Source: a virus. From it: a stretch of 64,000 bases of DNA. Position numbers and translations under genes: made by a program. The DNA is taken from the IMG/VR virus record IMGVR_UViG_3300008107_005910, positions 1-64,000 of that record; one strand, given 5' to 3'. Positions 1 through 64,000 of the stretch are shown here, in pieces. Position 1 is the stretch's first letter. Every line of letters starts with the position of its first letter. The notes under the pieces were generated by a model, which had not been told where the DNA came from, made no database searches, and saw only the letters and a program-made list of their open reading frames with translations.

Positions 1-180
1 CAATGTCGTCAATGTGGCGACATTATTGAAAGCAAACACAGACATGATTTTGTGAGTTGCAAATGTGGTGCCATTTTTACTGATGGAGGCAAGGCCTATA
101 TCCGTCGTGGTGCTAAGGATTTTAACGACATTATTGATATGTCTGAGACTTATACAGAGGAGTATGAGTCTGAATGGTAA
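1..180 (+). CDS. partial (5'-truncated) small Cys-rich zinc-ribbon-like protein
   Basis: Frame 1 reads QCRQCGDIIESKHRHDFVSCKCGAIFTDGG...ESEW* (CxxC...CxC); translated by hand, not in the ORF track. Confidence 0.7.
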   Translation, partial: QCRQCGDIIESKHRHDFVSCKCGAIFTDGGKAYIRRGAKDFNDIIDMSETYTEEYESEW

Positions 181-189
181 AGGATTTAG

Positions 190-390
190 ATGTTTATAGT
201 AGAAAGTAAAGAAGTAAGTAAAGAGTTTGTCACTCTTGATGAGGCAATGAAGTTTAGTAAAGAGCTAAACTGTTTTGTTAGCATCAAAGGCGGTGGTATG
301 GAATTGGTTGGCATATTTGGTGCTGACGAAGTTAAGGATGGTAAACTTCCTAGCGGAGTGGATTATACTTGGAAAAAACGGAGAATTTAA
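190..390 (+). CDS. hypothetical phage protein
   Basis: 66 aa ORF with AAGGA upstream, tightly packed with neighbours. Confidence 0.65.
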   Translation: MFIVESKEVSKEFVTLDEAMKFSKELNCFVSIKGGGMELVGIFGADEVKDGKLPSGVDYTWKKRRI

Positions 391-585
391 ATGGAGATAT
401 CTAGAGTTCAACAAGCACAGATTCAAAGATACAATTTAGAACAGGTTCGTTTCCAAGAAAAAAGAGACGAAGACTATCGTAAACTTGTAGAAAAAAGAAA
501 TCTTGACAGGATAGCTGAAGAACGAGTAGAACGAAATATTCGTTTGGATTTGGACAAAGGTCGCAATATTGACATAAAATGTTAA
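391..585 (+). CDS. hypothetical protein
   Basis: 64 aa ORF, GGAG RBS, abuts upstream stop. Confidence 0.6.
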   Translation: MEISRVQQAQIQRYNLEQVRFQEKRDEDYRKLVEKRNLDRIAEERVERNIRLDLDKGRNIDIKC

Positions 586-595
586 GGAGGCACGT

Positions 596-1063
596 ATGCC
601 TTGGATTGAAAACGTAGCCGCAGATGATATCCCAAAAAGATTTCATCACGAGGCCGGGGAGAACAGTATGCTGATCAGCATTGTTGATCCAGCAAGTTGG
701 CGTCCTACTCCTGCACACAAGTTCAAAGAAATTCATAACTTTGAATTTTTGGATGTAGAGGAAAAGGACGAAGTGTTGGAAGAAGCAATGAAATGCAGTC
801 AAGAGCAGGCTAACGAGCTTGTTCGTTTGCTACAACATGCAAAGGACAATCACATGAATGTTGTTGTTCATTGCTTCGCAGGCATCTGTCGTAGTGGTGC
901 AGTGTGCGAAGTCGGAGTTATGATGGGTTTTCAGGATACTGGTCGTTTCCGTAGCCCAAACTTGCTAGTTAAGCATCGTATGATGAAGGCGTTGGGTTGG
1001 ACCTATGATGAAAACGAAAAGCCCAACATTGATGATTGGAGAACTTTTAGGAGTGTTGAATGA
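596..1063 (+). CDS. protein tyrosine/dual-specificity phosphatase-like protein
   Basis: VVVHCFAGICRS = HCX5R P-loop; strong AAGGAGG RBS. Confidence 0.85.
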   Translation: MPWIENVAADDIPKRFHHEAGENSMLISIVDPASWRPTPAHKFKEIHNFEFLDVEEKDEVLEEAMKCSQEQANELVRLLQHAKDNHMNVVVHCFAGICRSGAVCEVGVMMGFQDTGRFRSPNLLVKHRMMKALGWTYDENEKPNIDDWRTFRSVE

Positions 1064-1431
1064 GTTTGTATAACACACTTTTTGGTATGAACCCAGATAC
1101 AGATAAAATTCTGGAGTTCCTTGGTAAGACTCGTGAGGACTTTGGACGTTTTCGTAATGTCTATATGGAAGATGGATACATCGTTGTCCATACTCGAAAT
1201 GGTGGCGGAAATCGAGAAGATTATGAGTATGTCTTTGATGAAATGAGTGAACACCCGTGGTACAGTCACGACGCAGATGACGATTTTGATTGTACCTACG
1301 CCAACATTTATTTCAAAGTTCCTAATGACTCTAATAAGACTCTTTTGGGACTACATACTTTCAATGAAGGCACCAATCCAAAAACAGAATGGGCAATGAT
1401 GCTTGCTCACATGGAAGCATTAAAAAAGTAA
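1060..1431 (+). CDS. hypothetical phage protein
   Basis: ATGA overlap with upstream stop; HTRNGGGNR and DDDFDCTYA motifs. Confidence 0.7.
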   Translation: MSLYNTLFGMNPDTDKILEFLGKTREDFGRFRNVYMEDGYIVVHTRNGGGNREDYEYVFDEMSEHPWYSHDADDDFDCTYANIYFKVPNDSNKTLLGLHTFNEGTNPKTEWAMMLAHMEALKK

Positions 1432-1456
1432 ATTGGTTAAATCGGCAGTCTGGAAC

Positions 1457-1485
1457 TTGACAGATAAGTAGTATGGCTATATAAT
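1457..1485 (+). promoter_or_regulatory. consensus sigma70 promoter
   Basis: TTGACA (1457-1462), 17 nt spacer, TATAAT (1480-1485); predicted start ~1492. Confidence 0.85.
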
Positions 1486-1491
1486 TATAAT

Positions 1492-1601
1492 GTGGTCGTA
1501 AGCAAATCGGGAAAGCTCCAGGCTCGCTGTGAAGCGATGCTATGGGTCGGGCAACGTCTTAGACAACGCCTATGGAGGTTCGAACCCTTCCGACCACACC
1601 A
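1492..1601 (+). tRNA. non-canonical tRNA-like RNA (110 nt, no standard anticodon loop)
   Basis: Acceptor stem GTGGTCG/CGACCAC + ACCA; D-arm AGC-AAATCGGGAAA-GCT; T-arm GGAGG-TTCGAAC-CCTTC; extended arm capped by GTGA; long variable arm. Confidence 0.8.
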
Positions 1602-1628
1602 TTTTTAACACACACACTGGAGTTTGAT

Positions 1629-1961
1629 ATGAAAAAGATTTTGTTATTTTTTGTTCTTTTTGGTTTCATTAATTACTCAGTTGCTGGCAATGATCCTTAT
1701 CTGTCTGCTACAGAAACATATGACGCCACTAAAAAATTAACAAACACTTCTAAAATAACTTGGATTACAGTTGACGAAAAAGATGTTTTAAAAACTTGCA
1801 GAGAAAAAGGTGTAGAGTTGAAGTCTAAAACAAACTTTATCGATCCTAGAGCATGTAGTTTTTGGACTAAAGATTTCTGTATTGTGATTACAAGTAAAAC
1901 CCCAATTTTGGGTTCCTTAGAACACGAAATTCGGCATTGTTTTCAGGGACACTGGCATTAA
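1629..1961 (+). CDS. secreted hypothetical protein with HExxH motif
   Basis: Start moved to MKKILLFF (GGAG RBS, signal peptide); LEHEIRHCF near the C-terminus. Confidence 0.7.
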   Translation: MKKILLFFVLFGFINYSVAGNDPYLSATETYDATKKLTNTSKITWITVDEKDVLKTCREKGVELKSKTNFIDPRACSFWTKDFCIVITSKTPILGSLEHEIRHCFQGHWH

Positions 1962-2007
1962 TTTCTGATGCTCAGTTCTCTCAAATAAATATTAATTTGA
2001 ATAGAAG

Positions 2008-2571
2008 ATGAGCAAACCTTTAGATTACACCACCGCACAAGAACGAGTAGAATCCAAACTACTTAATTCACACGTACATTTTTTGACGGGTGACATTGAT
2101 GAAGACACTATTCGATCAGCAATTCAATGGCTTGTCTATGAAAATCTCAGTAATGAATCCAAAACACTGACGTTATACGTTAATACACAAGGCGGTGATT
2201 TATATCAAGCATTTGCTTTGATTGACCTAATGCGAGTTAGTAAACATACCATTAGGACAATTGGTATTGGTAGTGTTATGAGTGCTGGATTTTTAATATT
2301 TGTTTCAGGAACTCCTGGTAATAGAATAATTGCACCAAATACTGGTATCATGTGTCATCAATATAGTGACTGTACAGAAGGCAAGCATCATGACCTAAAA
2401 GCCACTATGCAGGAAGGCGAACATTGTAATAATCGAATGTTAGAAATAATTGAAAGCGCCTGTGAATTAGATGCCAAAACTATCAAAAGAAAACTTCTTT
2501 GTCCAACTGACACTTATCTAACTGCCTCTGAATTATTAGTATTAGGTTTGGCAGATTCACTATTGACATAA
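2008..2571 (+). CDS. clpP: ClpP-like ATP-dependent protease proteolytic subunit
   Basis: LYVNTQGG, GSVMSAG (catalytic Ser), MCHQ (His), DTYLTA..GLAD motifs. Confidence 0.85.
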   Translation: MSKPLDYTTAQERVESKLLNSHVHFLTGDIDEDTIRSAIQWLVYENLSNESKTLTLYVNTQGGDLYQAFALIDLMRVSKHTIRTIGIGSVMSAGFLIFVSGTPGNRIIAPNTGIMCHQYSDCTEGKHHDLKATMQEGEHCNNRMLEIIESACELDAKTIKRKLLCPTDTYLTASELLVLGLADSLLT

Positions 2572-2591
2572 TCTTAATTAATTGTTATAAT
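2563..2591 (+). promoter_or_regulatory. consensus sigma70 promoter
   Basis: TTGACA (2563-2568), 17 nt spacer, TATAAT (2586-2591). Confidence 0.85.
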
Positions 2592-2597
2592 TGTTTT

Positions 2598-2860
2598 GTT
2601 AGTTAGGCGAAAGTCAAACTAACCGGCGATGTAAAAGGTAGACGAGGATAGGCGCTGTTATCGCTTCGTGCGATGACGAAAATTACTGGCAAGCACGCCT
2701 TGAAAACGTGCCCGTGCTTGAGTGATCCGAAATCATATACCTTTGTCATTTGTACTCGGAAATATTCAAGCCTCTGTGCATTGTATTTTGTACTTTGGCT
2801 TAGGGCTAGTCCCGTTTGCATATTGTCCGGTCTATTACTTGACCTTTTACAGGACCGTTA
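2598..2860 (+). ncRNA. putative large structured ncRNA / leader of unknown family
   Basis: Follows a perfect promoter; long-range helix TGTAAAAGGT (2630-2639)/ACCTTTTACA (2842-2851); internal hairpins; no convincing ORF. Confidence 0.6.
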
Positions 2861-2882
2861 ACTTTTTGAATAGGTAAAAAAA

Positions 2883-3122
2883 ATGGAAAAGAAATTTCAA
2901 AGTCGTGGTCCCAATCTTGATACAGATTTGTGTGTTAAAAACTTTGGCGACAATAGGTTCAGTATGGTCATTGGCGCTTCGTTAAGAGCGAAAGAAATTA
3001 AACGTAATAACAAAGAGAGTGAAAGATTTGAACACACTCATCCAGTTATGACAGCACTAATGGAAATCCAAGAAGGTAAAGTTGGGCCAGAAATACTTGA
3101 CAAATTACGTAAGAAAAAATAA
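2883..3122 (+). CDS. rpoZ: RNA polymerase omega subunit-like protein
   Basis: NRFSMVIGASLRAKEI...PVMTALMEIQEGKV matches the omega pattern NRY.LV..A..RARQL...P...AL.EI..GK. Confidence 0.75.
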   Translation: MEKKFQSRGPNLDTDLCVKNFGDNRFSMVIGASLRAKEIKRNNKESERFEHTHPVMTALMEIQEGKVGPEILDKLRKKK

Positions 3123-3148
3123 AATTAAAGAAACAAAGGGATACAGAT

Positions 3149-3724
3149 ATGAACGTTTCACTACGCAAAGCAAACGCTATTCAAAATTCAATTAATGATA
3201 TCATCAAAGGTATCAAAATCAATCTAACTGCGGAGTTCAATGAATTCCAAGATCCAGCAGTTGAGCTTCAAAGACTAAACACAGAAGTGTTTATCAATGA
3301 TCAACGTCGTAGCGATTTACTCACTGCTCAATTTAGCATTCGTGGTCTTGTTGGTGCGGCCAATGCTACCAGCGGTGTTGATGCTAAACTAACACAGGCT
3401 GCTTTCATTGACAAACGTATTGCTCAACTGGAAACATTTGCCGGTGCAGAAGTGATGACAGATATGGCTGTGATTTCTGGCAAATTAGAAAAGATTCGAA
3501 CCCGTGTAAACGACAACAGTCGTGCAAGCATTTATGGTCGCGATGATACTGTACACACTGCATTGTTGACCAAAGCGCAGATTGATACTGCAAAAAGCAT
3601 GATTCGTGATCTTAGGAATCAAAAACAAAAACTCAATGATGAAATTCTTGAGTTGAATGTGCGTACAGAAATCACATTGACCAATGATGTTGAACAAATT
3701 CTTCGTACAGAAGGTTTGGTTTGA
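3149..3724 (+). CDS. hypothetical coiled-coil phage protein
   Basis: 191 aa ORF with RBS. Confidence 0.7.
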   Translation: MNVSLRKANAIQNSINDIIKGIKINLTAEFNEFQDPAVELQRLNTEVFINDQRRSDLLTAQFSIRGLVGAANATSGVDAKLTQAAFIDKRIAQLETFAGAEVMTDMAVISGKLEKIRTRVNDNSRASIYGRDDTVHTALLTKAQIDTAKSMIRDLRNQKQKLNDEILELNVRTEITLTNDVEQILRTEGLV

Positions 3725-4251
3725 AACAAAAGTATATTGAGCTGTATATGGATTGGGCCGCTCGTTCGGCTCAATTGAGTCATGCCAAAAGACTACAAGT
3801 TGGTGCAGTCATTGTAAAAGATGACAGTGTTATTAGCTACGGCTATAACGGTATGCCTGCAGGTTGGGATAACAACTGCGAAGATAAAGAATACATGAGT
3901 CATGACGCAGGCGGATGGCTCAATCCAGATGAAATTGAAGAACGCTGGCCATTTGAAGAAGAGGAGCAGGGTCCTTACTACGAATCTAGTAGACGCTATC
4001 GACTTAAAACTAAACCAGAGGTCTTACATGCTGAGTCTAATGCAATCGCTAAATTGGCAAAAAGTTCAAGCAGTGGTAACGGCGCTAGTATTTTTATTAC
4101 TCATGCTCCATGTCACGACTGCGCGAAACTCATTTATCAGAGCGGTATCAGTAGTGTATACTATCGTAGTGCTTATCGGGATAATGCAGGGTTAGAATTT
4201 TTAGAGAAGTCTGGAATAGAAGTTAAACAAATTAATAAGGAAATAAAATGA
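3721..4251 (+). CDS. dCMP deaminase
   Basis: VGAVIV, GYNG, HAESNAI, PCHDC zinc motifs. Confidence 0.92.
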   Translation: MKQKYIELYMDWAARSAQLSHAKRLQVGAVIVKDDSVISYGYNGMPAGWDNNCEDKEYMSHDAGGWLNPDEIEERWPFEEEEQGPYYESSRRYRLKTKPEVLHAESNAIAKLAKSSSSGNGASIFITHAPCHDCAKLIYQSGISSVYYRSAYRDNAGLEFLEKSGIEVKQINKEIK

Positions 4252-4430
4252 AATCAGGTCCAAATTACAAAATGTCTAAAACACTGAAGGCAAGTCTTGC
4301 TCTTAGTTCTTTTCAAGATCCTCATAAAAAAGGACAATGGAAACGTGCAATGATTGATGCAGAGATTTCCGCGTCTTTCCAACCAAAGCGTGAAAAGGGT
4401 CGAAAAGACCAAACTGCATCGCAAGATTAA
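4248..4430 (+). CDS. small basic hypothetical protein
   Basis: AAGGA RBS, ATGA coupling to upstream stop. Confidence 0.6.
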   Translation: MKSGPNYKMSKTLKASLALSSFQDPHKKGQWKRAMIDAEISASFQPKREKGRKDQTASQD

Positions 4431-4432
4431 AT

Positions 4433-4526
4433 ACTGTGACAGTAGAACCAGACGTGTAACGTCAGAAGGAGTGCAAGTCTACCTAGTTCGGGCGGAGAAC
4501 ATATAGTCTACTGTATCCGTCACAGT
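4433..4526 (+). ncRNA. putative small structured RNA element
   Basis: ACTGTGAC/GTCACAGT and AGTAGA/TCTACT closing helices enclosing GACG-TGTAA-CGTC and GTTC...GAAC hairpins. Confidence 0.45.
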
Positions 4527-4537
4527 TAAGGAAAATA

Positions 4538-5353
4538 ATGAACATAGATTTTTCAAATCTTGAAACACAAGGTTATATAGTGATACCTAACTTTTTATCA
4601 ATTGAAGAAATTGATATGTTCATTACTGATAAAAATACCAGTACAAGATTGTTTAATAGTTTTCATAGCATACCAATGCCATCAAAAACTATTCTTGAAA
4701 AAATTTCACCTAAAGTATTAGACCTAATGAATCAGATTGGTGACAATACGTCAATTAAAACCAATGTGATATCAATGTTATCCTTATATATGGATACGTC
4801 TAATTTTCAAATGCCTTGGCATCAAGATCATGTGTCATGGTACATTGATCAACATCATGATAATTATTTAAATTTTTATATTTCAATTATTAAACCTAAT
4901 TCAAATTTATCAGGATTGAGTTTGATTCCTTACGATGTTATTGATAAAAATTTTCCTGAGTACAAAGAAAAATTTTTAGGGAAAGGGGCTAAAAGATTTT
5001 TCCCAAATAATAACAAGACAACTGTATTTGATGACGAAACTGGTGAGGAATATGATTTACCTATCAATATTGACAATGTACAAGTGTCCCCAAAAATAAA
5101 TCCTGGTGATGCTTTGATATTGAGAGGTGATGTAATTCATAAAACACAAGACACATTAACCAATCGTTTATCTGTTACAATTAGATGTTTGGATGGTAAC
5201 TTTGTTGTTAGTAAAAAGAAAATGTTAAGTACTGAATGTAAGACAAAAAGTTCAATTTTAACATCAAATTTAGATCTTTATAGAGCAGTGATAAATGCTT
5301 ATGGTGATAAAGAAACTATGACCATTTTTGAACTGTATGAAAAATGGAATTGA
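4538..5353 (+). CDS. phytanoyl-CoA dioxygenase-like 2OG-Fe(II) oxygenase
   Basis: GYIVIPNFLS, WHQD (HxD), PGDALILRGDVIH, NRLS. Confidence 0.8.
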   Translation: MNIDFSNLETQGYIVIPNFLSIEEIDMFITDKNTSTRLFNSFHSIPMPSKTILEKISPKVLDLMNQIGDNTSIKTNVISMLSLYMDTSNFQMPWHQDHVSWYIDQHHDNYLNFYISIIKPNSNLSGLSLIPYDVIDKNFPEYKEKFLGKGAKRFFPNNNKTTVFDDETGEEYDLPINIDNVQVSPKINPGDALILRGDVIHKTQDTLTNRLSVTIRCLDGNFVVSKKKMLSTECKTKSSILTSNLDLYRAVINAYGDKETMTIFELYEKWN

Positions 5354-5733
5354 GGAATTGTTGTAATCCCTTCAAAGCGAAGGCATCTTGGACGGGGGTT
5401 CGATTCCCCCCGGGTCCACCATAAGGAGATTAGTATGAACGACGATTTAACTCCCCTAGCAATAGGCGTAGTGGTTGTTTTAGTAGTTTTTGCTCTAGTC
5501 CTTTTATGATGGGCCCGACCGGTTTCGACAGGGTGAGATAGTAGAGACGGCAACACGGTAGGCGATGACCGTAAATCAAGCAAAACAAGTAAATGCAAAT
5601 GCAAAAGCAATTACAACTGAAGCAGAAGTAATGACTTTCACCTGGGATCTTCCAGCTAACGAAAGCCGTTACGCTCTAGCAGCCTAAGAAACTGCACTTC
5701 CGAGGTAGGACTTACCTTGTTATCAAAACAACC
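5354..5733 (+). ncRNA. ssrA: tmRNA, circularly permuted (two-piece) gene
   Basis: Acceptor piece ends GAC-GGGGG-TTCGATT-CCCCC-CGGGTCC-ACCA (5421) before the 5' piece GGGCCCG-ACCGGTTTCGAC (5511); G3:U70 pair; tag frame 5595-5687 ends YALAA*; outer ends approximate. Confidence 0.92.
5435..5509 (+). CDS. 24-aa hydrophobic peptide inside the tmRNA intervening segment
   Basis: AAGGAG RBS then MNDDLTPLAIGVVVVLVVFALVLL*; fills the spacer between the CCA and the tmRNA 5' end. Confidence 0.6.
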   Translation: MNDDLTPLAIGVVVVLVVFALVLL

Positions 5734-5760
5734 AAATAGCACCTTCGGGTGCTATTTTTT
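5734..5760 (+). terminator. intrinsic terminator
   Basis: AAATAGCACC-TTCG-GGTGCTATTT + T run between convergent units. Confidence 0.85.
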
Positions 5761-5762
5761 GA

Positions 5763-6227
5763 TTATCTCGGATAAACTAGTACGCTTTCCTCAGTACCAA
5801 CAATTGGATCAACAATAAGTTTGCCAAATCCCAACATTGTTTCGTTAGAGTTAATAGCAATTTCTTTATTGTTGTTACTGTTAGTTATGGCAAGATCAGT
5901 ACTTTTCCCAATACCATAAATTTGAGTAAGACTAGGTACAAGTACACTAGCCCACTTCAACGCAGTGTCGCCGACGCTGGTTGGCTGTTCAATTCTAGGA
6001 CTGTTATTAGACTGTGTTCCCTGCTGTAGTGCGATAACTGCTGCCACTCGAGCAGTAGTGTCTCCACTGTTGGCGATTGCTTGTAATGTTTTATATCGTT
6101 CAATGTCTGCTTGTGCTCGCGCAACTGCAATATTTTCTTGAGTTTGAGCATATTGTTGATAATTCCCAGATGCGCATCCGGTTAGAAAAATTAAGCCAAT
6201 TGATATGGCTAGAACAGATTTGTTCAT
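5763..6227 (-). CDS. lipoprotein
   Basis: Signal peptide with lipobox LTGC. Confidence 0.75.
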   Translation of the reverse strand: MNKSVLAISIGLIFLTGCASGNYQQYAQTQENIAVARAQADIERYKTLQAIANSGDTTARVAAVIALQQGTQSNNSPRIEQPTSVGDTALKWASVLVPSLTQIYGIGKSTDLAITNSNNNKEIAINSNETMLGFGKLIVDPIVGTEESVLVYPR

Positions 6228-6434
6228 GATGGTAGTTTCCTTATAAATGTTTTTATTTGGAAACTACTTAGATCAACTTACTCCCAATTTACATTGGCAT
6301 AAGACTTAACAGCGAAGGAATTGCTTTAAGCAGTCTCAAATGTATTTATTGCATTTAAATTCTCTAATAGTACTTTTAGGTGCTATTTTTTGGCTGAATT
6401 TTTGTAAATATCCGTATAGATTCAGGAGCGATGA

Positions 6435-7208
6435 ATGGATCCAGTAACGCTGTTTGCCCTTGCTAATGGAGCAGTCAGTGCCGTTAAAGCAGGATGTAAA
6501 CTTTATAAAGATATAAAGAGTGCGGCAGGGGACGTCAAAGATGTTCTCAAGGATCTGGACGACCAATTCCACAAACGCTGGGAAGGTAAAGCTGTACCTG
6601 TTGAAGCCAAAAATCAATACATCAAAGAAAAAAATCGTGTCATAGAGTTAAACAAAAAAGACGGCGAGACTACCAACATCTATCAAGAAATTGGAAATCA
6701 TTTGGGAGCCTATTACGACAACTACTATAAGTGTTTGGCTATCTTTGAAGAAGAGGAGCGTCGTAGTAAAACTGAAGTCTATCATGGAGATGATAGTTTG
6801 GGCAAACGTGCTCTACAACGTGTACTCATGCGTAAGCAATTAGAACAAATGAGTAGTGAACTTAGAGAGCTCATGGTCTATCAGAGCCCACCTGAATTAG
6901 GTGCTCTATATACTGAAGTAGAAGAAATGATGAAAATCATGGGCAAGGAACAAAAAGTTGCTGTTGCCAATGAAATGAGAAGAGCTGAGATAGAAAGAAA
7001 AAGAAAAAAGGCTCGTAATGATAAAATGACAGAGCAAGCTGCTCTAGGTGGTGGTGTGATTATTACCATGTTTATTGTAGCTTATATTTTTATGCTTGTG
7101 ATTGCTGGAAGGATTGAAAAACATCCAGAACTTGGAAACTGTGCAGTTCCAAAAGGTTCATACCTTTATAAAAAATGGACCAATACTGTTTGGTCTGAAT
7201 GCGAATAA
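6435..7208 (+). CDS. hypothetical coiled-coil protein with C-terminal TM helix
   Basis: AGGAG RBS; hydrophobic segment GVIITMFIVAYIFMLVIAG. Confidence 0.75.
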   Translation: MDPVTLFALANGAVSAVKAGCKLYKDIKSAAGDVKDVLKDLDDQFHKRWEGKAVPVEAKNQYIKEKNRVIELNKKDGETTNIYQEIGNHLGAYYDNYYKCLAIFEEEERRSKTEVYHGDDSLGKRALQRVLMRKQLEQMSSELRELMVYQSPPELGALYTEVEEMMKIMGKEQKVAVANEMRRAEIERKRKKARNDKMTEQAALGGGVIITMFIVAYIFMLVIAGRIEKHPELGNCAVPKGSYLYKKWTNTVWSECE

Positions 7209-7214
7209 TCTATT

Positions 7215-7301
7215 ATTGATTTCTCCTATAAGCGTCATTGAAAAATACCATAGCAAAAATCTATTAATCTGCTTGATTTATAGGTTAAATAAATGTATAA
7301 T
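7215..7301 (+). promoter_or_regulatory. OxyR-type operator and sigma70 promoter of ahpCD
   Basis: ATTG-N7-CTAT-N7-ATTG-N7-CCAT (7215-7251), ATAG-N7-CTAT (7250-7264), then TTGATT-17-TATAAT (7273-7301). Confidence 0.7.
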
Positions 7302-7356
7302 ATTATACATGGAACAATAGTTCTTAGGTTTTCAAACACACACAAAAGGAGATATT

Positions 7357-7896
7357 ATGAAAACAGTTGGACATAAATTAGAAAAATTCGCAATCACTGG
7401 TGTTAAACCAGGTCAGCCAGAAGATGCTTTCTTTGACATTACAGATGAAAGTTTTGCTGGCAAGTGGAAGGTAATCGTTTACTATCCAAAGGACTTCACA
7501 TTTGTTTGTCCTACAGAAATTGTAGCCTATGACAAACTAGCAGGCGACTTTGCTGATCGTGATGCAGTATTGCTAACAGGTAGCACAGATAATGAATTCT
7601 GTAAAGTTAGCTGGCAGAAAGCACACCCAGATCTACAAAAAATCACTCACACCCAGTTCGCTGACACACAGCGTGGTGAGTTGAGCTTGATCGAACAACT
7701 TGGTGTATTTTACGCTCCAGCAGGTGCCGCACTTCGCGCAACATTCATTGTTGACCCAGACAACGTTATCCAACACGTTACTGTCAACAACTTAAACGTT
7801 GGTCGTAGCCCAGAAGAAACATTGCGTGTACTTGACGCATTGCAAACTGGTGAACTATGTGCTTGTAACCGTACAGTAGGCGGGGAGACATTATAA
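7357..7896 (+). CDS. ahpC: peroxiredoxin (alkyl hydroperoxide reductase C)
   Basis: YPKDFTFVCPTE peroxidatic motif; RATFIVDP; GELCAC. Confidence 0.95.
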   Translation: MKTVGHKLEKFAITGVKPGQPEDAFFDITDESFAGKWKVIVYYPKDFTFVCPTEIVAYDKLAGDFADRDAVLLTGSTDNEFCKVSWQKAHPDLQKITHTQFADTQRGELSLIEQLGVFYAPAGAALRATFIVDPDNVIQHVTVNNLNVGRSPEETLRVLDALQTGELCACNRTVGGETL

Positions 7897-8402
7897 TGGC
7901 ATTCATTGACGCAATTAAAACTGCGTTGCCAGAATATGCAAAGGACACCAAGTTAAACTTAGACGCTGTCCTTTTGCGTAGCACATTGGATGCAGATGTG
8001 GCTATGGGTTGTGCTGTGGCCGCACTCGCCGCAACTGGTAACGGTAAGGTACTTGCTGTCATGTTAGCAGACGCACCTGTTCACTCAGAATCAGCAATGA
8101 CAGCCGCAAGTATTATGGCACAGAACAATGTATGGTATCCATATGTTGAGATGGCAGATGACGAACAGCTAAAAGGTTTACCAGCACAATTACGTATGAA
8201 TGCTATTGCAAGCCATGGCGGAACTACAAAAGCAAACTTTGAAGCATTTAGTTTGGCAGCTAGTATTGTTGGCAAGTGTCATTTCTGTGTTAAGGCACAC
8301 TATGACACACTCAAGAAGGAAGGCTACACAGTAGAACAACTTCGCGATATTGGACGTATTGCCAGTGTAATGAACTCAGTTGCCAAAGTTTTGAATAGTT
8401 AA
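7896..8402 (+). CDS. ahpD: alkyl hydroperoxide reductase D
   Basis: LAASIVGKCHFCVKAH CxxC motif; coupled to ahpC. Confidence 0.92.
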   Translation: MAFIDAIKTALPEYAKDTKLNLDAVLLRSTLDADVAMGCAVAALAATGNGKVLAVMLADAPVHSESAMTAASIMAQNNVWYPYVEMADDEQLKGLPAQLRMNAIASHGGTTKANFEAFSLAASIVGKCHFCVKAHYDTLKKEGYTVEQLRDIGRIASVMNSVAKVLNS

Positions 8403-8523
8403 TTCTGCGATAGTAGATTAATGATTTTCAGTATGTTTTTCGTGGTAGTTTTCATGTAATATAATGATACATACTAGTGCAATAAAAAGTATGTTTATTT
8501 TATATTAACAAAGGAGAATTACT

Positions 8524-8595
8524 ATGTGGACAAAGCCAGAAGCAACTGAAATGCGCTACGGTTTCGAAATCACAATGTATATCGCAAATCGATAA
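8524..8595 (+). CDS. pqqA: pyrroloquinoline quinone precursor peptide PqqA
   Basis: AAGGAG RBS; MWTKPEATEMRYGFEITMYIANR* with W-x-K-P and E-x-x-x-Y; own terminator. Confidence 0.92.
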   Translation: MWTKPEATEMRYGFEITMYIANR

Positions 8596-8598
8596 TAC

Positions 8599-8624
8599 AA
8601 ATGCCCCGCAAGGGGCATTTTTTT
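8599..8624 (+). terminator. intrinsic terminator after pqqA
   Basis: AAATGCCCC-GCAA-GGGGCATTT + T run. Confidence 0.85.
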
Positions 8625-8711
8625 GAGCAAATTTTCTGTCAACAAAAGTGTTAGCTAATGCGTTATATGTATAGCACATGAACAATGTGTATTTTAAAAA
8701 GGAAAATTAAA

Positions 8712-8912
8712 ATGAAATTAATCGCAACTCTAGTAGCATCTATGTTTGCAGTAACAGCTTTTGCGGCAGAACCAGCTAAGAAAGAAGAAAAGAAAGTTGA
8801 AGCCAAGCCAGCCGCAACTACACCATCTGCTCCAGCGTCCAAGCCAGCTGAAAAGAAGGCTGCTGACGCCACCAAAAGCGACGCCAAAAAAGCCGAGCCT
8901 GCTAAGAAGTAA
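8712..8912 (+). CDS. small secreted Lys/Ala/Pro-rich protein
   Basis: MKLIATLVASMFAVTAFA signal peptide, then low-complexity AEPAKK repeats. Confidence 0.75.
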   Translation: MKLIATLVASMFAVTAFAAEPAKKEEKKVEAKPAATTPSAPASKPAEKKAADATKSDAKKAEPAKK

Positions 8913-9108
8913 TCCTCATAGACTTGCTGTTCTAAATCTTGAAGATTGTGAAATTGAGTTCGTATTTGATGATGCGTTACATCGAGGATACAGTAGGCCA
9001 AGAATAGAAGAGCTAGATGAAGATGACGATCTTCCAGAATATATAAAATGGAGATTGTTTTTAGCTAGACAATTAGCATTATTGAAGTATAAAGAAAAGT
9101 GGGCTTAA
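8761..9108 (+). CDS. hypothetical protein (true start probably after 8912)
   Basis: C-terminal half is protein-like and ends at a terminator; 5' part overlaps the previous gene. Confidence 0.4.
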   Translation: MRQNQLRKKKRKLKPSQPQLHHLLQRPSQLKRRLLTPPKATPKKPSLLRSNPHRLAVLNLEDCEIEFVFDDALHRGYSRPRIEELDEDDDLPEYIKWRLFLARQLALLKYKEKWA

Positions 9109-9123
9109 TTGCCCACTTTTTTT
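9095..9123 (+). terminator. intrinsic terminator
   Basis: AAAAGTGGGC-TTAATT-GCCCACTTTT + T run. Confidence 0.8.
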
Positions 9124-9137
9124 GGTTAAATTTCTGA

Positions 9138-9166
9138 TTGACTTTTGATAAAACCTATGCTATAAT
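9138..9166 (+). promoter_or_regulatory. sigma70 promoter with extended -10
   Basis: TTGACT, 17 nt spacer, TG-C-TATAAT. Confidence 0.75.
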
Positions 9167-9188
9167 AATCACATATTAAGTTAAAAAG

Positions 9189-9617
9189 GTGCTCACAATG
9201 ACTGTGGAACAAGTTATCCAAAAAGAGCTTGATCATTTCAATATCAAAGCTGAAGTAATAACCAAACAGTTTAAATTTCACACTACCATTCCAGATAAGC
9301 ATAATGGTGTTTATATCATTTCAGAAAATGATAAAGTAGTATATGTTGGCAAGGGTTGGATTCGTGCTCGTCAAAAGAAGCACTGGGAAAAGGCTCTTCA
9401 TGAATTAAAACGCGGAACTAATGACACCAAAGGATGGGCGTGGTTGCGTGAAAATTATTCGGTGTATAACCTAAATCCAGAAAATTGGGTAGTACGTTAT
9501 ATGATCCTTCACAAGGAAACCGAACTAACTGCAATGGAGGGAGCATTGATCCACCTATTGCAACCGCTGGCAAATGATGAAACATTTGTTGATAACGCTC
9601 GTACTTTGAAAGGTTAA
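9189..9617 (+). CDS. GIY-YIG nuclease family protein
   Basis: GVYIIS...VYVGKG, R..H, E..LI..LQP..N. Confidence 0.75.
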   Translation: MLTMTVEQVIQKELDHFNIKAEVITKQFKFHTTIPDKHNGVYIISENDKVVYVGKGWIRARQKKHWEKALHELKRGTNDTKGWAWLRENYSVYNLNPENWVVRYMILHKETELTAMEGALIHLLQPLANDETFVDNARTLKG

Positions 9618-9619
9618 AA

Positions 9620-10831
9620 ATGAGCATTCAAAATTCTCTTCCTGGTTCTATTGTCAAGAAATTGACGCCTGCACAAGTTTGGAACGCACGATACAACACC
9701 AACGCCAGTGTGTTTGTTAGTGCTAAGAAACGTATTGATGAATATTGTAAGGCAGTCCCTGGTGCAATGACTGAACTGCAAAATGTTCTCAAAGATTTTA
9801 GGAAATTTAATCCTAATCTTACACGAGCTAACATGAAACTAGCCAAAGCTCATACTGCCAAACTTGGCGACATTCGCATTGACGATACAATGAATCGTCC
9901 TTTGGATTGGGAACATGTTTTAAACATCCTACGCAATTACTCTGCGACACGTGTTCTTGCTATTAATGTATATGAAGATCCTGAATTGCCTGGCTGTTTG
10001 ATTGCTTGGGACGGCCAACACACTATGATTGTGTTGTATATTATCTACACAATGGTGTTTGAAGCATCAGCCAGCGATGTTGATGTGCCTGTTGTTATCA
10101 GTCCTACTAATGATAAAGCAGAAATTCGAGAAAATTTTATTATCCTAAACACTAGCGAAAGCAAGGGTGGCGGTAAGAAAGACCTAGACCCATTGGACTT
10201 GTTTAGTCAAAAGGTTTTTGGTGTGCGTATGGATAATTCCAACAAACTGGATTGGTTGGCGGCTGAACGTAAGCAACGTCTGCTTGAAAGTGCAGACTTG
10301 TTCTTAACCAGTTCTGCATATCAGAATACCACTGATGATGGGGCTATTACTCATGTTAGTAACATCATTGATGAAGCTGAGCCAATTGTAGAACAGTTCT
10401 GCAAATATTGGAATCAACGCAAGACTTACGAAGTGCGTCATGTTGAAACTAAAGAAATCATCATGCTATGTGAATTCTTCCGTGCTTGTGCAGATGACCC
10501 CAGTGTCGTAGTTGATGACAAATTTATTGCAGACGTAACTAAAATCTTTTGGAATTCTTTTGAATGCGAGTTTACTGGTCAAAAAGGTCTTAACATTTTT
10601 TGGCGCAAACTTGATGGTGCATATCAAAATTGGTATGACGCTGTTTATAAAGAGCCAGAAATTGGACAAGATGATCTGCGTCCCACACGTTATATCATGA
10701 CCAATAACGGTAAATGGCAGAACACTTATGGTGTAACTTTCTTGATATTTTTGCTTAAGAAAAATGGCTTTAAGCAAACATTGCCTAAGCCACCTACTGA
10801 GTTTAAGCCTGCCAAAGCAGACCTTTGGTAA
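9620..10831 (+). CDS. ParB/DGQH-motif family protein
   Basis: RIDDTMNR...AWDGQHT, resembling ParB-like/DGQHR N-terminal domains. Confidence 0.55.
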   Translation: MSIQNSLPGSIVKKLTPAQVWNARYNTNASVFVSAKKRIDEYCKAVPGAMTELQNVLKDFRKFNPNLTRANMKLAKAHTAKLGDIRIDDTMNRPLDWEHVLNILRNYSATRVLAINVYEDPELPGCLIAWDGQHTMIVLYIIYTMVFEASASDVDVPVVISPTNDKAEIRENFIILNTSESKGGGKKDLDPLDLFSQKVFGVRMDNSNKLDWLAAERKQRLLESADLFLTSSAYQNTTDDGAITHVSNIIDEAEPIVEQFCKYWNQRKTYEVRHVETKEIIMLCEFFRACADDPSVVVDDKFIADVTKIFWNSFECEFTGQKGLNIFWRKLDGAYQNWYDAVYKEPEIGQDDLRPTRYIMTNNGKWQNTYGVTFLIFLLKKNGFKQTLPKPPTEFKPAKADLW

Positions 10832-11092
10832 TTAACCTGCTGTAACGTCTGTGGATGCGTTAGCAATAGCGTGTCCACAGCTTGCAACATCACCTAGTCT
10901 TGCAACTGGTATTCCTTCAGCAGTAACAGAGTTTGATCCGTTTGTTATAACATTTCCAGAGTGTGGTGATTTTCCATGAGGAGCAACTACACTGCCCAAT
11001 TGGGCTAGAGGAATTCCATTAGCTGTAACTGTACTAGCACCATTTATAATTGTGCCACCTGCTACATCTCCAATCCTGGCTACAAATGGCAT
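10832..11092 (-). CDS. PAAR-repeat spike tip protein
   Basis: VARIGD, PLAQLG, PVARLGD..SCGH. Confidence 0.9.
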   Translation of the reverse strand: MPFVARIGDVAGGTIINGASTVTANGIPLAQLGSVVAPHGKSPHSGNVITNGSNSVTAEGIPVARLGDVASCGHAIANASTDVTAG

Positions 11093-11395
11093 TTAAATTC
11101 CAGGTGGAGTTGGAGGAATTGGGAACTGGTCTTCTGCACCTGCTAAAGTGTTTCTTCTTTCCAAAACTGCTTTATTGACAGAATAATTATTTCCCGCAGT
11201 TAAACTCTTAACACCTACAGCCGTCCCCCTATTTGCTTTGAGTAATTGTAAATTGATAGCCTGAATTTGTAATGTAATGTTACCCAAAGCAGTGGCAACT
11301 GAACCTGCTTTTAATGCAACACTTGACATGGAAGTTACAAGCGTTTGTAACTCTACACTATTATCTGGACCAGTTGCAGGTGCTATTGATATCAT
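11093..11395 (-). CDS. hypothetical (probable virion) protein
   Basis: Coupled with PAAR gene; Pro-rich tail. Confidence 0.6.
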   Translation of the reverse strand: MISIAPATGPDNSVELQTLVTSMSSVALKAGSVATALGNITLQIQAINLQLLKANRGTAVGVKSLTAGNNYSVNKAVLERRNTLAGAEDQFPIPPTPPGI

Positions 11396-11739
11396 GATGT
11401 TGACTCCGGTGTAACTGGTATTGGAGGAACATTGGAAGCCAATGCAGTAGTTACTAAAGTTGTATTAGCAACATCTTCTGGACTAACTGTCCTAAAATCA
11501 CCAGTAGGACTTTGTACTGCTAGAAGAAAATTTTGTATTTTAACCAATTCAGCACTGATTAGAGTTAATTCAGCACTCATAGCGGTTAGGGCCGTTGCCA
11601 GTAATTTGATCTCAGCATCAAGTAGGCCAAGTTCTGCTTTATAATCGTATAAAGTCAAAGTCGCAGTACCTGGAACACCTGTTGCTTGTCCTGTAACTGA
11701 CGCGATTGCTTGGAAGGTAATGACTGCTGGCAAACTCAT
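11392..11739 (-). CDS. hypothetical (probable virion) protein
   Basis: AGGAG RBS, TAAATA motif upstream. Confidence 0.65.
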   Translation of the reverse strand: MSLPAVITFQAIASVTGQATGVPGTATLTLYDYKAELGLLDAEIKLLATALTAMSAELTLISAELVKIQNFLLAVQSPTGDFRTVSPEDVANTTLVTTALASNVPPIPVTPESTS

Positions 11740-11760
11740 AAATTCTCCTATGTAGAGTAT

Positions 11761-12057
11761 TTATACTACTTTAATTCCAGTGGTTCCTTGTATGTATTGA
11801 TCAGAAGCGTTTTTCATAGTAGGAGTAGTAGCCAAAACTCTACGCTTTTCGATCTCAATAGTTGCTTCTGCTTCTGAAGTGATTAACCAAGGAGTTAATC
11901 CCACTCCTTGAGCACTATAGCTCAAAGTCATTGGGCGTTCCAATTTATATAATGTATCTGTTTCCTCAACTAGCTTCGCAATAACTTCTTCAGCGGTTTC
12001 TAGTTTAAATGTAATAATATCCCCTGGTCTAGAGGGTTTTTTAATTAAAAATGTCAT
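11761..12057 (-). CDS. hypothetical phage protein (possible Sm-like fold)
   Basis: GDIITFKL...EEVIAK...Y..TTGI pattern; fold is inference. Confidence 0.6.
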   Translation of the reverse strand: MTFLIKKPSRPGDIITFKLETAEEVIAKLVEETDTLYKLERPMTLSYSAQGVGLTPWLITSEAEATIEIEKRRVLATTPTMKNASDQYIQGTTGIKVV

Positions 12058-12550
12058 CTTTTTCCCATATTTCGTATGTAGTTAAAATGTCGTTGTCTAG
12101 TATATCATCTTCAATGTAATCTAGTACAAATCGACGTGTTAAGACAGCTTCTGGGAATTTGGTGTCACAGTTGAAATCACCATCAATACGTGTGATGTAC
12201 ACACTATGGCAAAAAGGTAAGAATTGACGGTAAATGTCTGCTCCGCCTATTATCCAAATATCCTTGTCAGTCTGTTGCTTTAACTTATTAATTATCGTTT
12301 TTGGATCACCAGATAGTACAATAACGGAATCGTCATCCAGTGTTCTACTAACAACAACGTTATCTCTTCCTGGTAGTGGTCTTTTTGGTAAACTTAACCA
12401 AGTATTTTTACCCATAACTATCAAACTTCCGTCTGTTAGTTTTTTAAAACGTTTTAGATCTTCTGATAAAGTTGGCCAAGGCATTGTACCATCCTTGCCT
12501 ATGCCCCAGTGTTCGTCCACTGCTACTATTGCGTTGATTCGTCGTGTCAT
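12041..12550 (-). CDS. folA: dihydrofolate reductase
   Basis: AIVAVD..GIG.DG.MPW, VMGKNTW.SLP.RPLPGR, WIIGGA.IY, CDTKFP. Confidence 0.95.
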   Translation of the reverse strand: MTRRINAIVAVDEHWGIGKDGTMPWPTLSEDLKRFKKLTDGSLIVMGKNTWLSLPKRPLPGRDNVVVSRTLDDDSVIVLSGDPKTIINKLKQQTDKDIWIIGGADIYRQFLPFCHSVYITRIDGDFNCDTKFPEAVLTRRFVLDYIEDDILDNDILTTYEIWEKDDIFN

Positions 12551-12903
12551 TTGAGAGTGCCTTCTTCACCCCATTTTAATAGAAAGAAAGAATAATCCTT
12601 TGCTTTTAATTTTGCTGTGATAGCAAATGCGTGTCCATAACTAAACTGATCTATATGCCTATGCCACATAGGAGTCTCCATAGCATGAGACATTACCCAC
12701 TGTCCTTGTTCACTATTTTGCCATTCTAATAAAGGCTCTGCGGCATACAGTTCAGGATCTTCTACATCACCCATGTTAAATTTATGTACAATTACATTAT
12801 GTATTTCGTGTACTCTGTCTTCAATTACCATATATTTTTGAATTTTCTTTTTGGGAGCAAAGCCCAAATATCCTTCATAGTAATTATCCACTATTGACCC
12901 CAT
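12547..12903 (-). CDS. hypothetical protein, F-x-L-x-W family
   Basis: GDVEDP..YAA.P motif; ends FFLLKW. Confidence 0.7.
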   Translation of the reverse strand: MGSIVDNYYEGYLGFAPKKKIQKYMVIEDRVHEIHNVIVHKFNMGDVEDPELYAAEPLLEWQNSEQGQWVMSHAMETPMWHRHIDQFSYGHAFAITAKLKAKDYSFFLLKWGEEGTLK

Positions 12904-13079
12904 GTCATTAAAAAGAAAAAATGATCTCTTTCATTTTCAAAGTAAATGGTTTGTCCGCCGATTGTTCCTTTTATAAACCAACGTCCTTCACCAATTTTTT
13001 CATCGAGCCATTTTATAACATGTTCTGGTATAGAATAGTTTTCTACCTGTACTCCATGATATTCTTTATCTGCTATCAT
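12891..13079 (-). CDS. hypothetical protein, F-x-L-x-W family
   Basis: FENERDHFFFLMTW. Confidence 0.7.
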   Translation of the reverse strand: MIADKEYHGVQVENYSIPEHVIKWLDEKIGEGRWFIKGTIGGQTIYFENERDHFFFLMTWGQ

Positions 13080-13082
13080 TTA

Positions 13083-13409
13083 TTAATAACCATGTCCTAG
13101 AATTTCATCGTCTGCTCGTATTATCTCAAATATGTCAGCATACTGTACAATTGGTTCCATATGAAACCCTGTGCCCCAAACAGCCCAAACTTTTCTTTTA
13201 TAAATTTTTCGCCACCAAGCATAATTTCCGGTAACCGTTTTAACAGGAATCCAAGCAAATATTTCATGCCATGGATAACAGTCACAACCATTTGTAATAA
13301 TACTGGTAATTTTCATAGGACTCCATGTATCTGGGCTAAATTTTTCTACACCGTTAAGACTCATATTCCAACCTATACTTCTTCCCCACACTATTTTAAT
13401 CATCGCCAA
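13083..13409 (-). CDS. hypothetical Trp-rich protein
   Basis: FAWIPVKT.TG..AW motif, similar to 18482..18727. Confidence 0.6.
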   Translation of the reverse strand: MAMIKIVWGRSIGWNMSLNGVEKFSPDTWSPMKITSIITNGCDCYPWHEIFAWIPVKTVTGNYAWWRKIYKRKVWAVWGTGFHMEPIVQYADIFEIIRADDEILGHGY

Positions 13410-13666
13410 TACTTTATTTGAAATAGTAAGAATTTTTTACTATCTGTTACTGTATAGTTGGCAGTATAATTGCCATCTGTATCAGTCTCCATGAGAAATC
13501 CATACTTTTTCTCTGCCCAATGATGTATGCTAAGTCTTACAGTTAAGTCATGTATACCCTTAAATTCTTCCATATATTCTGGACGCATGGCATGTATTGA
13601 CTGCCAATATTGATTTCGTTTATCAATAAATGATTGATTTAAATACTCTTCATTAGTCATGACCAT
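13400..13666 (-). CDS. hypothetical protein, F-x-L-x-W-like family
   Basis: ends DSKKFLLFQIKYWR. Confidence 0.65.
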   Translation of the reverse strand: MVMTNEEYLNQSFIDKRNQYWQSIHAMRPEYMEEFKGIHDLTVRLSIHHWAEKKYGFLMETDTDGNYTANYTVTDSKKFLLFQIKYWR

Positions 13667-13917
13667 CTTAGTGCAAATAGCACTGCATCTTGTGATTTTT
13701 CAAACAGCCAAATATGTTCGTGAGCTCTATAATGTCCTGTTAAATTTTGTTCACGCCATTTGTGTAGTTCTACACCAGATACAGGTAAAAACTTATTTGG
13801 TAGTTCAATTCTTGTCCATCCTATCTCGACTAATAGATCAAATAAAATTTCTCTATCAATCTCTTCTTTTATTTGTCTACCTAAATCTTCAGCAATAGTA
13901 TCTTCTATGTAATCCAT
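13657..13917 (-). CDS. hypothetical protein, F-x-L-x-W family
   Basis: FEKSQDAVLFALRWS. Confidence 0.7.
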   Translation of the reverse strand: MDYIEDTIAEDLGRQIKEEIDREILFDLLVEIGWTRIELPNKFLPVSGVELHKWREQNLTGHYRAHEHIWLFEKSQDAVLFALRWS

Positions 13918-13918
13918 A

Positions 13919-14254
13919 TCATCTCCAACGCATTAGGAACCAAGTTCTATCTTTATCATTACGAAACCAAAAACGTCGATTGTTTTTATACCAACGCTGA
14001 TCTGGCTCTGGAGCTGTTTTTTCCTCCCACATAGGAGAACCAGCTGACCCAAACGTATCTAAACACCATTGTTCCATTTCTTTCCAATTACCACCAATAG
14101 GTTCTACGCAGTAATATCTACTACCGTAGACTTTGCCTTCACTAAGTATTAACTCTTCTATTGGACGGTTACACAAATCATCCATTAGCCGTTTGATAGC
14201 TTGATTAGTCCAATAACTTTTCCCTGCACCCCGTCCTGATAATATAACTTTCAT
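13919..14254 (-). CDS. hypothetical protein, F-x-L-x-W family
   Basis: WCLDTFG...FRNDKDRTWFLMRWR. Confidence 0.7.
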   Translation of the reverse strand: MKVILSGRGAGKSYWTNQAIKRLMDDLCNRPIEELILSEGKVYGSRYYCVEPIGGNWKEMEQWCLDTFGSAGSPMWEEKTAPEPDQRWYKNNRRFWFRNDKDRTWFLMRWR

Positions 14255-14541
14255 TAACAGTCCTCATTGTCCAATGTATCATACAGTTTAGTATGGTATT
14301 TGAGCAAAAACATAGTTTTAAATTTTTCGTCGTAGAAATCTAAATGTATAAGAGTTTTGTACCTAACCATTCCAGGTTCCCATGCAGTATGTTCTCTTGT
14401 GGTAAATCCTAATTTTCTACGCATTTTTTCTCTTATCATATAGATACTAGGTGGATGATCTCTTTTAATATTTTCTAAGATTTCATTCCATTCTTTTTTA
14501 GTATAGATAAGGGGTTTCATACTATATTGTAGCAAAAACAA
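14254..14541 (-). CDS. hypothetical protein, F-x-L-x-W-like family
   Basis: FYDEKFKTMFLLKY; start may be MKPLIY. Confidence 0.65.
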   Translation of the reverse strand: MFLLQYSMKPLIYTKKEWNEILENIKRDHPPSIYMIREKMRRKLGFTTREHTAWEPGMVRYKTLIHLDFYDEKFKTMFLLKYHTKLYDTLDNEDC

Positions 14542-14550
14542 AAAGTTAAA

Positions 14551-14757
14551 TCAAGAACTCCAACGCAATAAAAATAATGTGATTTGTTCAGGATTTACAA
14601 AGCGAAACATATCCCAACTTGTTCGTACTCCGCAATTATTGGCATTGCACCAATTTTGTATTTCAGTGATGACTTCATCTTTATAAGTTCCTCCGTCAAC
14701 GATTCGCAATGTCAACGGTTTAACTTTTTCAAATTTCAAGTCCGTTGTCTTTGGCAT
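14551..14757 (-). CDS. hypothetical protein, F-x-L-x-W family
   Basis: Start moved to MPKTT; WC...FVNPEQITLFLLRWSS. Confidence 0.65.
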   Translation of the reverse strand: MPKTTDLKFEKVKPLTLRIVDGGTYKDEVITEIQNWCNANNCGVRTSWDMFRFVNPEQITLFLLRWSS

Positions 14758-15160
14758 ATTGTGTAGCACGTTCTTCTTCATGTTTGTCACACAAAGTACG
14801 TATCCATCCTCTGCCTTGTCGAGTTCCAGGAGAGCCACAACTTTCGCAAGTTACACCACTCATAGATTCTGCCATTGCAATTAGACCATGAATATAATCG
14901 TCACCGCCAGAGATATAAAAACGAAGTGTTCCAAACTTTTCTTTAACTTGTTTGACTACGACTTGTGTGATAACTTCTTCGTTTTTATTTTTCCAATCAA
15001 TATGACTTTGAATATTAGCACATAAATTATCAATTATATTAAACCAACCATCCCCACAGGTGAAACCCCAACACATTGCAGTTTGAGACATTGGCAAGTC
15101 TCTTTCAAAAAACAGCTTTGGATACTTTTTACACAATAGTTCATCAAGCTCTTTTTTCAT
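14729..15160 (-). CDS. hypothetical phage protein with C-terminal zinc ribbon
   Basis: CGDGW, QVKEKFGTLRFY, TCESCG...TLC. Confidence 0.75.
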   Translation of the reverse strand: MKKELDELLCKKYPKLFFERDLPMSQTAMCWGFTCGDGWFNIIDNLCANIQSHIDWKNKNEEVITQVVVKQVKEKFGTLRFYISGGDDYIHGLIAMAESMSGVTCESCGSPGTRQGRGWIRTLCDKHEEERATQYAKDNGLEI

Positions 15161-15668
15161 GTTTCTTTTTTCCGTAATATCTTTTTGGTTTTTCAGATAA
15201 TGTATTCACTCTATACATTTCTTTGTTCTGCCGTATGGATCTTTCAATTGCGGCATTAACTTCTTCTGGGGTTGGGTCGTAAATGTCTAATACTTCAGTA
15301 ATCTCTGTTTTAGTTTCTTCAATGTCTACTATTGTATTTTCTGGTAAAAATTGAACTTTTTCAATTTGAGATTCTGGTGGAATTTTTATACCAACTTTTC
15401 CTAAAAACTTTTTAGTTGCAATTTCTTGTCTAATTGATCTGTATGCACCAATAGGTCCTTTAGGATCTTGGCTTATCTGTTCCCATGTTCTAACTTCTAA
15501 TAGAGGTTCAATTTCTGTTGGTATCTCAATAATATAAAATTCTATATCTTTGCTATATCCAGCGTGAGCCAAATCAAAAATATCAATTACCTTACCTTTA
15601 GACAATCTATCACCACCAAGATGTATCCACGCATCTTCATTTAATTCATATTGTTTTTTTATTTTCAT
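15144..15668 (-). CDS. hypothetical protein
   Basis: Start moved to MKIKKQ; LEVRTWEQIS motif. Confidence 0.65.
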   Translation of the reverse strand: MKIKKQYELNEDAWIHLGGDRLSKGKVIDIFDLAHAGYSKDIEFYIIEIPTEIEPLLEVRTWEQISQDPKGPIGAYRSIRQEIATKKFLGKVGIKIPPESQIEKVQFLPENTIVDIEETKTEITEVLDIYDPTPEEVNAAIERSIRQNKEMYRVNTLSEKPKRYYGKKKHEKRA

Positions 15669-15679
15669 ATCTCTCAGCA

Positions 15680-16048
15680 CTATATTGCTAGTGCTATTAA
15701 TCCTATATATGTTAAGTAGTGCATCAACTGATCTATTCCTAACCAAAACCAAAATGGTTCATCAGATGGTGTTAGGTTTCTGTTCTTGTTGATGTTCATT
15801 TTGGCCCAATCAATGTGATAGTGGACCACCCCGTCAATAAATGCCATCAATAACACTGATATAACGTCAGTAAAGACGGCATAAAAAACTAGACCAGTTA
15901 AAACAGCATGAACAAGAGAATGATATATACCCCACTTGGCTCCATAATTCCCTTTTTCCATTACCATGTTATTGGTCTGAAAAACAAAATCAGCTAGAAA
16001 ATGTTTTAATACTAGAAGAGTAAAAAGAGTTAGAATTGTAGATTCCAT
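15680..16048 (-). CDS. DUF3307-like membrane protein
   Basis: HFLADFVFQ, HSLVH, HYHIDW, DQLMH. Confidence 0.8.
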   Translation of the reverse strand: MESTILTLFTLLVLKHFLADFVFQTNNMVMEKGNYGAKWGIYHSLVHAVLTGLVFYAVFTDVISVLLMAFIDGVVHYHIDWAKMNINKNRNLTPSDEPFWFWLGIDQLMHYLTYIGLIALAI

Positions 16049-16096
16049 AGAAGCCCCTGGGTTATGCCGTAATTTTACAACAATGTCAAGTCAAAG

Positions 16097-16492
16097 TCAA
16101 CCTGGAAGCTCACCAGATTTTGCCAATTTAAGCATTAAGCTATAATGCTCGTAGGCTTTTTTGACTGCGGGGTATTTTTCCTTAAGATACTGCTCTTCTT
16201 CTTTTTGTTGCATCAAAGTTTCAAACATATTGTAATGACCCTTCTCTGCCATATTATTAAACACCTGCTGTTCAAATTTAGCAATTCTGTCTAATTCACT
16301 TTCAGCAATTTCCACTGTGTATAATGGTTCAGTTTCAAAAGTCATCCTATCAGATAGAAATTTATTGTAATCATTTGAAAAAGCAAACATTTCTATATTT
16401 GCTTTACTTAAACGATGAGCACGTTTATTGGTGTCAATAACTTTAACACCGTGCCTACCAATAAAATCCCTTACTTCTTTACTTGGATTCAT
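16097..16492 (-). CDS. hypothetical protein
   Basis: Start moved to MNPSK; C-terminal PAVKKAYEHY..MLKL. Confidence 0.7.
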   Translation of the reverse strand: MNPSKEVRDFIGRHGVKVIDTNKRAHRLSKANIEMFAFSNDYNKFLSDRMTFETEPLYTVEIAESELDRIAKFEQQVFNNMAEKGHYNMFETLMQQKEEEQYLKEKYPAVKKAYEHYSLMLKLAKSGELPG

Positions 16493-16949
16493 CTTCGTCT
16501 TTTCTTTCTTCACACAATGCTTCTAACATCTTATAATGCTTGTATGCTTTTTGTAATGCTTCATATTGTTCTAATTTTTTAGGATCTGGAACAAGTATTG
16601 CTAATCTACGTTCTAATGTTTCCATCCACTCACTTAAATCTTTGCCTTTAACTTTGATGTTGCCTTTAAATTCAGCATCACCTTCAACGCTAATACCTGG
16701 ATTGGTTGTTGTAGTAATATATGGAGTTGTGCTCCAAGTACCGTTAGAAATAGTGTAACTAGAACCTGATGTTGTACTTACTGGTAGTGAATATGTGTTG
16801 TAAGTTGAATTATAAGTTGACATGTCAATTGTACCAATTGAATCCCAACCTGTATTTAATGTTATTGTATCAACACTAGATCCGCCACTAATATGATCAC
16901 TGCCTAAATCAATTGTTATATCTTTTATATCAAGATCTTTATCATCCAT
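16479..16949 (-). CDS. hypothetical protein
   Basis: Ser/Thr-rich middle; C-terminal LQKAYKHYKMLEAL similar to the neighbour. Confidence 0.7.
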   Translation of the reverse strand: MDDKDLDIKDITIDLGSDHISGGSSVDTITLNTGWDSIGTIDMSTYNSTYNTYSLPVSTTSGSSYTISNGTWSTTPYITTTTNPGISVEGDAEFKGNIKVKGKDLSEWMETLERRLAILVPDPKKLEQYEALQKAYKHYKMLEALCEERKDEDESK

Positions 16950-17184
16950 TTAACACCTCATTGTTGGTTAGATACTGTTTTAATTCAGTAAAGCCGCCAA
17001 TGAGTTTTTCGTCTAAGAAGATTTGTGGAACCGAACGTGCTGTTGGAACTGATTCTAGTAAATCTTCCTTGGTGTAGCCATCACCAATTTTCTTTTCTGT
17101 GTATTCAATACCTTTTGATTTCAATAACGCCTTTGCTTGGTCGCAGTAAGGACAGTTATATTTGCTCCAAACGATTGCTTTCAT
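16942..17184 (-). CDS. glutaredoxin
   Basis: CPYC, SVPQIF, IGGF; next to nrdAB. Confidence 0.93.
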   Translation of the reverse strand: MKAIVWSKYNCPYCDQAKALLKSKGIEYTEKKIGDGYTKEDLLESVPTARSVPQIFLDEKLIGGFTELKQYLTNNEVLNG

Positions 17185-17186
17185 TT

Positions 17187-17372
17187 TTATACCTTTATCT
17201 CTCTCGGTGTACCCACTACAGCACCTTTGCCATACTGAGCTTGCAATAATTTTTTAGCCATAGCTGAAGTGGTAGATTGTGTGATAGTTTTTATTTGTAA
17301 CACACTACCGTTATCCTGTTTGACTCTTATTATTGCTTCAAACGATTTGATAATATCAGAGGCTCGTACCAT
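17187..17372 (-). CDS. small hypothetical protein
   Basis: AAGGA RBS; 61 aa. Confidence 0.6.
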   Translation of the reverse strand: MVRASDIIKSFEAIIRVKQDNGSVLQIKTITQSTTSAMAKKLLQAQYGKGAVVGTPREIKV

Positions 17373-17384
17373 TTGTTTTCCTTA

Positions 17385-18485
17385 TTATAACGCAGGCAAT
17401 GCGTTATAGTCAATGCCTTCACTCATAACACCAATTACATAATTGGTACTTTCACTTTCCTGTAAGGCAGTTTGTTTCTTGCTAGTGTCACTATGTTTGT
17501 TAAACCAAGGAATAGGAGTACTCTTTGGTGATGTATTCCAGTATTTAATGCCAATCTGTTTTAAAGCATCAGATGCTGTATAATCAACAAAGTCTTTTAA
17601 GATGTTAGCATTAAGACCAATCACAGGGCCCTTTTGGAAAAGGTAATCTGCCCAGGCTTTTTCTTCACGAATAACATCTCTATAAATCTGCAAAACTTGC
17701 TCTTGACATTCTTGTGCAATTTTGGAAAAACGCGGATCTTCTTTAACAACTTGATTAATCAAATAAGCAGTCCAACCTTTGTGTAATAGTTCGTCTTGCA
17801 GAATCAAGCTAATGATGTTTCCGTTACCAATAAAAATCTTATTCTCTACCATAGCAAGACTAGTAGCAAATGAAACCATAAAGCGGAATGCTTCTAATGC
17901 GTAACTCGCATGTAAAGCGAGCCAAATGGCCTTGATATGAACCTCTTCAGGTACCACTTCGCCAAGCTCTTTCCTGCTGTTGATGATATGCAACTCATCG
18001 TAATAACGTCCAATACTTGATGCCATATCGACAATTTCTTTAGTGTCATGGATTGTGTTGAATACTTCTTTGGGTACATTATATATGTTCCTAATGATGT
18101 GACTGTAACTACGACTATGAATGTTAGTTTCAAAAAATGTCCAGTTATAAACCAATGCTTCTAATTCTGGGAGAGAGACTACAGGGGCAAATACTTGGCT
18201 TGGTCCTCGACCTTGCAAACTATCTAGTGCTGTTTGACGCAAAAGGTTTGAAGTGAAGATATGCTTAACTGCTTCACTAGCATCTTTAAAATCGTTAGCA
18301 TCTTTACTCAATGTAATTTCTTCCGGGACCCAAAAGAACCCACGTGCTGTTGTTTCAAAGTCTGCAATCTTTTTATACTTTACTTCTTCAAAACGCTGAA
18401 TAGTAACTGGACCTGCTGGGTCTAGAAACATCTTGCGGTTTAGGTAGTCTGTCTTTGTGTTTAAGTTATATTGTTGTTTACTCAT
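17385..18485 (-). CDS. nrdB: ribonucleotide reductase class Ia beta subunit
   Basis: FFWVPEEI, ETNIHSRSY, LEAFRF, QDELLH, QE.E..NY. Confidence 0.95.
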   Translation of the reverse strand: MSKQQYNLNTKTDYLNRKMFLDPAGPVTIQRFEEVKYKKIADFETTARGFFWVPEEITLSKDANDFKDASEAVKHIFTSNLLRQTALDSLQGRGPSQVFAPVVSLPELEALVYNWTFFETNIHSRSYSHIIRNIYNVPKEVFNTIHDTKEIVDMASSIGRYYDELHIINSRKELGEVVPEEVHIKAIWLALHASYALEAFRFMVSFATSLAMVENKIFIGNGNIISLILQDELLHKGWTAYLINQVVKEDPRFSKIAQECQEQVLQIYRDVIREEKAWADYLFQKGPVIGLNANILKDFVDYTASDALKQIGIKYWNTSPKSTPIPWFNKHSDTSKKQTALQESESTNYVIGVMSEGIDYNALPAL

Positions 18486-18727
18486 TGTTTATCCTGTTTT
18501 GTTAGTGTTGGATCATTCCAAATATTTCTATTATATACAACTGACTCTTTTAAAAGTCTCCAAGTTTTTTCTTGCGGTGTTTCAGTCCATTCAAAAAATA
18601 AACTATTCATTGGCGGTCTACCAGTTGACTCGTCATATAAATTACGATGAAGGATATATGACTTTAGCCATATTGTTTTCCCACTGGTCATTTTAGTAGG
18701 TAACCAAGCAAACTTAATATTTTCCAC
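18482..18727 (-). CDS. hypothetical protein
   Basis: FAWLPTKMTSGK.IWL motif. Confidence 0.6.
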   Translation of the reverse strand: MENIKFAWLPTKMTSGKTIWLKSYILHRNLYDESTGRPPMNSLFFEWTETPQEKTWRLLKESVVYNRNIWNDPTLTKQDKQ

Positions 18728-19337
18728 TAGCTAATACTATTTTACAAATATGCTCTAATCTTTCAATATGCTCGTAAGCACGCCATGGACTAGTATCAAT
18801 TGCTACAACACCGTGACCTTTAATTCCTACGATATCATAGTCAATGTTGCCGTAGTGGTCTAACTTTAGATTTTCGTGGCAACGATCTGCAAGCTCTTGA
18901 CTGATAGGGGGAACATCGCCTACATTTGGCGCAACCTTAGTATAACGACTTAGTTCTGGAAAACTATCAACAATGGTGCTCAAGTCAATGCCGGCGTGCA
19001 TGGCAGCAACACAATATGTAGGATGCACATGTACAACAACCCTAACATCATTGCTGTGCTGACCCATGTTTTTTTGTAGGCCAAAGTGTAAAGGAATCTC
19101 GCCACTTGGTTTTAATGCACTACTGATTTCAGTATAAGGTTCGTCACGCCACATCAAACTACTAACAATCTTAATCTTCTTAAATTGATCAGGTTGTAGT
19201 GTTTGTTTACGTACACCGCTAGGTGTAATATAAAAGTGATCACGGTCGTGATGGCGGATACTGACATTACCATCACGACTAGTAATCCAGTTACGCTTGT
19301 AAGCGTCTACCATAATATCACATATCGTCTCTAGCAT
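18714..19337 (-). CDS. class II aldolase/adducin family protein
   Basis: GNVSIR, ITPSG, PSGEIPLH, VHVHP, GHGVV. Confidence 0.88.
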   Translation of the reverse strand: MLETICDIMVDAYKRNWITSRDGNVSIRHHDRDHFYITPSGVRKQTLQPDQFKKIKIVSSLMWRDEPYTEISSALKPSGEIPLHFGLQKNMGQHSNDVRVVVHVHPTYCVAAMHAGIDLSTIVDSFPELSRYTKVAPNVGDVPPISQELADRCHENLKLDHYGNIDYDIVGIKGHGVVAIDTSPWRAYEHIERLEHICKIVLASGKY

Positions 19338-19869
19338 TTATATGATCCCAATTAATTATTTTCCATTGATTTTCTAAATATTTCTTTTTATCTGCTTGGT
19401 AATCCAATGCCCAGGCATGTTCCCACCAGTCTATTAATAATACAATATCTTTTTTGATTTCATGATTTTTAATAGTTTTTATTTTGCCACTTTTACTAAG
19501 ATAGACCCAACCACTGCCTTGTATACTCATTGCTTCTTTTAAAAATTCATCTTTAAAATCATTAAAAGATTTAAAATGTTTGTTAATAAATTCTTCTATT
19601 TTACCAGTTGGAACATTTTTATTATTTGGTGATTGATATTGTTGAAACAATATATTGTGCAAAAATACACCAGCTTCATTAAAAAATGCATCGCCTTCTC
19701 TTTTATTATATCTTTCAGCGTAGGTCTTTGCTAATTTTTCATAATGATAATTTAACGTGTCTTCTGATATACAAGGATTTAGATCTTGTTTTTTATAAGG
19801 TAAAGGTTTAATAGATAGTTTATCACTCCTACCTTCTGTTATGAATCCTTTTATGAAGTCATAACTCAT
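19318..19869 (-). CDS. Fe/Mn superoxide dismutase-like protein
   Basis: LPY...L.P.IS, GSGWVYL, DWWEHAWALDY, IINW. Confidence 0.88.
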   Translation of the reverse strand: MSYDFIKGFITEGRSDKLSIKPLPYKKQDLNPCISEDTLNYHYEKLAKTYAERYNKREGDAFFNEAGVFLHNILFQQYQSPNNKNVPTGKIEEFINKHFKSFNDFKDEFLKEAMSIQGSGWVYLSKSGKIKTIKNHEIKKDIVLLIDWWEHAWALDYQADKKKYLENQWKIINWDHINARDDM

Positions 19870-22196
19870 AGTTTACATGCCTCACAATCTTCGTCTAATT
19901 CTTCTTGATGATAGCCGTTAACATAAGTCCCTAGTGCAGGTGCTACTTCTTCTTGCACTTTACTTCCTGCTTTATTAATTAGACTGTAGTAGAATGTTTT
20001 CAATCCCCACATGTGTGCCTGCATTAAATTCTTAGCAATCAATGTAGTTGGAACTTTTCTATCTGGAAAGTGTGCAGGATTGTAGAATGTATTTGTACTA
20101 ATACTTTGATCTACATAGGCTGCTAATACTGACGCAGTCTTTAGATAACCGTCACAGTCTTTCTGTTCCCACATTAACTGATACTTATTTTTTAATTTTT
20201 GATATTCAGGAACAACTTGTGTAAATGAGCCTGCTTTACTTTCTTTAGTTGAGATCAAGCTCATAGGCATTTCTATTCCATTAGTACTATTAATAACAAC
20301 ACTACTAGACTCAACTGGAGCAATAGCCATAAGAGTAGCATTTCGTACACCATGTTCTTTCATCTCCTTACGTAAGGTTTCCCAGTCAAGCTCAGGAGTA
20401 AAGTCTGCCAGTTCATTAACACCTTTAGAACGTGACTCCCATGGGAAAATGCCTTGGCCGTATCGGGTATGTGAGCTATGCTGACAAGCACCTCTTTCTT
20501 TGGCCAATTCAACAGTTGCTTCTGTTAGATAGAACGCTTGATGTTCCATCCAACTCTTAACTTCTTGTAGTGCATCTTTCTCACCGTACTTGTGTCCACG
20601 TTTAGCATGCCAATAGGCAAGATTAGTAACACCAATACCTAGAGGTTGGATTTCATCATTACTGAGTTTAGATTGTATTGATAAAAAGTCTTGGTAGTCC
20701 AATATATTGCAAAGGCTACGCTGAAGAATACGGCAAGCGCGACGCATGTCTTCCGGATTACGGAAAGCACCCCAGTTGATTGATCCCAACGTGCATAAAG
20801 CGATACGACCAGAATCGTCATCCAAACGTTTAAAGGGCTTAGTAGGTAGTAAAATTTCACAGCAAAGGTTACTCTGATAAATGGTATGATATTCAGGATC
20901 GAAAGGACCTTGATTCATCACGTTGTCAATAAACACTAGATAGATACGTCCAGTGTCAGTTCTTTCTTTTAGTATACCGCTTTTAAATACTTCCTCAGCA
21001 CTCATAGTCTTCTTACGAAGGCCGGCTTGCTTCTCATATTTGACATATAATTCTTCAAATAACTTAGTATCCTTGTAGAAAGCCTCGTACAAATCAGGTA
21101 CTTCATTAGGATCAAAGAAAGTAATATTTTCTTGATTTTTAAAACGACGCCAAAAGAACGCTGATAATACAACTCCGTAGTCCATGTGTCTAACGCGAGT
21201 TTCTTCAGTTCCTTGATTGTTCTTAAGGACAATAAGATCGTCAAACTGATGATGCCAAATAGGATAGAAAACTGTAGCAGATGCGTTTCTAATACCACCT
21301 TGACTGCAACTCCTTAAATCACCAAACCATTTCTTTAAAAATGGAATCATGCCAGTGTGCATGATTTCTCCACCTCTAATAGGACTACCTAGAGGACGTA
21401 AACGACCAATTTCTAAACCTATGCCAGCACGTTTACTAGCATACTTAGCCATCATTTCGCCACTAGCAAAAATGGAGTCAAGATCATCATCACTGCGAAT
21501 GAGTACACAACTACTGAACTGCTTAGTGGGAGTGCCAAGCCCAGCAAGAACAGGAGTAGCGAGAGTAAATAGACCGTCAGAAGCCGCATTGTAGTATTCC
21601 TTTATATAACGCATACGAGCACTATTAGGCTCTTCTTTATGGAACACAGTAGCAGCCGCTACCATGTAACGTATTTGTGGGGTCTCATAAATTTCTTTTG
21701 TAGCACGATTACGTACTAGATATTTTTCAATTAGTTGTTCAATAGCCGCATAAGAATATTCTTCATCCTTATCATGCTCCAACATATCATTCATTTTTTC
21801 CCAATCTTCTTCTGTGTACCACTGTAGAAGTTCTGGAGTATATAAACCAATATCTATATTTTTCTTAACTATTTCGTAGATGTGTGGGACTTGATAATCA
21901 CCATACACATCTTTACGTAACATACTTAATCTTTGTTTTCCTGCAACATATTGATAGTTGGTGTGTCCAATGTCTGGGTTGTGTTCAATGTCAATTAAAT
22001 CAACGATAGCCCTTAATGTGATCTCATCTATTTCTTTTGTTGTAATTCCGTTGTAGAAATGCGGCTGTGCTTTGATTTCAATCATTGACTGACTTACATC
22101 TGCTATCCCTGCACATACTTTAGCTACCTGTGCCTGCCACTTCTCTATCAGTAACGGTTCCTTGCTTCCATTTCTCTTTGTTACTGTGATGGTCAT
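19866..22196 (-). CDS. nrdA: ribonucleotide reductase class Ia alpha subunit
   Basis: ATP cone VTKRNG, SSCVL, QSNLCCEI, C-terminal CEACKL. Confidence 0.96.
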   Translation of the reverse strand: MTITVTKRNGSKEPLLIEKWQAQVAKVCAGIADVSQSMIEIKAQPHFYNGITTKEIDEITLRAIVDLIDIEHNPDIGHTNYQYVAGKQRLSMLRKDVYGDYQVPHIYEIVKKNIDIGLYTPELLQWYTEEDWEKMNDMLEHDKDEEYSYAAIEQLIEKYLVRNRATKEIYETPQIRYMVAAATVFHKEEPNSARMRYIKEYYNAASDGLFTLATPVLAGLGTPTKQFSSCVLIRSDDDLDSIFASGEMMAKYASKRAGIGLEIGRLRPLGSPIRGGEIMHTGMIPFLKKWFGDLRSCSQGGIRNASATVFYPIWHHQFDDLIVLKNNQGTEETRVRHMDYGVVLSAFFWRRFKNQENITFFDPNEVPDLYEAFYKDTKLFEELYVKYEKQAGLRKKTMSAEEVFKSGILKERTDTGRIYLVFIDNVMNQGPFDPEYHTIYQSNLCCEILLPTKPFKRLDDDSGRIALCTLGSINWGAFRNPEDMRRACRILQRSLCNILDYQDFLSIQSKLSNDEIQPLGIGVTNLAYWHAKRGHKYGEKDALQEVKSWMEHQAFYLTEATVELAKERGACQHSSHTRYGQGIFPWESRSKGVNELADFTPELDWETLRKEMKEHGVRNATLMAIAPVESSSVVINSTNGIEMPMSLISTKESKAGSFTQVVPEYQKLKNKYQLMWEQKDCDGYLKTASVLAAYVDQSISTNTFYNPAHFPDRKVPTTLIAKNLMQAHMWGLKTFYYSLINKAGSKVQEEVAPALGTYVNGYHQEELDEDCEACKL

Positions 22197-22261
22197 TCTA
22201 TCGCCTCTGTCTTTATTAGATTTTTTATTTATGGTAAAGAAATTTCTCTACCAAGCAATTT

Positions 22262-22687
22262 TTACTTGTAGTCTGGCAATGGTGTTGCCGTTTGTAGCAC
22301 TAACTCTTCCGGTAATTCTAACTCTTCTACCACTTCTCCGTATCGGTAGTTAAGTATTTTATTATCGATGCAACATGTATTATATACTGTTTTATTTGAT
22401 GTGTCTAGATAGGTCCGTATCTCAATTTGACTTTCATTAAAACGCTTAGTTAATTTTAGCGTGTGCCCAATCATCAAATTGATGGTTAAATCATTATATT
22501 TTCCATCTTTGATGATTTGCCAAGGGTCGGGCCAAGTATCAACTCGATATGGGTCTAGATGTTTATTTACCAAAGGAGCCATAGACCAAAACTTGATTGT
22601 ATCTTCAATTGGGCTATGGCTCTCTTCTAATTTATTTCTAAATTTTTTCCAAATGGTAAATTGTTTTTCGTAACTATTTTGAAACAC
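22262..22687 (-). CDS. hypothetical phage protein
   Basis: 141 aa, WPDPWQII motif. Confidence 0.65.
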   Translation of the reverse strand: MFQNSYEKQFTIWKKFRNKLEESHSPIEDTIKFWSMAPLVNKHLDPYRVDTWPDPWQIIKDGKYNDLTINLMIGHTLKLTKRFNESQIEIRTYLDTSNKTVYNTCCIDNKILNYRYGEVVEELELPEELVLQTATPLPDYK

Positions 22688-22697
22688 TTATTTCCTA

Positions 22698-24461
22698 TTA
22701 TACAAACGCTCGATAGCTGTTAACTATAGTAACCTTATATGTGATTGATGCTTCACCGCCTGGACCTGTAGGATTAGAATATCTAACAATCAAAGTAGGA
22801 CGATCCTCAACGCTTTCATCCAATGTTGTTGGATTTATCTTTACTGATGGAAGGTTACTCACTGTTGCATAAAATTGTACATTACCACCTATACCATTTC
22901 CAATTGTTTCTGTTATACCATAATATACAAAGTCATCATCAAGTGTTGGTTTAATTATTCCACTTGCCATGTCTGGGTGTACAGAAATAGTAAGTGTTCC
23001 TACTCTATAGAGATCGTTTGACGATTTTCTTATAACATAGTCTATGATTATTTTTGAAGATGACCAAGCAGGTGTCTTAAGTAAAATTTTTGGAGTTACA
23101 ACAGGTGTACTATCCAATAATGCCAACGATCTTGAAGGATATGAAACATTGTTTATTCCTAAAACATCTGGCAAGTAAGCGACTAATCTACTTGGTGAAC
23201 TAGTTTTGTTTGAATCAATATCAATTATAGAGATATTTCTTTGAAAATAATCACCGTTACTATAACTATTTGAAATTCCAAAATCTATAACTGGAGTAGT
23301 TGGCTGACTTTGTTCAGCACTATTATTTCCTACATCATAAAATTTATTATTCAAACTTCTATGTCCGCTACTTGAAGAATTATTGAAAACTTTAAAAGCT
23401 TCTGCATCAACTTTATCAAAAGTACAATTTTCTACAACATAGTCCTGTGGACCAAAATTTTGACCAACAGTGTTAGTACTAGTTTTTGCTAAGGTCAAGC
23501 CTCTAAATAAATTAATAAATGAGCACTGATTAAAAGTCAATTTATTTGAATCATAATCACAATAGATAGCATGAGCAATTTTTGTAAACTTACAGTCAGT
23601 GAAAAGAACATTGTCAGTGGTCACTGCGCCAAGTCCTCTTATTAGGATAGCACTACTAGAGCCAGCAATAACAGGACTTATTTCTTCTCCGTCACCATTT
23701 TCCCATGTGCCAACAAACTTACATTTGTTAAAATGACTATCTCTTAGACAATCAATAAATGCAATAGGGGTTTGATTGGATATTGCAGGATCACGTTGTA
23801 GTGTTACTCCCTCAACATATACATTGCTAGGAGCATTATCACTATTCATAAATTCAAACTTTTGATATGTACCAGGAGTACTTGATGTAGCCACAGTTTG
23901 AAATATTGGTTGAGAAGGAGCTATCTGATATATGATTGTGTTATCAGGACCATCACCAATTAAATTAAGATTAGATGGCACATAAAGAGCTGAACTAATT
24001 TTATAAATGCCTGCTGGAATTCTCAATTTAATATGACTTCTAGCTGAAGTTTTATTAATAGAATTTAGATATAACTGATCTATTGCACGTTGTAATGCGG
24101 CAGTGTCGTCAGTACCAATGCCGTTAGAAAAATCGCCTTGAGCACCAAAATCTCTAACACTTGCGATGTCATCTAGTTTTTGTTGTAGACTTCTACTATA
24201 TGGTGCATTACTATCAACACCTGTTTGAAGAACACCATCAGAATAGGTATATGCGCCTAGAAGACCAAATATATTACTGCGTTCAGTAAGTATTTCTGTA
24301 TTACCAACAAATGGAGAGCCTTCGCTAACGGAACCATTTCCAATATAAAGTTGTTGGGTATCTACAGCCCAACCAAATTCTCCACCACTTAACTGCGGTA
24401 AATTAGTTTGATTCTTTCTGCCCCTACGGACTTGAATTTTTGATATTTGCACAACGGCCAT
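22698..24461 (-). CDS. tail/baseplate protein with beta-helix (pectate-lyase-like) domain
   Basis: IQVRRG..LSGGEFGWAVDT..LYIG N-terminus; SVRDFGAQGD..TDDTAALQRAI. Confidence 0.75.
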   Translation of the reverse strand: MAVVQISKIQVRRGRKNQTNLPQLSGGEFGWAVDTQQLYIGNGSVSEGSPFVGNTEILTERSNIFGLLGAYTYSDGVLQTGVDSNAPYSRSLQQKLDDIASVRDFGAQGDFSNGIGTDDTAALQRAIDQLYLNSINKTSARSHIKLRIPAGIYKISSALYVPSNLNLIGDGPDNTIIYQIAPSQPIFQTVATSSTPGTYQKFEFMNSDNAPSNVYVEGVTLQRDPAISNQTPIAFIDCLRDSHFNKCKFVGTWENGDGEEISPVIAGSSSAILIRGLGAVTTDNVLFTDCKFTKIAHAIYCDYDSNKLTFNQCSFINLFRGLTLAKTSTNTVGQNFGPQDYVVENCTFDKVDAEAFKVFNNSSSSGHRSLNNKFYDVGNNSAEQSQPTTPVIDFGISNSYSNGDYFQRNISIIDIDSNKTSSPSRLVAYLPDVLGINNVSYPSRSLALLDSTPVVTPKILLKTPAWSSSKIIIDYVIRKSSNDLYRVGTLTISVHPDMASGIIKPTLDDDFVYYGITETIGNGIGGNVQFYATVSNLPSVKINPTTLDESVEDRPTLIVRYSNPTGPGGEASITYKVTIVNSYRAFV

Positions 24462-24496
24462 AGTAAGATATCCTTTAATTAAAGATATTTATCTGC

Positions 24497-25228
24497 TTAG
24501 CCTTGATGATAGTTCTTGTAGTAGTCCTCAACTTTATTAAGCCAAAGATCTTCATATCTTGCAAAATCTTGGGGCAAAAGATCAAATTGTTGATAGGTTT
24601 CTCCGCCTATTTTAACAGGATCATCACCTCTACTGCACATGAATACTACACCCCTACGAATGTTAGTTCCATATACTTCGTTGTGTGCCAATATATATGC
24701 TGTTAATTGTAAAAAATAATCTTCTACCCATTCGCGCTTTTTGGGTTTATTAGTTTGCTTATGATCCATTACAGCTGGTTCACCATCGTAAACACCAACT
24801 AAGTCTGTAGTTCCAGAATACAACCCTGGAAAATAAAGACTTTGTTCCATAGCCCAAACTTCATTTACTTTGCTCAAACCATTGTTAATGATTTGATCCG
24901 CCATGGCATTTGCTTTAACATGTACTGGATTATTGCCGGGCATACGTTCAACACCAGCTAAAAATCTTTCAATGTTAGAGTGCATGGCAGTACCAACACC
25001 ACTAGCTTCTTTAGTTATTTGTTTTGCATTTTCTTCACCAACACGTTTACGCCATTCATTCAAATGCGTCATATCCTTGGTAGCTCCAAGAATTGTTGTT
25101 ACGCTTGGTGTAGTATCTCCGTCTGGAGTTTGATATACTCTTTTTCCATTTAAATTAATTTGAACACAATTTTTATACTGTATTCTTTCAATAAAAGGTG
25201 GAGGCTGTATTATTGTTATATTATCCAT
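24497..25228 (-). CDS. PD-(D/E)XK exonuclease
   Basis: PSVTTIL, GTAMH, YSGTTDLV, DHKQT, YFLQL.AY. Confidence 0.85.
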   Translation of the reverse strand: MDNITIIQPPPFIERIQYKNCVQINLNGKRVYQTPDGDTTPSVTTILGATKDMTHLNEWRKRVGEENAKQITKEASGVGTAMHSNIERFLAGVERMPGNNPVHVKANAMADQIINNGLSKVNEVWAMEQSLYFPGLYSGTTDLVGVYDGEPAVMDHKQTNKPKKREWVEDYFLQLTAYILAHNEVYGTNIRRGVVFMCSRGDDPVKIGGETYQQFDLLPQDFARYEDLWLNKVEDYYKNYHQG

Positions 25229-25251
25229 ATAACCATTATAAATGATTTAGG

Positions 25252-25629
25252 TTAATTTGTCAAGCCAGCTTGAGCGGCTGAGCTTGCGGCTTGTTGTGTT
25301 GTTTTGGATATACCTTGATCAGTCTTTTCAAGGTCTGGTTGGTCTGGTAAAGTTTCTTTTGGAGGTTCTTTACTGGTGTTTAGAGTAACACTACTACCAT
25401 CATAATTTCTAATTAGCTGCCTTAGAGCTGGACTTTTTTCAACTGCCTGATCAATGATGTTACGATTCACAGAACCGTAACTACCAGATCTTTGTAATAA
25501 TTGACTTAGTGCTTCATAACTGATTTTTGCTACACTATCTTCTTTGTCGTACTTGTTTAAAGATAGTTGTAGCAAATTTTCTAAATCACCAATGAAGTCT
25601 TCGCCTTGATCAAATTCACGTAATAGCAT
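25252..25629 (-). CDS. hypothetical (probable head-associated) protein
   Basis: MLLREF N-terminus; coupled to upstream gene. Confidence 0.65.
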   Translation of the reverse strand: MLLREFDQGEDFIGDLENLLQLSLNKYDKEDSVAKISYEALSQLLQRSGSYGSVNRNIIDQAVEKSPALRQLIRNYDGSSVTLNTSKEPPKETLPDQPDLEKTDQGISKTTQQAASSAAQAGLTN

Positions 25630-26381
25630 TAGCGAGACAATTTAAACATTAAACTATTGCCTTCTGTGATAGATGGCATACGGAACTGACGGCTTTCACG
25701 CTTTTCACGGCCAGCAACTTCATCACCACCTGCGGCTGCATCACTTGCTCCAAATTCATCAGCACCAACGTCTGCTTCTAAATCATTTGCAAATTCGTCA
25801 CCTGTAGGTTCTGCCATATCTGCGGCAGGCTCTGCACCAATTGTTTCTGGATTACCTTCACCAGTTAAAACATTAACACCTGCTTCAACGGCTGAACGTG
25901 TAGTTTGTAAATGATCCATTGCGGCCTGTAGTGCAGGAGTAACAATAGCGCCAAACTCCTCAGCGGCTTGATCACCTAATGTATCTTTAATATCATCAGC
26001 AAGTGCAACCATTGTTTTAGTCATCATAGAACCAACATCTTCTAACATGTTCTTGATTTTGTTCTGCATGTCAATTGCGGCTTGCACCACACCTGCTTGC
26101 TTTGGATCAACTGCTTCAGCAATAGCAGATGCACGTTCTTCTAAATGTTGATTGATAACATCTAAAATCATTCGATCACGATTGTAGTTTTCGTTTTCAA
26201 CGTTTTCGTTGAAACGTCCTGTACTTTCCTGCTGACTTAGTTTAGTACGAATCTTGTTACGGAAATCCTCTAACTGCTCAGTAGTGTATTTGTCCAAATT
26301 GATCTTGGATCCATATCTTTTAGTGAAGCTTTCGCTTAAAAACTTAGCTGTCACTGGCTTGTTAAAATCTGTAGTTTTCAT
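25629..26381 (-). CDS. hypothetical protein (acidic C-terminus, possible head assembly)
   Basis: 250 aa; TAAATA upstream; function is inference. Confidence 0.65.
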   Translation of the reverse strand: MKTTDFNKPVTAKFLSESFTKRYGSKINLDKYTTEQLEDFRNKIRTKLSQQESTGRFNENVENENYNRDRMILDVINQHLEERASAIAEAVDPKQAGVVQAAIDMQNKIKNMLEDVGSMMTKTMVALADDIKDTLGDQAAEEFGAIVTPALQAAMDHLQTTRSAVEAGVNVLTGEGNPETIGAEPAADMAEPTGDEFANDLEADVGADEFGASDAAAGGDEVAGREKRESRQFRMPSITEGNSLMFKLSR

Positions 26382-26399
26382 AGGGGTGTCCTAAATTTA

Positions 26400-26894
26400 T
26401 TATGAGTATTTATTAGATTTCTCAATGCTTCTTAGGGAGTTGAGTAACCTTGAATACGAAATGTTCAAAGAATCCATGTGGTTTTTATGTTTAAGTCTAG
26501 ATTCTGTTAGTCTTATGTGATAGTGCTGTATACCAAACAAGTCTTTCTTTTTCAAAGAACTAGTAAAACGCTGTTCAAACAATGTTTTATCAAAGTCTGC
26601 AACGCCTGCATATCTGTCATCAGATAGCCATTCGTTCTTAACAGTTCTTCCAGAAGCCAGTGCATTAGCTATAAGCACGGCTGTTTGCAAATAATACAAA
26701 TTAGAGTATACTTTTTCCTCAAACTTATTATACACTGTATAACCAGTATTTTCAAGTACAATTTCGTAATTCTCTAATTTAATTCCACGATCAGTTTTCA
26801 TTGGAACAATGATTCCTTGAGAACGTAGGTTTTCTTTAACTTTATTTTTTAAAGTTTGAAGTTTTTGTATTAGAGCACGTTCTTCTTTAATCAT
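26400..26894 (-). CDS. hypothetical protein
   Basis: 164 aa ORF in co-directional block. Confidence 0.65.
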   Translation of the reverse strand: MIKEERALIQKLQTLKNKVKENLRSQGIIVPMKTDRGIKLENYEIVLENTGYTVYNKFEEKVYSNLYYLQTAVLIANALASGRTVKNEWLSDDRYAGVADFDKTLFEQRFTSSLKKKDLFGIQHYHIRLTESRLKHKNHMDSLNISYSRLLNSLRSIEKSNKYS

Positions 26895-27178
26895 TGCTGT
26901 TTCTTTGCTTGTTCGTATTGTTGTACTGCTAGAGCTGCCTGAGCTTGTTGCTCTTCAGCATCATCCATTGCAACGGCTGTTTGTGCTGCCTGCTGACTTG
27001 CCCCTGCTACGGCCTGTGCTATTTGAGGAAGAGCCATAGCAATGGCTGTTCCTGGATCTGGTGGCGGAGCAACTCCTGGAACCAACGGCAAAGCCTTTTT
27101 AATCTTAGTTCCAATAGGCCTGTCCGCTAAACGATTAGCATGTACTAGTTTTTCTGATATTATTTCGTGCCAACGCAT
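26891..27178 (-). CDS. hypothetical protein
   Basis: MRWHEIISE start; Ala/Gln-rich. Confidence 0.6.
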   Translation of the reverse strand: MRWHEIISEKLVHANRLADRPIGTKIKKALPLVPGVAPPPDPGTAIAMALPQIAQAVAGASQQAAQTAVAMDDAEEQQAQAALAVQQYEQAKKQQ

Positions 27179-27180
27179 AT

Positions 27181-27411
27181 TTAAAACTTCATTAAAATTA
27201 CGATAATAGTACTTATGACACCAGCAACAACTGTACCTGCTGTGCCAATCATAACTTTAGTCATGCTATGCTGGCTATCCTGTATAGTTTGAGCTAAACT
27301 GCTTACCTTGGTTTCGATACTACTTAGACGCTTTTCTAGCGAATCGTATCGAGATGCACATAATTCTACATGCAACTCTAAATTATCCTTCTCCAGCTCT
27401 TTTGTAGACAT
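27181..27411 (-). CDS. small coiled-coil protein with C-terminal TM helix
   Basis: LELHVELCASRY; hydrophobic C-terminus. Confidence 0.7.
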   Translation of the reverse strand: MSTKELEKDNLELHVELCASRYDSLEKRLSSIETKVSSLAQTIQDSQHSMTKVMIGTAGTVVAGVISTIIVILMKF

Positions 27412-27438
27412 CGACGCTCTCCAAATTATTAGTATTAT

Positions 27439-27804
27439 TTATTTGACAATGCTCACAAAAGTATTGGGGTGATTGCCTTTTGTTGTAATAATTGCCTGTT
27501 TTTGCTGTTTTACTTCATCTAAACCAGTCAAAATAGGCACTTGATGCAGGTCTTCTTTGAGTAATCCCAAAGGATCAACATCTGTAGCATACACAGCATC
27601 TCTATCTGTTTCCACCACCATGGTCCAACGATCTTTATCAAATTTTGGGGGATCTACTATTGTAAAGTTTGATCTCAGTCCTAAGACTTGATGAAACGTC
27701 ATGTAATTTTTAAATTGATTAAACTGTTTTTCTGTACCGTGCTCTTGACGTTTTACACCTGTATCAGTTATGTCAATTGTCGTGCTAATCTGAATTCTTT
27801 CCAT
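27439..27804 (-). CDS. hypothetical phage protein
   Basis: TTIDITDTG; DLHQVPILTGLDE; TAAATA just upstream. Confidence 0.65.
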   Translation of the reverse strand: MERIQISTTIDITDTGVKRQEHGTEKQFNQFKNYMTFHQVLGLRSNFTIVDPPKFDKDRWTMVVETDRDAVYATDVDPLGLLKEDLHQVPILTGLDEVKQQKQAIITTKGNHPNTFVSIVK

Positions 27805-27821
27805 GTGTATATTTAACGGCC

Positions 27822-27853
27822 AAAAAGAAAGGGCCCTTATAAAAAGAGCCCTT
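27822..27853 (-). terminator. probable intrinsic terminator
   Basis: AAGGGC..TT / AA..GCCCTT stem followed by T-rich run on the - strand. Confidence 0.55.
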
Positions 27854-27872
27854 CTATTAGCTTACGTTAAAA

Positions 27873-28196
27873 TTAAGCTGGGTTCTGATCAAAATCAGCT
27901 ACTAGTGCCATTGTTGTATTAGCTTGACCGCGATATGTAGCACCTGGTGTTAATACACCAGTACCTTGTACAGCGACATAAACTGTGTCAGTTACACCAG
28001 CTTCAAAAGCTGTGATACCTGCTACTGTCACTGCGTCATCTACTCCTTTTGTGCCACCTGCTGTTAACAATTGAATCATTTCGTTCAATTCAGCTTGTGT
28101 CATATCTGTGTTTGCTAAACTAATGATGCGAGTACGTGGGCCTAGACCGTTACCTGCTTTAACTGCGTAATTAACTGCTGTAATTCCTGCTGACAT
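27873..28196 (-). CDS. probable virion structural protein
   Basis: Start moved to MSAGIT (AAGGAG RBS); small-residue-rich; own terminator. Confidence 0.65.
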   Translation of the reverse strand: MSAGITAVNYAVKAGNGLGPRTRIISLANTDMTQAELNEMIQLLTAGGTKGVDDAVTVAGITAFEAGVTDTVYVAVQGTGVLTPGATYRGQANTTMALVADFDQNPA

Positions 28197-28287
28197 AATT
28201 TTTCTCCTTAATCGTATGTCACATACCACGCTCCGTGGTTTGTTACTATTATTTATAAAGCTAAGGAAAAATCAGGGGAAATAGGGA

Positions 28288-28587
28288 TTATTTGGGATCT
28301 TTTGCATTGCCCTCAATAATTTTGAGAGTTCTAGCGGTTTCTTTACTGTCGCGAATTTTACGTATACCACGTGTGAACTTGCTGGGGTCAGCACTGCGTA
28401 TACTATTAATAAAACGCTTTTCTAATTCAAATGCAGTTTCAGGATCAAACTGCTCTTTAATTAGAGATATTAAATTTACTGCTGAGTCAATTATATGGTT
28501 TGCACGACTCTCAATGACACTTTCTGTATGTTTCTTAGCGGCAAACTCATTTAATTCTTCTAGCAGACTCTTCGTCGAACGTTTCAT
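28288..28587 (-). CDS. hypothetical phage protein
   Basis: SLLEEL..IESRA.HII.SA.NL..INSIR..DPSKF.RG. Confidence 0.7.
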   Translation of the reverse strand: MKRSTKSLLEELNEFAAKKHTESVIESRANHIIDSAVNLISLIKEQFDPETAFELEKRFINSIRSADPSKFTRGIRKIRDSKETARTLKIIEGNAKDPK

Positions 28588-28748
28588 TAATTATTTCCCT
28601 TTAAAATATTTAACCGTTTTTGTAGTATAGCAGTTTTTTTGTAAGAAATCTAGCCAGTACCTTATTGTGCGATGCCACATGTACTTTACTAAATACTCAG
28701 TAGAAACACTGAGTTACTACACACATTATATACACACGGAGAATAATA

Positions 28749-28928
28749 ATGAAAACAGTATCACAAAAGATGCTAGTCATCTTAGAACGTTTGGCAGAAA
28801 TGTTTCCAGACAGCTCATATCAATCACGCTTGGATTATTATCTAAGTACTAAAGGCATTACCGATGCCGCACAACTCGAAAAATACATCAACGAGTTTAA
28901 CTATTCTCACAAGGAACAATATCTATGA
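28749..28928 (+). CDS. small hypothetical protein (59 aa)
   Basis: GGAG RBS; MKTVSQKMLVILERLAEMFPDSSYQSRLDYYLSTKGITDAAQLEKYINEFNYSHKEQYL*; below ORF-track cutoff. Confidence 0.7.
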   Translation: MKTVSQKMLVILERLAEMFPDSSYQSRLDYYLSTKGITDAAQLEKYINEFNYSHKEQYL

Positions 28929-29044
28929 AAATGATCATTAATTATATTTGGTCCGTAATGGATTCATTTGGTCGAGCTCGTGCCGCTAGTTACTTTGCTC
29001 GTATTGGCGATTACGAATCAGCTAGACGTGTAATGGCCGAATAA
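28925..29044 (+). CDS. small hypothetical protein (39 aa)
   Basis: AAGGA RBS, ATGA coupling; MKMIINYIWSVMDSFGRARAASYFARIGDYESARRVMAE*. Confidence 0.6.
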   Translation: MKMIINYIWSVMDSFGRARAASYFARIGDYESARRVMAE

Positions 29045-29063
29045 GTTTTAAAGTAAATAAGCC

Positions 29064-29639
29064 ATGCAGTTGGTTTATATACATGGTGCTAATGCTACCA
29101 GTGAAAGTTTTAATTACATCAAAAGTAAGTTGGGCTCTGGCATCAATATAGATTATGACAGTCGAAATGGATTTGAAAATAATCTAAATGATATGATTAA
29201 ACAGCTATCTGGTGTCAAGGACATAGCATTTGTAGCACACAGTTTGGGCGGTATCTATAGTTTACACATTGCCAATACTTTGCCAAAACAAGTATTGGGT
29301 GCAGTAACATTAAGCACTCCTTACGGTGGGGCTGAAGTAGCTGATTATGCTCAATACTTTTTACCGTTTAGTAGATTGATGCGTGATATTGGTCCCAGCA
29401 GTTGGGCTATGAAACAGGCTAATAAAATTAAAATACAACATCCATGGACTAATATTGTTACCGTAAAGGGGCAGAGTCCATTTATGTTGGCGCATAACGA
29501 CGGTGTTGTAACCATTGCCAGTCAAAAATATCATGAAGATATGGAATTAGTAGAAGTAGGGTATAATCACTACGAAGTAGTTCTTAGTGATGAAGTGGTA
29601 GAGATTATTAAGGAACGAGTAAAAAAGTTCAAGAAATAA
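29064..29639 (+). CDS. alpha/beta hydrolase
   Basis: YIHG, AHSLGG nucleophile elbow, NDGVV, NHY. Confidence 0.85.
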   Translation: MQLVYIHGANATSESFNYIKSKLGSGINIDYDSRNGFENNLNDMIKQLSGVKDIAFVAHSLGGIYSLHIANTLPKQVLGAVTLSTPYGGAEVADYAQYFLPFSRLMRDIGPSSWAMKQANKIKIQHPWTNIVTVKGQSPFMLAHNDGVVTIASQKYHEDMELVEVGYNHYEVVLSDEVVEIIKERVKKFKK

Positions 29640-29640
29640 G

Positions 29641-29669
29641 TTGCTTTTAAGTAACTAGGCATATATAAT
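29641..29669 (+). promoter_or_regulatory. sigma70 promoter
   Basis: TTGCTT, 17 nt spacer, TATAAT. Confidence 0.65.
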
Positions 29670-29692
29670 AGTACACATACACGGGAGACACT

Positions 29693-29899
29693 ATGTTTAT
29701 CACACCAGAACAAGTAATCAAAACAATTCAAGACGCCAAGCGCACCGCTGTCAACACAGTTGTGTTTAACGACACTGTCAAACAAAGCCTACATGCTTAT
29801 ATTGACGCACAAGAACAATACGCCAAAGAAATAACAAAATTATCTTTTGACATTACTACTGCGATGTTGAAAGTTCCGTTTGCATTTGCAAACAAATAA
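29693..29899 (+). CDS. small amphipathic helical protein (phasin-like?)
   Basis: GGGAG RBS; helical pattern; phasin similarity is inference. Confidence 0.6.
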   Translation: MFITPEQVIKTIQDAKRTAVNTVVFNDTVKQSLHAYIDAQEQYAKEITKLSFDITTAMLKVPFAFANK

Positions 29900-29933
29900 G
29901 CAGTAAAGACATACACACATAAAGGAGAAAAAT

Positions 29934-30200
29934 ATGTCAGATTTTACACCAAAACTACCAGAAGTTAAATTTAACAAGAACGGTTATGAAATCCGTACAG
30001 ACATCCTAAAGATGGCTAAGGATCTAATCAGCGATGACTTCCATGTCAAATTTTCAGGTTGGGAAATGACTGCGAAACGTGACGAGAAGACTGGTCAGAT
30101 TGTAACCACAGTTGGCATGCCAGAGCATCCAGGCCTTGAAAAAGTTCTTGAGACTGCTGAAAAAATGTACGCATTTGTTAACAGCGGCGCAAAGAAATAA
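29934..30200 (+). CDS. hypothetical phage protein
   Basis: AAGGAG RBS; NGYEIRTDIL.MAK..AEKMYAFV. Confidence 0.75.
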   Translation: MSDFTPKLPEVKFNKNGYEIRTDILKMAKDLISDDFHVKFSGWEMTAKRDEKTGQIVTTVGMPEHPGLEKVLETAEKMYAFVNSGAKK

Positions 30201-30246
30201 TTAAAAACTAGCATAGCTATCAAGTAGGTTGATACTATAAAAACAC

Positions 30247-30271
30247 AAAAGCCACCCTAGGGTGGCTTTTT
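30247..30271. terminator. bidirectional intrinsic terminator
   Basis: AAAAGCCACC-CTAG-GGTGGCTTTTT between convergent genes. Confidence 0.85.
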
Positions 30272-30289
30272 GTTTGAATACTAAATTAA

Positions 30290-31006
30290 TTATTGGTTGT
30301 CAAGTGTAACTGTAGTATTCAATACGGCTGATCCAAATGTCCACTTAGCAGTTGCGCCACTAGCGAACTGTGCGCCAGCAGAACTGGTACCACCCCAAAC
30401 GTTTGCGGCTGGAACCAATGTACACTTACGATTACTAATCTTTGTAACAAAATATGTACCGCCTGCGCTGTCAGTTGCTCTAATGCTCATTTGTCCATCA
30501 GCTAGATTTTCAGTAGCAACAAGTTTTAAAATTGCTGTGCCATCTGCTGTCTGTACTTTGAAACGACGTGAGCCTACTTGCTTAATAACATCTCCAGCTG
30601 TGTTATCACTACCGCCAGGAATTTGTGCTTCACACATCAACCCATTTTGACGAGCAGTACCACTAGATGTTAAAGTAGCAACAGGGGTAGCACTTCCAGA
30701 TCCTCCTGCAACACTACCGTTGAAAGTAATAGTTGGAGCACTTGTGTAACCAGAACCTGCTGATACAACTTCCACTGTATAAGCAGTTGCGCCAGTAACT
30801 ATAACTCTTAGTACTGGTTTAGCTCCGCCTGCAACGTTAGGAGCACCAATTTGTGCCGCTGGAATTGGATATGTACCGTTTACTAGATCAGCCAATGTGC
30901 CAGCTGGAGCTGTTACGCTGGCGATGCTTTCTCCGCCTACGTTTGCTGTGCCAAAATCTTGATAGTTAGTATTGGCAAAATATTTTTTGTTTAATGGACG
31001 TCCCAT
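30290..31006 (-). CDS. probable virion structural protein
   Basis: MGRPLNKKYF start; GSGYTSAPTITF beta motif; Gly/Ala/Thr-rich. Confidence 0.7.
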   Translation of the reverse strand: MGRPLNKKYFANTNYQDFGTANVGGESIASVTAPAGTLADLVNGTYPIPAAQIGAPNVAGGAKPVLRVIVTGATAYTVEVVSAGSGYTSAPTITFNGSVAGGSGSATPVATLTSSGTARQNGLMCEAQIPGGSDNTAGDVIKQVGSRRFKVQTADGTAILKLVATENLADGQMSIRATDSAGGTYFVTKISNRKCTLVPAANVWGGTSSAGAQFASGATAKWTFGSAVLNTTVTLDNQ

Positions 31007-31087
31007 TTGTTTTCTCCTTATGTTGACGTTCTAGGTCATACGCTGTGGGTACAGCATAAACTTGCCCTATGCAAGCTGACTGTATAT

Positions 31088-31789
31088 TTACCTAACTTTG
31101 GCTAATTTTAAAAAGGATAATATGCGTATATAAATCCAACCTATATCTAGCTCAAACCAACGTTGTTTGAACTTGGCATTGGCACCATCTGCGTGATGAT
31201 TATTATGTAGTTCTTCTCCGCCAATCCAAATAGCCCAAGGTATTAAATTGCGACTAGTATCTTTAGTATCAGTGTTACGATACCCAACCCAGTGTGCTAG
31301 ACCGTTAATAACGCCTGCGGCCCAAAATGGAATCCATAACATCTGAATACCCCAAATGACTAGTCCCCACCCACCAAAAAGAACAAGGTTTATAACCAAA
31401 AGTATCATTATGCCTAAACGACTATGTGGGGTATATATGGCTTTTTCAATCCAATCATTTGGGGTTCCAACTCCTAGCTTTTCCACCATCTCTACATCTT
31501 TACTGGCTTTGTGATACAATCCTGCGCCACCAAATAATACACGCCAAATACCGTATACTTGTGGACTATGTGGATCTAATTCAGTATCACTGGCTTGATG
31601 ATGTTTTCGGTGAATAGCAACCCATTGCTTAGTAACCATACCTGTTGTTAGCCATAACCAAAAACGCATGAAATGGTTAACTGCTGGATGGAATGTTACT
31701 GCTTTGTGTGTTTGTCCTCTATGCAAATATAGGGTAACACACGCTATAGTGATTTGTACCATCACCAAGGTATAGATAATTTCTAACAT
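31088..31789 (-). CDS. acyl-CoA (delta-9) fatty acid desaturase
   Basis: His boxes HRGQTH, HRKHH, HNNHH; TM segments. Confidence 0.92.
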   Translation of the reverse strand: MLEIIYTLVMVQITIACVTLYLHRGQTHKAVTFHPAVNHFMRFWLWLTTGMVTKQWVAIHRKHHQASDTELDPHSPQVYGIWRVLFGGAGLYHKASKDVEMVEKLGVGTPNDWIEKAIYTPHSRLGIMILLVINLVLFGGWGLVIWGIQMLWIPFWAAGVINGLAHWVGYRNTDTKDTSRNLIPWAIWIGGEELHNNHHADGANAKFKQRWFELDIGWIYIRILSFLKLAKVR

Positions 31790-31797
31790 AGAAGTAT

Positions 31798-32442
31798 TTA
31801 CTTCTGAGTTAGCTGATTAACAAATTCTAATAAGAGCTCGTGATGACGTTTTTCGTGCCAATGCTTGGGCATCCAGGAATGATAATCATACCAAAACTTC
31901 TCACTTTCTGGATGGCATCCTATTAAACCTATACGATTTTGTATAATTGCCATGGGATCACCGTTAGCATAGGTAGCAATAGTTTCAAATTTATTGTTAT
32001 TACCAACTAAGGCGCAACCATCATAAAAAAACATCCTTTCAGGATGCCCGTTCCATACAACATCTATTGCTTTAGCATGTGGACGACGTGTATCTGTATT
32101 TGGTCTAGTAATGTATTGTACAGCATCCACTTCATCTAAAATATCAAAGTAATAACTACCAGCCCAGTAAGCACCCATACAAATTCCAAGATAGTATCCG
32201 CCCCTACCAACAAAATTTAATATCTTTTGTTTGTTGGCTTTTAAAAGTCTATGCCAAGTTTCGCTATCGCCTTCACCTCCAGGAAAAGCTACTATATCTA
32301 CATCATCAAAAAATACGTCCTCAACTTCTCTGAATCCAAAGATTTTAAAGTTGTAGTGTTGACCCAACGCCTGTATTATACCATTGCCACATTGTACTGA
32401 GCATTTGGGGTCATGCAAAAATAATGCGATTGTAGGTTTCAT
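31798..32442 (-). CDS. class I glutamine-amidotransferase-like (BPL_N-like) protein
   Basis: FPGG, YLGICMGAY, GCHPE. Confidence 0.75.
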   Translation of the reverse strand: MKPTIALFLHDPKCSVQCGNGIIQALGQHYNFKIFGFREVEDVFFDDVDIVAFPGGEGDSETWHRLLKANKQKILNFVGRGGYYLGICMGAYWAGSYYFDILDEVDAVQYITRPNTDTRRPHAKAIDVVWNGHPERMFFYDGCALVGNNNKFETIATYANGDPMAIIQNRIGLIGCHPESEKFWYDYHSWMPKHWHEKRHHELLLEFVNQLTQK

Positions 32443-32450
32443 TTTAATTA

Positions 32451-32550
32451 AAAATGCTCACTTAGAACGCCATTCCGGGGCACGACTCCCATAACGTTCT
32501 GCCCAGCAGCCGGGCACACCTATGTAACGATAACGTCCTAAGGTAGGTGT
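32451..32550 (-). ncRNA. putative structured RNA element
   Basis: - strand helices ACACCTA/TAGGTGT, GCCC-GGCTGCT-GGGC, AGAACGTTAT/ATGGCGTTCT; GC-rich among AT-rich DNA. Confidence 0.55.
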
Positions 32551-32877
32551 TTATACGCTAAAACTACTTCCACATCCACAAGTAGTTTGTGCGTTTGGAT
32601 TCCTTATTACAAATTGACTTCCGTCTAGGTCATCTTTGTAATCAATTTCAGCGCCTTGAAGATATTGCATACTCATACTGTCAATTAACAATTTATAGTT
32701 GTTATTCAACGGAATTTCAAAATCGTCTTCGTTTTGTTCCTCATCAAACGTAAAACCATAACTAAAACCACTGCAACCCCCGCCTTGTACAAATGTACGT
32801 AATGCTAGGTTGGGATTATTTTCTTCTGCTAGTAAATCTAAAACTTTTGTTTTTGCTGACTCTGTAATGTTAATCAT
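32551..32877 (-). CDS. erpA: A-type Fe-S cluster carrier (ErpA/IscA family)
   Basis: [24 protein letters not shown]. Confidence 0.92.
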
Positions 32878-32965
32878 AATATATTCCTGCTAGTCCGCAG
32901 CCAAATCTTGCCAAACCTTCAATCAAATCTTCAATGAGGACTGTAAGGATTTCGCGGGCGGTCAT
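32870..32965 (-). CDS. 31-aa small protein
   Basis: GAGGAGG RBS; [31 protein letters not shown]; overlaps erpA start. Confidence 0.45.
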
Positions 32966-33008
32966 AACCATCCTCCTCTGGGTAAACTGGATATTCGTTT
33001 GGGTTCAT
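32931..33008 (-). CDS. 25-aa Pro/Tyr-rich peptide
   Basis: TAATG coupling to nuclease stop; [25 protein letters not shown]. Confidence 0.45.
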   Translation of the reverse strand: MNPNEYPVYPEEDGYDRPRNPYSPH

Positions 33009-33442
33009 TAATTACACCAACTTTGTTTTGCTTCACCAAAGTATTCTCGAGCAAAGCCGTTACGTATTAGTTCTGCACGTAGACTTTGACCGTCTAAAAT
33101 CATATCACCTAGTACACGACCGCCAAATTTATCCCATCCATAAAGAACAACTTGACGTTTGAGTGATTTAGCCACAGCATTTTTAGTAAAAGCAGTTGCG
33201 GCCTGTCCTCGCTGATCTTCACTGGGACACTGTGCTCTATGTCCTTTTTCAGGCGTATCTACCCCGTAGACTCTAACTGCTAATTCTGGTTTAAGTGGGG
33301 CGGGAAGAAATGGCGCACTAATTACCACAGTGTCTCCGTCATTAACACGTATGATTTGTGCATCGTATATGACCCCTTGTGGGGTTTTTTGTGCCAGTGC
33401 CAAAGTTGGCACTAATAATAATATTGCTAACAATTTTTTCAT
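33008..33442 (-). CDS. secreted thermonuclease (SNase-like)
   Basis: Signal peptide; RVNDGDT, GVDTPE, DKFGGRVLG. Confidence 0.88.
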   Translation of the reverse strand: MKKLLAILLLVPTLALAQKTPQGVIYDAQIIRVNDGDTVVISAPFLPAPLKPELAVRVYGVDTPEKGHRAQCPSEDQRGQAATAFTKNAVAKSLKRQVVLYGWDKFGGRVLGDMILDGQSLRAELIRNGFAREYFGEAKQSWCN

Positions 33443-33469
33443 AATTGACCCTAAAATTAACTCTTGTAT

Positions 33470-34093
33470 TTATATTGTCTTTTCTGTGTATTCTGCTCTT
33501 TGCCAATTTAACAAATACTGTGCTTTCCAGTGATTCTGATCAAATCCTTTTAAATTCTCCCATTGATCTCGTTGTTGCCAAATCCTTTTGGCTGCATCAA
33601 TCCAATCAGTGTGTCTTACAGTCCATTCAAAATCCACCATACGATTTTTGAAATATTCATAATCACAATGATCATACTCTATATGTAGCACTTCATAGAC
33701 TGTGCCGTCTTCTGCGACAGAATCTAGCGCAAAATCAAAACCCCATTTGCGTTTTGTTTTTAATAACAAGTCAACTTGTGGAAAATGGGGTTTCAGTTCA
33801 AATAATTGCTTGGCAGCATCCTGATCATAGTCACACCTGCATAAAAATATACTGTGATCTAAAATTAAGGGAATATTTGAATATTCTAATTCAAACCAAG
33901 GTTCCTGCCAACAGTGATGATTTAATATAGGATAGTTGATGGGATAGTCCATAGCTGAATAAAACTTTTGTTCAGCTAAATTTAATTCAAATCCGTCCTT
34001 GTCATAATATTGAAAATCTAATGGTTCTAATATTTCAACACTCTTTGTACAACTTGGATTTGACATCAGTGATACATCAAATCTACGAAACAT
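33470..34093 (-). CDS. hypothetical phage protein
   Basis: 207 aa; KWGFDFALD motif. Confidence 0.7.
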   Translation of the reverse strand: MFRRFDVSLMSNPSCTKSVEILEPLDFQYYDKDGFELNLAEQKFYSAMDYPINYPILNHHCWQEPWFELEYSNIPLILDHSIFLCRCDYDQDAAKQLFELKPHFPQVDLLLKTKRKWGFDFALDSVAEDGTVYEVLHIEYDHCDYEYFKNRMVDFEWTVRHTDWIDAAKRIWQQRDQWENLKGFDQNHWKAQYLLNWQRAEYTEKTI

Positions 34094-34114
34094 TATGGCG
34101 TCTAACTTTCTATT

Positions 34115-34498
34115 TTAATCAAAGTTTCCTAACATGCGTTTTTGTTCAATGTCATTTTTTCTAGCGTAATCATCAATGGCCAATGCTAATTGAAAATCTA
34201 ATATGGTCAAACCTTCGACATCAAATGTAGTTGTTTCTACAGTGACCTCAGCAACATCTTGTGTGACTTTGGCAAAATGATCTAATTTTTCAGATAGGTC
34301 ATTAATATGTTCAATGAACTCTTCAGCTTGTCTATGATCCTGTGCCACATATTGAGCTTTAAGTATGCGATGATCTAACATTTCCCAATCAGGTAAAAAT
34401 TTAGACTTTAAATCGTTCAATGATTCCTTATTAGGGATGAACTCTTCTAGACTATTAGATCTAAATTTACCTTCTATAATATCAATCCATTGTCTCAT
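34115..34498 (-). CDS. pterin-4-alpha-carbinolamine dehydratase-like protein
   Basis: SEKLDHF...TTFDVEGLTILDFQLA..ID; catalytic His set partly diverged. Confidence 0.65.
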   Translation of the reverse strand: MRQWIDIIEGKFRSNSLEEFIPNKESLNDLKSKFLPDWEMLDHRILKAQYVAQDHRQAEEFIEHINDLSEKLDHFAKVTQDVAEVTVETTTFDVEGLTILDFQLALAIDDYARKNDIEQKRMLGNFD

Positions 34499-34917
34499 TG
34501 TGTTCTGTCCTTGTTGTCTATGGCCCCACCTGTAACCCAGGCTGTACAGCTACGATCACCAGCACATTTAAAATGTAAAAAGTTACAGTAGCCTAGATCA
34601 GCTTTATGTATCGTTGCCATAGCGTCTGTTTCTTTACTGTCACCTTTGATTCCATCTTCAATACACTGCCACATCTTATCACTGACATCAAAAGCCGCAC
34701 AGTTGCCACACTTCATTGTACGAGCAGTTTTTTCTGTAATACCCCAACGTTTGGCAGCATCCTTCCAATATGACTCTGATTCGTCTGGATTAGCAGGCCC
34801 ATAGTAATATTCGTCTATGGCTTTCTGACGATTCTTTAAGTTGACATCTAGATCATGTGTAGCAATAGGACAGCCTTTGTTGGCCGCTTCTAAAATAGTT
34901 ATATATTTTCTCATCAT
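34495..34917 (-). CDS. Cys-containing hypothetical protein
   Basis: CP.AT, YGP.NP, CGNCAAF, GYC..HFKCA..RSC.AW. Confidence 0.7.
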   Translation of the reverse strand: MMRKYITILEAANKGCPIATHDLDVNLKNRQKAIDEYYYGPANPDESESYWKDAAKRWGITEKTARTMKCGNCAAFDVSDKMWQCIEDGIKGDSKETDAMATIHKADLGYCNFLHFKCAGDRSCTAWVTGGAIDNKDRTQ

Positions 34918-36227
34918 AGTTCATCCCATCCTATAGCCCAGCATTGTTGAGTTGAGTTAGTAGTTGTAGTTACAGCAATAAGAAACTCGTAATTTACACC
35001 TGTGAATGTGTTACGTTCTAACTGAAACTTAAAAGGAAATCCAGCCAGTGATGGTGCTATACTAGCCTGATTAGTGGCTATAACATACCCTTCATCAATC
35101 AGCCTACCGTTAGTATAACTAGTGGGTGTTAGGTTGTATTCTACTGAAGATGTTGTGCCAGTGTCTTGCCATTCGCCGCCAGTGGTGATAGCCTGCTGTA
35201 TAATAAAATATTGATAATTGGCTCCAGTTAATGGAGCAAAACTAAAATTAGTAGGCACTACTATAGCGTTATTTCTTCCTGCTTTGAGTCTTATACTGAT
35301 CATAGGGACAGCAGTGTTGACCTGTGCTTGGTTAGTAGTTCTTGGTGCGGTTATGTTATGGCCAATAACTCTGGGGCGACCTATGAGTTCATAGCCGCCT
35401 TCTGATATCACAGATTGGCAGATAAATTTTAGTGTGTCGCTGACGCCTGTAGCACTGGTATTTTCTATCTCATAGCGAATGGGCAGTCGTGCTGTACCCA
35501 TATAGGTTGTAGTTATGCCAGCGTTGTTAGCATGATCCCATCTATGGCAGGGTATAAACTGTCCGTTTATTACAAAGCCCATAGTCACTGATCCTACACC
35601 TAACCATTCTAAGTTGATATAAAGTATCTGTGATGTGGCTAGATCTAATACAATCTTATCTGCATCTGTGCCGTCTAATTTACTGATGTTCCAATCTTCT
35701 TTGGCAATGCGTGTGGTTTGTAAACTACCGCTAGAACTACTTCTTCGTACAAAGTAAACATTTGTGCCATCTTGTTCTAGATAGAAACCATTTTCAGTAT
35801 CAAAGTATCCCACACGCTGTCTCAGTCCTGCGCGGGACTGTGCCATACAGAATGTTTCTAATACTAATAAACTCTTACCTGGTTGGTAAGCAAACGCTCT
35901 TGTACTTTCTCTATAGACCTTGCTTCCATTAGAACCATCCACAGTCATTGCTAACGCACTCGAGTCAGAGTTGTGTTGTGTAGTTCCGCCACTGGCTGTA
36001 AAATTAACAAAACCGTCGACGTTGTCATAGTACTTGCTGGAGTTGTCAAATAAGGTAAACGGTTCGCTGGTACGAAAGCGACCAAATGCATCAGTGGCTG
36101 TAGGACCTAAAGTGGTTCTAAGTATTGGTCTGCCTAAAACATCATACTGCATAGCATGATGCAAGTCGCTTAGGTTAGGTTCCCAAGGATGTACATAATT
36201 GGTACTATTAGGATGTAATATTGGCAT
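34914..36227 (-). CDS. probable virion protein (beta-rich)
   Basis: DAFGRFRTSEP.TLF, YQPGKS, EWLGVG motifs. Confidence 0.65.
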   Translation of the reverse strand: MPILHPNSTNYVHPWEPNLSDLHHAMQYDVLGRPILRTTLGPTATDAFGRFRTSEPFTLFDNSSKYYDNVDGFVNFTASGGTTQHNSDSSALAMTVDGSNGSKVYRESTRAFAYQPGKSLLVLETFCMAQSRAGLRQRVGYFDTENGFYLEQDGTNVYFVRRSSSSGSLQTTRIAKEDWNISKLDGTDADKIVLDLATSQILYINLEWLGVGSVTMGFVINGQFIPCHRWDHANNAGITTTYMGTARLPIRYEIENTSATGVSDTLKFICQSVISEGGYELIGRPRVIGHNITAPRTTNQAQVNTAVPMISIRLKAGRNNAIVVPTNFSFAPLTGANYQYFIIQQAITTGGEWQDTGTTSSVEYNLTPTSYTNGRLIDEGYVIATNQASIAPSLAGFPFKFQLERNTFTGVNYEFLIAVTTTTNSTQQCWAIGWDEL

Positions 36228-36228
36228 A

Positions 36229-36441
36229 TTAAGGAGTTGTGTTCCAAGGACGACCTGGTTGTAAACCGCCTACGTTAGGATTATCAACTACAGCGTTATC
36301 ATCGTATTGTGTTGGCAACTCCGTTATATCATAAGTTGCTCTAGGGTTTCCATCTGCGGCTCTATCTATTGCCGCTTGATCCAATTTAGCTTTTTGTCGC
36401 AACTCTCTAGTTGCTAATTGTGCAATTCCATTAGCTGACAT
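36229..36441 (-). CDS. hypothetical protein
   Basis: Start moved to MSANGIA; ELPTQY..N..GL.PGRPW. Confidence 0.65.
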   Translation of the reverse strand: MSANGIAQLATRELRQKAKLDQAAIDRAADGNPRATYDITELPTQYDDNAVVDNPNVGGLQPGRPWNTTP

Positions 36442-36733
36442 GTTGTGTTCCTGGATACATTGAAATACTATCTGTCCTAATATCTGCAGGATGCTTTGGG
36501 GCATTAGTTCCGCCACCTGCTTTAATAGTAACAGTTTCTATACTGGCAATAGCATCTGCTGGACTGTTATCGTAGGTGCCTGATTTAGCATCTACTAGAT
36601 CAGAAATCTGATCAAATCTACGTGTTTCGTCATCATAGAACTCTTCAGCTGAAGGATTCTCTTTGCCAATTTCTTGTGTTTCGACTTGATCTATCAAATC
36701 TAAAACACCCCTAATAATTTCTGTTGCTCGCAT
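36431..36733 (-). CDS. hypothetical protein
   Basis: Start moved to MRATEII; AGGG.N.PKHPADIR; TAAATA upstream. Confidence 0.65.
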   Translation of the reverse strand: MRATEIIRGVLDLIDQVETQEIGKENPSAEEFYDDETRRFDQISDLVDAKSGTYDNSPADAIASIETVTIKAGGGTNAPKHPADIRTDSISMYPGTQHVS

Positions 36734-36776
36734 ATTCTTACCCCTAGACATCGTATTTAGCGTAAATATTAACACT

Positions 36777-37325
36777 ATGAAACCAGTGTTGATGATACAC
36801 GAAATCAAAGAAGAATTCTTTGATTTACCCTTAGAAAACTACATTCTAACATTTGATGACGGGCTTTACAGCCAGTATCACTACTACCCACGCTTCAAAG
36901 AAATACCCACTGAAAAGATATATTTCATCAGTTCAGGAATAATTTGTAATGGATCACAAAGTACAGAATTCCCTGCTTGTCACATCGCCCACGATAAAGC
37001 ATTTCAAGGAAACTTTGAAGATTACATGACTTTAGATCAAATTAAAGAATTAATGAAGGATCCATTAGTTAGTATTGGTGGGCATAGTCATGTACATAAA
37101 AATCTAAAAGAACTAACAAAAGTAACGCATAGAGCCATGCACGTTATGAACGACACTAAACTCATGATGAATTGGTTCAAAGAAAATTTAAACTTTACTC
37201 CAACTAAATTTTGTTTCCCTTACAATGATGACAACGATGGTTTTTACGTGCCTGTTTTAAAGTCAGTGGGCTTTACAGAATTTTACGGCAAAGAACGATT
37301 GGCTATTGAAAACGTTGCCAATTAA
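36777..37325 (+). CDS. polysaccharide deacetylase (CE4/NodB-like)
   Basis: LTFDDG, GGHSHVH, FCFPY. Confidence 0.85.
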   Translation: MKPVLMIHEIKEEFFDLPLENYILTFDDGLYSQYHYYPRFKEIPTEKIYFISSGIICNGSQSTEFPACHIAHDKAFQGNFEDYMTLDQIKELMKDPLVSIGGHSHVHKNLKELTKVTHRAMHVMNDTKLMMNWFKENLNFTPTKFCFPYNDDNDGFYVPVLKSVGFTEFYGKERLAIENVAN

Positions 37326-37539
37326 TCTTATTCCAAAGTCTTTCATGTAGATAATACAAAATAGTATTTGCTATCAGTTGTATTACTGCGATAGTACCTG
37401 CTATAGTTAAGTCACTGGATATAAGCCAGCTGATTAAAAAAGTAGAACCACTTCCAGTTAATCGCCAGCTTATTGTTTTAACTATACTACGACGTGGACT
37501 TTCATTCAAGTCCCATCTCCTTACGAATCTTTGTAGCAC
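37303..37539 (-). CDS. DUF2061-like small membrane protein
   Basis: ES..RSIVKTISWR...YYLHERLW. Confidence 0.75.
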   Translation of the reverse strand: MLQRFVRRWDLNESPRRSIVKTISWRLTGSGSTFLISWLISSDLTIAGTIAVIQLIANTILYYLHERLWNKINWQRFQ

Positions 37540-38293
37540 TTATGTTAGTGATACTTTCATCAAATGTTTCTTGTTCTATTTTATACCCAACGTCTCTACC
37601 ATACGTGATGTTAGTAATATTAGGAACTAACATAACTTGAAACTGTCCTTGATAAATTGGTTCAAGGTCACGTTTAATATTACGCACAACTTGGAAAAAG
37701 TCAAACGGATTGCTTCCTTGCCATCCTTGGCAATCCCTCACCATGATACACACTTGACCAGTCTTAGCGATAGCACGTTCAAATAAGGCGCGATGTCCTT
37801 TATGCCATGGTTGCCAACGTCCTAACATTTGTACAGTTTCTTTCTTGTTGTCCCAACGTGGACGTCTACGATTGTCAATTATGTGTTCAGCAATAAAGTC
37901 TACCCATTTTTCTGCCCACTGCTCTGTAATACGAAAATCATAAATCTCAGGTTCTACGAACATCTTGTTAGTGTCTTCGTAACGTCCTTCATCTATAGTG
38001 TCTACCCATATAGTCCAGTCAGCTTTAAAGTTATTACGCATTTCGACCAATGGAGCAACAAAGTCTACAATACAATAATCTGTGTTACTTGTGTCGGCCA
38101 ATTCACGCATGCGGTGACTTTGTCTAATACGACCTTCACGACTAAAATCCCAATCGTCAAAATGTCTACGAACTTCATCAGCGTTAAGCCATCCCACAGT
38201 TTTTTCGTATCCTTCTAAACGTTTTTTCAAACGTTCTGCTAGATATGTTTTTCCAGCTCCTGGCAATCCCATAATTAAAATTCTTTGTGTCAT
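37502..38293 (-). CDS. adenylylsulfate kinase-like domain fused to an HxGH nucleotidyltransferase-like domain
   Basis: MGLPGAGKT P-loop, NADEVR, DFSREGR; GRWQPWHKGH, ISATKIR. Confidence 0.8.
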   Translation of the reverse strand: MTQRILIMGLPGAGKTYLAERLKKRLEGYEKTVGWLNADEVRRHFDDWDFSREGRIRQSHRMRELADTSNTDYCIVDFVAPLVEMRNNFKADWTIWVDTIDEGRYEDTNKMFVEPEIYDFRITEQWAEKWVDFIAEHIIDNRRRPRWDNKKETVQMLGRWQPWHKGHRALFERAIAKTGQVCIMVRDCQGWQGSNPFDFFQVVRNIKRDLEPIYQGQFQVMLVPNITNITYGRDVGYKIEQETFDESITNISATKIRKEMGLE

Positions 38294-38349
38294 AATAGAT
38301 GCATCCTTTGATTTATTTATTGGTGATAACTGCGTACATAAATATTTCC

Positions 38350-39870
38350 ATGAATCATTGTTTAATTTTTGGTGTTACCAACGGCGGAATTTTTAGAGCT
38401 ACTGGTGCTCATAGAATCGCTAATCATCTTAGACTTCAGGGTTGGGACTGTGAAGTTGTAGATTTTATTGAATATTGGTCGTTTGATCAAATAAAAGAAC
38501 TATTATTATCTAGGGTTAATGAGAATACAAAGTTCTTTGGTTTCTCTATTACATTTAATCTAACAAAAAATGAACAATTATTGTTAAATTTGGTTAATTG
38601 GGCAAAGGAAAAATGGCCTAATCTGAAATTTATTTCAGGCGGTCATAGCGTTCCTTTTTTCCCTGCACCATTTGATTATCACATAATGAGTTATGCTGAA
38701 TTTGCACTAGATGAATTATTAAAATGGTTATTTTCAAATGGTGTAACTCCGGTATTTGATCCATTGCTTAAGAAAGGCAACATGGAGGTTATTAATGCTA
38801 CAGTACACCTTCCTTCTCATCCATTTCCTGAAGCAGTTATAAAATATGAGCCAAGAGATTTTATGACTCCTACAGATCATGGAGTTATAGAATTCAGCAG
38901 GGGTTGTATTTTCCAATGTAAATTTTGTAACTTTCCTGTCTTAGGCGTTAGAGGAGATTATACCAGATCAGCAGAAAGTGTCTATGAACAAATGATGTTT
39001 AATTATGACAATTATGGCGTACAAGATTACGGAGTAAGCGACGAGACATTCAATGACCGTACTGAGAAAATTGCAAAATTTGCAGATGTAGTTGAAAAAC
39101 TACCTTGGAAACCATATTTTAGTGCATTTATTCGTGCTGACTTGTTGATATCAAGACCTAGAGATAGAGAAGAACTTTTAAGACTTGGGTTACACGCACA
39201 CCTGTATGGTATAGAGTCGTTTAACGCACAATCTTTAAAATACATTGGAAAAGGTATGGCTCCAGATAGGCTTAAAGAAGGTCTTATCGATGTAAGAAAC
39301 TATTTTAAAAAACATATTGGACATAGATTTCGAGCATCAATTAATTTGATAGCTGGGTTACCTCATGAAACACTTGAAACTATGGAAGAAACTTGTCAGT
39401 GGATACACAAAAATTGGTTAGATCAAACTGTTACTTGCCAGCCTTTACGAATTAATAAAGACGACGAGCCGCGACCATCGATCGTTGATGAATCATATGA
39501 TACATTAGGGTATATTGAAATGACACCTGAAGAGCAATATGCGGCAATCAATTCTAGAGACGGAGAAGCATGGGTTCATTTAGAATATGGTCATTTTGAA
39601 CTTCTTGAAAGAAATCGCATATGGAAAAATGAACATATGAATTGGTATCAAGCTGTGTCATATTCTGCTAAAATTAATGGGGGTGGAAAGAAATTTGGAA
39701 ACATTGAAAAAGTTTATCCATTACACATGCCTCTAGTTTATTCAGATAAGTTTGGTAATATATTGACCACAGATGAAAAATTAAAACTATATGGAAAGAA
39801 AACTAGGGAAGCTGAAGAAGGCGCAAGGGTATACATACAAAATTATATATCTAAAAAATTAAGTCTTTAA
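38350..39870 (+). CDS. B12-binding-domain radical SAM protein
   Basis: Start moved to MNHCL; SRGCIFQCKFC, DETFN, GIESF, IAGLPHET. Confidence 0.85.
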   Translation: MNHCLIFGVTNGGIFRATGAHRIANHLRLQGWDCEVVDFIEYWSFDQIKELLLSRVNENTKFFGFSITFNLTKNEQLLLNLVNWAKEKWPNLKFISGGHSVPFFPAPFDYHIMSYAEFALDELLKWLFSNGVTPVFDPLLKKGNMEVINATVHLPSHPFPEAVIKYEPRDFMTPTDHGVIEFSRGCIFQCKFCNFPVLGVRGDYTRSAESVYEQMMFNYDNYGVQDYGVSDETFNDRTEKIAKFADVVEKLPWKPYFSAFIRADLLISRPRDREELLRLGLHAHLYGIESFNAQSLKYIGKGMAPDRLKEGLIDVRNYFKKHIGHRFRASINLIAGLPHETLETMEETCQWIHKNWLDQTVTCQPLRINKDDEPRPSIVDESYDTLGYIEMTPEEQYAAINSRDGEAWVHLEYGHFELLERNRIWKNEHMNWYQAVSYSAKINGGGKKFGNIEKVYPLHMPLVYSDKFGNILTTDEKLKLYGKKTREAEEGARVYIQNYISKKLSL

Positions 39871-39871
39871 T

Positions 39872-40555
39872 ATGTCTATACATTTTCCCTACGTTCCAGC
39901 AACTTATCGTAATATACCTAAAACGGGAACTACCAGCTTTAAATGGTGGTCTAGAGACAATATAAAAAATTGTGAAATATTAGAAGACCCTTCTAGGATT
40001 TATAATATGCAACATTTGTCTTTAGAAGAGATTCAACAAAAGTGGCCAAACTACGGAACAACTTTTACATTTGTACGAAATCCATTTGATAGAATGGTCA
40101 GTATATTTCATCACGTAGGCCAAGATGCCGAGGCACGAATTAAACAGCGTCCACTAGGCGGTACAAAAGAACAGTACGGAGTCAAACAAGAAGAACTAGA
40201 CTCTATACCAATTGAAATTGATATTAAAGTTTTACAAGTTTATAGGAAGGGATTTGATCACTGGGTACATTCAGACTTTGTACCAAATTACAATGATTCT
40301 CTAAATTCTTTGCTACATCAAAAAGAAAGTCAGATGTATTGGCTTAATAATGTAGTGCCTGATATTGTTATTAAAATTGAAGAAGTTAATCAAAAGTTTA
40401 ATCTATTACAAGACTTACTTGAATGCCATGTTCCTTTCATACATATAAACAAAAGTGAACACAAGCCTTACAAAGAGTATTATAACGAGTCAACTAAAAA
40501 GATAGTAAGAGATCTATTTAAAGATGACCTTGACGCTTTCAACTACGATTTTTAA
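39872..40555 (+). CDS. sulfotransferase (Sulfotransfer_2-like)
   Basis: IPKTGTTS, FVRNPFDRMVS, D...FNY.F. Confidence 0.85.
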   Translation: MSIHFPYVPATYRNIPKTGTTSFKWWSRDNIKNCEILEDPSRIYNMQHLSLEEIQQKWPNYGTTFTFVRNPFDRMVSIFHHVGQDAEARIKQRPLGGTKEQYGVKQEELDSIPIEIDIKVLQVYRKGFDHWVHSDFVPNYNDSLNSLLHQKESQMYWLNNVVPDIVIKIEEVNQKFNLLQDLLECHVPFIHINKSEHKPYKEYYNESTKKIVRDLFKDDLDAFNYDF

Positions 40556-41196
40556 CGTCTAGAAAAAACAAGTTGGAAAGCTTCTGCATAGTTAACACCA
40601 ATTTGTGTTCCCCTAAACTTTGCTCTAGTTTCCATTGATTCAATACTACGTGCATCAGGGTATTGATAAGTTTCAGTTTGATACAAGTCCAATGCTTGCT
40701 TCTTTATATTAATAAAATCCCCAACATCAACAAAGATGTTTGGTTCAAATGTAGGTTGTACTTTATAGAAAGACCAATCTGAGCTGGCTGGTATTTCACA
40801 GAAGTACAATTCTTTAATAGTGGATTGTGGTTTGGGTCTACAAGCAACCATTGTTGCTTCTGCTACTACCCTGTGATCTTGATGTATGTCTGAAATACTG
40901 TGTGTATATACTACATCAGGTTTCATTTGGGCAATGATACTTTCAAGTTTATGAATAGTGGGTTGAGCAGTTAAAGCCAAATCAGGAACATTGTGGATTG
41001 TCCCTGTCGCACCAAATAGTTTACAGGCTTCATAAAACGATTTAACTCGTTGACTTGATACATTTTCATTGCCTGGACGTGCTCCATTGCACAATGAAAA
41101 GACATGCACATCATTGTCTAAAGAAAGTTTAGCAATAGTCCCACCTGGACCAAAACTCTCATCGTCGGGGTGTGCAAAAATAAACATTATTTTCAT
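40552..41196 (-). CDS. PIG-L/LmbE family N-deacetylase
   Basis: AHPDDE, D.HQDH, YAEAF. Confidence 0.9.
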   Translation of the reverse strand: MKIMFIFAHPDDESFGPGGTIAKLSLDNDVHVFSLCNGARPGNENVSSQRVKSFYEACKLFGATGTIHNVPDLALTAQPTIHKLESIIAQMKPDVVYTHSISDIHQDHRVVAEATMVACRPKPQSTIKELYFCEIPASSDWSFYKVQPTFEPNIFVDVGDFINIKKQALDLYQTETYQYPDARSIESMETRAKFRGTQIGVNYAEAFQLVFSRR

Positions 41197-42116
41197 AACA
41201 TATCCTTGATAATATCATCAAGATTATTAATAGGAAGATATTTAATATGCTGTTTAATTTTTGATAAATCTGGTATGCGAACGTTAATATCACCGTGATT
41301 AGATGAGAAAGCTTCTTCATAAGGAACACGAGTAATTTTACTTGATGAGTTACTCAGTGCTATGACACGCTCTGCTAGATCATTGATTGTTATAGGACTA
41401 TCATTACCAATATTAAACAACTCGCCATTAATAGTTGATACTTTGACCAGTGCGTCTACTGCATCATTAACGTGACAGAAACAACGTATTTGTTGGCCGC
41501 TTCCGTATACAACAAGGTCTTTTCCTTCCTTTGCGGCTTGCACAAATCTTGGCAGTACCATTCCGTAATCACCAAGTTGGCCAGGCCCAACTACATTAAA
41601 AAATCTAACTATTGTAAATGGACATCCGCTTGCTCTAAGCATGAACTCCATCATTAACTTACTGGTAGCATAACCCCAACGAAGTTTACTACTTGGGCCT
41701 ATGCTGGCATTTGCTTCTTCGTAAAATGGTCCGTCACCATATACTTCACTGGTGCTTGAAAAAACTACATGTTTTTTTGCACGTTGAAATAATGGCAACA
41801 ATTTGTTGTTCAAAGCAACATTGTTAAACAGTGTTTCACTAGGATGTTTATCTATATATTCAACACCAACGCTTCCTGCAAGATGGAATATCCTATGATT
41901 TTTACTGAATAATTTTAAAAGTTCATTGTCTTCCATTGTGGTAATGTCAGCTTCAATAAAATCAAATAAATTTTTATATTCAGAAAAATCATCTACATTA
42001 ATTTTAGAAGTTTTTAAATTATCAATAATGGTTACACGTTCTTGTCTTGTTTTAAGAAGTCTGTGTGCTAGGTGCTGGCCTATGAAGCCCGCGCCTCCCA
42101 GTAGTAAATTGTTCAT
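41193..42116 (-). CDS. NAD-dependent nucleotide-sugar epimerase/dehydratase
   Basis: GGAGFIG, SSTSEVYG, YATSK, RFFNVVGP. Confidence 0.9.
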   Translation of the reverse strand: MNNLLLGGAGFIGQHLAHRLLKTRQERVTIIDNLKTSKINVDDFSEYKNLFDFIEADITTMEDNELLKLFSKNHRIFHLAGSVGVEYIDKHPSETLFNNVALNNKLLPLFQRAKKHVVFSSTSEVYGDGPFYEEANASIGPSSKLRWGYATSKLMMEFMLRASGCPFTIVRFFNVVGPGQLGDYGMVLPRFVQAAKEGKDLVVYGSGQQIRCFCHVNDAVDALVKVSTINGELFNIGNDSPITINDLAERVIALSNSSSKITRVPYEEAFSSNHGDINVRIPDLSKIKQHIKYLPINNLDDIIKDML

Positions 42117-42669
42117 AAATATCACCTAAAGTAATAATTTCCGTGTTAAATTGATCTAATCTAGACATTGCTTCAACCACATCACTGATGTGAGCAATGT
42201 AATGCAACTTGTTTGGTTGAGCAGGTTTGTATGCAGTACCTTTAATACAGCGCATAATAAATGCATCATCGTGCATACCTTCTCCGTATACAGATGGTAA
42301 TCTATAATTGATGCAGTCAATATCGCTATGTAAAAGATAAATTTCCATACACCGCTTTGCTACATTATACGCTCCTTGGGCAGTATCTGCAATATCAAAT
42401 ACGCCAAAAGTTGAAGCATTAATAAATGTTGCGGAAGGACAAATCATCATGGCTTTACGTGTACTATCTAAAATAGTATCCATAACGCCTATGGTATTAT
42501 CAGTAATAGTCTTAGTTGTGCTAGGACATGCTAAGTGATAAATCCTGTCACAATTTACTTGCTCAAAGTTCTTGGATATTTGAATTACTTCAAAGCCATC
42601 TAATTCTAACTGTTTAATAAGGTGCTTACCAATAAATCCTGTTGATCCCGTGATGGCAACTTTTTGCAT
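42052..42669 (-). CDS. NAD-dependent epimerase/dehydratase (short)
   Basis: ITGSTGFIG, YHLACP, YNVAK, RLPSVYG. Confidence 0.82.
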   Translation of the reverse strand: MQKVAITGSTGFIGKHLIKQLELDGFEVIQISKNFEQVNCDRIYHLACPSTTKTITDNTIGVMDTILDSTRKAMMICPSATFINASTFGVFDIADTAQGAYNVAKRCMEIYLLHSDIDCINYRLPSVYGEGMHDDAFIMRCIKGTAYKPAQPNKLHYIAHISDVVEAMSRLDQFNTEIITLGDIYEQFTTGRRGLHRPAPSTQTS

Positions 42670-43472
42670 ATGATCCTTTCTATATCTTTTAAATTCTGTG
42701 CGAAATTTTCTGCGTTCTTGTAAATTTGATCAGCATAGTGCTCTGTTCTACTCTTGTGAACTTCTATTGATACTAATAGTGTTTGTAATTCATTTTCATT
42801 AAAAAGCTCTAACTTTGTCTCTTTTTCTTTATATGTATCTGATAACATAGACATCATCAAAATTACACTAACATTAAAATTTTTATAGTAGAACAAAAAT
42901 GCTTGGTACCCTGTAAATTTAAAACCTGTATCTGTTTTTTTAATTCGATTACAGTCAAAACAACGAAAAATATCCCCATACTCAAATAAAATATCATCAG
43001 TTGATGGCATCATATAACTTGGGGTGTAATCAAAAATAATCTTATTATAACTCAGTTGTTCTTCTTTAGTTAACTGTTGTTTAAAAGGAAGTATATGTGC
43101 ATTGAGTTCCTTAATTTGTTGATCCATTAATAAACAATCATCATAAGACAATTTCCCTAAATCAGGATAGTAAGGCATGTTTTCATAAAACCAAAGTTGG
43201 TCATCAACTTCAATAATTTTTACAATTGATTTCTCAAAAACATCAATTGGATTTTCCTCTAACCACTTGTCTAATTTATCTAATACAATATATCTAGCTT
43301 GATTGTTTTCAGTTATAGCACAAAAATTTATAAATCTATCTTTTACTTTTATAATGTAATCGTAAAATAATGGATCTTCATAGACGTAATAATATTCAAC
43401 ATCAATTGATGGAATATCAACAGCTTTTAACAATTTAAAGAACTTTAACTTTTCCAAGGCGCAGTATCCCAA
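42606..43472 (-). CDS. hypothetical protein
   Basis: 288 aa ORF coupled within the island. Confidence 0.6.
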   Translation of the reverse strand: MGYCALEKLKFFKLLKAVDIPSIDVEYYYVYEDPLFYDYIIKVKDRFINFCAITENNQARYIVLDKLDKWLEENPIDVFEKSIVKIIEVDDQLWFYENMPYYPDLGKLSYDDCLLMDQQIKELNAHILPFKQQLTKEEQLSYNKIIFDYTPSYMMPSTDDILFEYGDIFRCFDCNRIKKTDTGFKFTGYQAFLFYYKNFNVSVILMMSMLSDTYKEKETKLELFNENELQTLLVSIEVHKSRTEHYADQIYKNAENFAQNLKDIERIICKKLPSRDQQDLLVSTLLNS

Positions 43473-43921
43473 CCCAGTCTAATATAACGAACTCCTTTTT
43501 GTTGTAGTCCTTCTTTGACTGTTCTAATGAATGTGGATGTATCAATTGGGTCATACAACGGTATCCCCAATGCTTCCATTAGTTTGCTGTCGTCATCCAA
43601 TAAATGCCCTCTCCCGCAGATACTGTAACATCCGTTTGCGCCCGCATTAACAAAAAGTATGCTTCCATAATTTTCTGCCCATCCTTTGATGTTAAGTTTA
43701 ATTTGTTCGTATGCTTTGTATATTACAAATCCAGCAACTCCGTATATAATAACACGTTTACCTTGACTGGCAAGACCTGCGGCAATATTGACCATGTTAG
43801 GCTCTTGAACACCACAATTAATAATGTTATAATTGCTGTCAGTCCACTTCCACATGTCGCAATGAAGAAAATATACTTCTCCTGGATAGCGATTTAAAAA
43901 TTTATGTAAGGTTTCTCTCAT
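43445..43921 (-). CDS. transketolase-like, pyrimidine-binding (C-terminal) subunit
   Basis: NCGVQEPNMVNIAAGLA, AYEQIK, YIRLG. Confidence 0.85.
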   Translation of the reverse strand: MRETLHKFLNRYPGEVYFLHCDMWKWTDSNYNIINCGVQEPNMVNIAAGLASQGKRVIIYGVAGFVIYKAYEQIKLNIKGWAENYGSILFVNAGANGCYSICGRGHLLDDDSKLMEALGIPLYDPIDTSTFIRTVKEGLQQKGVRYIRLGWDTAPWKS

Positions 43922-45179
43922 CTTCTAACCATTTGTAAAATTCTTTTCCTCGCTGGATATCAATTAACTCTTGTGGATTGACTGCATCCTTGGGTCTAGT
44001 AACGTCACTTCTAAATCCTGATAATACATAGTCCCAAGCTTCAGCTGGGAAAATATCTATCTCTTTCCAATCCTCTACTGGCGCATTTTTATACAAGTCC
44101 CAATACTCGTTTGATCTCTTTGAATATTTGTAGTGAGCAATAATAAAATTCATAACACCATCAAACTCATCATTGGTTTGTTGATTATATTCTTGTTCAG
44201 TTAAGTTGCCATCAATGTAACTTGTTATTCTTTTTAATGCAGAAGTTGTCAAATATAATCCAGTTGATTCAATTGGTTCAATAAATGCTGAGCATAATCC
44301 AATTGCTACAACATTATCTTTCATGTGTACTTTGTTGCGCCCAGTACGCATACGAACAGTACCAATTTTGTTTCTATCAACTATTAAATGAAACTTATGT
44401 TGTATGTACTCAATAAACTCGTCCATGACATCAAACTTGTCACAATGCACGTAACCAACTGCCAGCTGATCGCCTAGTGGAATATTCCAAATCCATCCGC
44501 TATTTGCGGCTTTGAATATCGAATATGGTACACATTGATTCTGTTTGTCAGTATAAGGATGTCTAAAAACCAACGCTTTATTATTAGGAACTTTGTCTGA
44601 TATCTCAACAAAGTTGTCGTCCCAATTAGTCAACAGCTTTTTAAATCCTGTTGAGTCAATAACTAAATCAAAGCCTGTGACATCATCAACTGTTGCATCT
44701 TTACGTATGATGGTTAAATTTTTAAATTGTCCAACAAGTGTGTCCATGTACTTTAATATATCAGATGCTCTAAAGTGTACGGAGATATCTTTATATTCAT
44801 AAATGTTATCTGGAACTTTATTAATGGACATCATTCTATCAAGGCTACTGCTATTGTATTTGTCAGTTTGTCCAATACCAAATGGGAAAGTAAACTTTTC
44901 ACCTTCTTGATTAAAACCGTCAAATACAATACCTAACTTCAAAGTACCGTTGCAATGCTTAATGATATCTGCATGACTTATTCCTAAGTCATTTAAAAAA
45001 TGCGACACATCAGGTATCAGTGCTTCGCCAACTCCAATTGGACTATTCTCTTCTGGATATGTCCAAACGATCTCCTTATCTGGATATTGTTTGGCTAGAT
45101 AAAAAGCGGTTAGATATCCTGAAGTTCCTGCACCAACGATTGCAATTCTTCTAATGTTTCTATTTTCCTGTAGTGCCAT
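43902..45179 (-). CDS. flavin-dependent (tryptophan halogenase-like) enzyme
   Basis: IVGAGTSG, IGVGE, IDSTGF, GWIWNIPL (WxWxIP), FIEPIESTG. Confidence 0.88.
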   Translation of the reverse strand: MALQENRNIRRIAIVGAGTSGYLTAFYLAKQYPDKEIVWTYPEENSPIGVGEALIPDVSHFLNDLGISHADIIKHCNGTLKLGIVFDGFNQEGEKFTFPFGIGQTDKYNSSSLDRMMSINKVPDNIYEYKDISVHFRASDILKYMDTLVGQFKNLTIIRKDATVDDVTGFDLVIDSTGFKKLLTNWDDNFVEISDKVPNNKALVFRHPYTDKQNQCVPYSIFKAANSGWIWNIPLGDQLAVGYVHCDKFDVMDEFIEYIQHKFHLIVDRNKIGTVRMRTGRNKVHMKDNVVAIGLCSAFIEPIESTGLYLTTSALKRITSYIDGNLTEQEYNQQTNDEFDGVMNFIIAHYKYSKRSNEYWDLYKNAPVEDWKEIDIFPAEAWDYVLSGFRSDVTRPKDAVNPQELIDIQRGKEFYKWLEDERNLT

Positions 45180-45826
45180 TTTTTGTTATTCTCTTCCATT
45201 TGCTTTACACCCTTACCTTTTACTGTCTTACAAAAAACAATATTAGGAAGTGCATCAGTTTTGTTTACAAATACTTTTTCTAACTCGTCTCTATTGTGTC
45301 CGTCAACTATTTGCGTCCACCAACCATAATGTCTACACAAGTTAATAACAGGTTCAATTTTTAATATAGTATCTATATTACCAGTTACTTGTGAATTATT
45401 GTAATCAACAGTTACAAATACATTTTTAATTTGATTGTGTCCAATGAATTGTAATGCTTCTAATGTATTTCCCATTTGCAAACAAGCATCACTTAGATTT
45501 ACCCAAACTTGTTTACTAGTGGACATTGCAATACCAATTGCTACTCCAAGAGCATTGCCCATTGTTTCTTCGCCGTAGTCCACAAACGAAACTTCATCGT
45601 GTTTAACTCCAACACTGAGTTGCTCAATATTTGTTACATACTGTAAGTCTTGCCAAACAAGATAGTATGCTTGTGCTCCAAAGGGTTTACCAATTACAAT
45701 GTAATCGTCAATACTAACAATACCTTTTGAAAATAGTATGTCAACATAGTCAAGCATACTTAATGCACTTGCTATGTGGCTTAGTTTATTTTCAAATGAG
45801 TATTCTAGTAAACGTTTTCGATTCAT
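45110..45826 (-). CDS. transketolase-like, TPP-binding (N-terminal) subunit
   Basis: SHIASALS, MGNALGVAIG, SDACLQMG..D.N, VDGHN, TVKGKGV..ME...WH. Confidence 0.85.
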   Translation of the reverse strand: MNRKRLLEYSFENKLSHIASALSMLDYVDILFSKGIVSIDDYIVIGKPFGAQAYYLVWQDLQYVTNIEQLSVGVKHDEVSFVDYGEETMGNALGVAIGIAMSTSKQVWVNLSDACLQMGNTLEALQFIGHNQIKNVFVTVDYNNSQVTGNIDTILKIEPVINLCRHYGWWTQIVDGHNRDELEKVFVNKTDALPNIVFCKTVKGKGVKQMEENNKKWHYRKIETLEELQSLVQELQDI

Positions 45827-46851
45827 TTAAACGGCTTCCTTGGCAAATAAAAATCACCGCCGCAGTAATCCCAACGACATTTAGTTCCAGAATTAAACAG
45901 TACATTCATTTTGGTAACAGCCAATCTATCATTCACTAAATTAGTATATGGTGTTTCAGGTATACATTCTCTTAGATAATTGGTCATGTGTATGCCGCAG
46001 TTAAAAACATTACCATCACCATTAATGGTAATGCTACGTGTTCCAGCGGCACAGTGCCAACCTCTATTATCAACACCTTTTTTAAATAAATCATTAGTGT
46101 TGTACATTACACCGTCAATACAATAAAGTTGTTCAGTCTTATTGTATTTGTTGTAAAATTCAATATGACGTTTTGATGTTTCTTCATTATATGCGTAATG
46201 ACAAAACCCATAAATCATTTCACTATTAATAATCTTATCATAGGTTAAACACTCTTTAACGTAATCATAAAATTCGTCAATATGCTCTTCTGGAATATTT
46301 TCTAACATAACATCAAAGTTATGTATGGCAACGCCTAACTCTTTAATTCTATTAAAATTTTGTTTGAATGAGGACAGTTTGTTAGTTCGATCTTTTAATT
46401 CTAAATAGTGTAGAGATACATTGAACTGTTCACATAGTGGTAGCAACTCTTCTAACAGCTCTGTTTTAAATGTTAGATTAGTTTGCATTTCATTATATGC
46501 TGTTATACCTGTCTCAGAACTCTTTTTCTTCACATATTTTAATATATCAATTACTTTGGGATGTCTAGTTGCCTCACCGCCGTGATAGTAAAACATCACA
46601 CTATTAAATTTGTTCTTTTGAAAAAATTCAAAAAGTTTGTCAATACTAGTAATAATGTCTTCGTACTTGTAATGTCGTCCTGAATGCCAATGGCAATAAT
46701 TACAATGCAAGTCGCAAGCTTCTGTAATTCTAAATGTTACATTGTACTCAGCATTGTACCCACCATGGTCATTTACCTGTACTATTTTATATGATTCTAT
46801 TGGCTTTATCTCGCCAACTTTCATTTCTTCTTTAGTTGTTATTTTTGTCAT
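45823..46851 (-). CDS. radical SAM protein with C-terminal Cys cluster
   Basis: CDLHCNYC, HGGEAT, C.AG...GNVFNC, CRWDYC. Confidence 0.9.
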   Translation of the reverse strand: MTKITTKEEMKVGEIKPIESYKIVQVNDHGGYNAEYNVTFRITEACDLHCNYCHWHSGRHYKYEDIITSIDKLFEFFQKNKFNSVMFYYHGGEATRHPKVIDILKYVKKKSSETGITAYNEMQTNLTFKTELLEELLPLCEQFNVSLHYLELKDRTNKLSSFKQNFNRIKELGVAIHNFDVMLENIPEEHIDEFYDYVKECLTYDKIINSEMIYGFCHYAYNEETSKRHIEFYNKYNKTEQLYCIDGVMYNTNDLFKKGVDNRGWHCAAGTRSITINGDGNVFNCGIHMTNYLRECIPETPYTNLVNDRLAVTKMNVLFNSGTKCRWDYCGGDFYLPRKPFK

Positions 46852-47438
46852 TATATGACCATCCTAGTACCAGTTACATCTAACTCAATGTAGCTTAAAC
46901 CTTTTATGGTTGGTACATTTATAATTTGTTTTGCGGCAATTAATGGATCTACTGCTTGATCAATATGACTTAGGTTACCTGTAAGTTTTGTTCTAACAAA
47001 CCCAGGATGAACCAATTGCCAATTAATGTGTTCAAATTGTTTTGACAGTTCCATCACTCCCATGTTTAATGCCGCCTTGCTCATTCGATAATATATAGAA
47101 GCAGTATCAGCTGAGATTACATTGCCTTTAGTCAATGCACCAAGTATACTTGTTAATACAACAATCTTGTCGTTAACATGCGGAGCAATATACTGTAAAA
47201 ACTCAATGCTTCGCGTTGCATTAACTTCCATTGTTTCATCTGCTTCAGTTGATATACCAATACAATAATATACTTTTGAAAACTTGTTTTGGAATACGGG
47301 CCAACTACTCTTATCTTTAATATCTAACTGTATAAATTTAGAATCAGTCCTTCTACTCGTACCAAGTGCATCAGGCAATAATTCATGTATTGCTTTGCCA
47401 ATGCCGCTGTCAACACCAATAACAATATCCTTAATCAT
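46851..47438 (-). CDS. short-chain dehydrogenase/reductase
   Basis: GVDSGIG, YRMSKAALN, VHPGFVRT. Confidence 0.88.
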   Translation of the reverse strand: MIKDIVIGVDSGIGKAIHELLPDALGTSRRTDSKFIQLDIKDKSSWPVFQNKFSKVYYCIGISTEADETMEVNATRSIEFLQYIAPHVNDKIVVLTSILGALTKGNVISADTASIYYRMSKAALNMGVMELSKQFEHINWQLVHPGFVRTKLTGNLSHIDQAVDPLIAAKQIINVPTIKGLSYIELDVTGTRMVI

Positions 47439-48069
47439 TTTTCTTCTGCAATTTCATAAGTACATCCATACCTCGATAGCTTACATCAAAAGCCAATGAC
47501 AAACGAGGGACTTCTGTTTTATTTGGACGAACACCATGTTTGAGCCAACTAGGGAATAGTATCAATTCTCCTGTTCGTGTTGATATCTCTTGGCAATTTT
47601 GTGATAACTTATGTTCATCGTCTTGTGGCAAAGTAGATGCTAATGCTTCGTTAGGATCTTGAAAGTATATGTTTCCTTGCTCATCGGATTCTTTATACAC
47701 ATAAAAACAACCTGATATAAAATAAGGGCTATGGTTGTGCATAATTGCATGACCACCATTATTATATTTGTTTGCCCAAGAGTAGTGTATGCCAGGACTT
47801 TGTACCAATCCCAATTCTTTCCAATATACTTCAATGTGTTGATTAATAAAATCCCAAACGTCAGATAATATTTTTTCTTTGTGCAAGAACAACATTCCAT
47901 TGGTACTTGTGCTTATTTCCTTACCTGTGCCTGAAAGCTCTGCGTAGGTAGCCGTATCTTTATCAAACTGATGAAAGAATGGTTCAAGCCTGCGCATAAA
48001 ATCCACATGATCATAATCAGGCATTGTTGCTCTATATATTCGTGTAGGAAATAAATTCACTATGGACAT
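47431..48069 (-). CDS. 2OG-Fe(II) oxygenase (phage type)
   Basis: SWAN, HNH..ISGCFY, LFPSWLKHGV.PN..RLSLAF. Confidence 0.85.
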   Translation of the reverse strand: MSIVNLFPTRIYRATMPDYDHVDFMRRLEPFFHQFDKDTATYAELSGTGKEISTSTNGMLFLHKEKILSDVWDFINQHIEVYWKELGLVQSPGIHYSWANKYNNGGHAIMHNHSPYFISGCFYVYKESDEQGNIYFQDPNEALASTLPQDDEHKLSQNCQEISTRTGELILFPSWLKHGVRPNKTEVPRLSLAFDVSYRGMDVLMKLQKKND

Positions 48070-48075
48070 GATACA

Positions 48076-49032
48076 TTATAACACATTTGGGTTATAAAAC
48101 ACAAGAAATTGTGGAACAAACCAAACTTGCTTGGCAAACTTATGGAACATCCAGAATCCCTCAAATGTGCCTTCTGGATAATCTGATGGAACAAACAGTA
48201 TCCTAGATTTCAATGTTTGTAGAGTTGGCCTTAATTTATTAAAAGTTCCTCGAATATGTATTTCATCTAGTTTGGAGATTTTACCACTATAGAACTTATC
48301 CTTAGAATCTGTTTCAGCTTCGTTGAACTCTGCACCCTTGTACACATGATACAAATCGTCTTGTTTGCCTAACCATATGCCAACCTCAACCAATTGGTCA
48401 AACAACTCTCTAACCTGTTCTACTGTAGTAAACTTATAGTCGTCATTATAAACAAAATTTTGATGGTAATCTAATAAGTTATTAGCATTATCAAACTCCA
48501 TATCAGACTGCGCTTTTAACTTATCAAACTCGCCATCACGTTGCTTTTCAACCCAATCATTCCAAATAAAGAACATAAAGCCGTCAGACTTATGTCCGTT
48601 ATAAATGCTCCATTTCATTCTATGAAATATAGTTTTACAAAAACAATTTAATTGATAGGTAAACTCTACTACATCAATGTATCCATTGCCATCCTTGTGT
48701 AGCATTGTTTCCATAACAATACCATCATAAAAAGGAATATTCCATTCCTGTAAATGTTTAAAACTTTCTCTGTCGTAAGGATTATCAGTTACAGGCGGAT
48801 TGCCAAAGTCTTGACGTTTGCCTTCTTCAGCTAATGTTCTGTCAATTACTTTGTTTACTTCTGCTATCTTCTTAGGGTTAGCAACATATACTCTAGGTCT
48901 TATTTGATACCCTGGATACTTTGCAGATAGTGTTTCAGACCTATTGCTTCTTCTTTCAACTAAGAAATCAATAATGCTTCCAAACTCTCCGCCTCTTAGA
49001 TATTCATCACTATCTACATCATATACTTTCAT
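48076..49032 (-). CDS. hypothetical protein
   Basis: 318 aa ORF in the island. Confidence 0.65.
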   Translation of the reverse strand: MKVYDVDSDEYLRGGEFGSIIDFLVERRSNRSETLSAKYPGYQIRPRVYVANPKKIAEVNKVIDRTLAEEGKRQDFGNPPVTDNPYDRESFKHLQEWNIPFYDGIVMETMLHKDGNGYIDVVEFTYQLNCFCKTIFHRMKWSIYNGHKSDGFMFFIWNDWVEKQRDGEFDKLKAQSDMEFDNANNLLDYHQNFVYNDDYKFTTVEQVRELFDQLVEVGIWLGKQDDLYHVYKGAEFNEAETDSKDKFYSGKISKLDEIHIRGTFNKLRPTLQTLKSRILFVPSDYPEGTFEGFWMFHKFAKQVWFVPQFLVFYNPNVL

Positions 49033-49708
49033 TTAATATCTCCTGTAAGGACAAAGGCTGATAGCCTAACTCCTTAAATACATTTCCTGGTAGCCTTGGA
49101 TCATTGTGGCAGTTAATAAAACTTGTATTTAGACTACTAAAAATATTGTTAAATTGATCTACCATTTCTGCTGTAATACTACTGCGTTTAAGGACTACAG
49201 ATTCATAGCGTGTAATCAAATTATTGTAGTTGTTATGTACAGTTGGACAATTAAATTTTTGCCCCATAAATTCAAACTTGCCATTTTTGATTATGTCCTC
49301 AAACTTTAAAGTCGTTACATAATCTAATTTAGACAACGTAATACTATCAATAACTGATGAAGTTGTTACTGGTGTTACATAATCTAATCCAACTGGTAAC
49401 TCGTCATCTTCAAACAAATCATCAATCCCAGTCAAATAAGACACTGTTGGGTGTCTAATTATATTCAATATTTGAACATCATAATCTTTACGTAGTTGAT
49501 CTAAGAACACGCGACTAAATGTTCCACCAATTGCTTGACATTGTTCTAAAGTATCATAGTCTTGTTTATACTCAACTTCCGTTAACATTCCTAAGTCAAC
49601 TCTAGGCAAAGAAAAGTTATTATAGCAATGCAAGTAAGACGCAACTGGACTAATTTCTTTTGCAAAGAACTTGTGTTTGATCCCAGGAAGACCACTCACT
49701 ACAATCAC
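49019..49708 (-). CDS. hypothetical protein (sulfotransferase-like motifs; paralog of 54796..55797)
   Basis: VSGL, NIIRHP, KFEDII. Confidence 0.6.
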   Translation of the reverse strand: MIVVSGLPGIKHKFFAKEISPVASYLHCYNNFSLPRVDLGMLTEVEYKQDYDTLEQCQAIGGTFSRVFLDQLRKDYDVQILNIIRHPTVSYLTGIDDLFEDDELPVGLDYVTPVTTSSVIDSITLSKLDYVTTLKFEDIIKNGKFEFMGQKFNCPTVHNNYNNLITRYESVVLKRSSITAEMVDQFNNIFSSLNTSFINCHNDPRLPGNVFKELGYQPLSLQEILNESI

Positions 49709-50520
49709 TCTAAACTCCTTTGTACAAATTTCATTAGCTCACCATAATACTCATCGTCTTTCATTTCTCTACCAGTAATTTTAAAACTACGAACTCCCAT
49801 CTCTTTTAGTCTACGCATTGCTGGTGGCTCTATATCCATTTCTTCATACTTGCTGTCCTTATCTGGATTAAACTTAGGCAACCAACATTCTTCTACTTCA
49901 CGACTGTATGGACGTCTTGCTGTGTTCTCATCAGCAATGGCTTTGAAGTGTTCATCAAAATATTTACAGCCCCAGACGCAGGTGTCGTTCAACATTACTT
50001 CCCATTTGGTTTTATCAAGCTCATTGGATCTAGGATCAAAGATATGTTCAAAACGTGGGACTATCCAGTCGTACTTAGTTTCTAGTTCCTTGTACCAGGA
50101 AATGTCTGAATCCTGTAATGGAATGTTTAGTCTGCCCATTCCAGTTATACTGTATATTAAATCATACTTGGGAAAATTATCACGCACATATTGACGTAGA
50201 CTGTCATTAACAATAATAAGGGCATTGCCTTCCCTGTGAAACTTTTCTAGTAATTCATTACCTAATGGATCAGTTAAATCAATATTATGATTACTAAAAG
50301 TTAGAGCTATGCTTACACCTTTACTGTAGTAATAATTGATAAGAGCATCACTATAATAAACATCTCTATTGATTCTTCCGCCGTTCCAATCACATTTGTT
50401 AATACCATCGTAGACAACTAACTCGTTAGTATCAACTAAGTTGTGACTTAGGAACTTAACAAGTGGAATTGATTTACTGAATGCGCCTGCTAATAGATAT
50501 CTCATTACATTAAAAAGCAT
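49705..50520 (-). CDS. U32-peptidase-like (Fe-S) protein
   Basis: WNGGR, EVMLNDTC..GC..H, C, FKITGR; family is inference. Confidence 0.6.
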   Translation of the reverse strand: MLFNVMRYLLAGAFSKSIPLVKFLSHNLVDTNELVVYDGINKCDWNGGRINRDVYYSDALINYYYSKGVSIALTFSNHNIDLTDPLGNELLEKFHREGNALIIVNDSLRQYVRDNFPKYDLIYSITGMGRLNIPLQDSDISWYKELETKYDWIVPRFEHIFDPRSNELDKTKWEVMLNDTCVWGCKYFDEHFKAIADENTARRPYSREVEECWLPKFNPDKDSKYEEMDIEPPAMRRLKEMGVRSFKITGREMKDDEYYGELMKFVQRSLE

Positions 50521-51254
50521 TTGTCTTTAGGACAAATACCATCCGTTTTAATTCTGTAGCAACAATTATATAGTTGCAAGTTTGGTCCATACAAAAAGTA
50601 TTTGTCTTTGTATAAACAAGTTTTGCCTTTAGTTGTGAAGTTAGGATTAGCCCACAACTCTGAGCGTGACTCACCTAAACGTTTCTCGTCTTCAAATTGT
50701 ATTATGTTTTTAAGTTTACTATCGTTTTTGAGTTGATTGAACTTGTCTAATATTGTATTGCTCACTCCATCACCAAAATCTGTAATGGGAGTCAAATACA
50801 CTTCTGAAGTTTGTGCAAGCTCTTTAACTTTGAAGTAATAGATTAAAGCATTCTCTTGGCTGTACATGATATCGTATCTACGTACATTATGCTGTGACTG
50901 CATTACTTCGTACAGTTCTTCAATGGACATTTCACTAGGATGTATACTTGCCTGCATTGTGAATGGCTGTTGAATTCCTTTAATTACTTTAACACTATAC
51001 GGACTTAGATTAGTTTGTATTACGAATGGAACGTTCAACTCGTTAAAGCATTGTATAATATATTCAATGTCAGGATGCACAAACGGCTCTCCACCAAATA
51101 CAAACACTTCCACGTTAGGATATGTTTCCCCTAACATCTTAACAAAGTTACGTATAGTTTCTCTATCTAAGTTGGGATAGATGCTTTTGTCCAAGTTGGT
51201 ACAATAAAAACAACCGTAGTTGCATTTCATTGTAATTTCCCATTCAACTTGCAT
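50505..51254 (-). CDS. radical SAM protein
   Basis: CNYGCFYC, GGEPF, QTN; C-terminal Cys cluster. Confidence 0.9.
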   Translation of the reverse strand: MQVEWEITMKCNYGCFYCTNLDKSIYPNLDRETIRNFVKMLGETYPNVEVFVFGGEPFVHPDIEYIIQCFNELNVPFVIQTNLSPYSVKVIKGIQQPFTMQASIHPSEMSIEELYEVMQSQHNVRRYDIMYSQENALIYYFKVKELAQTSEVYLTPITDFGDGVSNTILDKFNQLKNDSKLKNIIQFEDEKRLGESRSELWANPNFTTKGKTCLYKDKYFLYGPNLQLYNCCYRIKTDGICPKDKCFLM

Positions 51255-52146
51255 TTTTCACCTTTAGTTGTTTTAACAATCCATCACAATTACATGCCTT
51301 GTGTGGGCATATCATTGGTACAGTTTTTGTTATATTCTTAAAGTAGTCTGGGTTATCTATCAAACTTGTACGTTTGCCATCCAAACAAAACTTAATAACT
51401 CCTCCGTATACATCTACTTCGTAATTATTGTTGTAGCAACTCCAACCTTGAAAATTAGTTAAACCTTGATTGAAGACTTGATAATCATTAAACACATCAT
51501 CGTCATATACTAAATCTTTTTCAAAATCTTCTAAGAATTTGAAGTACTCCCAAAAGTCTTCTCTGTAATGAAACAATGTGTGTACATCCTTTCCGTATAT
51601 AAAATGTGGGTGTATTTTCAATCCTTCAATGCCTGCACAAATCTCAAACATCTCTTTGATAAGCGGCCACAATTTCTTGTCGTGATGTAACATTATATTG
51701 ACTTTACATTTATATCCACGACTCAACATTAATTTCATATTAGCAATGAATCTATCCCTGTTGGTACAATCAGCAGGATGATAACTGAACAAAAATGCTA
51801 TCTTGTCATATTGTGGATGACTAGTAAAATCTCTCTCAGCATTGGTTACTACGTATACCCATTTGAACTTGTCAATTGCATGTAGTCTGTCCATTATGTA
51901 ATAGTAATGAGGACTTAGTGTTGGCTCTCCGCCCAACAATCCTAAATTGAAATTCAAACTGCTACGACTTAAAGAATCAATGACAGCATCAACAACTTCA
52001 CGCTTGCCCATTTGTCCCCATTTTTCTGCATACTCATTACGAGCGTAACAGTAAGAACAGTTTAATTGGCATATGGTTAAGACATCCCAATGCACATTAA
52101 TGTGATCAGGATCTTGATCTATGTGATGTTGCTTTGAATACTTCAC
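51244..52146 (-). CDS. radical SAM protein
   Basis: CQLNCSYC, GGEPT; CPHKACNCD tail. Confidence 0.9.
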   Translation of the reverse strand: MKYSKQHHIDQDPDHINVHWDVLTICQLNCSYCYARNEYAEKWGQMGKREVVDAVIDSLSRSSLNFNLGLLGGEPTLSPHYYYIMDRLHAIDKFKWVYVVTNAERDFTSHPQYDKIAFLFSYHPADCTNRDRFIANMKLMLSRGYKCKVNIMLHHDKKLWPLIKEMFEICAGIEGLKIHPHFIYGKDVHTLFHYREDFWEYFKFLEDFEKDLVYDDDVFNDYQVFNQGLTNFQGWSCYNNNYEVDVYGGVIKFCLDGKRTSLIDNPDYFKNITKTVPMICPHKACNCDGLLKQLKVKNAS

Positions 52147-52802
52147 TGATACTCCTTTAAGAAATCCATAGATACAATAACATCTAATTCTTTCTTTGTT
52201 CCTTCAAACGAAATATTGTCGCCACCATCTATTGTTTGATAAAATAATACTTTGTTTAATGTAAGAACTTGTTTTGAATGTTTGGCTGCAAACATTACTA
52301 AATTAATGTCGTTGTGTACATTATTATCCATTGGGAATGGAAAATGTTCAATTACTTTACGTTTAAAAATAAACTGTGATAATTGCAAGTGCTCTAAATT
52401 AAGATTAGATACAAATTCCTCTGGTGTAAGTAGCGCATCATTAAACAAGCGCATGAATGTTAGCTTGTCGTCTGTATTATATGTTGGACAGTAGTTACCA
52501 GCAATGATATCTGCAACTAAGGGGACTTCAAAGTTCTTTACTAGATAGTCATCATCTTCTAAAAAGTATACATACTCGCCTGAAGCTTTTGATAAAAGGA
52601 ATTGATAGACTTTAGATAGATTATCAAACTTATTAAAATAATAAGTTATGTTAGGATGGTAGTCTTCTGGAATCACATCATCACTATCATTATTGACTAT
52701 GATCTCTACGTTGTTATTGTCAAGCAATAGACGTGCAGATTTCAAACAGCGTTTGAATAACTCTGGACGTTTATGTGTAGGTATCAATATGCTTAGTTTC
52801 AT
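52143..52802 (-). CDS. glycosyltransferase family 2
   Basis: LSILIPT..RP, A.GEYVYFLEDDD. Confidence 0.88.
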   Translation of the reverse strand: MKLSILIPTHKRPELFKRCLKSARLLLDNNNVEIIVNNDSDDVIPEDYHPNITYYFNKFDNLSKVYQFLLSKASGEYVYFLEDDDYLVKNFEVPLVADIIAGNYCPTYNTDDKLTFMRLFNDALLTPEEFVSNLNLEHLQLSQFIFKRKVIEHFPFPMDNNVHNDINLVMFAAKHSKQVLTLNKVLFYQTIDGGDNISFEGTKKELDVIVSMDFLKEYQ

Positions 52803-53866
52803 TTTTTTAAATAAAAGTTTACTTCTTTAATTTTTTCACCTGGTTCTGGATAAAATTCTTCATCCATTTCCTTTTTAATTCCATCACAAATATAAAAATG
52901 TTTACAAGTTACACAACTTAAATCTTTACGATAAAATCTTTCTCTATGACTGGCGGCTTCTTTATACGCCATTTTAACTTTCTCTTCCTCAGTATATGGT
53001 CTGCTTACATCCATTTCTTGATTGTAGGTTTCGCGATTCCAATCTCTAACATCATATATGTGTTGAAATATATTATACTGATATTGTTCATAACCCTTCA
53101 TATAGCAGTACGGAGTATATCGAACAATTATTTCAATTTCCTTATCTAATTTATCAATACATTTTTTAATACCGTCAGTTAAATCAGATAGACTTAAATT
53201 GCTAAAGTCTTCTTCATTGTTCTCAAGCCAATAATTTAATGTAATAAAATTAACAGCTACTGGCTTAATTGAATTAATTAGGTCTGCATAAACATTTTCA
53301 AGTTGATGATAATTTCTAGAATAAACTGTACAATTGATTCTAACAATCATTCCCAATTCTTGTGCGTTTTTTATTCCTTGTAATATTTTTTCATATGATC
53401 CTGGACGATTAGTAATTGCCTCATGTGTTTCTTTGGTAGGCCCATGTAAGCTGAACAATATCTCTTTTAATCCATGTTCCTTACTCTTACGTAAGTGATT
53501 CATATTGGCAAAAGTTCCGCCATGGCTTAGACAACTAATACTGGTAAATCTTTCATTACAGTAATCTAAAATTTTAAACCAATCAGGACTCATGGAACTT
53601 TCGCCGCCGCTTAAATCAACTTCAGTAATGCCGTAATCATACAAATAGTCAATCCTCTTTTTGACCACTTCCCATGGAGTTTTTTGATCTAGTATATCCC
53701 TATAATAACAAAATTCACAATCATAATTACATAACGGACCAGTGTCTAATCTAGACCTATTACATCTAGTAGATTTAAAATCATAATTTAATCCAGACAC
53801 ACTCAACTGTTGTAAGTCGTGTTGTACAGGAGATTGTTTTGTAAAAGATATTTTACTTTCTTTCAT
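52799..53866 (-). CDS. radical SAM protein with C-terminal CxxCx5C motif
   Basis: CNYDCEFC, SGGES, PYC, CVTCKHFYICDG. Confidence 0.9.
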   Translation of the reverse strand: MKESKISFTKQSPVQHDLQQLSVSGLNYDFKSTRCNRSRLDTGPLCNYDCEFCYYRDILDQKTPWEVVKKRIDYLYDYGITEVDLSGGESSMSPDWFKILDYCNERFTSISCLSHGGTFANMNHLRKSKEHGLKEILFSLHGPTKETHEAITNRPGSYEKILQGIKNAQELGMIVRINCTVYSRNYHQLENVYADLINSIKPVAVNFITLNYWLENNEEDFSNLSLSDLTDGIKKCIDKLDKEIEIIVRYTPYCYMKGYEQYQYNIFQHIYDVRDWNRETYNQEMDVSRPYTEEEKVKMAYKEAASHRERFYRKDLSCVTCKHFYICDGIKKEMDEEFYPEPGEKIKEVNFYLKK

Positions 53867-54792
53867 GTTATGAACTCTTTAACATATTTGATAAAATCAT
53901 CGTTATCTGTCAATAATAATGAATTAATGTCTTTTGAAATATCTTCTCGCCTTCTTTCAACGCCACCGCAGACATAATCAATATCATATATCACTTCCTT
54001 ACCATAAACTGCACACTCAACAATAAACCTTGGGCTACAATCTCCTTTATCTGGTGTAGCAGTATATATGTAGGTATCAAAGTTTTCAAATATATTTTTG
54101 ATTGGCGCTTGAGCAACAATCACATTGTCGCTTGCTATCGTTTTGTAGATGTGAGGTTCATTAGTAAGTACTAGATATTTGTCAAATTGATATTTAGATA
54201 AAACATTTTTCAAATCATTAATTGATAATGCTCTACAGTTAGTAGTTAGGTAGAGAAGTGCTGTATTAGTTTTTATTAGTTGTGGATGATGATATTTTGA
54301 CCAAAGTATCTTTTTGACATAGTCTATTACTTTGATATTAATGTTATCATATCTCTCAGGATATAACTTAAAATCCTGCATGACATGAGCATGTTTGATT
54401 GTTTTGTGATTATGGAAGCTACTGAAGTCGTCTTCACTACACCTTAGTAAAAACATATTTTCAGTATAGAAGACACAACTTAAGAATCGCCAACTGCCAT
54501 CAACAACACAGACATTGTTTGCCATAACAATTTTAGGCACAGCACACTCAAACGTGTCTTCTTGTATTTTTACAAATTCGTCTTCTGTGAAACTATATTT
54601 GTCTTTGACCGCAGTTAAAAATAAATCTTTGCTAGTACGGTCAGTTAACAAAATGCAGGAATTAATTCCATTGATAGAACTTATGTAATAATAGTCGATG
54701 AGTTCATACAAGTGGCCACTGACACCATGCTGGCATTCAAAAGAAGTGGTGAAGACGAGATCGTACTTCTTTAGATCGACTATTTTGGACAT
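53863..54792 (-). CDS. hypothetical protein (possible GT-B glycosyltransferase)
   Basis: HGVSGH; DCSPRFIVEC..YGK resembles the GT-B E-x7-E region. Confidence 0.55.
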   Translation of the reverse strand: MSKIVDLKKYDLVFTTSFECQHGVSGHLYELIDYYYISSINGINSCILLTDRTSKDLFLTAVKDKYSFTEDEFVKIQEDTFECAVPKIVMANNVCVVDGSWRFLSCVFYTENMFLLRCSEDDFSSFHNHKTIKHAHVMQDFKLYPERYDNINIKVIDYVKKILWSKYHHPQLIKTNTALLYLTTNCRALSINDLKNVLSKYQFDKYLVLTNEPHIYKTIASDNVIVAQAPIKNIFENFDTYIYTATPDKGDCSPRFIVECAVYGKEVIYDIDYVCGGVERRREDISKDINSLLLTDNDDFIKYVKEFIT

Positions 54793-54795
54793 CTG

Positions 54796-55797
54796 TCACT
54801 CCTTTGGAGCGAAGATTTGTTCAAGAGTGATTGGGGTGTAACCTAAAGAAACAAGCAAAGAATCTGAAAGATGTGGGAGTGGACGATTGTATTCTTTTTC
54901 TAATTCTTCTCTAAATCTAGAATATGCTGAACATATTCCTTCAACTGCGTCAACATCCACGTAGTCTAAATTTAAATTTTCTTTTTCCCACACAGATATT
55001 ATTCCGTTGTAATCTGCATATCCTTCAGGCATCTGAATTTTGTGATTTTCAATCTCAACGTAACCACTCTTTAATATATCTTCAAATTTAATAGATGTTA
55101 CGTCAGTGAGTTGGTTTAGTGTATATGCGTTAACTGCTGACCTAATTGCTCTTATTCGATTTCTCTCTGGAGACATTGTAGGATTTTTTTCATAATACGA
55201 AGGTTTATTTTCGTTGAAGTATGTAACTACGGAAGGGTGTCTTATGATATTGTACACCTTTACATTTTGCTCACCTATGTCTCTTTTTATTAAATCAATA
55301 AATGCTTTTGAAAAAGAACCATTTACAACATGTACATTAGATGGTCTATTTCTATAGTAATTTAAAAAGTCTTGATAACCGTGTGCAAAACTATGATACT
55401 GTATTGGAGTATCCCATTCATAGGCGCTAGTATCTATACCAAGATCATATTCTATATCAACAAAAATAGTTTCAAAACTTGAAGGATTATTTGTCATGTC
55501 TAAAAATAATCTATCATACAAGTCGTCAGCTTCTGTAAAAATAGACAACCCGTCCTCGCCGCTAAGAAGTGTTGTTAGTTCTCGATTTTTTGTATCATAA
55601 ACAACTTCATTTTGTGCATTGAATATTTGAAAAGGATGAGCTATATATGACTTACCATCGTCAGATTCTGCAAATTCTGCATCAAACGTAACAGTGTGTC
55701 CATTTTTCAAATTAAAGACTGGATTCATAGCGCAAAAAACTTTTTTTGCGATATAATTTTTATTAATTGATTCTAGACCACTAATAATGACTAACAT
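54796..55797 (-). CDS. hypothetical protein (paralog of 49019..49708)
   Basis: ISGL, GSFS..F.D.IK.D, NIIRHP, KFEDIL, LGY.P. Confidence 0.6.
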   Translation of the reverse strand: MLVIISGLESINKNYIAKKVFCAMNPVFNLKNGHTVTFDAEFAESDDGKSYIAHPFQIFNAQNEVVYDTKNRELTTLLSGEDGLSIFTEADDLYDRLFLDMTNNPSSFETIFVDIEYDLGIDTSAYEWDTPIQYHSFAHGYQDFLNYYRNRPSNVHVVNGSFSKAFIDLIKRDIGEQNVKVYNIIRHPSVVTYFNENKPSYYEKNPTMSPERNRIRAIRSAVNAYTLNQLTDVTSIKFEDILKSGYVEIENHKIQMPEGYADYNGIISVWEKENLNLDYVDVDAVEGICSAYSRFREELEKEYNRPLPHLSDSLLVSLGYTPITLEQIFAPKE

Positions 55798-55801
55798 CCA
55801 A

Positions 55802-56209
55802 TTATTTCCTTAGATAAGACTCAACAATCAAATTAACTGCGTCCTCATCATTTTGATTTGGCAGTCTTTTTAATTTGTTTATAATATCAAAATACTGTTC
55901 TTTTTTATCTTCTAAAATTTTAATTTCGTCTTTTAAAGTGATGTATTTTTCTAAATCTGCAATCAATGACTCGTCATTAAGTTCAATGATTTTAATATAA
56001 CATTCTTCTTTATTATCATCTGTGATTGCAATGCCTTTACTTAAAAATTTATTGTTTAACATCATTAAAGACACGAAGTCAATTAATTTAAAAGTTAAAA
56101 GGTCATCACCAAAATAACCACGGGCCTTAGTTTTAACTGCCCATGCCGCTTTTCCTGCATAAGTTGATCTGTCAATACCTTCTATTTCTTTTTTATTACT
56201 GTCATCCAT
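55802..56209 (-). CDS. hypothetical protein
   Basis: Start moved to MDDSNKK (GAGG RBS, right after the S74-frame stop). Confidence 0.65.
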   Translation of the reverse strand: MDDSNKKEIEGIDRSTYAGKAAWAVKTKARGYFGDDLLTFKLIDFVSLMMLNNKFLSKGIAITDDNKEECYIKIIELNDESLIADLEKYITLKDEIKILEDKKEQYFDIINKLKRLPNQNDEDAVNLIVESYLRK

Positions 56210-56210
56210 C

Positions 56211-56429
56211 TTAAGCCTCAATCATTTTTACTGGTAATTTTGAATAGTTTACTTGATAATAACCGTTTGAATCTTTACTTAGTGCATCTTCATATTTGGT
56301 GCCTAAAAGTTCTTGAGCCATAACACCAATATAAGTCTTAGCAGTGTTCCAAACGTAAGAGAAGGAATAAACATTTAAGCCTTCAACAATGTCAACAAGT
56401 TTGATAGATGTCTTTAATCTAATATCACT
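56211..56429 (-). pseudogene. orphan peptidase S74 / intramolecular chaperone domain, out of frame with 56428..56643
   Basis: Hand translation SDIRLKTSIKLVDIVEGLNVYSFSYVWNTAKTYIGVMAQELLGTKYEDALSKDSNGYYQVNYSKL...EA*; SD-x-RLK, G-x-MAQE, V-x-Y motifs; no start codon of its own. Confidence 0.8.
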
Positions 56430-56643
56430 AATTTAAATCGGCAGCTTCAATCAAACCAGTAAATCTAGCTTGAACTACAGGTGCGGCGGTGCTTCCTCGT
56501 CTAACACGTTCTAAATTGACTGCGGTTTCAATTTCTCTAAATTTGGTAGTTGTAACTTGTACTCCGGCTGCAACTGCTGGCAAAAAATAAATTACAGCAT
56601 CTGATCCAGGATTGGTACCAAATGTATTAATGACTTTTGGCAT
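56428..56643 (-). CDS. N-terminal part of candidate substrate/precursor protein
   Basis: GAGGAG RBS; stops at AAT TAG exactly where the S74 frame begins (+1). Confidence 0.7.
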   Translation of the reverse strand: MPKVINTFGTNPGSDAVIYFLPAVAAGVQVTTTKFREIETAVNLERVRRGSTAAPVVQARFTGLIEAADLN

Positions 56644-56656
56644 TACGTTGCTCCTC

Positions 56657-57046
56657 TTATATCTCTTTGTTCAAGAACTCTAAGTTCTGTTTAGCACTAT
56701 TTTGAGCAACAAACTTTTCATAATCGTCTAAATCAGAAGAGGCAGTTATAAAATCGAGAGTCTCTTCGTCTGGTGCTTTAGTAAAATTCATGTTTCCGTT
56801 TTCTACGGCTTGTTTTTCCAAAATGCTCAAAACTAATTCTTCCAATGAAAAACCCAAAATGCCTGTAACAATTTGGATTTTTTCGCTTACATCCATATTT
56901 TTTGTTTCAGCAACATGTTTGGCTGCTTTGATAATGTTTATTGACATACCAAAGCCTTCCATGAAGACGTATCCAACATCTTGATTCTCTTTCTCGATTT
57001 CCTTAATCAAATCATAAATTTGACCCATTTTTTCTTCAATCGCCAT
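56657..57046 (-). CDS. hypothetical protein
   Basis: AAGGA RBS; 129 aa. Confidence 0.65.
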   Translation of the reverse strand: MAIEEKMGQIYDLIKEIEKENQDVGYVFMEGFGMSINIIKAAKHVAETKNMDVSEKIQIVTGILGFSLEELVLSILEKQAVENGNMNFTKAPDEETLDFITASSDLDDYEKFVAQNSAKQNLEFLNKEI

Positions 57047-57926
57047 TTTTTAATTCCTTGTCTTTAAAATCGTGAAAACGCGGCGCATTTTCGTAATTAC
57101 CATATGTTGTGACGTTGCCTTCATCAGTGAAATACGTTTTTAACTGCTTTCGCTCCCCGCATCCGTTGCACATATCGCAAAATAGTTCACAAATAGGGGT
57201 TTTTATGCTGTTATTTATCCAATCATCTCTGAGCTGATTTTTAATCCTATCTAGGGTTTTCACATCGTTTTCGTCAATTTGTTCCCAAACTACAGATGTT
57301 ATCAATCTAACTGGCTTGAAGGTTTTAATGATTCTTGTCATATCTTCATAAAGATGATTGATATTAAGTTTGTGTATGGTATATCTTATTCTAAATTTCA
57401 CCCTATTTTGATTTAATTTAGATAAAACTTTAATTATGGTTGTAGTACTATCCATACCATTGTGGAAAATCCTATCGCCATTTCCCACACCGTCAAAGCT
57501 CACGTCTATGCTCAACTGTCCGCTCTTATAAAAGAAATTATTTTTAACCCTGTTAATAAATCTTTGACTTAAAAATCTTAAACCATTTGTGGTTAAATTA
57601 AAATGTACATTCTTTTTCTTAAGATATGCGTATGACATAGCGTAACAGACATTGTCCCATTCTAAAGTGGCCTCTCCACCAAATAGTACTATTAATGTTT
57701 GTCTGTCTGGATCCAATTCTCTTTCCAAGATAGCATCAATGCTTTTTTCAATATCTTCCTTAGTCATGATCTGTGGAGGACGACCTGGCAGATCTTCGTA
57801 ACAATAGGTGCAGGCTAAATTACACTTATTTGTAAAATATAAAACATTAACTGCTGAACCTTCAAAAGTAGGTTTCTCTGTTTTATCACCTACATAAAAT
57901 TCATAAGGAAAGGCCGTATCTGTCAT
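57036..57926 (-). CDS. radical SAM protein (anaerobic sulfatase-maturase-like core)
   Basis: CNLACTYC, FGGEAT, TTNG, SFDG; CELFCDMCNGC. Confidence 0.9.
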   Translation of the reverse strand: MTDTAFPYEFYVGDKTEKPTFEGSAVNVLYFTNKCNLACTYCYEDLPGRPPQIMTKEDIEKSIDAILERELDPDRQTLIVLFGGEATLEWDNVCYAMSYAYLKKKNVHFNLTTNGLRFLSQRFINRVKNNFFYKSGQLSIDVSFDGVGNGDRIFHNGMDSTTTIIKVLSKLNQNRVKFRIRYTIHKLNINHLYEDMTRIIKTFKPVRLITSVVWEQIDENDVKTLDRIKNQLRDDWINNSIKTPICELFCDMCNGCGERKQLKTYFTDEGNVTTYGNYENAPRFHDFKDKELKNGD

Positions 57927-58192
57927 TGTCTAGCCTTTGCTTCTTTTACAATGTGAGCAACATTATCTAAGAATTTTACGTAATCAAATTTATATTCAAA
58001 CAAGTGGCCTGCTTCATTCCTGTAATCAACATAATGATTGTCTACTTTTGCCTTGCCTTTTTTTGCTTCTTCAATTTGTTGTTGTAAATTATCAATAGTT
58101 AAAACAGTATCGCTCTTATGCTCAACTGGCTGCATTTCTACTTTAACAGGAATGGCAGCTATGCTTTTATAAGTTTTTTTTAATTCTTGCAT
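57923..58192 (-). CDS. small hypothetical protein
   Basis: 89 aa coupled between two radical SAM genes. Confidence 0.6.
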   Translation of the reverse strand: MQELKKTYKSIAAIPVKVEMQPVEHKSDTVLTIDNLQQQIEEAKKGKAKVDNHYVDYRNEAGHLFEYKFDYVKFLDNVAHIVKEAKARQ

Positions 58193-59307
58193 TTTTGCAC
58201 ATCCTTTGAATCAGAAGCACCTTCACTGAGCCAATGAACAATGAGGTCTTGAAATACTGGCTCATCTCGACATTCATCTACTACACGCATTGCTTGTTCG
58301 TAAGTGATGTGGAAAATTTCACAAATACTATCTAAAGGTTTGTTGTCGTTCATTATTTGACTGTAAGTACAACCTGCATTACATACTTGTTTTAGATCAC
58401 AAGGTTGGCACTTGTCAAAAGTTTTTGGATTAAACTTGTCTTGATAATATTTGAAATTATAATTGTCGTCCATGAGCATGATTTTCTTACTAGCAAATCT
58501 AGCACATGGATAAAACTCGCCGCTACTCATCAAAACACCACCGTGTGTTCCTGCAAAACAACCAAATGGTCTTTTACCTTTTACTAGTCCGTATATAGAA
58601 TCTAATATTGCCAGTCTAAGGAAACCAACACTACATGATACACCTTGTTTTAACTTTTCAATATAACAGTCAGTTAGTCTAACTAATTCAGTTTTGAAAA
58701 ATCTAATATCATCAGCAGTCCAAACATCGTCTCTAACAATACTAAAGTCTGGATGTGGGATACCCCAATCTAAAAGAAACTCAAAATTTTCTTTCATGTC
58801 TTTGGTATTGCCTGGCCAAATCATAACCTTACATCCATTTGCTAGATCTTTTATTAGATGTTTTTTGTGCTCGTATAAGTCTAAGATTCCATTAAACAAC
58901 TCTCCAGTTTCTGGATTAGTGTTTTCAAGTAAGGGAAGTAATGGTCTGCTTTCGTTTGAACTCATTCCATCAAAGCTCCAACTTATTCCTATTCCAGATT
59001 CTTTGATAAATTTAAACTTATCATCATCTATCATAGTTAAATTAGAGATAATGTTTATTCCTTTACATCTAGGATCTTTGGTTAATATTGGAGTTGCATG
59101 TTTGATCAATTCCCAATTTAATAAAGGCTCTCCTCCAAAAAAACTAACAAAGAAATCCTTTTGTCCAGAACGATCCATTAATTCAAATAGTTTTGGTAAA
59201 GATTCATCAAATGTTTCTTTGGTCATCCAAGTAGGACGATTTGCCACATAACAATAAGGACATCCCAAATTACATTTTTCAGTAACGCTAATTTCTAATA
59301 CAAACAT
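58180..59307 (-). CDS. radical SAM/SPASM maturase
   Basis: CNLGCPYC, FFGGEPLL, CFAG..G..YPC, C.PC...VCNAGC, C. Confidence 0.92.
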   Translation of the reverse strand: MFVLEISVTEKCNLGCPYCYVANRPTWMTKETFDESLPKLFELMDRSGQKDFFVSFFGGEPLLNWELIKHATPILTKDPRCKGINIISNLTMIDDDKFKFIKESGIGISWSFDGMSSNESRPLLPLLENTNPETGELFNGILDLYEHKKHLIKDLANGCKVMIWPGNTKDMKENFEFLLDWGIPHPDFSIVRDDVWTADDIRFFKTELVRLTDCYIEKLKQGVSCSVGFLRLAILDSIYGLVKGKRPFGCFAGTHGGVLMSSGEFYPCARFASKKIMLMDDNYNFKYYQDKFNPKTFDKCQPCDLKQVCNAGCTYSQIMNDNKPLDSICEIFHITYEQAMRVVDECRDEPVFQDLIVHWLSEGASDSKDVQKCKN

Positions 59308-59316
59308 ATCGTCTCC

Positions 59317-60423
59317 TTATGCTGTACATTGTTCAGCGTGAATCTTAATAACAGGCTTTTTGTATGTGTTCATTGCAGTTCTTAGAGCATGATGAACTAC
59401 TTCGTTTGTCTTAAAAACTTTACATACTTGCCAATTAGAAGTATGATCACTCCACTTTTCTAAATAAGTTTCTTTCTCTGATTTTTCAAACGTGGCTGCA
59501 TTACACTTCATGCAAAATTGGCTATCGCAACTCATACAATCCAAAGGTTGATTTTTTAGTGCATCTTTATACATTGCACTTCGTTCTTGTATAAGTTCAT
59601 CTATGTTAGGTGTTGTATTAATATTACCCATAACATGTGCATGTGATTCTTTATACATACAACCATGGCAAGGACTAATATCTCCGTTTAGGTCAACACT
59701 AACATATTTGATTCCAGCTGAACATAGCGGTCTACTCTGTTGGAACCAAGCAAAAACTTCTGGTTTTAGTTTATTGGTGTAAATGTATTTTGCAATTTTT
59801 GCCAATCCCTGTTTGAGCACTTCAAGTTTTGGATAAAATTCTTCTTCAGTTAATTGGCTGTAAAGGTCTGGAGTGGGGAAATATGAACCTGTAAGTTCAT
59901 ATACATCTAGGAATGCTTCATATATCAAGTGAAAGTTTTCAGCAGTTAAAACAGATTTCATTCTAACATTCAATCCATTTTCTCTAGCAGCCAAGAAATT
60001 AGCCTTTACTAGTTCAGAGCTTACGTTTCCTGATTTGTCTACTCTAGTTCTATCATTGACGGCCTTACCATCATAAGATATTTGGAACTGTAGTCTTTCA
60101 CCTAATTCTTTTGTTAGAGCAACTAGTTCTTTCATATACTTTCTTAAATATACACCATTGGTATAAAAGAAGAAACTATAATTAGAATCATGTTTATATT
60201 TTTCTATGACGCCTTTACAAAATTCCCAATTAATAAAAGGTTCACCGCCCCAAAAATAAATTTCTCTTTTTGGGTCTGAGAGTTTACTCATAAACTCTTC
60301 AATGTTGTCTAGGGTTACGGAAGTGTTTTCTTCATATGCTGTTGATAGGCCGCATTCATAGCCTTCAGAACAGTAAGTACAAGCCAGATTGCACGTACTG
60401 GTTACGTTGATGTCAATTATCAT
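59317..60423 (-). CDS. radical SAM/SPASM maturase
   Basis: CNLACTYC, WGGEP, CSAG..GDISPCHGC, CMSC...CMKC, C. Confidence 0.92.
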   Translation of the reverse strand: MIIDINVTSTCNLACTYCSEGYECGLSTAYEENTSVTLDNIEEFMSKLSDPKREIYFWGGEPFINWEFCKGVIEKYKHDSNYSFFFYTNGVYLRKYMKELVALTKELGERLQFQISYDGKAVNDRTRVDKSGNVSSELVKANFLAARENGLNVRMKSVLTAENFHLIYEAFLDVYELTGSYFPTPDLYSQLTEEEFYPKLEVLKQGLAKIAKYIYTNKLKPEVFAWFQQSRPLCSAGIKYVSVDLNGDISPCHGCMYKESHAHVMGNINTTPNIDELIQERSAMYKDALKNQPLDCMSCDSQFCMKCNAATFEKSEKETYLEKWSDHTSNWQVCKVFKTNEVVHHALRTAMNTYKKPVIKIHAEQCTA

Positions 60424-60470
60424 ATTTTTCCTTAGTATTTTTTAAACGCCCACCGCTGGGCTAATGTTAT

Positions 60471-61211
60471 TTAGCTTCTATATTTTTGGTTTATTTCGAG
60501 TACGGATTTAAGCAATTCTACGTCAAATTCTTTAACTAATGCTTCTGTATCTTTAGGTAAGCAAGGTCCACCAAAACCACGCTCACCATCGGGGCCTGGG
60601 ACTTGAAAGTGGTGTGTACCCATCCAAGGGTGATTTGCAAGTATGGATGTTACATGTGGCCACTTGACTCCTAACTGTTGGGCAACATCATACATCTGAT
60701 TCATAAAGGTCACTTTGGTAGCATAAAAACTGTTCATGCAATACTTGGCCATTGCCGCAGTTTTGACATCAGTGAAGATTACTTTGTCCATATTGACAAT
60801 GGACTGTGTTCTATAAATGTCGGCTAACTTGAAACCCTGTCTGTCATCATTGCAGCCAATTAAAACAAATGGAGGATCAGTGAAATCAGTATTGGCAGTT
60901 GCCCTAGATAAAAACTCAGGATTGTAAACTATATTATACGGTACCAAGTAATCTGGAAGTATGGTACTCTTGACAACCACTATCCCAATGTATCCTGTAG
61001 ATTCTATTCTATCTAAAACACTGGTCAAGATGCTATAATTGGTATCATTGGTTGGGGTGGGCACACAAACAAAAATGGCGTCAGGTGCCTGTTTGCAAAT
61101 ATCTTCTACAGATATATCATTGTACTCTGGGTCTGAGCAGATGACTTGTGTTTTGGAGAATCCAAACTCCACAGCCTTCCCCACCATACCATAACCAATA
61201 ATACCAATCAT
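60471..61211 (-). CDS. ugd: UDP-glucose/GDP-mannose 6-dehydrogenase (no C-terminal domain)
   Basis: IIGYGMVG, CVPTP, KST, NPEFL, GFGGPCLPKD. Confidence 0.88.
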   Translation of the reverse strand: MIGIIGYGMVGKAVEFGFSKTQVICSDPEYNDISVEDICKQAPDAIFVCVPTPTNDTNYSILTSVLDRIESTGYIGIVVVKSTILPDYLVPYNIVYNPEFLSRATANTDFTDPPFVLIGCNDDRQGFKLADIYRTQSIVNMDKVIFTDVKTAAMAKYCMNSFYATKVTFMNQMYDVAQQLGVKWPHVTSILANHPWMGTHHFQVPGPDGERGFGGPCLPKDTEALVKEFDVELLKSVLEINQKYRS

Positions 61212-61228
61212 ATTTTCCCTTTATTATA

Positions 61229-61257
61229 ATAATAAACTCTTATTCAAACTCTGTCAA
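61229..61257 (-). promoter_or_regulatory. sigma70-like promoter upstream of the - strand island
   Basis: TTGACA, 17 nt spacer, TATTAT on the - strand. Confidence 0.55.
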
Positions 61258-61289
61258 TAGACTTTATTTAAACAAGTAAATAACTGACT

Positions 61290-62480
61290 ATGATTAATAA
61301 AGAACCATTTGAAAAACTAATAGCGGATTTAAAAGACAGTGGCAAATATCGAGTTTTTAACGACATTGTACGTGAAAACGGCAAGTTTCCAAATGCCATT
61401 TGGTACGGTCCTTATAACATTAAAAACATCGTAAATTGGTGCTCAAACGATTACCTAGGCATGGGTCAGCACAAAGTTGTTATTGACGCAATGCACACTG
61501 CGTTGGATCAAACAGGGTCTGGTTCTGGAGGTACTCGAAACATTGGTGGGACTAGTCACTATCACGTAGCATTAGAACACGAGATTGCCACGTTACATAA
61601 AAAACAAAAAGCAGTTCTTTTTTCAAGCGCCTATGTAGCCAACGAATGGACTCTAATCGCACTTGCTAAAATTATTCCAAATATTGAATACATCAGCGAC
61701 GAAAACAATCACAACAGTATGATTGTAGGTATTAGTCATAGTAAAGCCAAAAAAGTTATTTTCAAACACAACGATATGGATGACTTAGAGCAGAAGCTAA
61801 AAATTAGTTTTGCTCAGGGTAACGTGCCTTGTGTTGTTTTTGAAAGCGTCTATAGTATGGACGGTGATGTTGGTCACATAAAAGATATTTGTAAATTAGC
61901 TAAAAAATACAAAGCTATTACCTATATTGATGAAGTACACGCAGTAGGGCTATATGGACAACGTGGCGCAGGCAAAGTAGAAGAGCTTGGACTAGAGTCA
62001 GAGATAGACATTATAAATGGAACATTAGGTAAAGCATTTGGGGTGCAGGGAGGTTACATTGCCTGCGATAGTATTGTTGCTGACGCAATACGTAGTATAG
62101 CCGCAGGCTTTATTTTTACAACAAGTATGAGTCCAGTTACATGTGCGGGTGCTTTGGCTGCAATCAAATATTTAAAAGAGCACAATGAAATTAGAGACCG
62201 TCATCAAGAAAGAGCACAAAAATTGAAATTAGAATTAGTAAAAGCAGGACTTCCTCTTATGAGTTGTTCTACTACACACATTGTTCCTGTTCTAGTTGGG
62301 GAAGCTAAAAAGTGTAAAGCAATGAGTGATGCATTATTAAATGATCACAACATATATGTTCAGCCAATTAATTATCCTACTGTCAACGTTGGCACTGAGA
62401 GGTTGCGATTTGCTCCTACTCCGTTTCATGACGACGGGATGATTGAGGACTTGGTCAAAGCCCTCAAAACATTATTTTAA
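61290..62480 (+). CDS. hemA: 5-aminolevulinate synthase
   Basis: [60 protein letters not shown]. Confidence 0.93.
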
Positions 62481-62896
62481 ATATAGTTGTTGAACCAACC
62501 TATCTTCTTACCTTCAGCGATTCTGCGATCATGTTCCTCAACTGAACTAGGGTAACGCCAAGCCCAAATAGCTACAAGGGCCATAAAGATCGCAGTACTA
62601 ATAACGCCAATTAGTTTTACTCCGCTTGTGTACATTAAGACCAAACTTAGACTCATCATGGCAAGCATGAAGTATTTCATTTTTTGTGGGAACACTCGCT
62701 TCTCTCCCCAGTTAGTTAGGAACGGTCCAAACAGTTTGTGATTATACAGCCAGGCGTGCATCTTAGGACTGCCTTTGGCAAAGCAGTAAGCAGAAAATAC
62801 TACAAACGGACTGTAAGGTATACCAGGAGTAATGACTCCAATATAAGCCATACCTAGACTCAAAAATCCCAATAGTTTCCAAAATAATTTTTTCAT
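62477..62896 (-). CDS. YbaN/DUF454 inner-membrane protein
   Basis: G.IGV..PGIP..PF....YCF..SP....WL.NH.LFGP. Confidence 0.85.
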
Positions 62897-62991
62897 AATC
62901 TTAGTTATTATTTAGGTAATCTTTTACCTTGCTCTTTTGATAAATTTCTGTTAAAATTATCAAGGTAAATACGTTTTTAAATGAGGTTTTA

Positions 62992-63504
62992 ATGTCCGAT
63001 TGTTTAATCCTAAATGCAGACTGCCAACCAGTTAGTCTACTCCCTGTGAGTACTATAACTTGGCAAGATGCTATTACCTATCTAGTTTTAGATAAGGCTG
63101 TTCCTTTGGAATGGCACGAAGACTGGGTAGTTCGTAGCTCAACCTGGGAAACTAAGGTTCCTGCCGTTATGGTATTAAGAGATTACCAAAAGAGTAAAAG
63201 TTATGTTCGTTACAGTAAGTTTAACGTATTCCTACGTGACGATTATACTTGTCAATACTGCGGAACTGAAGTTAATAAGAAAACAGCGACATTGGATCAC
63301 GTTTTACCAATCTCTCACGGTGGTAAGAGCGTTTGGGAAAATGCCACCTGTGCCTGTTCAAGGTGCAATGCTAACAAAGGTAATGACAAACGAATTAAGC
63401 CAAAGCGTAAGCCTTACAAGCCTTCCTATTGGGAACTTGTAGAAAAGCGTAAGAAGTTGCCTTTCCATATATCACATCCAAGTTGGGAGATGTATTTGGT
63501 ATGA
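62992..63504 (+). CDS. HNH endonuclease
   Basis: RDDYTCQYCG, TLDHVLP.S.GG..W.N...C..CN..K. Confidence 0.9.
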   Translation: MSDCLILNADCQPVSLLPVSTITWQDAITYLVLDKAVPLEWHEDWVVRSSTWETKVPAVMVLRDYQKSKSYVRYSKFNVFLRDDYTCQYCGTEVNKKTATLDHVLPISHGGKSVWENATCACSRCNANKGNDKRIKPKRKPYKPSYWELVEKRKKLPFHISHPSWEMYLV

Positions 63505-63788
63505 AGATGAAGTTATTGAATAATAATCCAATATTTGAACGACATAAAAAACAAATATTAGATATCATTGACAGTAAGTCTGGAATGGTGGCAGCTAATG
63601 GCAAAGGCCTTTATCGGGAAATGCTATTAGCCGCTGAAGATTTGGATGGACTATTGGACCCTGCAAAAGGCGCAAGGCCTGATCCACACCTAGTTACTAT
63701 CAAACGTGATGAGTTTCATAAAAGGTGTAGAGATATGGGTGTTTGGTTGGAAGAACACGCACCCAATTTAAAACTAACTTGGGATTAA
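63501..63788 (+). CDS. hypothetical protein
   Basis: ATGA coupling to the HNH stop. Confidence 0.5.
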
Positions 63789-64000
63789 AGTCTTCGGCTT
63801 ACCCGGCCCTTTGTTAAATCATAAGGGCTCATTTCAACTTGGACTCGGTCGCCTAGCAACACTTGAATTTTGTGTTGGCGCATTTTACCAGAGGTATATG
63901 CGTTGATGACCATTTTGTTTTCTAGTGCAACTTTAAAGGTTGCATTTGGAAGTAGTTCAACTACTTCGCCTTCAAGGACAATGACGTCTTCTTTTGCCAC
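63785..64000 (-). CDS. infA: translation initiation factor IF-1
   Basis: GTG start; AKEDVI.LEG.V.E.LPNA.F.V.LEN, SGKMR..I..L.GD.V.VE.SPYDL.KGR. Confidence 0.95.

Follow-up and report, generated by a model that had tools for sequence, protein, structure and literature searches.

A conserved phage cassette of radical SAM genes whose Cys-heptad protein gene is probably disrupted by a recent deletion

RESULTS

Organization of the locus

We analyzed a 64,000-nucleotide stretch (the window; positions 1 to 64,000) of IMGVR_UViG_3300008107_005910, a freshwater phage record of 76.8 kb. The three radical SAM genes, two small ORFs and a 71-aa ORF described in the initial annotation are present at the expected places, all on the minus strand (Table 1). 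The NDP-sugar dehydrogenase-like gene represents the conserved upstream border of the cassette and occupies the same position in loci L003, L004 and L018 to L036. The gene for the 89-aa protein is found in every syntenic locus; none of its 80 homologues is annotated or has a Pfam domain, and its AF2 model is of low confidence (pLDDT 62). The 129-aa protein belongs to no family in Pfam, NCBIfam or PHROG, and its syntenic homologues (38 to 46% identity) are encoded directly upstream of the putative substrate gene. Homologues of the ~135-aa protein (62 to 74% identity) are encoded directly downstream of the latter in nearly all cassettes; a search of the ESM Atlas with this protein gave no informative match. 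The gene order of the downstream block is identical in L019, L020, L031, L036 and L087 to L094. The cassette is part of a ~24-kb island in which genes for sugar modification and other radical SAM genes are abundant. Encoded there are a GT2 glycosyltransferase, an epimerase, a deacetylase, an APS-kinase-like protein, a halogenase and at least four additional radical SAM proteins.

TABLE 1 Genes and other features of the cassette and its borders in the window
Feature	Position	Strand	Evidence or remarks
NDP-sugar dehydrogenase-like protein, 246 aa	60471..61211	-	NCBIfam TIGR03026, 127 bits, below cut-off of 189.8
Radical SAM/SPASM enzyme 1, 368 aa	59317..60423	-	Pfam Radical_SAM, 64.4 bits; SPASM, 24.5 bits (cut-off 21.5)
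Radical SAM/SPASM-type enzyme 2, 375 aa	58180..59307	-	Pfam Radical_SAM, 48 bits; CX2CX5CX3C by eye
Conserved protein, 89 aa, no assigned function	57923..58192	-	Between enzymes 2 and 3, translationally coupled
Radical SAM enzyme 3, 296 aa, short Cys-rich C terminus	57036..57926	-	Pfam Radical_SAM, 46.6 bits
Conserved acidic, helical-looking protein, 129 aa	56657..57046	-	Homologues at same position
Probable 5' remnant of substrate gene (71-aa ORF, ends TAG)	56428..56643	-	Codons 1-71 of 238-codon gene
Probable deletion junction	56429..56430	-	284 bp of L052 (4215-4498) absent between these bases
Probable 3' remnant: full Peptidase_S74 domain, out of frame, without start codon	56211..56429	-	PF13884, 31.3 bits (cut-off 22)
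Conserved protein, ~135 aa	55802..56209	-	phrog_25260, function unassigned
Conserved downstream block: 333-aa and 309-aa unknowns, fourth radical SAM, GT2	52143..55797	-	Pfam and PHROG matches
Fourth radical SAM protein, 355 aa	52799-53866	-	In downstream block
GT2 glycosyltransferase	52143-52802	-	In downstream block

A hidden S74 domain behind the 71-aa ORF

The 71-aa ORF is preceded by GAGGAG 7 nt upstream of its ATG, in line with the strong ribosome-binding site noted initially, and its 3' end reads GAT TTA AAT TAG. The second base of that TAG (56429) opens a 72-codon frame running from SDIRLK to MIEA and closed by a TAA at 56211-56213; the next ATG follows at 56209. The initial annotation had thus correctly placed the start of a hidden domain inside the stop codon but ended it too early, at VNY, 10 residues before its true end. 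As it had proposed, the frame is an S74 domain, scoring above the threshold of the Pfam Peptidase_S74 model (E 2.5e-7), and a six-frame search of the full record gave the identical result. The match is beyond chance: an intact homologue has an S74 domain (residues 167-238 in L052, see below) to which the frame is 100% identical at both the protein and the DNA level. Ser1 and Lys6 of SDIRLK are kept. However, a TAA lies two codons before the Ser, and there is no start codon until Met36.

The substrate gene probably carries a 284-bp deletion

The intact homologue is found in L052, a metagenome contig that is 98.9 to 99.3% identical to window positions 52214-60643 (~8.4 kb) by BLASTN. Two gap-free blocks were obtained, pairing window 60643-56430 with L052 1-4214 and window 56429-52214 with L052 4499-8714. 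Besides the 284 bp missing at 56430|56429, there is no indel between the two sequences over the 8.4 kb. L052 holds an uninterrupted gene of 238 codons for the same 71 residues, then 95 residues, then the same S74 domain, and the genes of L053 and L054 are likewise intact. The 71-aa product is 100% identical to L052 residues 1-71 (96% to residues 1-71 of P0067), so that the two halves belong to one gene, as had been suggested. The 95 absent residues comprise the rest of an N-terminal domain and four CxCxCxY heptads, matching the Cys-rich repeat core suspected to be missing. Only the first base of codon 72 is left, and codons 73 to 166 are missing altogether; this takes away half of the N-terminal domain and all heptads and shifts the frame by +1. 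The TAG stop would thus be a scar made of the T of codon 72 and the AG of codon 167.

The truncated form occurs on a single contig, intact 238-aa forms on at least 25, and a search of IMG/VR found the junction sequence nowhere else. The remnants have not decayed relative to L052, with two synonymous nucleotide differences in the 5' piece and none in the 3' piece. The three enzyme genes together differ from those of L052 at 32 nucleotides but only one amino acid (10, 13 and 9 nucleotides and 0, 0 and 1 residues for enzymes 1, 2 and 3, respectively); they are evidently still intact and under purifying selection.

Three origins had been considered for this arrangement: a deletion, an assembly collapse on the repeat and a +1 recoding event. 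An assembly, sequencing or chimeric-read artefact would mean that the sampled phage has the intact 238-aa gene. The restriction of the junction to this contig and the 21-bp tandem repeat within the missing stretch fit such an artefact, but ~190 bp of unique sequence ahead of the repeats is gone as well, and neither end lies inside a repeat. The ends have no microhomology or common 8-mer, and hence offer no k-mer for a mis-join in a de Bruijn graph. Moreover, both flanks are collinear with one 99%-identical relative, which argues against a contig joined from two different phages. We thus consider an artefact unlikely, and a collapse on the repeat does not explain the gap. The disruption appears to be a private, recent, frameshifting deletion. 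Since only a 71-aa fragment and an S74 remnant that apparently cannot be translated are left, the gene is in all appearance a null allele. Altogether, the window quite probably holds a conserved phage cassette whose substrate gene was knocked out by a recent 284-bp deletion.

Cys heptads and the S74 domain of the intact protein

In the 238-aa protein of L052, a helical N-terminal domain is followed by four heptads, with the S74 domain directly after them. The proposed leader-core-S74 layout is borne out for core and S74; in place of a short leader, there is a helical domain of ~125 to 135 residues, confidently predicted by AF2, half of which is deleted in the window. The heptads, of the Cys-Thr-Cys-Asn-Cys-Asn-Tyr type, form a 28-residue array with the consensus C-x-C-[N/D/Q]-C-[N/D]-Y. 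Their positions are near-invariant in 120 homologues: Cys at positions 1, 3 and 5 in 100%, Asn4 in 91% (Asp in 7%), Asn6 in 96% and Tyr7 in 98%. AF2 gave pLDDT values of 35 to 48 over the heptads, so that no crosslink geometry draws structural support from the model.

A structure search with the S74 domain in BFVD returned matches only to ICA domains (rmsd 1.1 to 1.9 over 62 to 73 columns). This domain is evolutionarily dispensable: some homologues have it fused, others have only a stub of it, have it split off or lack it. In L018 and L102, the substrate has an S74 stub, and a separate 88-aa ORF downstream of it resembles, by eye, the remainder of the domain. Natural homologues without S74 stop at ...CNCNY or ...CNCNYS, at most one residue from the predicted cut, in line with removal of S74 there.

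Heptad genes occur together with radical SAM genes

In loci retrieved with enzyme 3, a heptad gene is present at the same position in 18 of 19. Conversely, of 31 viral loci retrieved with the heptads, 26 have radical SAM genes within 8 kb (~17 groups at 70% substrate identity), and the same holds for five of six heptad loci in MAG contigs. The other five viral records, in which no radical SAM gene was found, are all fragments (7 to 33% complete); in two of them, L098 and L099, the contig stops within the heptad gene and the downstream side is out of view. In contrast, none of 37 control loci for S74 proteins without heptads has a radical SAM gene within 8 kb (Fisher p ~4e-14, for loci that are not independent). 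Intact homologues therefore have both the core and synteny with the same radical SAM genes, and the cassette is conserved.

The PapB, SCIFF and QhpD maturase models are the top matches of all three enzymes, but none reaches the cut-off of a named maturase family: enzymes 1, 2 and 3 score 74, 122 and 91 bits, respectively, against 340 for PapB. Among solved structures, CteB (5WGG) is the top match of enzymes 1 (E 1.7e-13, in an alignment that begins at CteB residue 101), 2 (E 1.5e-12) and 3 (E 1.6e-8). All three lack an RRE and begin at the radical SAM core. Enzyme 1 is 75 to 78% identical in syntenic loci. Enzyme 2, the most constant enzyme of the cassette, lies directly upstream of the substrate gene in minimal cassettes. 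By these comparisons, the three enzymes most resemble the thioether-forming maturases PapB and CteB without being members of those families.

Proposed function of the intact system

From gene linkage and family resemblance, we infer that the neighboring enzymes crosslink the heptads. The RRE-less, CteB/PapB-like radical SAM (SPASM) enzymes would act on the heptad cysteines, perhaps assisted by the 89-, 129- and 135-aa conserved proteins. The most likely chemistry would be ranthionine-type thioether links from Cys sulfur to an Asn or Asp carbon, because each heptad contains C-x-x-N/D twice. The S74 domain would fold or trimerize the protein and then cut itself off at the Ser, leaving the modified heptads as the end of the mature protein. 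Given the sugar-modifying and other radical SAM genes of the island, other substrates of the enzymes are conceivable.

The heptads might instead form an unmodified, metallothionein-like trimeric tip that binds metal or is locked by disulfides, with the radical SAM enzymes serving the sugars or cofactors of the island. The C-x-C pattern, with Cys at alternate residues, would fit metal ligation in a beta structure, and the HxH iron sites of T4 gp37 would be an analogue. The composition of the island and the scores below every maturase cut-off point the same way, and metal binding is also suspected for the archaeal protein CrpA by the authors of PMC13692751. However, radical SAM genes accompany the heptad in two-enzyme minimal cassettes, Campylobacter phages and MAG contigs, and not the S74 proteins without heptads. 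In addition, the top matches are maturases that crosslink Cys in peptides or proteins rather than sugar-acting enzymes, and the invariant Asn/Asp three residues past Cys conforms to the acceptors in known substrates of ranthisynthases. Metal binding and modification can also coexist. We therefore find the unmodified tip a doubtful alternative to crosslinked heptads.

Could the remnants still be expressed? A programmed +1 frameshift at AAU-UAG would fuse the 71-aa ORF to S74 in a functional 143-aa product. The shift window is just two codons wide, with the S74 frame opening precisely there, and TAG stops are rare in the contig (4 of 107 ORFs). However, the deletion accounts for this arrangement, with TAG as its scar, and the fusion would miss half of the N-terminal domain and all heptads. 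Re-pairing of tRNA-Asn from AAU to AUU is not possible, and upstream there is no stimulator of the Shine-Dalgarno type. The U-UUA-AAU heptamer is present in the intact gene too, where a -1 slip leads to a stop after five codons and not to S74, and no shift is needed in more than 25 contigs with close homologues or in 120 more distant homologues. Such recoding is thus highly improbable. It is hardly more credible that the S74 remnant is made alone, from ATT or Met36, as a trans-acting chaperone for another fiber protein: the arrangement in L018 and L102 provides a precedent of sorts, but no ATG, GTG, TTG or ribosome-binding site precedes the Ser, Met36 lies beyond the catalytic Ser and Lys, and nucleotide identity to the fused domain of L052 is what one would expect of a fresh scar, not of a gene that has adapted.

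DISCUSSION

A literature search found no paper on this cassette, parts of which resemble known systems. The endosialidase of phage K1F and the L-shaped tail fiber protein pb1 of T5 have S74/ICA auto-processing domains. Judged by PF13884, the domain of the cassette has the SDxRLK Ser-Lys site and the fold in common with them, and in both cases it is C-terminal, directly after the part supposedly folded with its help. In the cassette, however, S74 sits on a very small protein, behind 28 residues of Cys heptads instead of a long triple beta-helix or fiber shaft; unlike the K1F/T5-type domains, it appears evolutionarily dispensable, and the window holds an out-of-frame remnant of it.

All three enzymes find their best sequence matches in the ranthipeptide/SCIFF systems CteB-CteA (PDB 5WGG/5WHY) and PapB-PapA (freyrasin). 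The maturases of these systems share the CX3CX2C motif and a SPASM-type auxiliary Cys motif with the phage enzymes, and substrates on both sides have repeated Cys-acceptor motifs. Nevertheless, with 74 to 122 bits against the PapB cut-off of 340, the phage enzymes are not members, and they have no RRE. The phage substrate is a protein of 200 to 300 residues with a folded domain, compared with peptides of 40 to 50 residues. The cassette has no leader peptidase or exporter, and release would be through the intramolecular S74 domain on the C-terminal side, unlike in ranthipeptide/SCIFF systems.

In QhpC, the gamma subunit of quinohemoprotein amine dehydrogenase, Cys-to-Asp/Glu thioethers are introduced by the radical SAM/SPASM enzyme QhpD. 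QhpC is a protein-type substrate like that of the phage, and it stays in a larger assembly. For each of the three enzymes, the QhpD model TIGR03906 ranks among the better matches, but at 50 to 60 bits against a cut-off of 453. Unlike the phage system, QhpC is non-viral and has neither repeats nor an autoproteolytic chaperone.

The cultured Campylobacter phages CP220, CPt10 and CP21 (Firehammervirus) encode a 534-aa protein with a '21 bp repeat', CPT_0180 (PMC2853527; YP_009169314). The repeat was recorded there only as DNA, and the radical SAM genes, 11 or 12 in phages of this group, were interpreted as metabolic (PMC2853527). The protein has the same C-x-C-[D/N]-C-N-Y heptads in six and a half copies. 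A radical SAM gene lies three genes downstream, and radical SAM proteins of these phages are 34% identical to enzyme 2. The heptad protein is larger, however, with other flanking domains and no S74, and its gene lies among tail/baseplate genes.

Finally, the SPASM radical SAM enzyme CrpC of Methanococcus voltae installs ranthionine crosslinks on CrpA, a 28.8-kDa Cys-repeat protein with C-x-x-Q/D motifs (PMC13692751). CrpC carries an RRE at its N terminus; in the phage enzymes, the sequence begins with the radical SAM core. The Crp cluster, which is cellular (archaeal) and lacks S74, has one enzyme and repeats of 17 or 34 residues; the viral cassette, known here from sequence, has three paralogous enzymes and repeats of seven. 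Yet in both, the SPASM radical SAM gene adjoins the gene for a full-size protein and not a short peptide, tandem Cys repeats occupy the C-terminal part of that protein behind an N-terminal part without repeats, and the acceptor, putative in the phage, lies three residues past Cys, in C-x-x-Q/D in CrpA and C-x-x-N/D in the phage.

The split substrate gene and its intact relative

The arrangement described in the initial annotation, three radical SAM genes and small ORFs followed by a 71-aa ORF and a hidden 72-aa domain in the +1 frame, was confirmed in the sequence (see table). Starting at the second base of the TAG that ends the 71-aa ORF, 72 codons are open, from SDIRLK to MIEA; the domain had been drawn to end at VNY, 10 residues short of its true end. 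Its proposed identity held in a Pfam profile search, in which the frame aligned to positions 1 to 49 of the 58-position Peptidase_S74 profile (PF13884) at 31.3 bits (cut-off 22, E 2.5e-7), and a six-frame search of the whole 76.8-kb record gave the identical S74 result. The catalytic Ser and the Lys five residues on (S-D-x-R-L-K) are present in the first six codons, and S167, D168, R170, L171 and K172 do not vary among 70 homologues. A stop lies two codons 5′ of the frame, and no start codon precedes Met36.

Features of the gene block, its surroundings and the rest of the window
Feature	Position	Strand	Remarks
Permuted two-piece tmRNA	5304-5759	+	
Rfam 'freshwater-2' motif	31004-31076	-	cis-regulatory RNA motif
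Tailoring island	36777-55797	mostly -	beside the cassette
Island radical SAM gene	38299-39867		
Island Trp halogenase	43902-45179		
Island radical SAM gene	45823-46851		
Island radical SAM gene	50505-51254		
Island radical SAM gene	51244-52011		weak
Island radical SAM gene	52799-53866		
Other island genes			2OG-Fe(II) oxygenase, SDR, GT2 glycosyltransferase, NAD epimerase, PIG-L and polysaccharide deacetylases, APS-kinase-like protein
Radical SAM/SPASM gene (enzyme 1), 368 aa	59317-60423	-	first in order within 55802-60423
Radical SAM gene (enzyme 2), 375 aa	58180-59307	-	second in order
89-aa ORF	within 55802-60423	-	third in order
Radical SAM gene (enzyme 3), 296 aa	57036-57926	-	fourth in order
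129-aa ORF	within 55802-60423	-	fifth in order
71-aa ORF	56428-56643	-	sixth in order; GAGGAG ribosome-binding site; 3′ end ...GAT TTA AAT TAG
S74 frame	56211-56429	-	72 codons
Aminotransferase-fold PLP enzyme gene	61290-62480	+	flanks the cassette
DUF454 membrane protein gene	62477-62896	-	flanks the cassette

The S74 piece, used as a query, retrieved phage loci in which this domain terminates long proteins of all kinds; two of these loci (L003 and L004) encode small proteins with an N terminus resembling the 71-aa ORF and a block of CTCNCNY-type heptads directly 5′ of SDxRLK. A protein search with the L003 protein gave 669 matches, some share of them to the S74 domain only. One of these, the 238-aa protein P0067, matches the 71-aa ORF over residues 1 to 71 (96%) and the S74 frame over residues 167 to 238 (100%). 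At the DNA level, a metagenome contig carrying this gene, L052, aligns without gaps to the window over positions 60643-56430 (98.9% identity) and 56429-52214 (99.3%), and between the two blocks it has 284 bp (4215-4498) that are absent from the window. In L052 the gene reads through without interruption: residues 1 to 71 and 167 to 238 of its product are identical to the two window pieces, and the S74 domain, in the window shifted by +1 against the preceding ORF and devoid of a start codon, is here the C terminus, in frame. The 95 missing codons comprise the second half of the N-terminal domain and four CxCxCxY heptads, which supports both the earlier reading of a deletion and the guess that a Cys-rich core had been lost. 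No heptad array was found in any frame of the 76.8-kb record, all four heptads lying inside the 284-bp stretch.

The left breakpoint separates the first base of codon 72 from the second, and the right one lies at the boundary between codons 166 and 167, the junction in the window reading ...GATTTAAATT/AGTGATATT... (slash, breakpoint). Given these positions, T from the left and AG from the right make TAG, and the stop codon is thus a deletion scar. TAG is a rare stop in the 76.8-kb record, used by 4 of 107 long ORFs versus 66 for TAA and 37 for TGA, and one of the four is this scar. The right end of the deletion (56429-56430) coincides exactly with the codon boundary before the cleavage-site Ser, so that the chaperone module was kept whole; this may be a coincidence or hint at a recombination-prone boundary.

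L054 and L053 (the latter 94% and 87% identical) likewise carry the gene intact. Only one contig, the window's own, is recorded as encoding the 71-aa product; 238-aa members of its 90% cluster come from at least 25 contigs (JGI, ENA, Logan and NCBI). The junction sequence has no other occurrence in IMG/VR, a search for related loci with the 71-aa ORF alone returned none, a P0067 search of viral contigs gave distant S74 matches only, and blastn of the cassette against phage records gave no match. Relative to L052, the 5′ remnant of the gene shows 2 synonymous differences and the 3′ remnant 0 nucleotide differences, which makes the break recent compared with the divergence of about 1%. The three enzymes together differ at 32 nucleotides and only 1 amino acid, indicating that they are under purifying selection. 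The window copy of the cassette is broken, with its substrate core deleted and its enzymes intact.

A probable deletion allele rather than an assembly artefact or recoding

These alignments make it probable that the 284-bp gap is a real deletion allele. That it arose during assembly, for instance by collapse of the 21-bp repeats, appears unlikely. The deletion ends have no microhomology and no common 8-mer, leaving a k-mer graph nothing to mis-join on, and about 190 bp of unique sequence were lost besides the repeats, so that repeat collapse cannot yield the gap. Moreover, the flanks on either side match one and the same 99% relative. Recombination between AATT motifs, which lie close to each end, was also considered and rejected, as its predicted product differs from the window sequence.

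The alternative of the initial annotation, a +1 recoding event joining the two halves, was rejected: AAU-UAG offers no re-pairing for tRNA-Asn, no stimulator lies upstream of it, and the fusion would be devoid of the conserved core anyway. Recoding or separate expression of the S74 piece is in general highly improbable. A -1 frameshift on the U-UUA-AAU heptamer, a sequence that the intact gene also has, would enter the wrong frame and terminate after five codons. Reassignment of TAG was dropped as an explanation in view of the next codon, TGA, and of the 99%-identical intact allele in the standard code. The "split gene" of the window is thus best regarded as the scar of a deletion, not as a case of recoding.

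The substrate protein family

The heptads are nearly invariant. Exactly four are present in 105 of 120 homologues, in which the Cys residues at positions 1, 3 and 5 do not vary, position 2 is Thr (80%), Val or Leu, position 4 is Asn (91%) or Asp, position 6 is Asn (96%) or Asp, and position 7 is Tyr (98%); among remoter members the number can be as high as several dozen. Synonymous differences between the repeats indicate that the constraint acts on the protein. An AF2 model built with 70 sequences predicted a helical domain at residues 13 to 140 (pLDDT ~90) and a well-defined S74 domain (~92), with the heptads at 35 to 48. The N-terminal domain had no Foldseek match in the PDB at an E value of 0.001 or better, its best VIA-align Z score of 6.4 lies inside that tool's stated noise, and viral fold matches were to ICA/S74 domains only. 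Complex prediction with three copies of residues 1 to 166 returned no answer (score 0.01), a result that carries no weight in either direction.

The S74 domain is optional among the homologues, being fused in most, absent in some and reduced to a 12-residue stub in others. Those that lack it end in ...CNCNY or ...CNCNYS, at most one residue from the predicted cut, which provides independent, if indirect, support for a mature protein ending in heptads. Three or four tandem paralogous heptad genes occur in two related loci, L018 (6263-8586) and L102, where only one gene carries a full S74 domain; the other paralogues have the 12-residue stub and are followed by an 88-aa ORF that by eye resembles the remainder of S74.

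In tblastn searches of 50,697 GenBank phage records, an intact substrate had no match at 1e-8 and at 1e-2 matched nothing but S74 tails; the heptad match to CP220-type phages surfaced solely through a pattern search. With 669 protein matches, part of them to S74 only, the family is large; it includes a cultured representative, and its core is very simple and near-invariant.

The radical SAM enzymes and small proteins

All three enzymes match Radical_SAM (PF04055), with 64.4, 48.1 and 46.6 bits for enzymes 1, 2 and 3 against a cut-off of 29.5, and have a CX3CX2C motif near the N terminus (CNLACTYC, CNLGCPYC and CNLACTYC, respectively). Enzyme 1 has a SPASM domain (PF13186, 24.5 bits, cut-off 21.5). 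For enzyme 2 no Pfam SPASM match was reported, and a CX2CX5CX3C pattern is visible by eye; enzyme 3 has only a short CX3CX2CX2C tail.

The top NCBIfam model for each is the ranthipeptide maturase PapB (NF047865), followed by the SCIFF, QhpD, nif11 and other peptide maturases. The PapB scores of 74, 122 and 91 bits, against an equivalog cut-off of 340, mark the three enzymes as relatives of the PapB family and not as members, and those for the CteB-type SCIFF maturases (TIGR03974) reach 55 to 62 bits, with the cut-off at 425. Among solved structures, CteB (5WGG) is the top match of each enzyme. The alignments start at CteB residue 101 and phage residues 5 to 6 for enzymes 1 and 2, and for enzyme 3 at residue 82 of CteB and residue 7 of the phage protein, arguing that the phage enzymes lack the N-terminal, leader-binding RRE of CteB. 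The family of CrpC (TIGR04463), the SPASM enzyme of Methanococcus voltae, was absent from the best 25 families listed for each enzyme. The conserved small proteins might take over the role of the RRE. The AF2 model of the 89-aa protein had a pLDDT of 62 and a pTM of 0.23, and an ESM Atlas search with the 135-aa protein found nothing above chance.

Conservation of the cassette and linkage of heptads to radical SAM genes

In 19 loci collected with enzyme 3 as the seed, gene order is constant: sugar dehydrogenase, enzyme 1, enzyme 2, a gene of ~90 to 100 aa, enzyme 3, a gene of ~130 aa, one or more substrates, and a gene of ~135 aa. L003, which is gene-for-gene syntenic with the window, L018 to L020 and L030 to L036 keep this order with proteins 60 to 78% identical, and L021 to L029, L032 and L033 have one extra gene of ~280 to 300 aa within the enzyme block. 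Minimal cassettes consist of two enzymes, a small ORF, the substrate and the ~135-aa gene. A heptad gene fills the substrate position in 18 of the 19 loci; intact homologues thus have a Cys-rich core and adjoin radical SAM genes, as the initial annotation had anticipated.

The linkage was also seen from the side of the substrate. Among viral loci seeded with the heptad pattern only (approximately 17 groups at 70% substrate identity), 26 of 31 have a radical SAM gene within 8 kb, as do, nearby, five of the six MAG contigs with heptad matches found among 185,579 species genomes; in contrast, none of 37 control loci of S74 proteins without heptads (330 kb) has one nearby. Therefore, the heptad and not the S74 domain travels with the enzymes. 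The five viral exceptions are fragments, 7 to 33% complete, with no PF04055 match anywhere in them; in L098 and L099, two of these, the contig stops within the heptad gene, which puts the downstream genes out of view. The few matches in species genomes suggest that the family is essentially viral. No paper describing a phage radical-SAM/heptad cassette was found in the literature searched.

Two genes flank the cassette and are conserved beside it in L004, L018 and L020 (78 to 84% identity): one for a DUF454 membrane protein, the other for a PLP enzyme of the class I/II aminotransferase fold that matches Pfam Aminotran_1_2 with 231 bits. On its other side lies the large tailoring island. Elsewhere in the record, the permuted tmRNA scores 137 bits with Rfam tmRNA_permuted (gathering 47) and 119 bits with beta_tmRNA (gathering 84), and ARAGORN predicts it too, together with a tag peptide; its betaproteobacterial type hints at the host group. 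The 'freshwater-2' match (65.8 bits, gathering 49.9) fits with a freshwater origin.

A tentative model and its relation to known systems

We tentatively propose, as one possible reading, that in large aquatic phages and the cultured Campylobacter CP220 group, phage-encoded radical-SAM/SPASM enzymes put thioether staples into the Cys heptads of a small trimeric particle protein, after which the S74 chaperone would cut itself off and expose the stapled tip. Gene linkage, enzyme kinship, motif conservation and the position of the predicted S74 cut are the established part of this model. The enzymes would take hydrogen from carbons of Asn/Asp (or Thr/Tyr) and link these to Cys sulfur; Asn/Asp are favored as acceptors because C-x-x-N/D occurs twice per heptad, a pattern as in CrpA, the Cys-repeat protein of M. 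voltae, whose motif is C-x-x-Q/D (PMC13692751). The S74 domain would assemble the trimer and then depart, leaving crosslinked heptads as the C-terminal tip. A possible role in the virion is suggested by two points only: S74 domains are typical of fibers and spikes, and the CP220 homologue is encoded between tail-tube and baseplate genes. The main rival explanation, that the tip is unmodified and binds metal or forms disulfides while the enzymes serve the surrounding sugar-tailoring island, seems to us rather unlikely.

If thioether stapling does occur, the heptad protein would be the first viral structural protein to be crosslinked enzymatically in RiPP-like fashion. The system is RiPP-like at most: clustered maturase-like enzymes are present, but the supposed leader is a folded domain of ~125 residues (pLDDT ~90, AF2) and the predicted product is a protein of 14 to 30 kDa. 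The window would then represent a natural substrate-null allele beside intact enzymes, suggesting that the modified protein is dispensable at least briefly. It adds a natural core-deleted allele for which the 99%-identical intact genome is a ready natural control.

Short RiPP peptides are the known targets of radical-SAM thioether crosslinking, joined since 2026 by one archaeal protein, CrpA (PMC13692751). The phage cassette may represent a new form of such protein crosslinking; if so, crosslinking by a virus of its own protein, combined with a self-cleaving folding domain, would widen the range of this chemistry. The cultured representative is a 534-aa heptad protein of Firehammervirus, encoded among tail and baseplate genes in Campylobacter phage CP220 (L118, NC_027997 160932-162536). 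It is annotated as "hypothetical" in CP220 and as "putative N-acetylneuraminate pyruvate lyase" in CP21 (CP21_105), a label that looks like a misannotation. The 2010 paper on CP220 reported, without connecting them, a 21-bp repeat in a coding sequence and 11 to 12 radical SAM genes, the latter noted as a puzzle of Campylobacter phages (PMC2853527). If the proposed model is true, some of the many radical SAM genes in large phages that lack an explanation would gain a candidate function.
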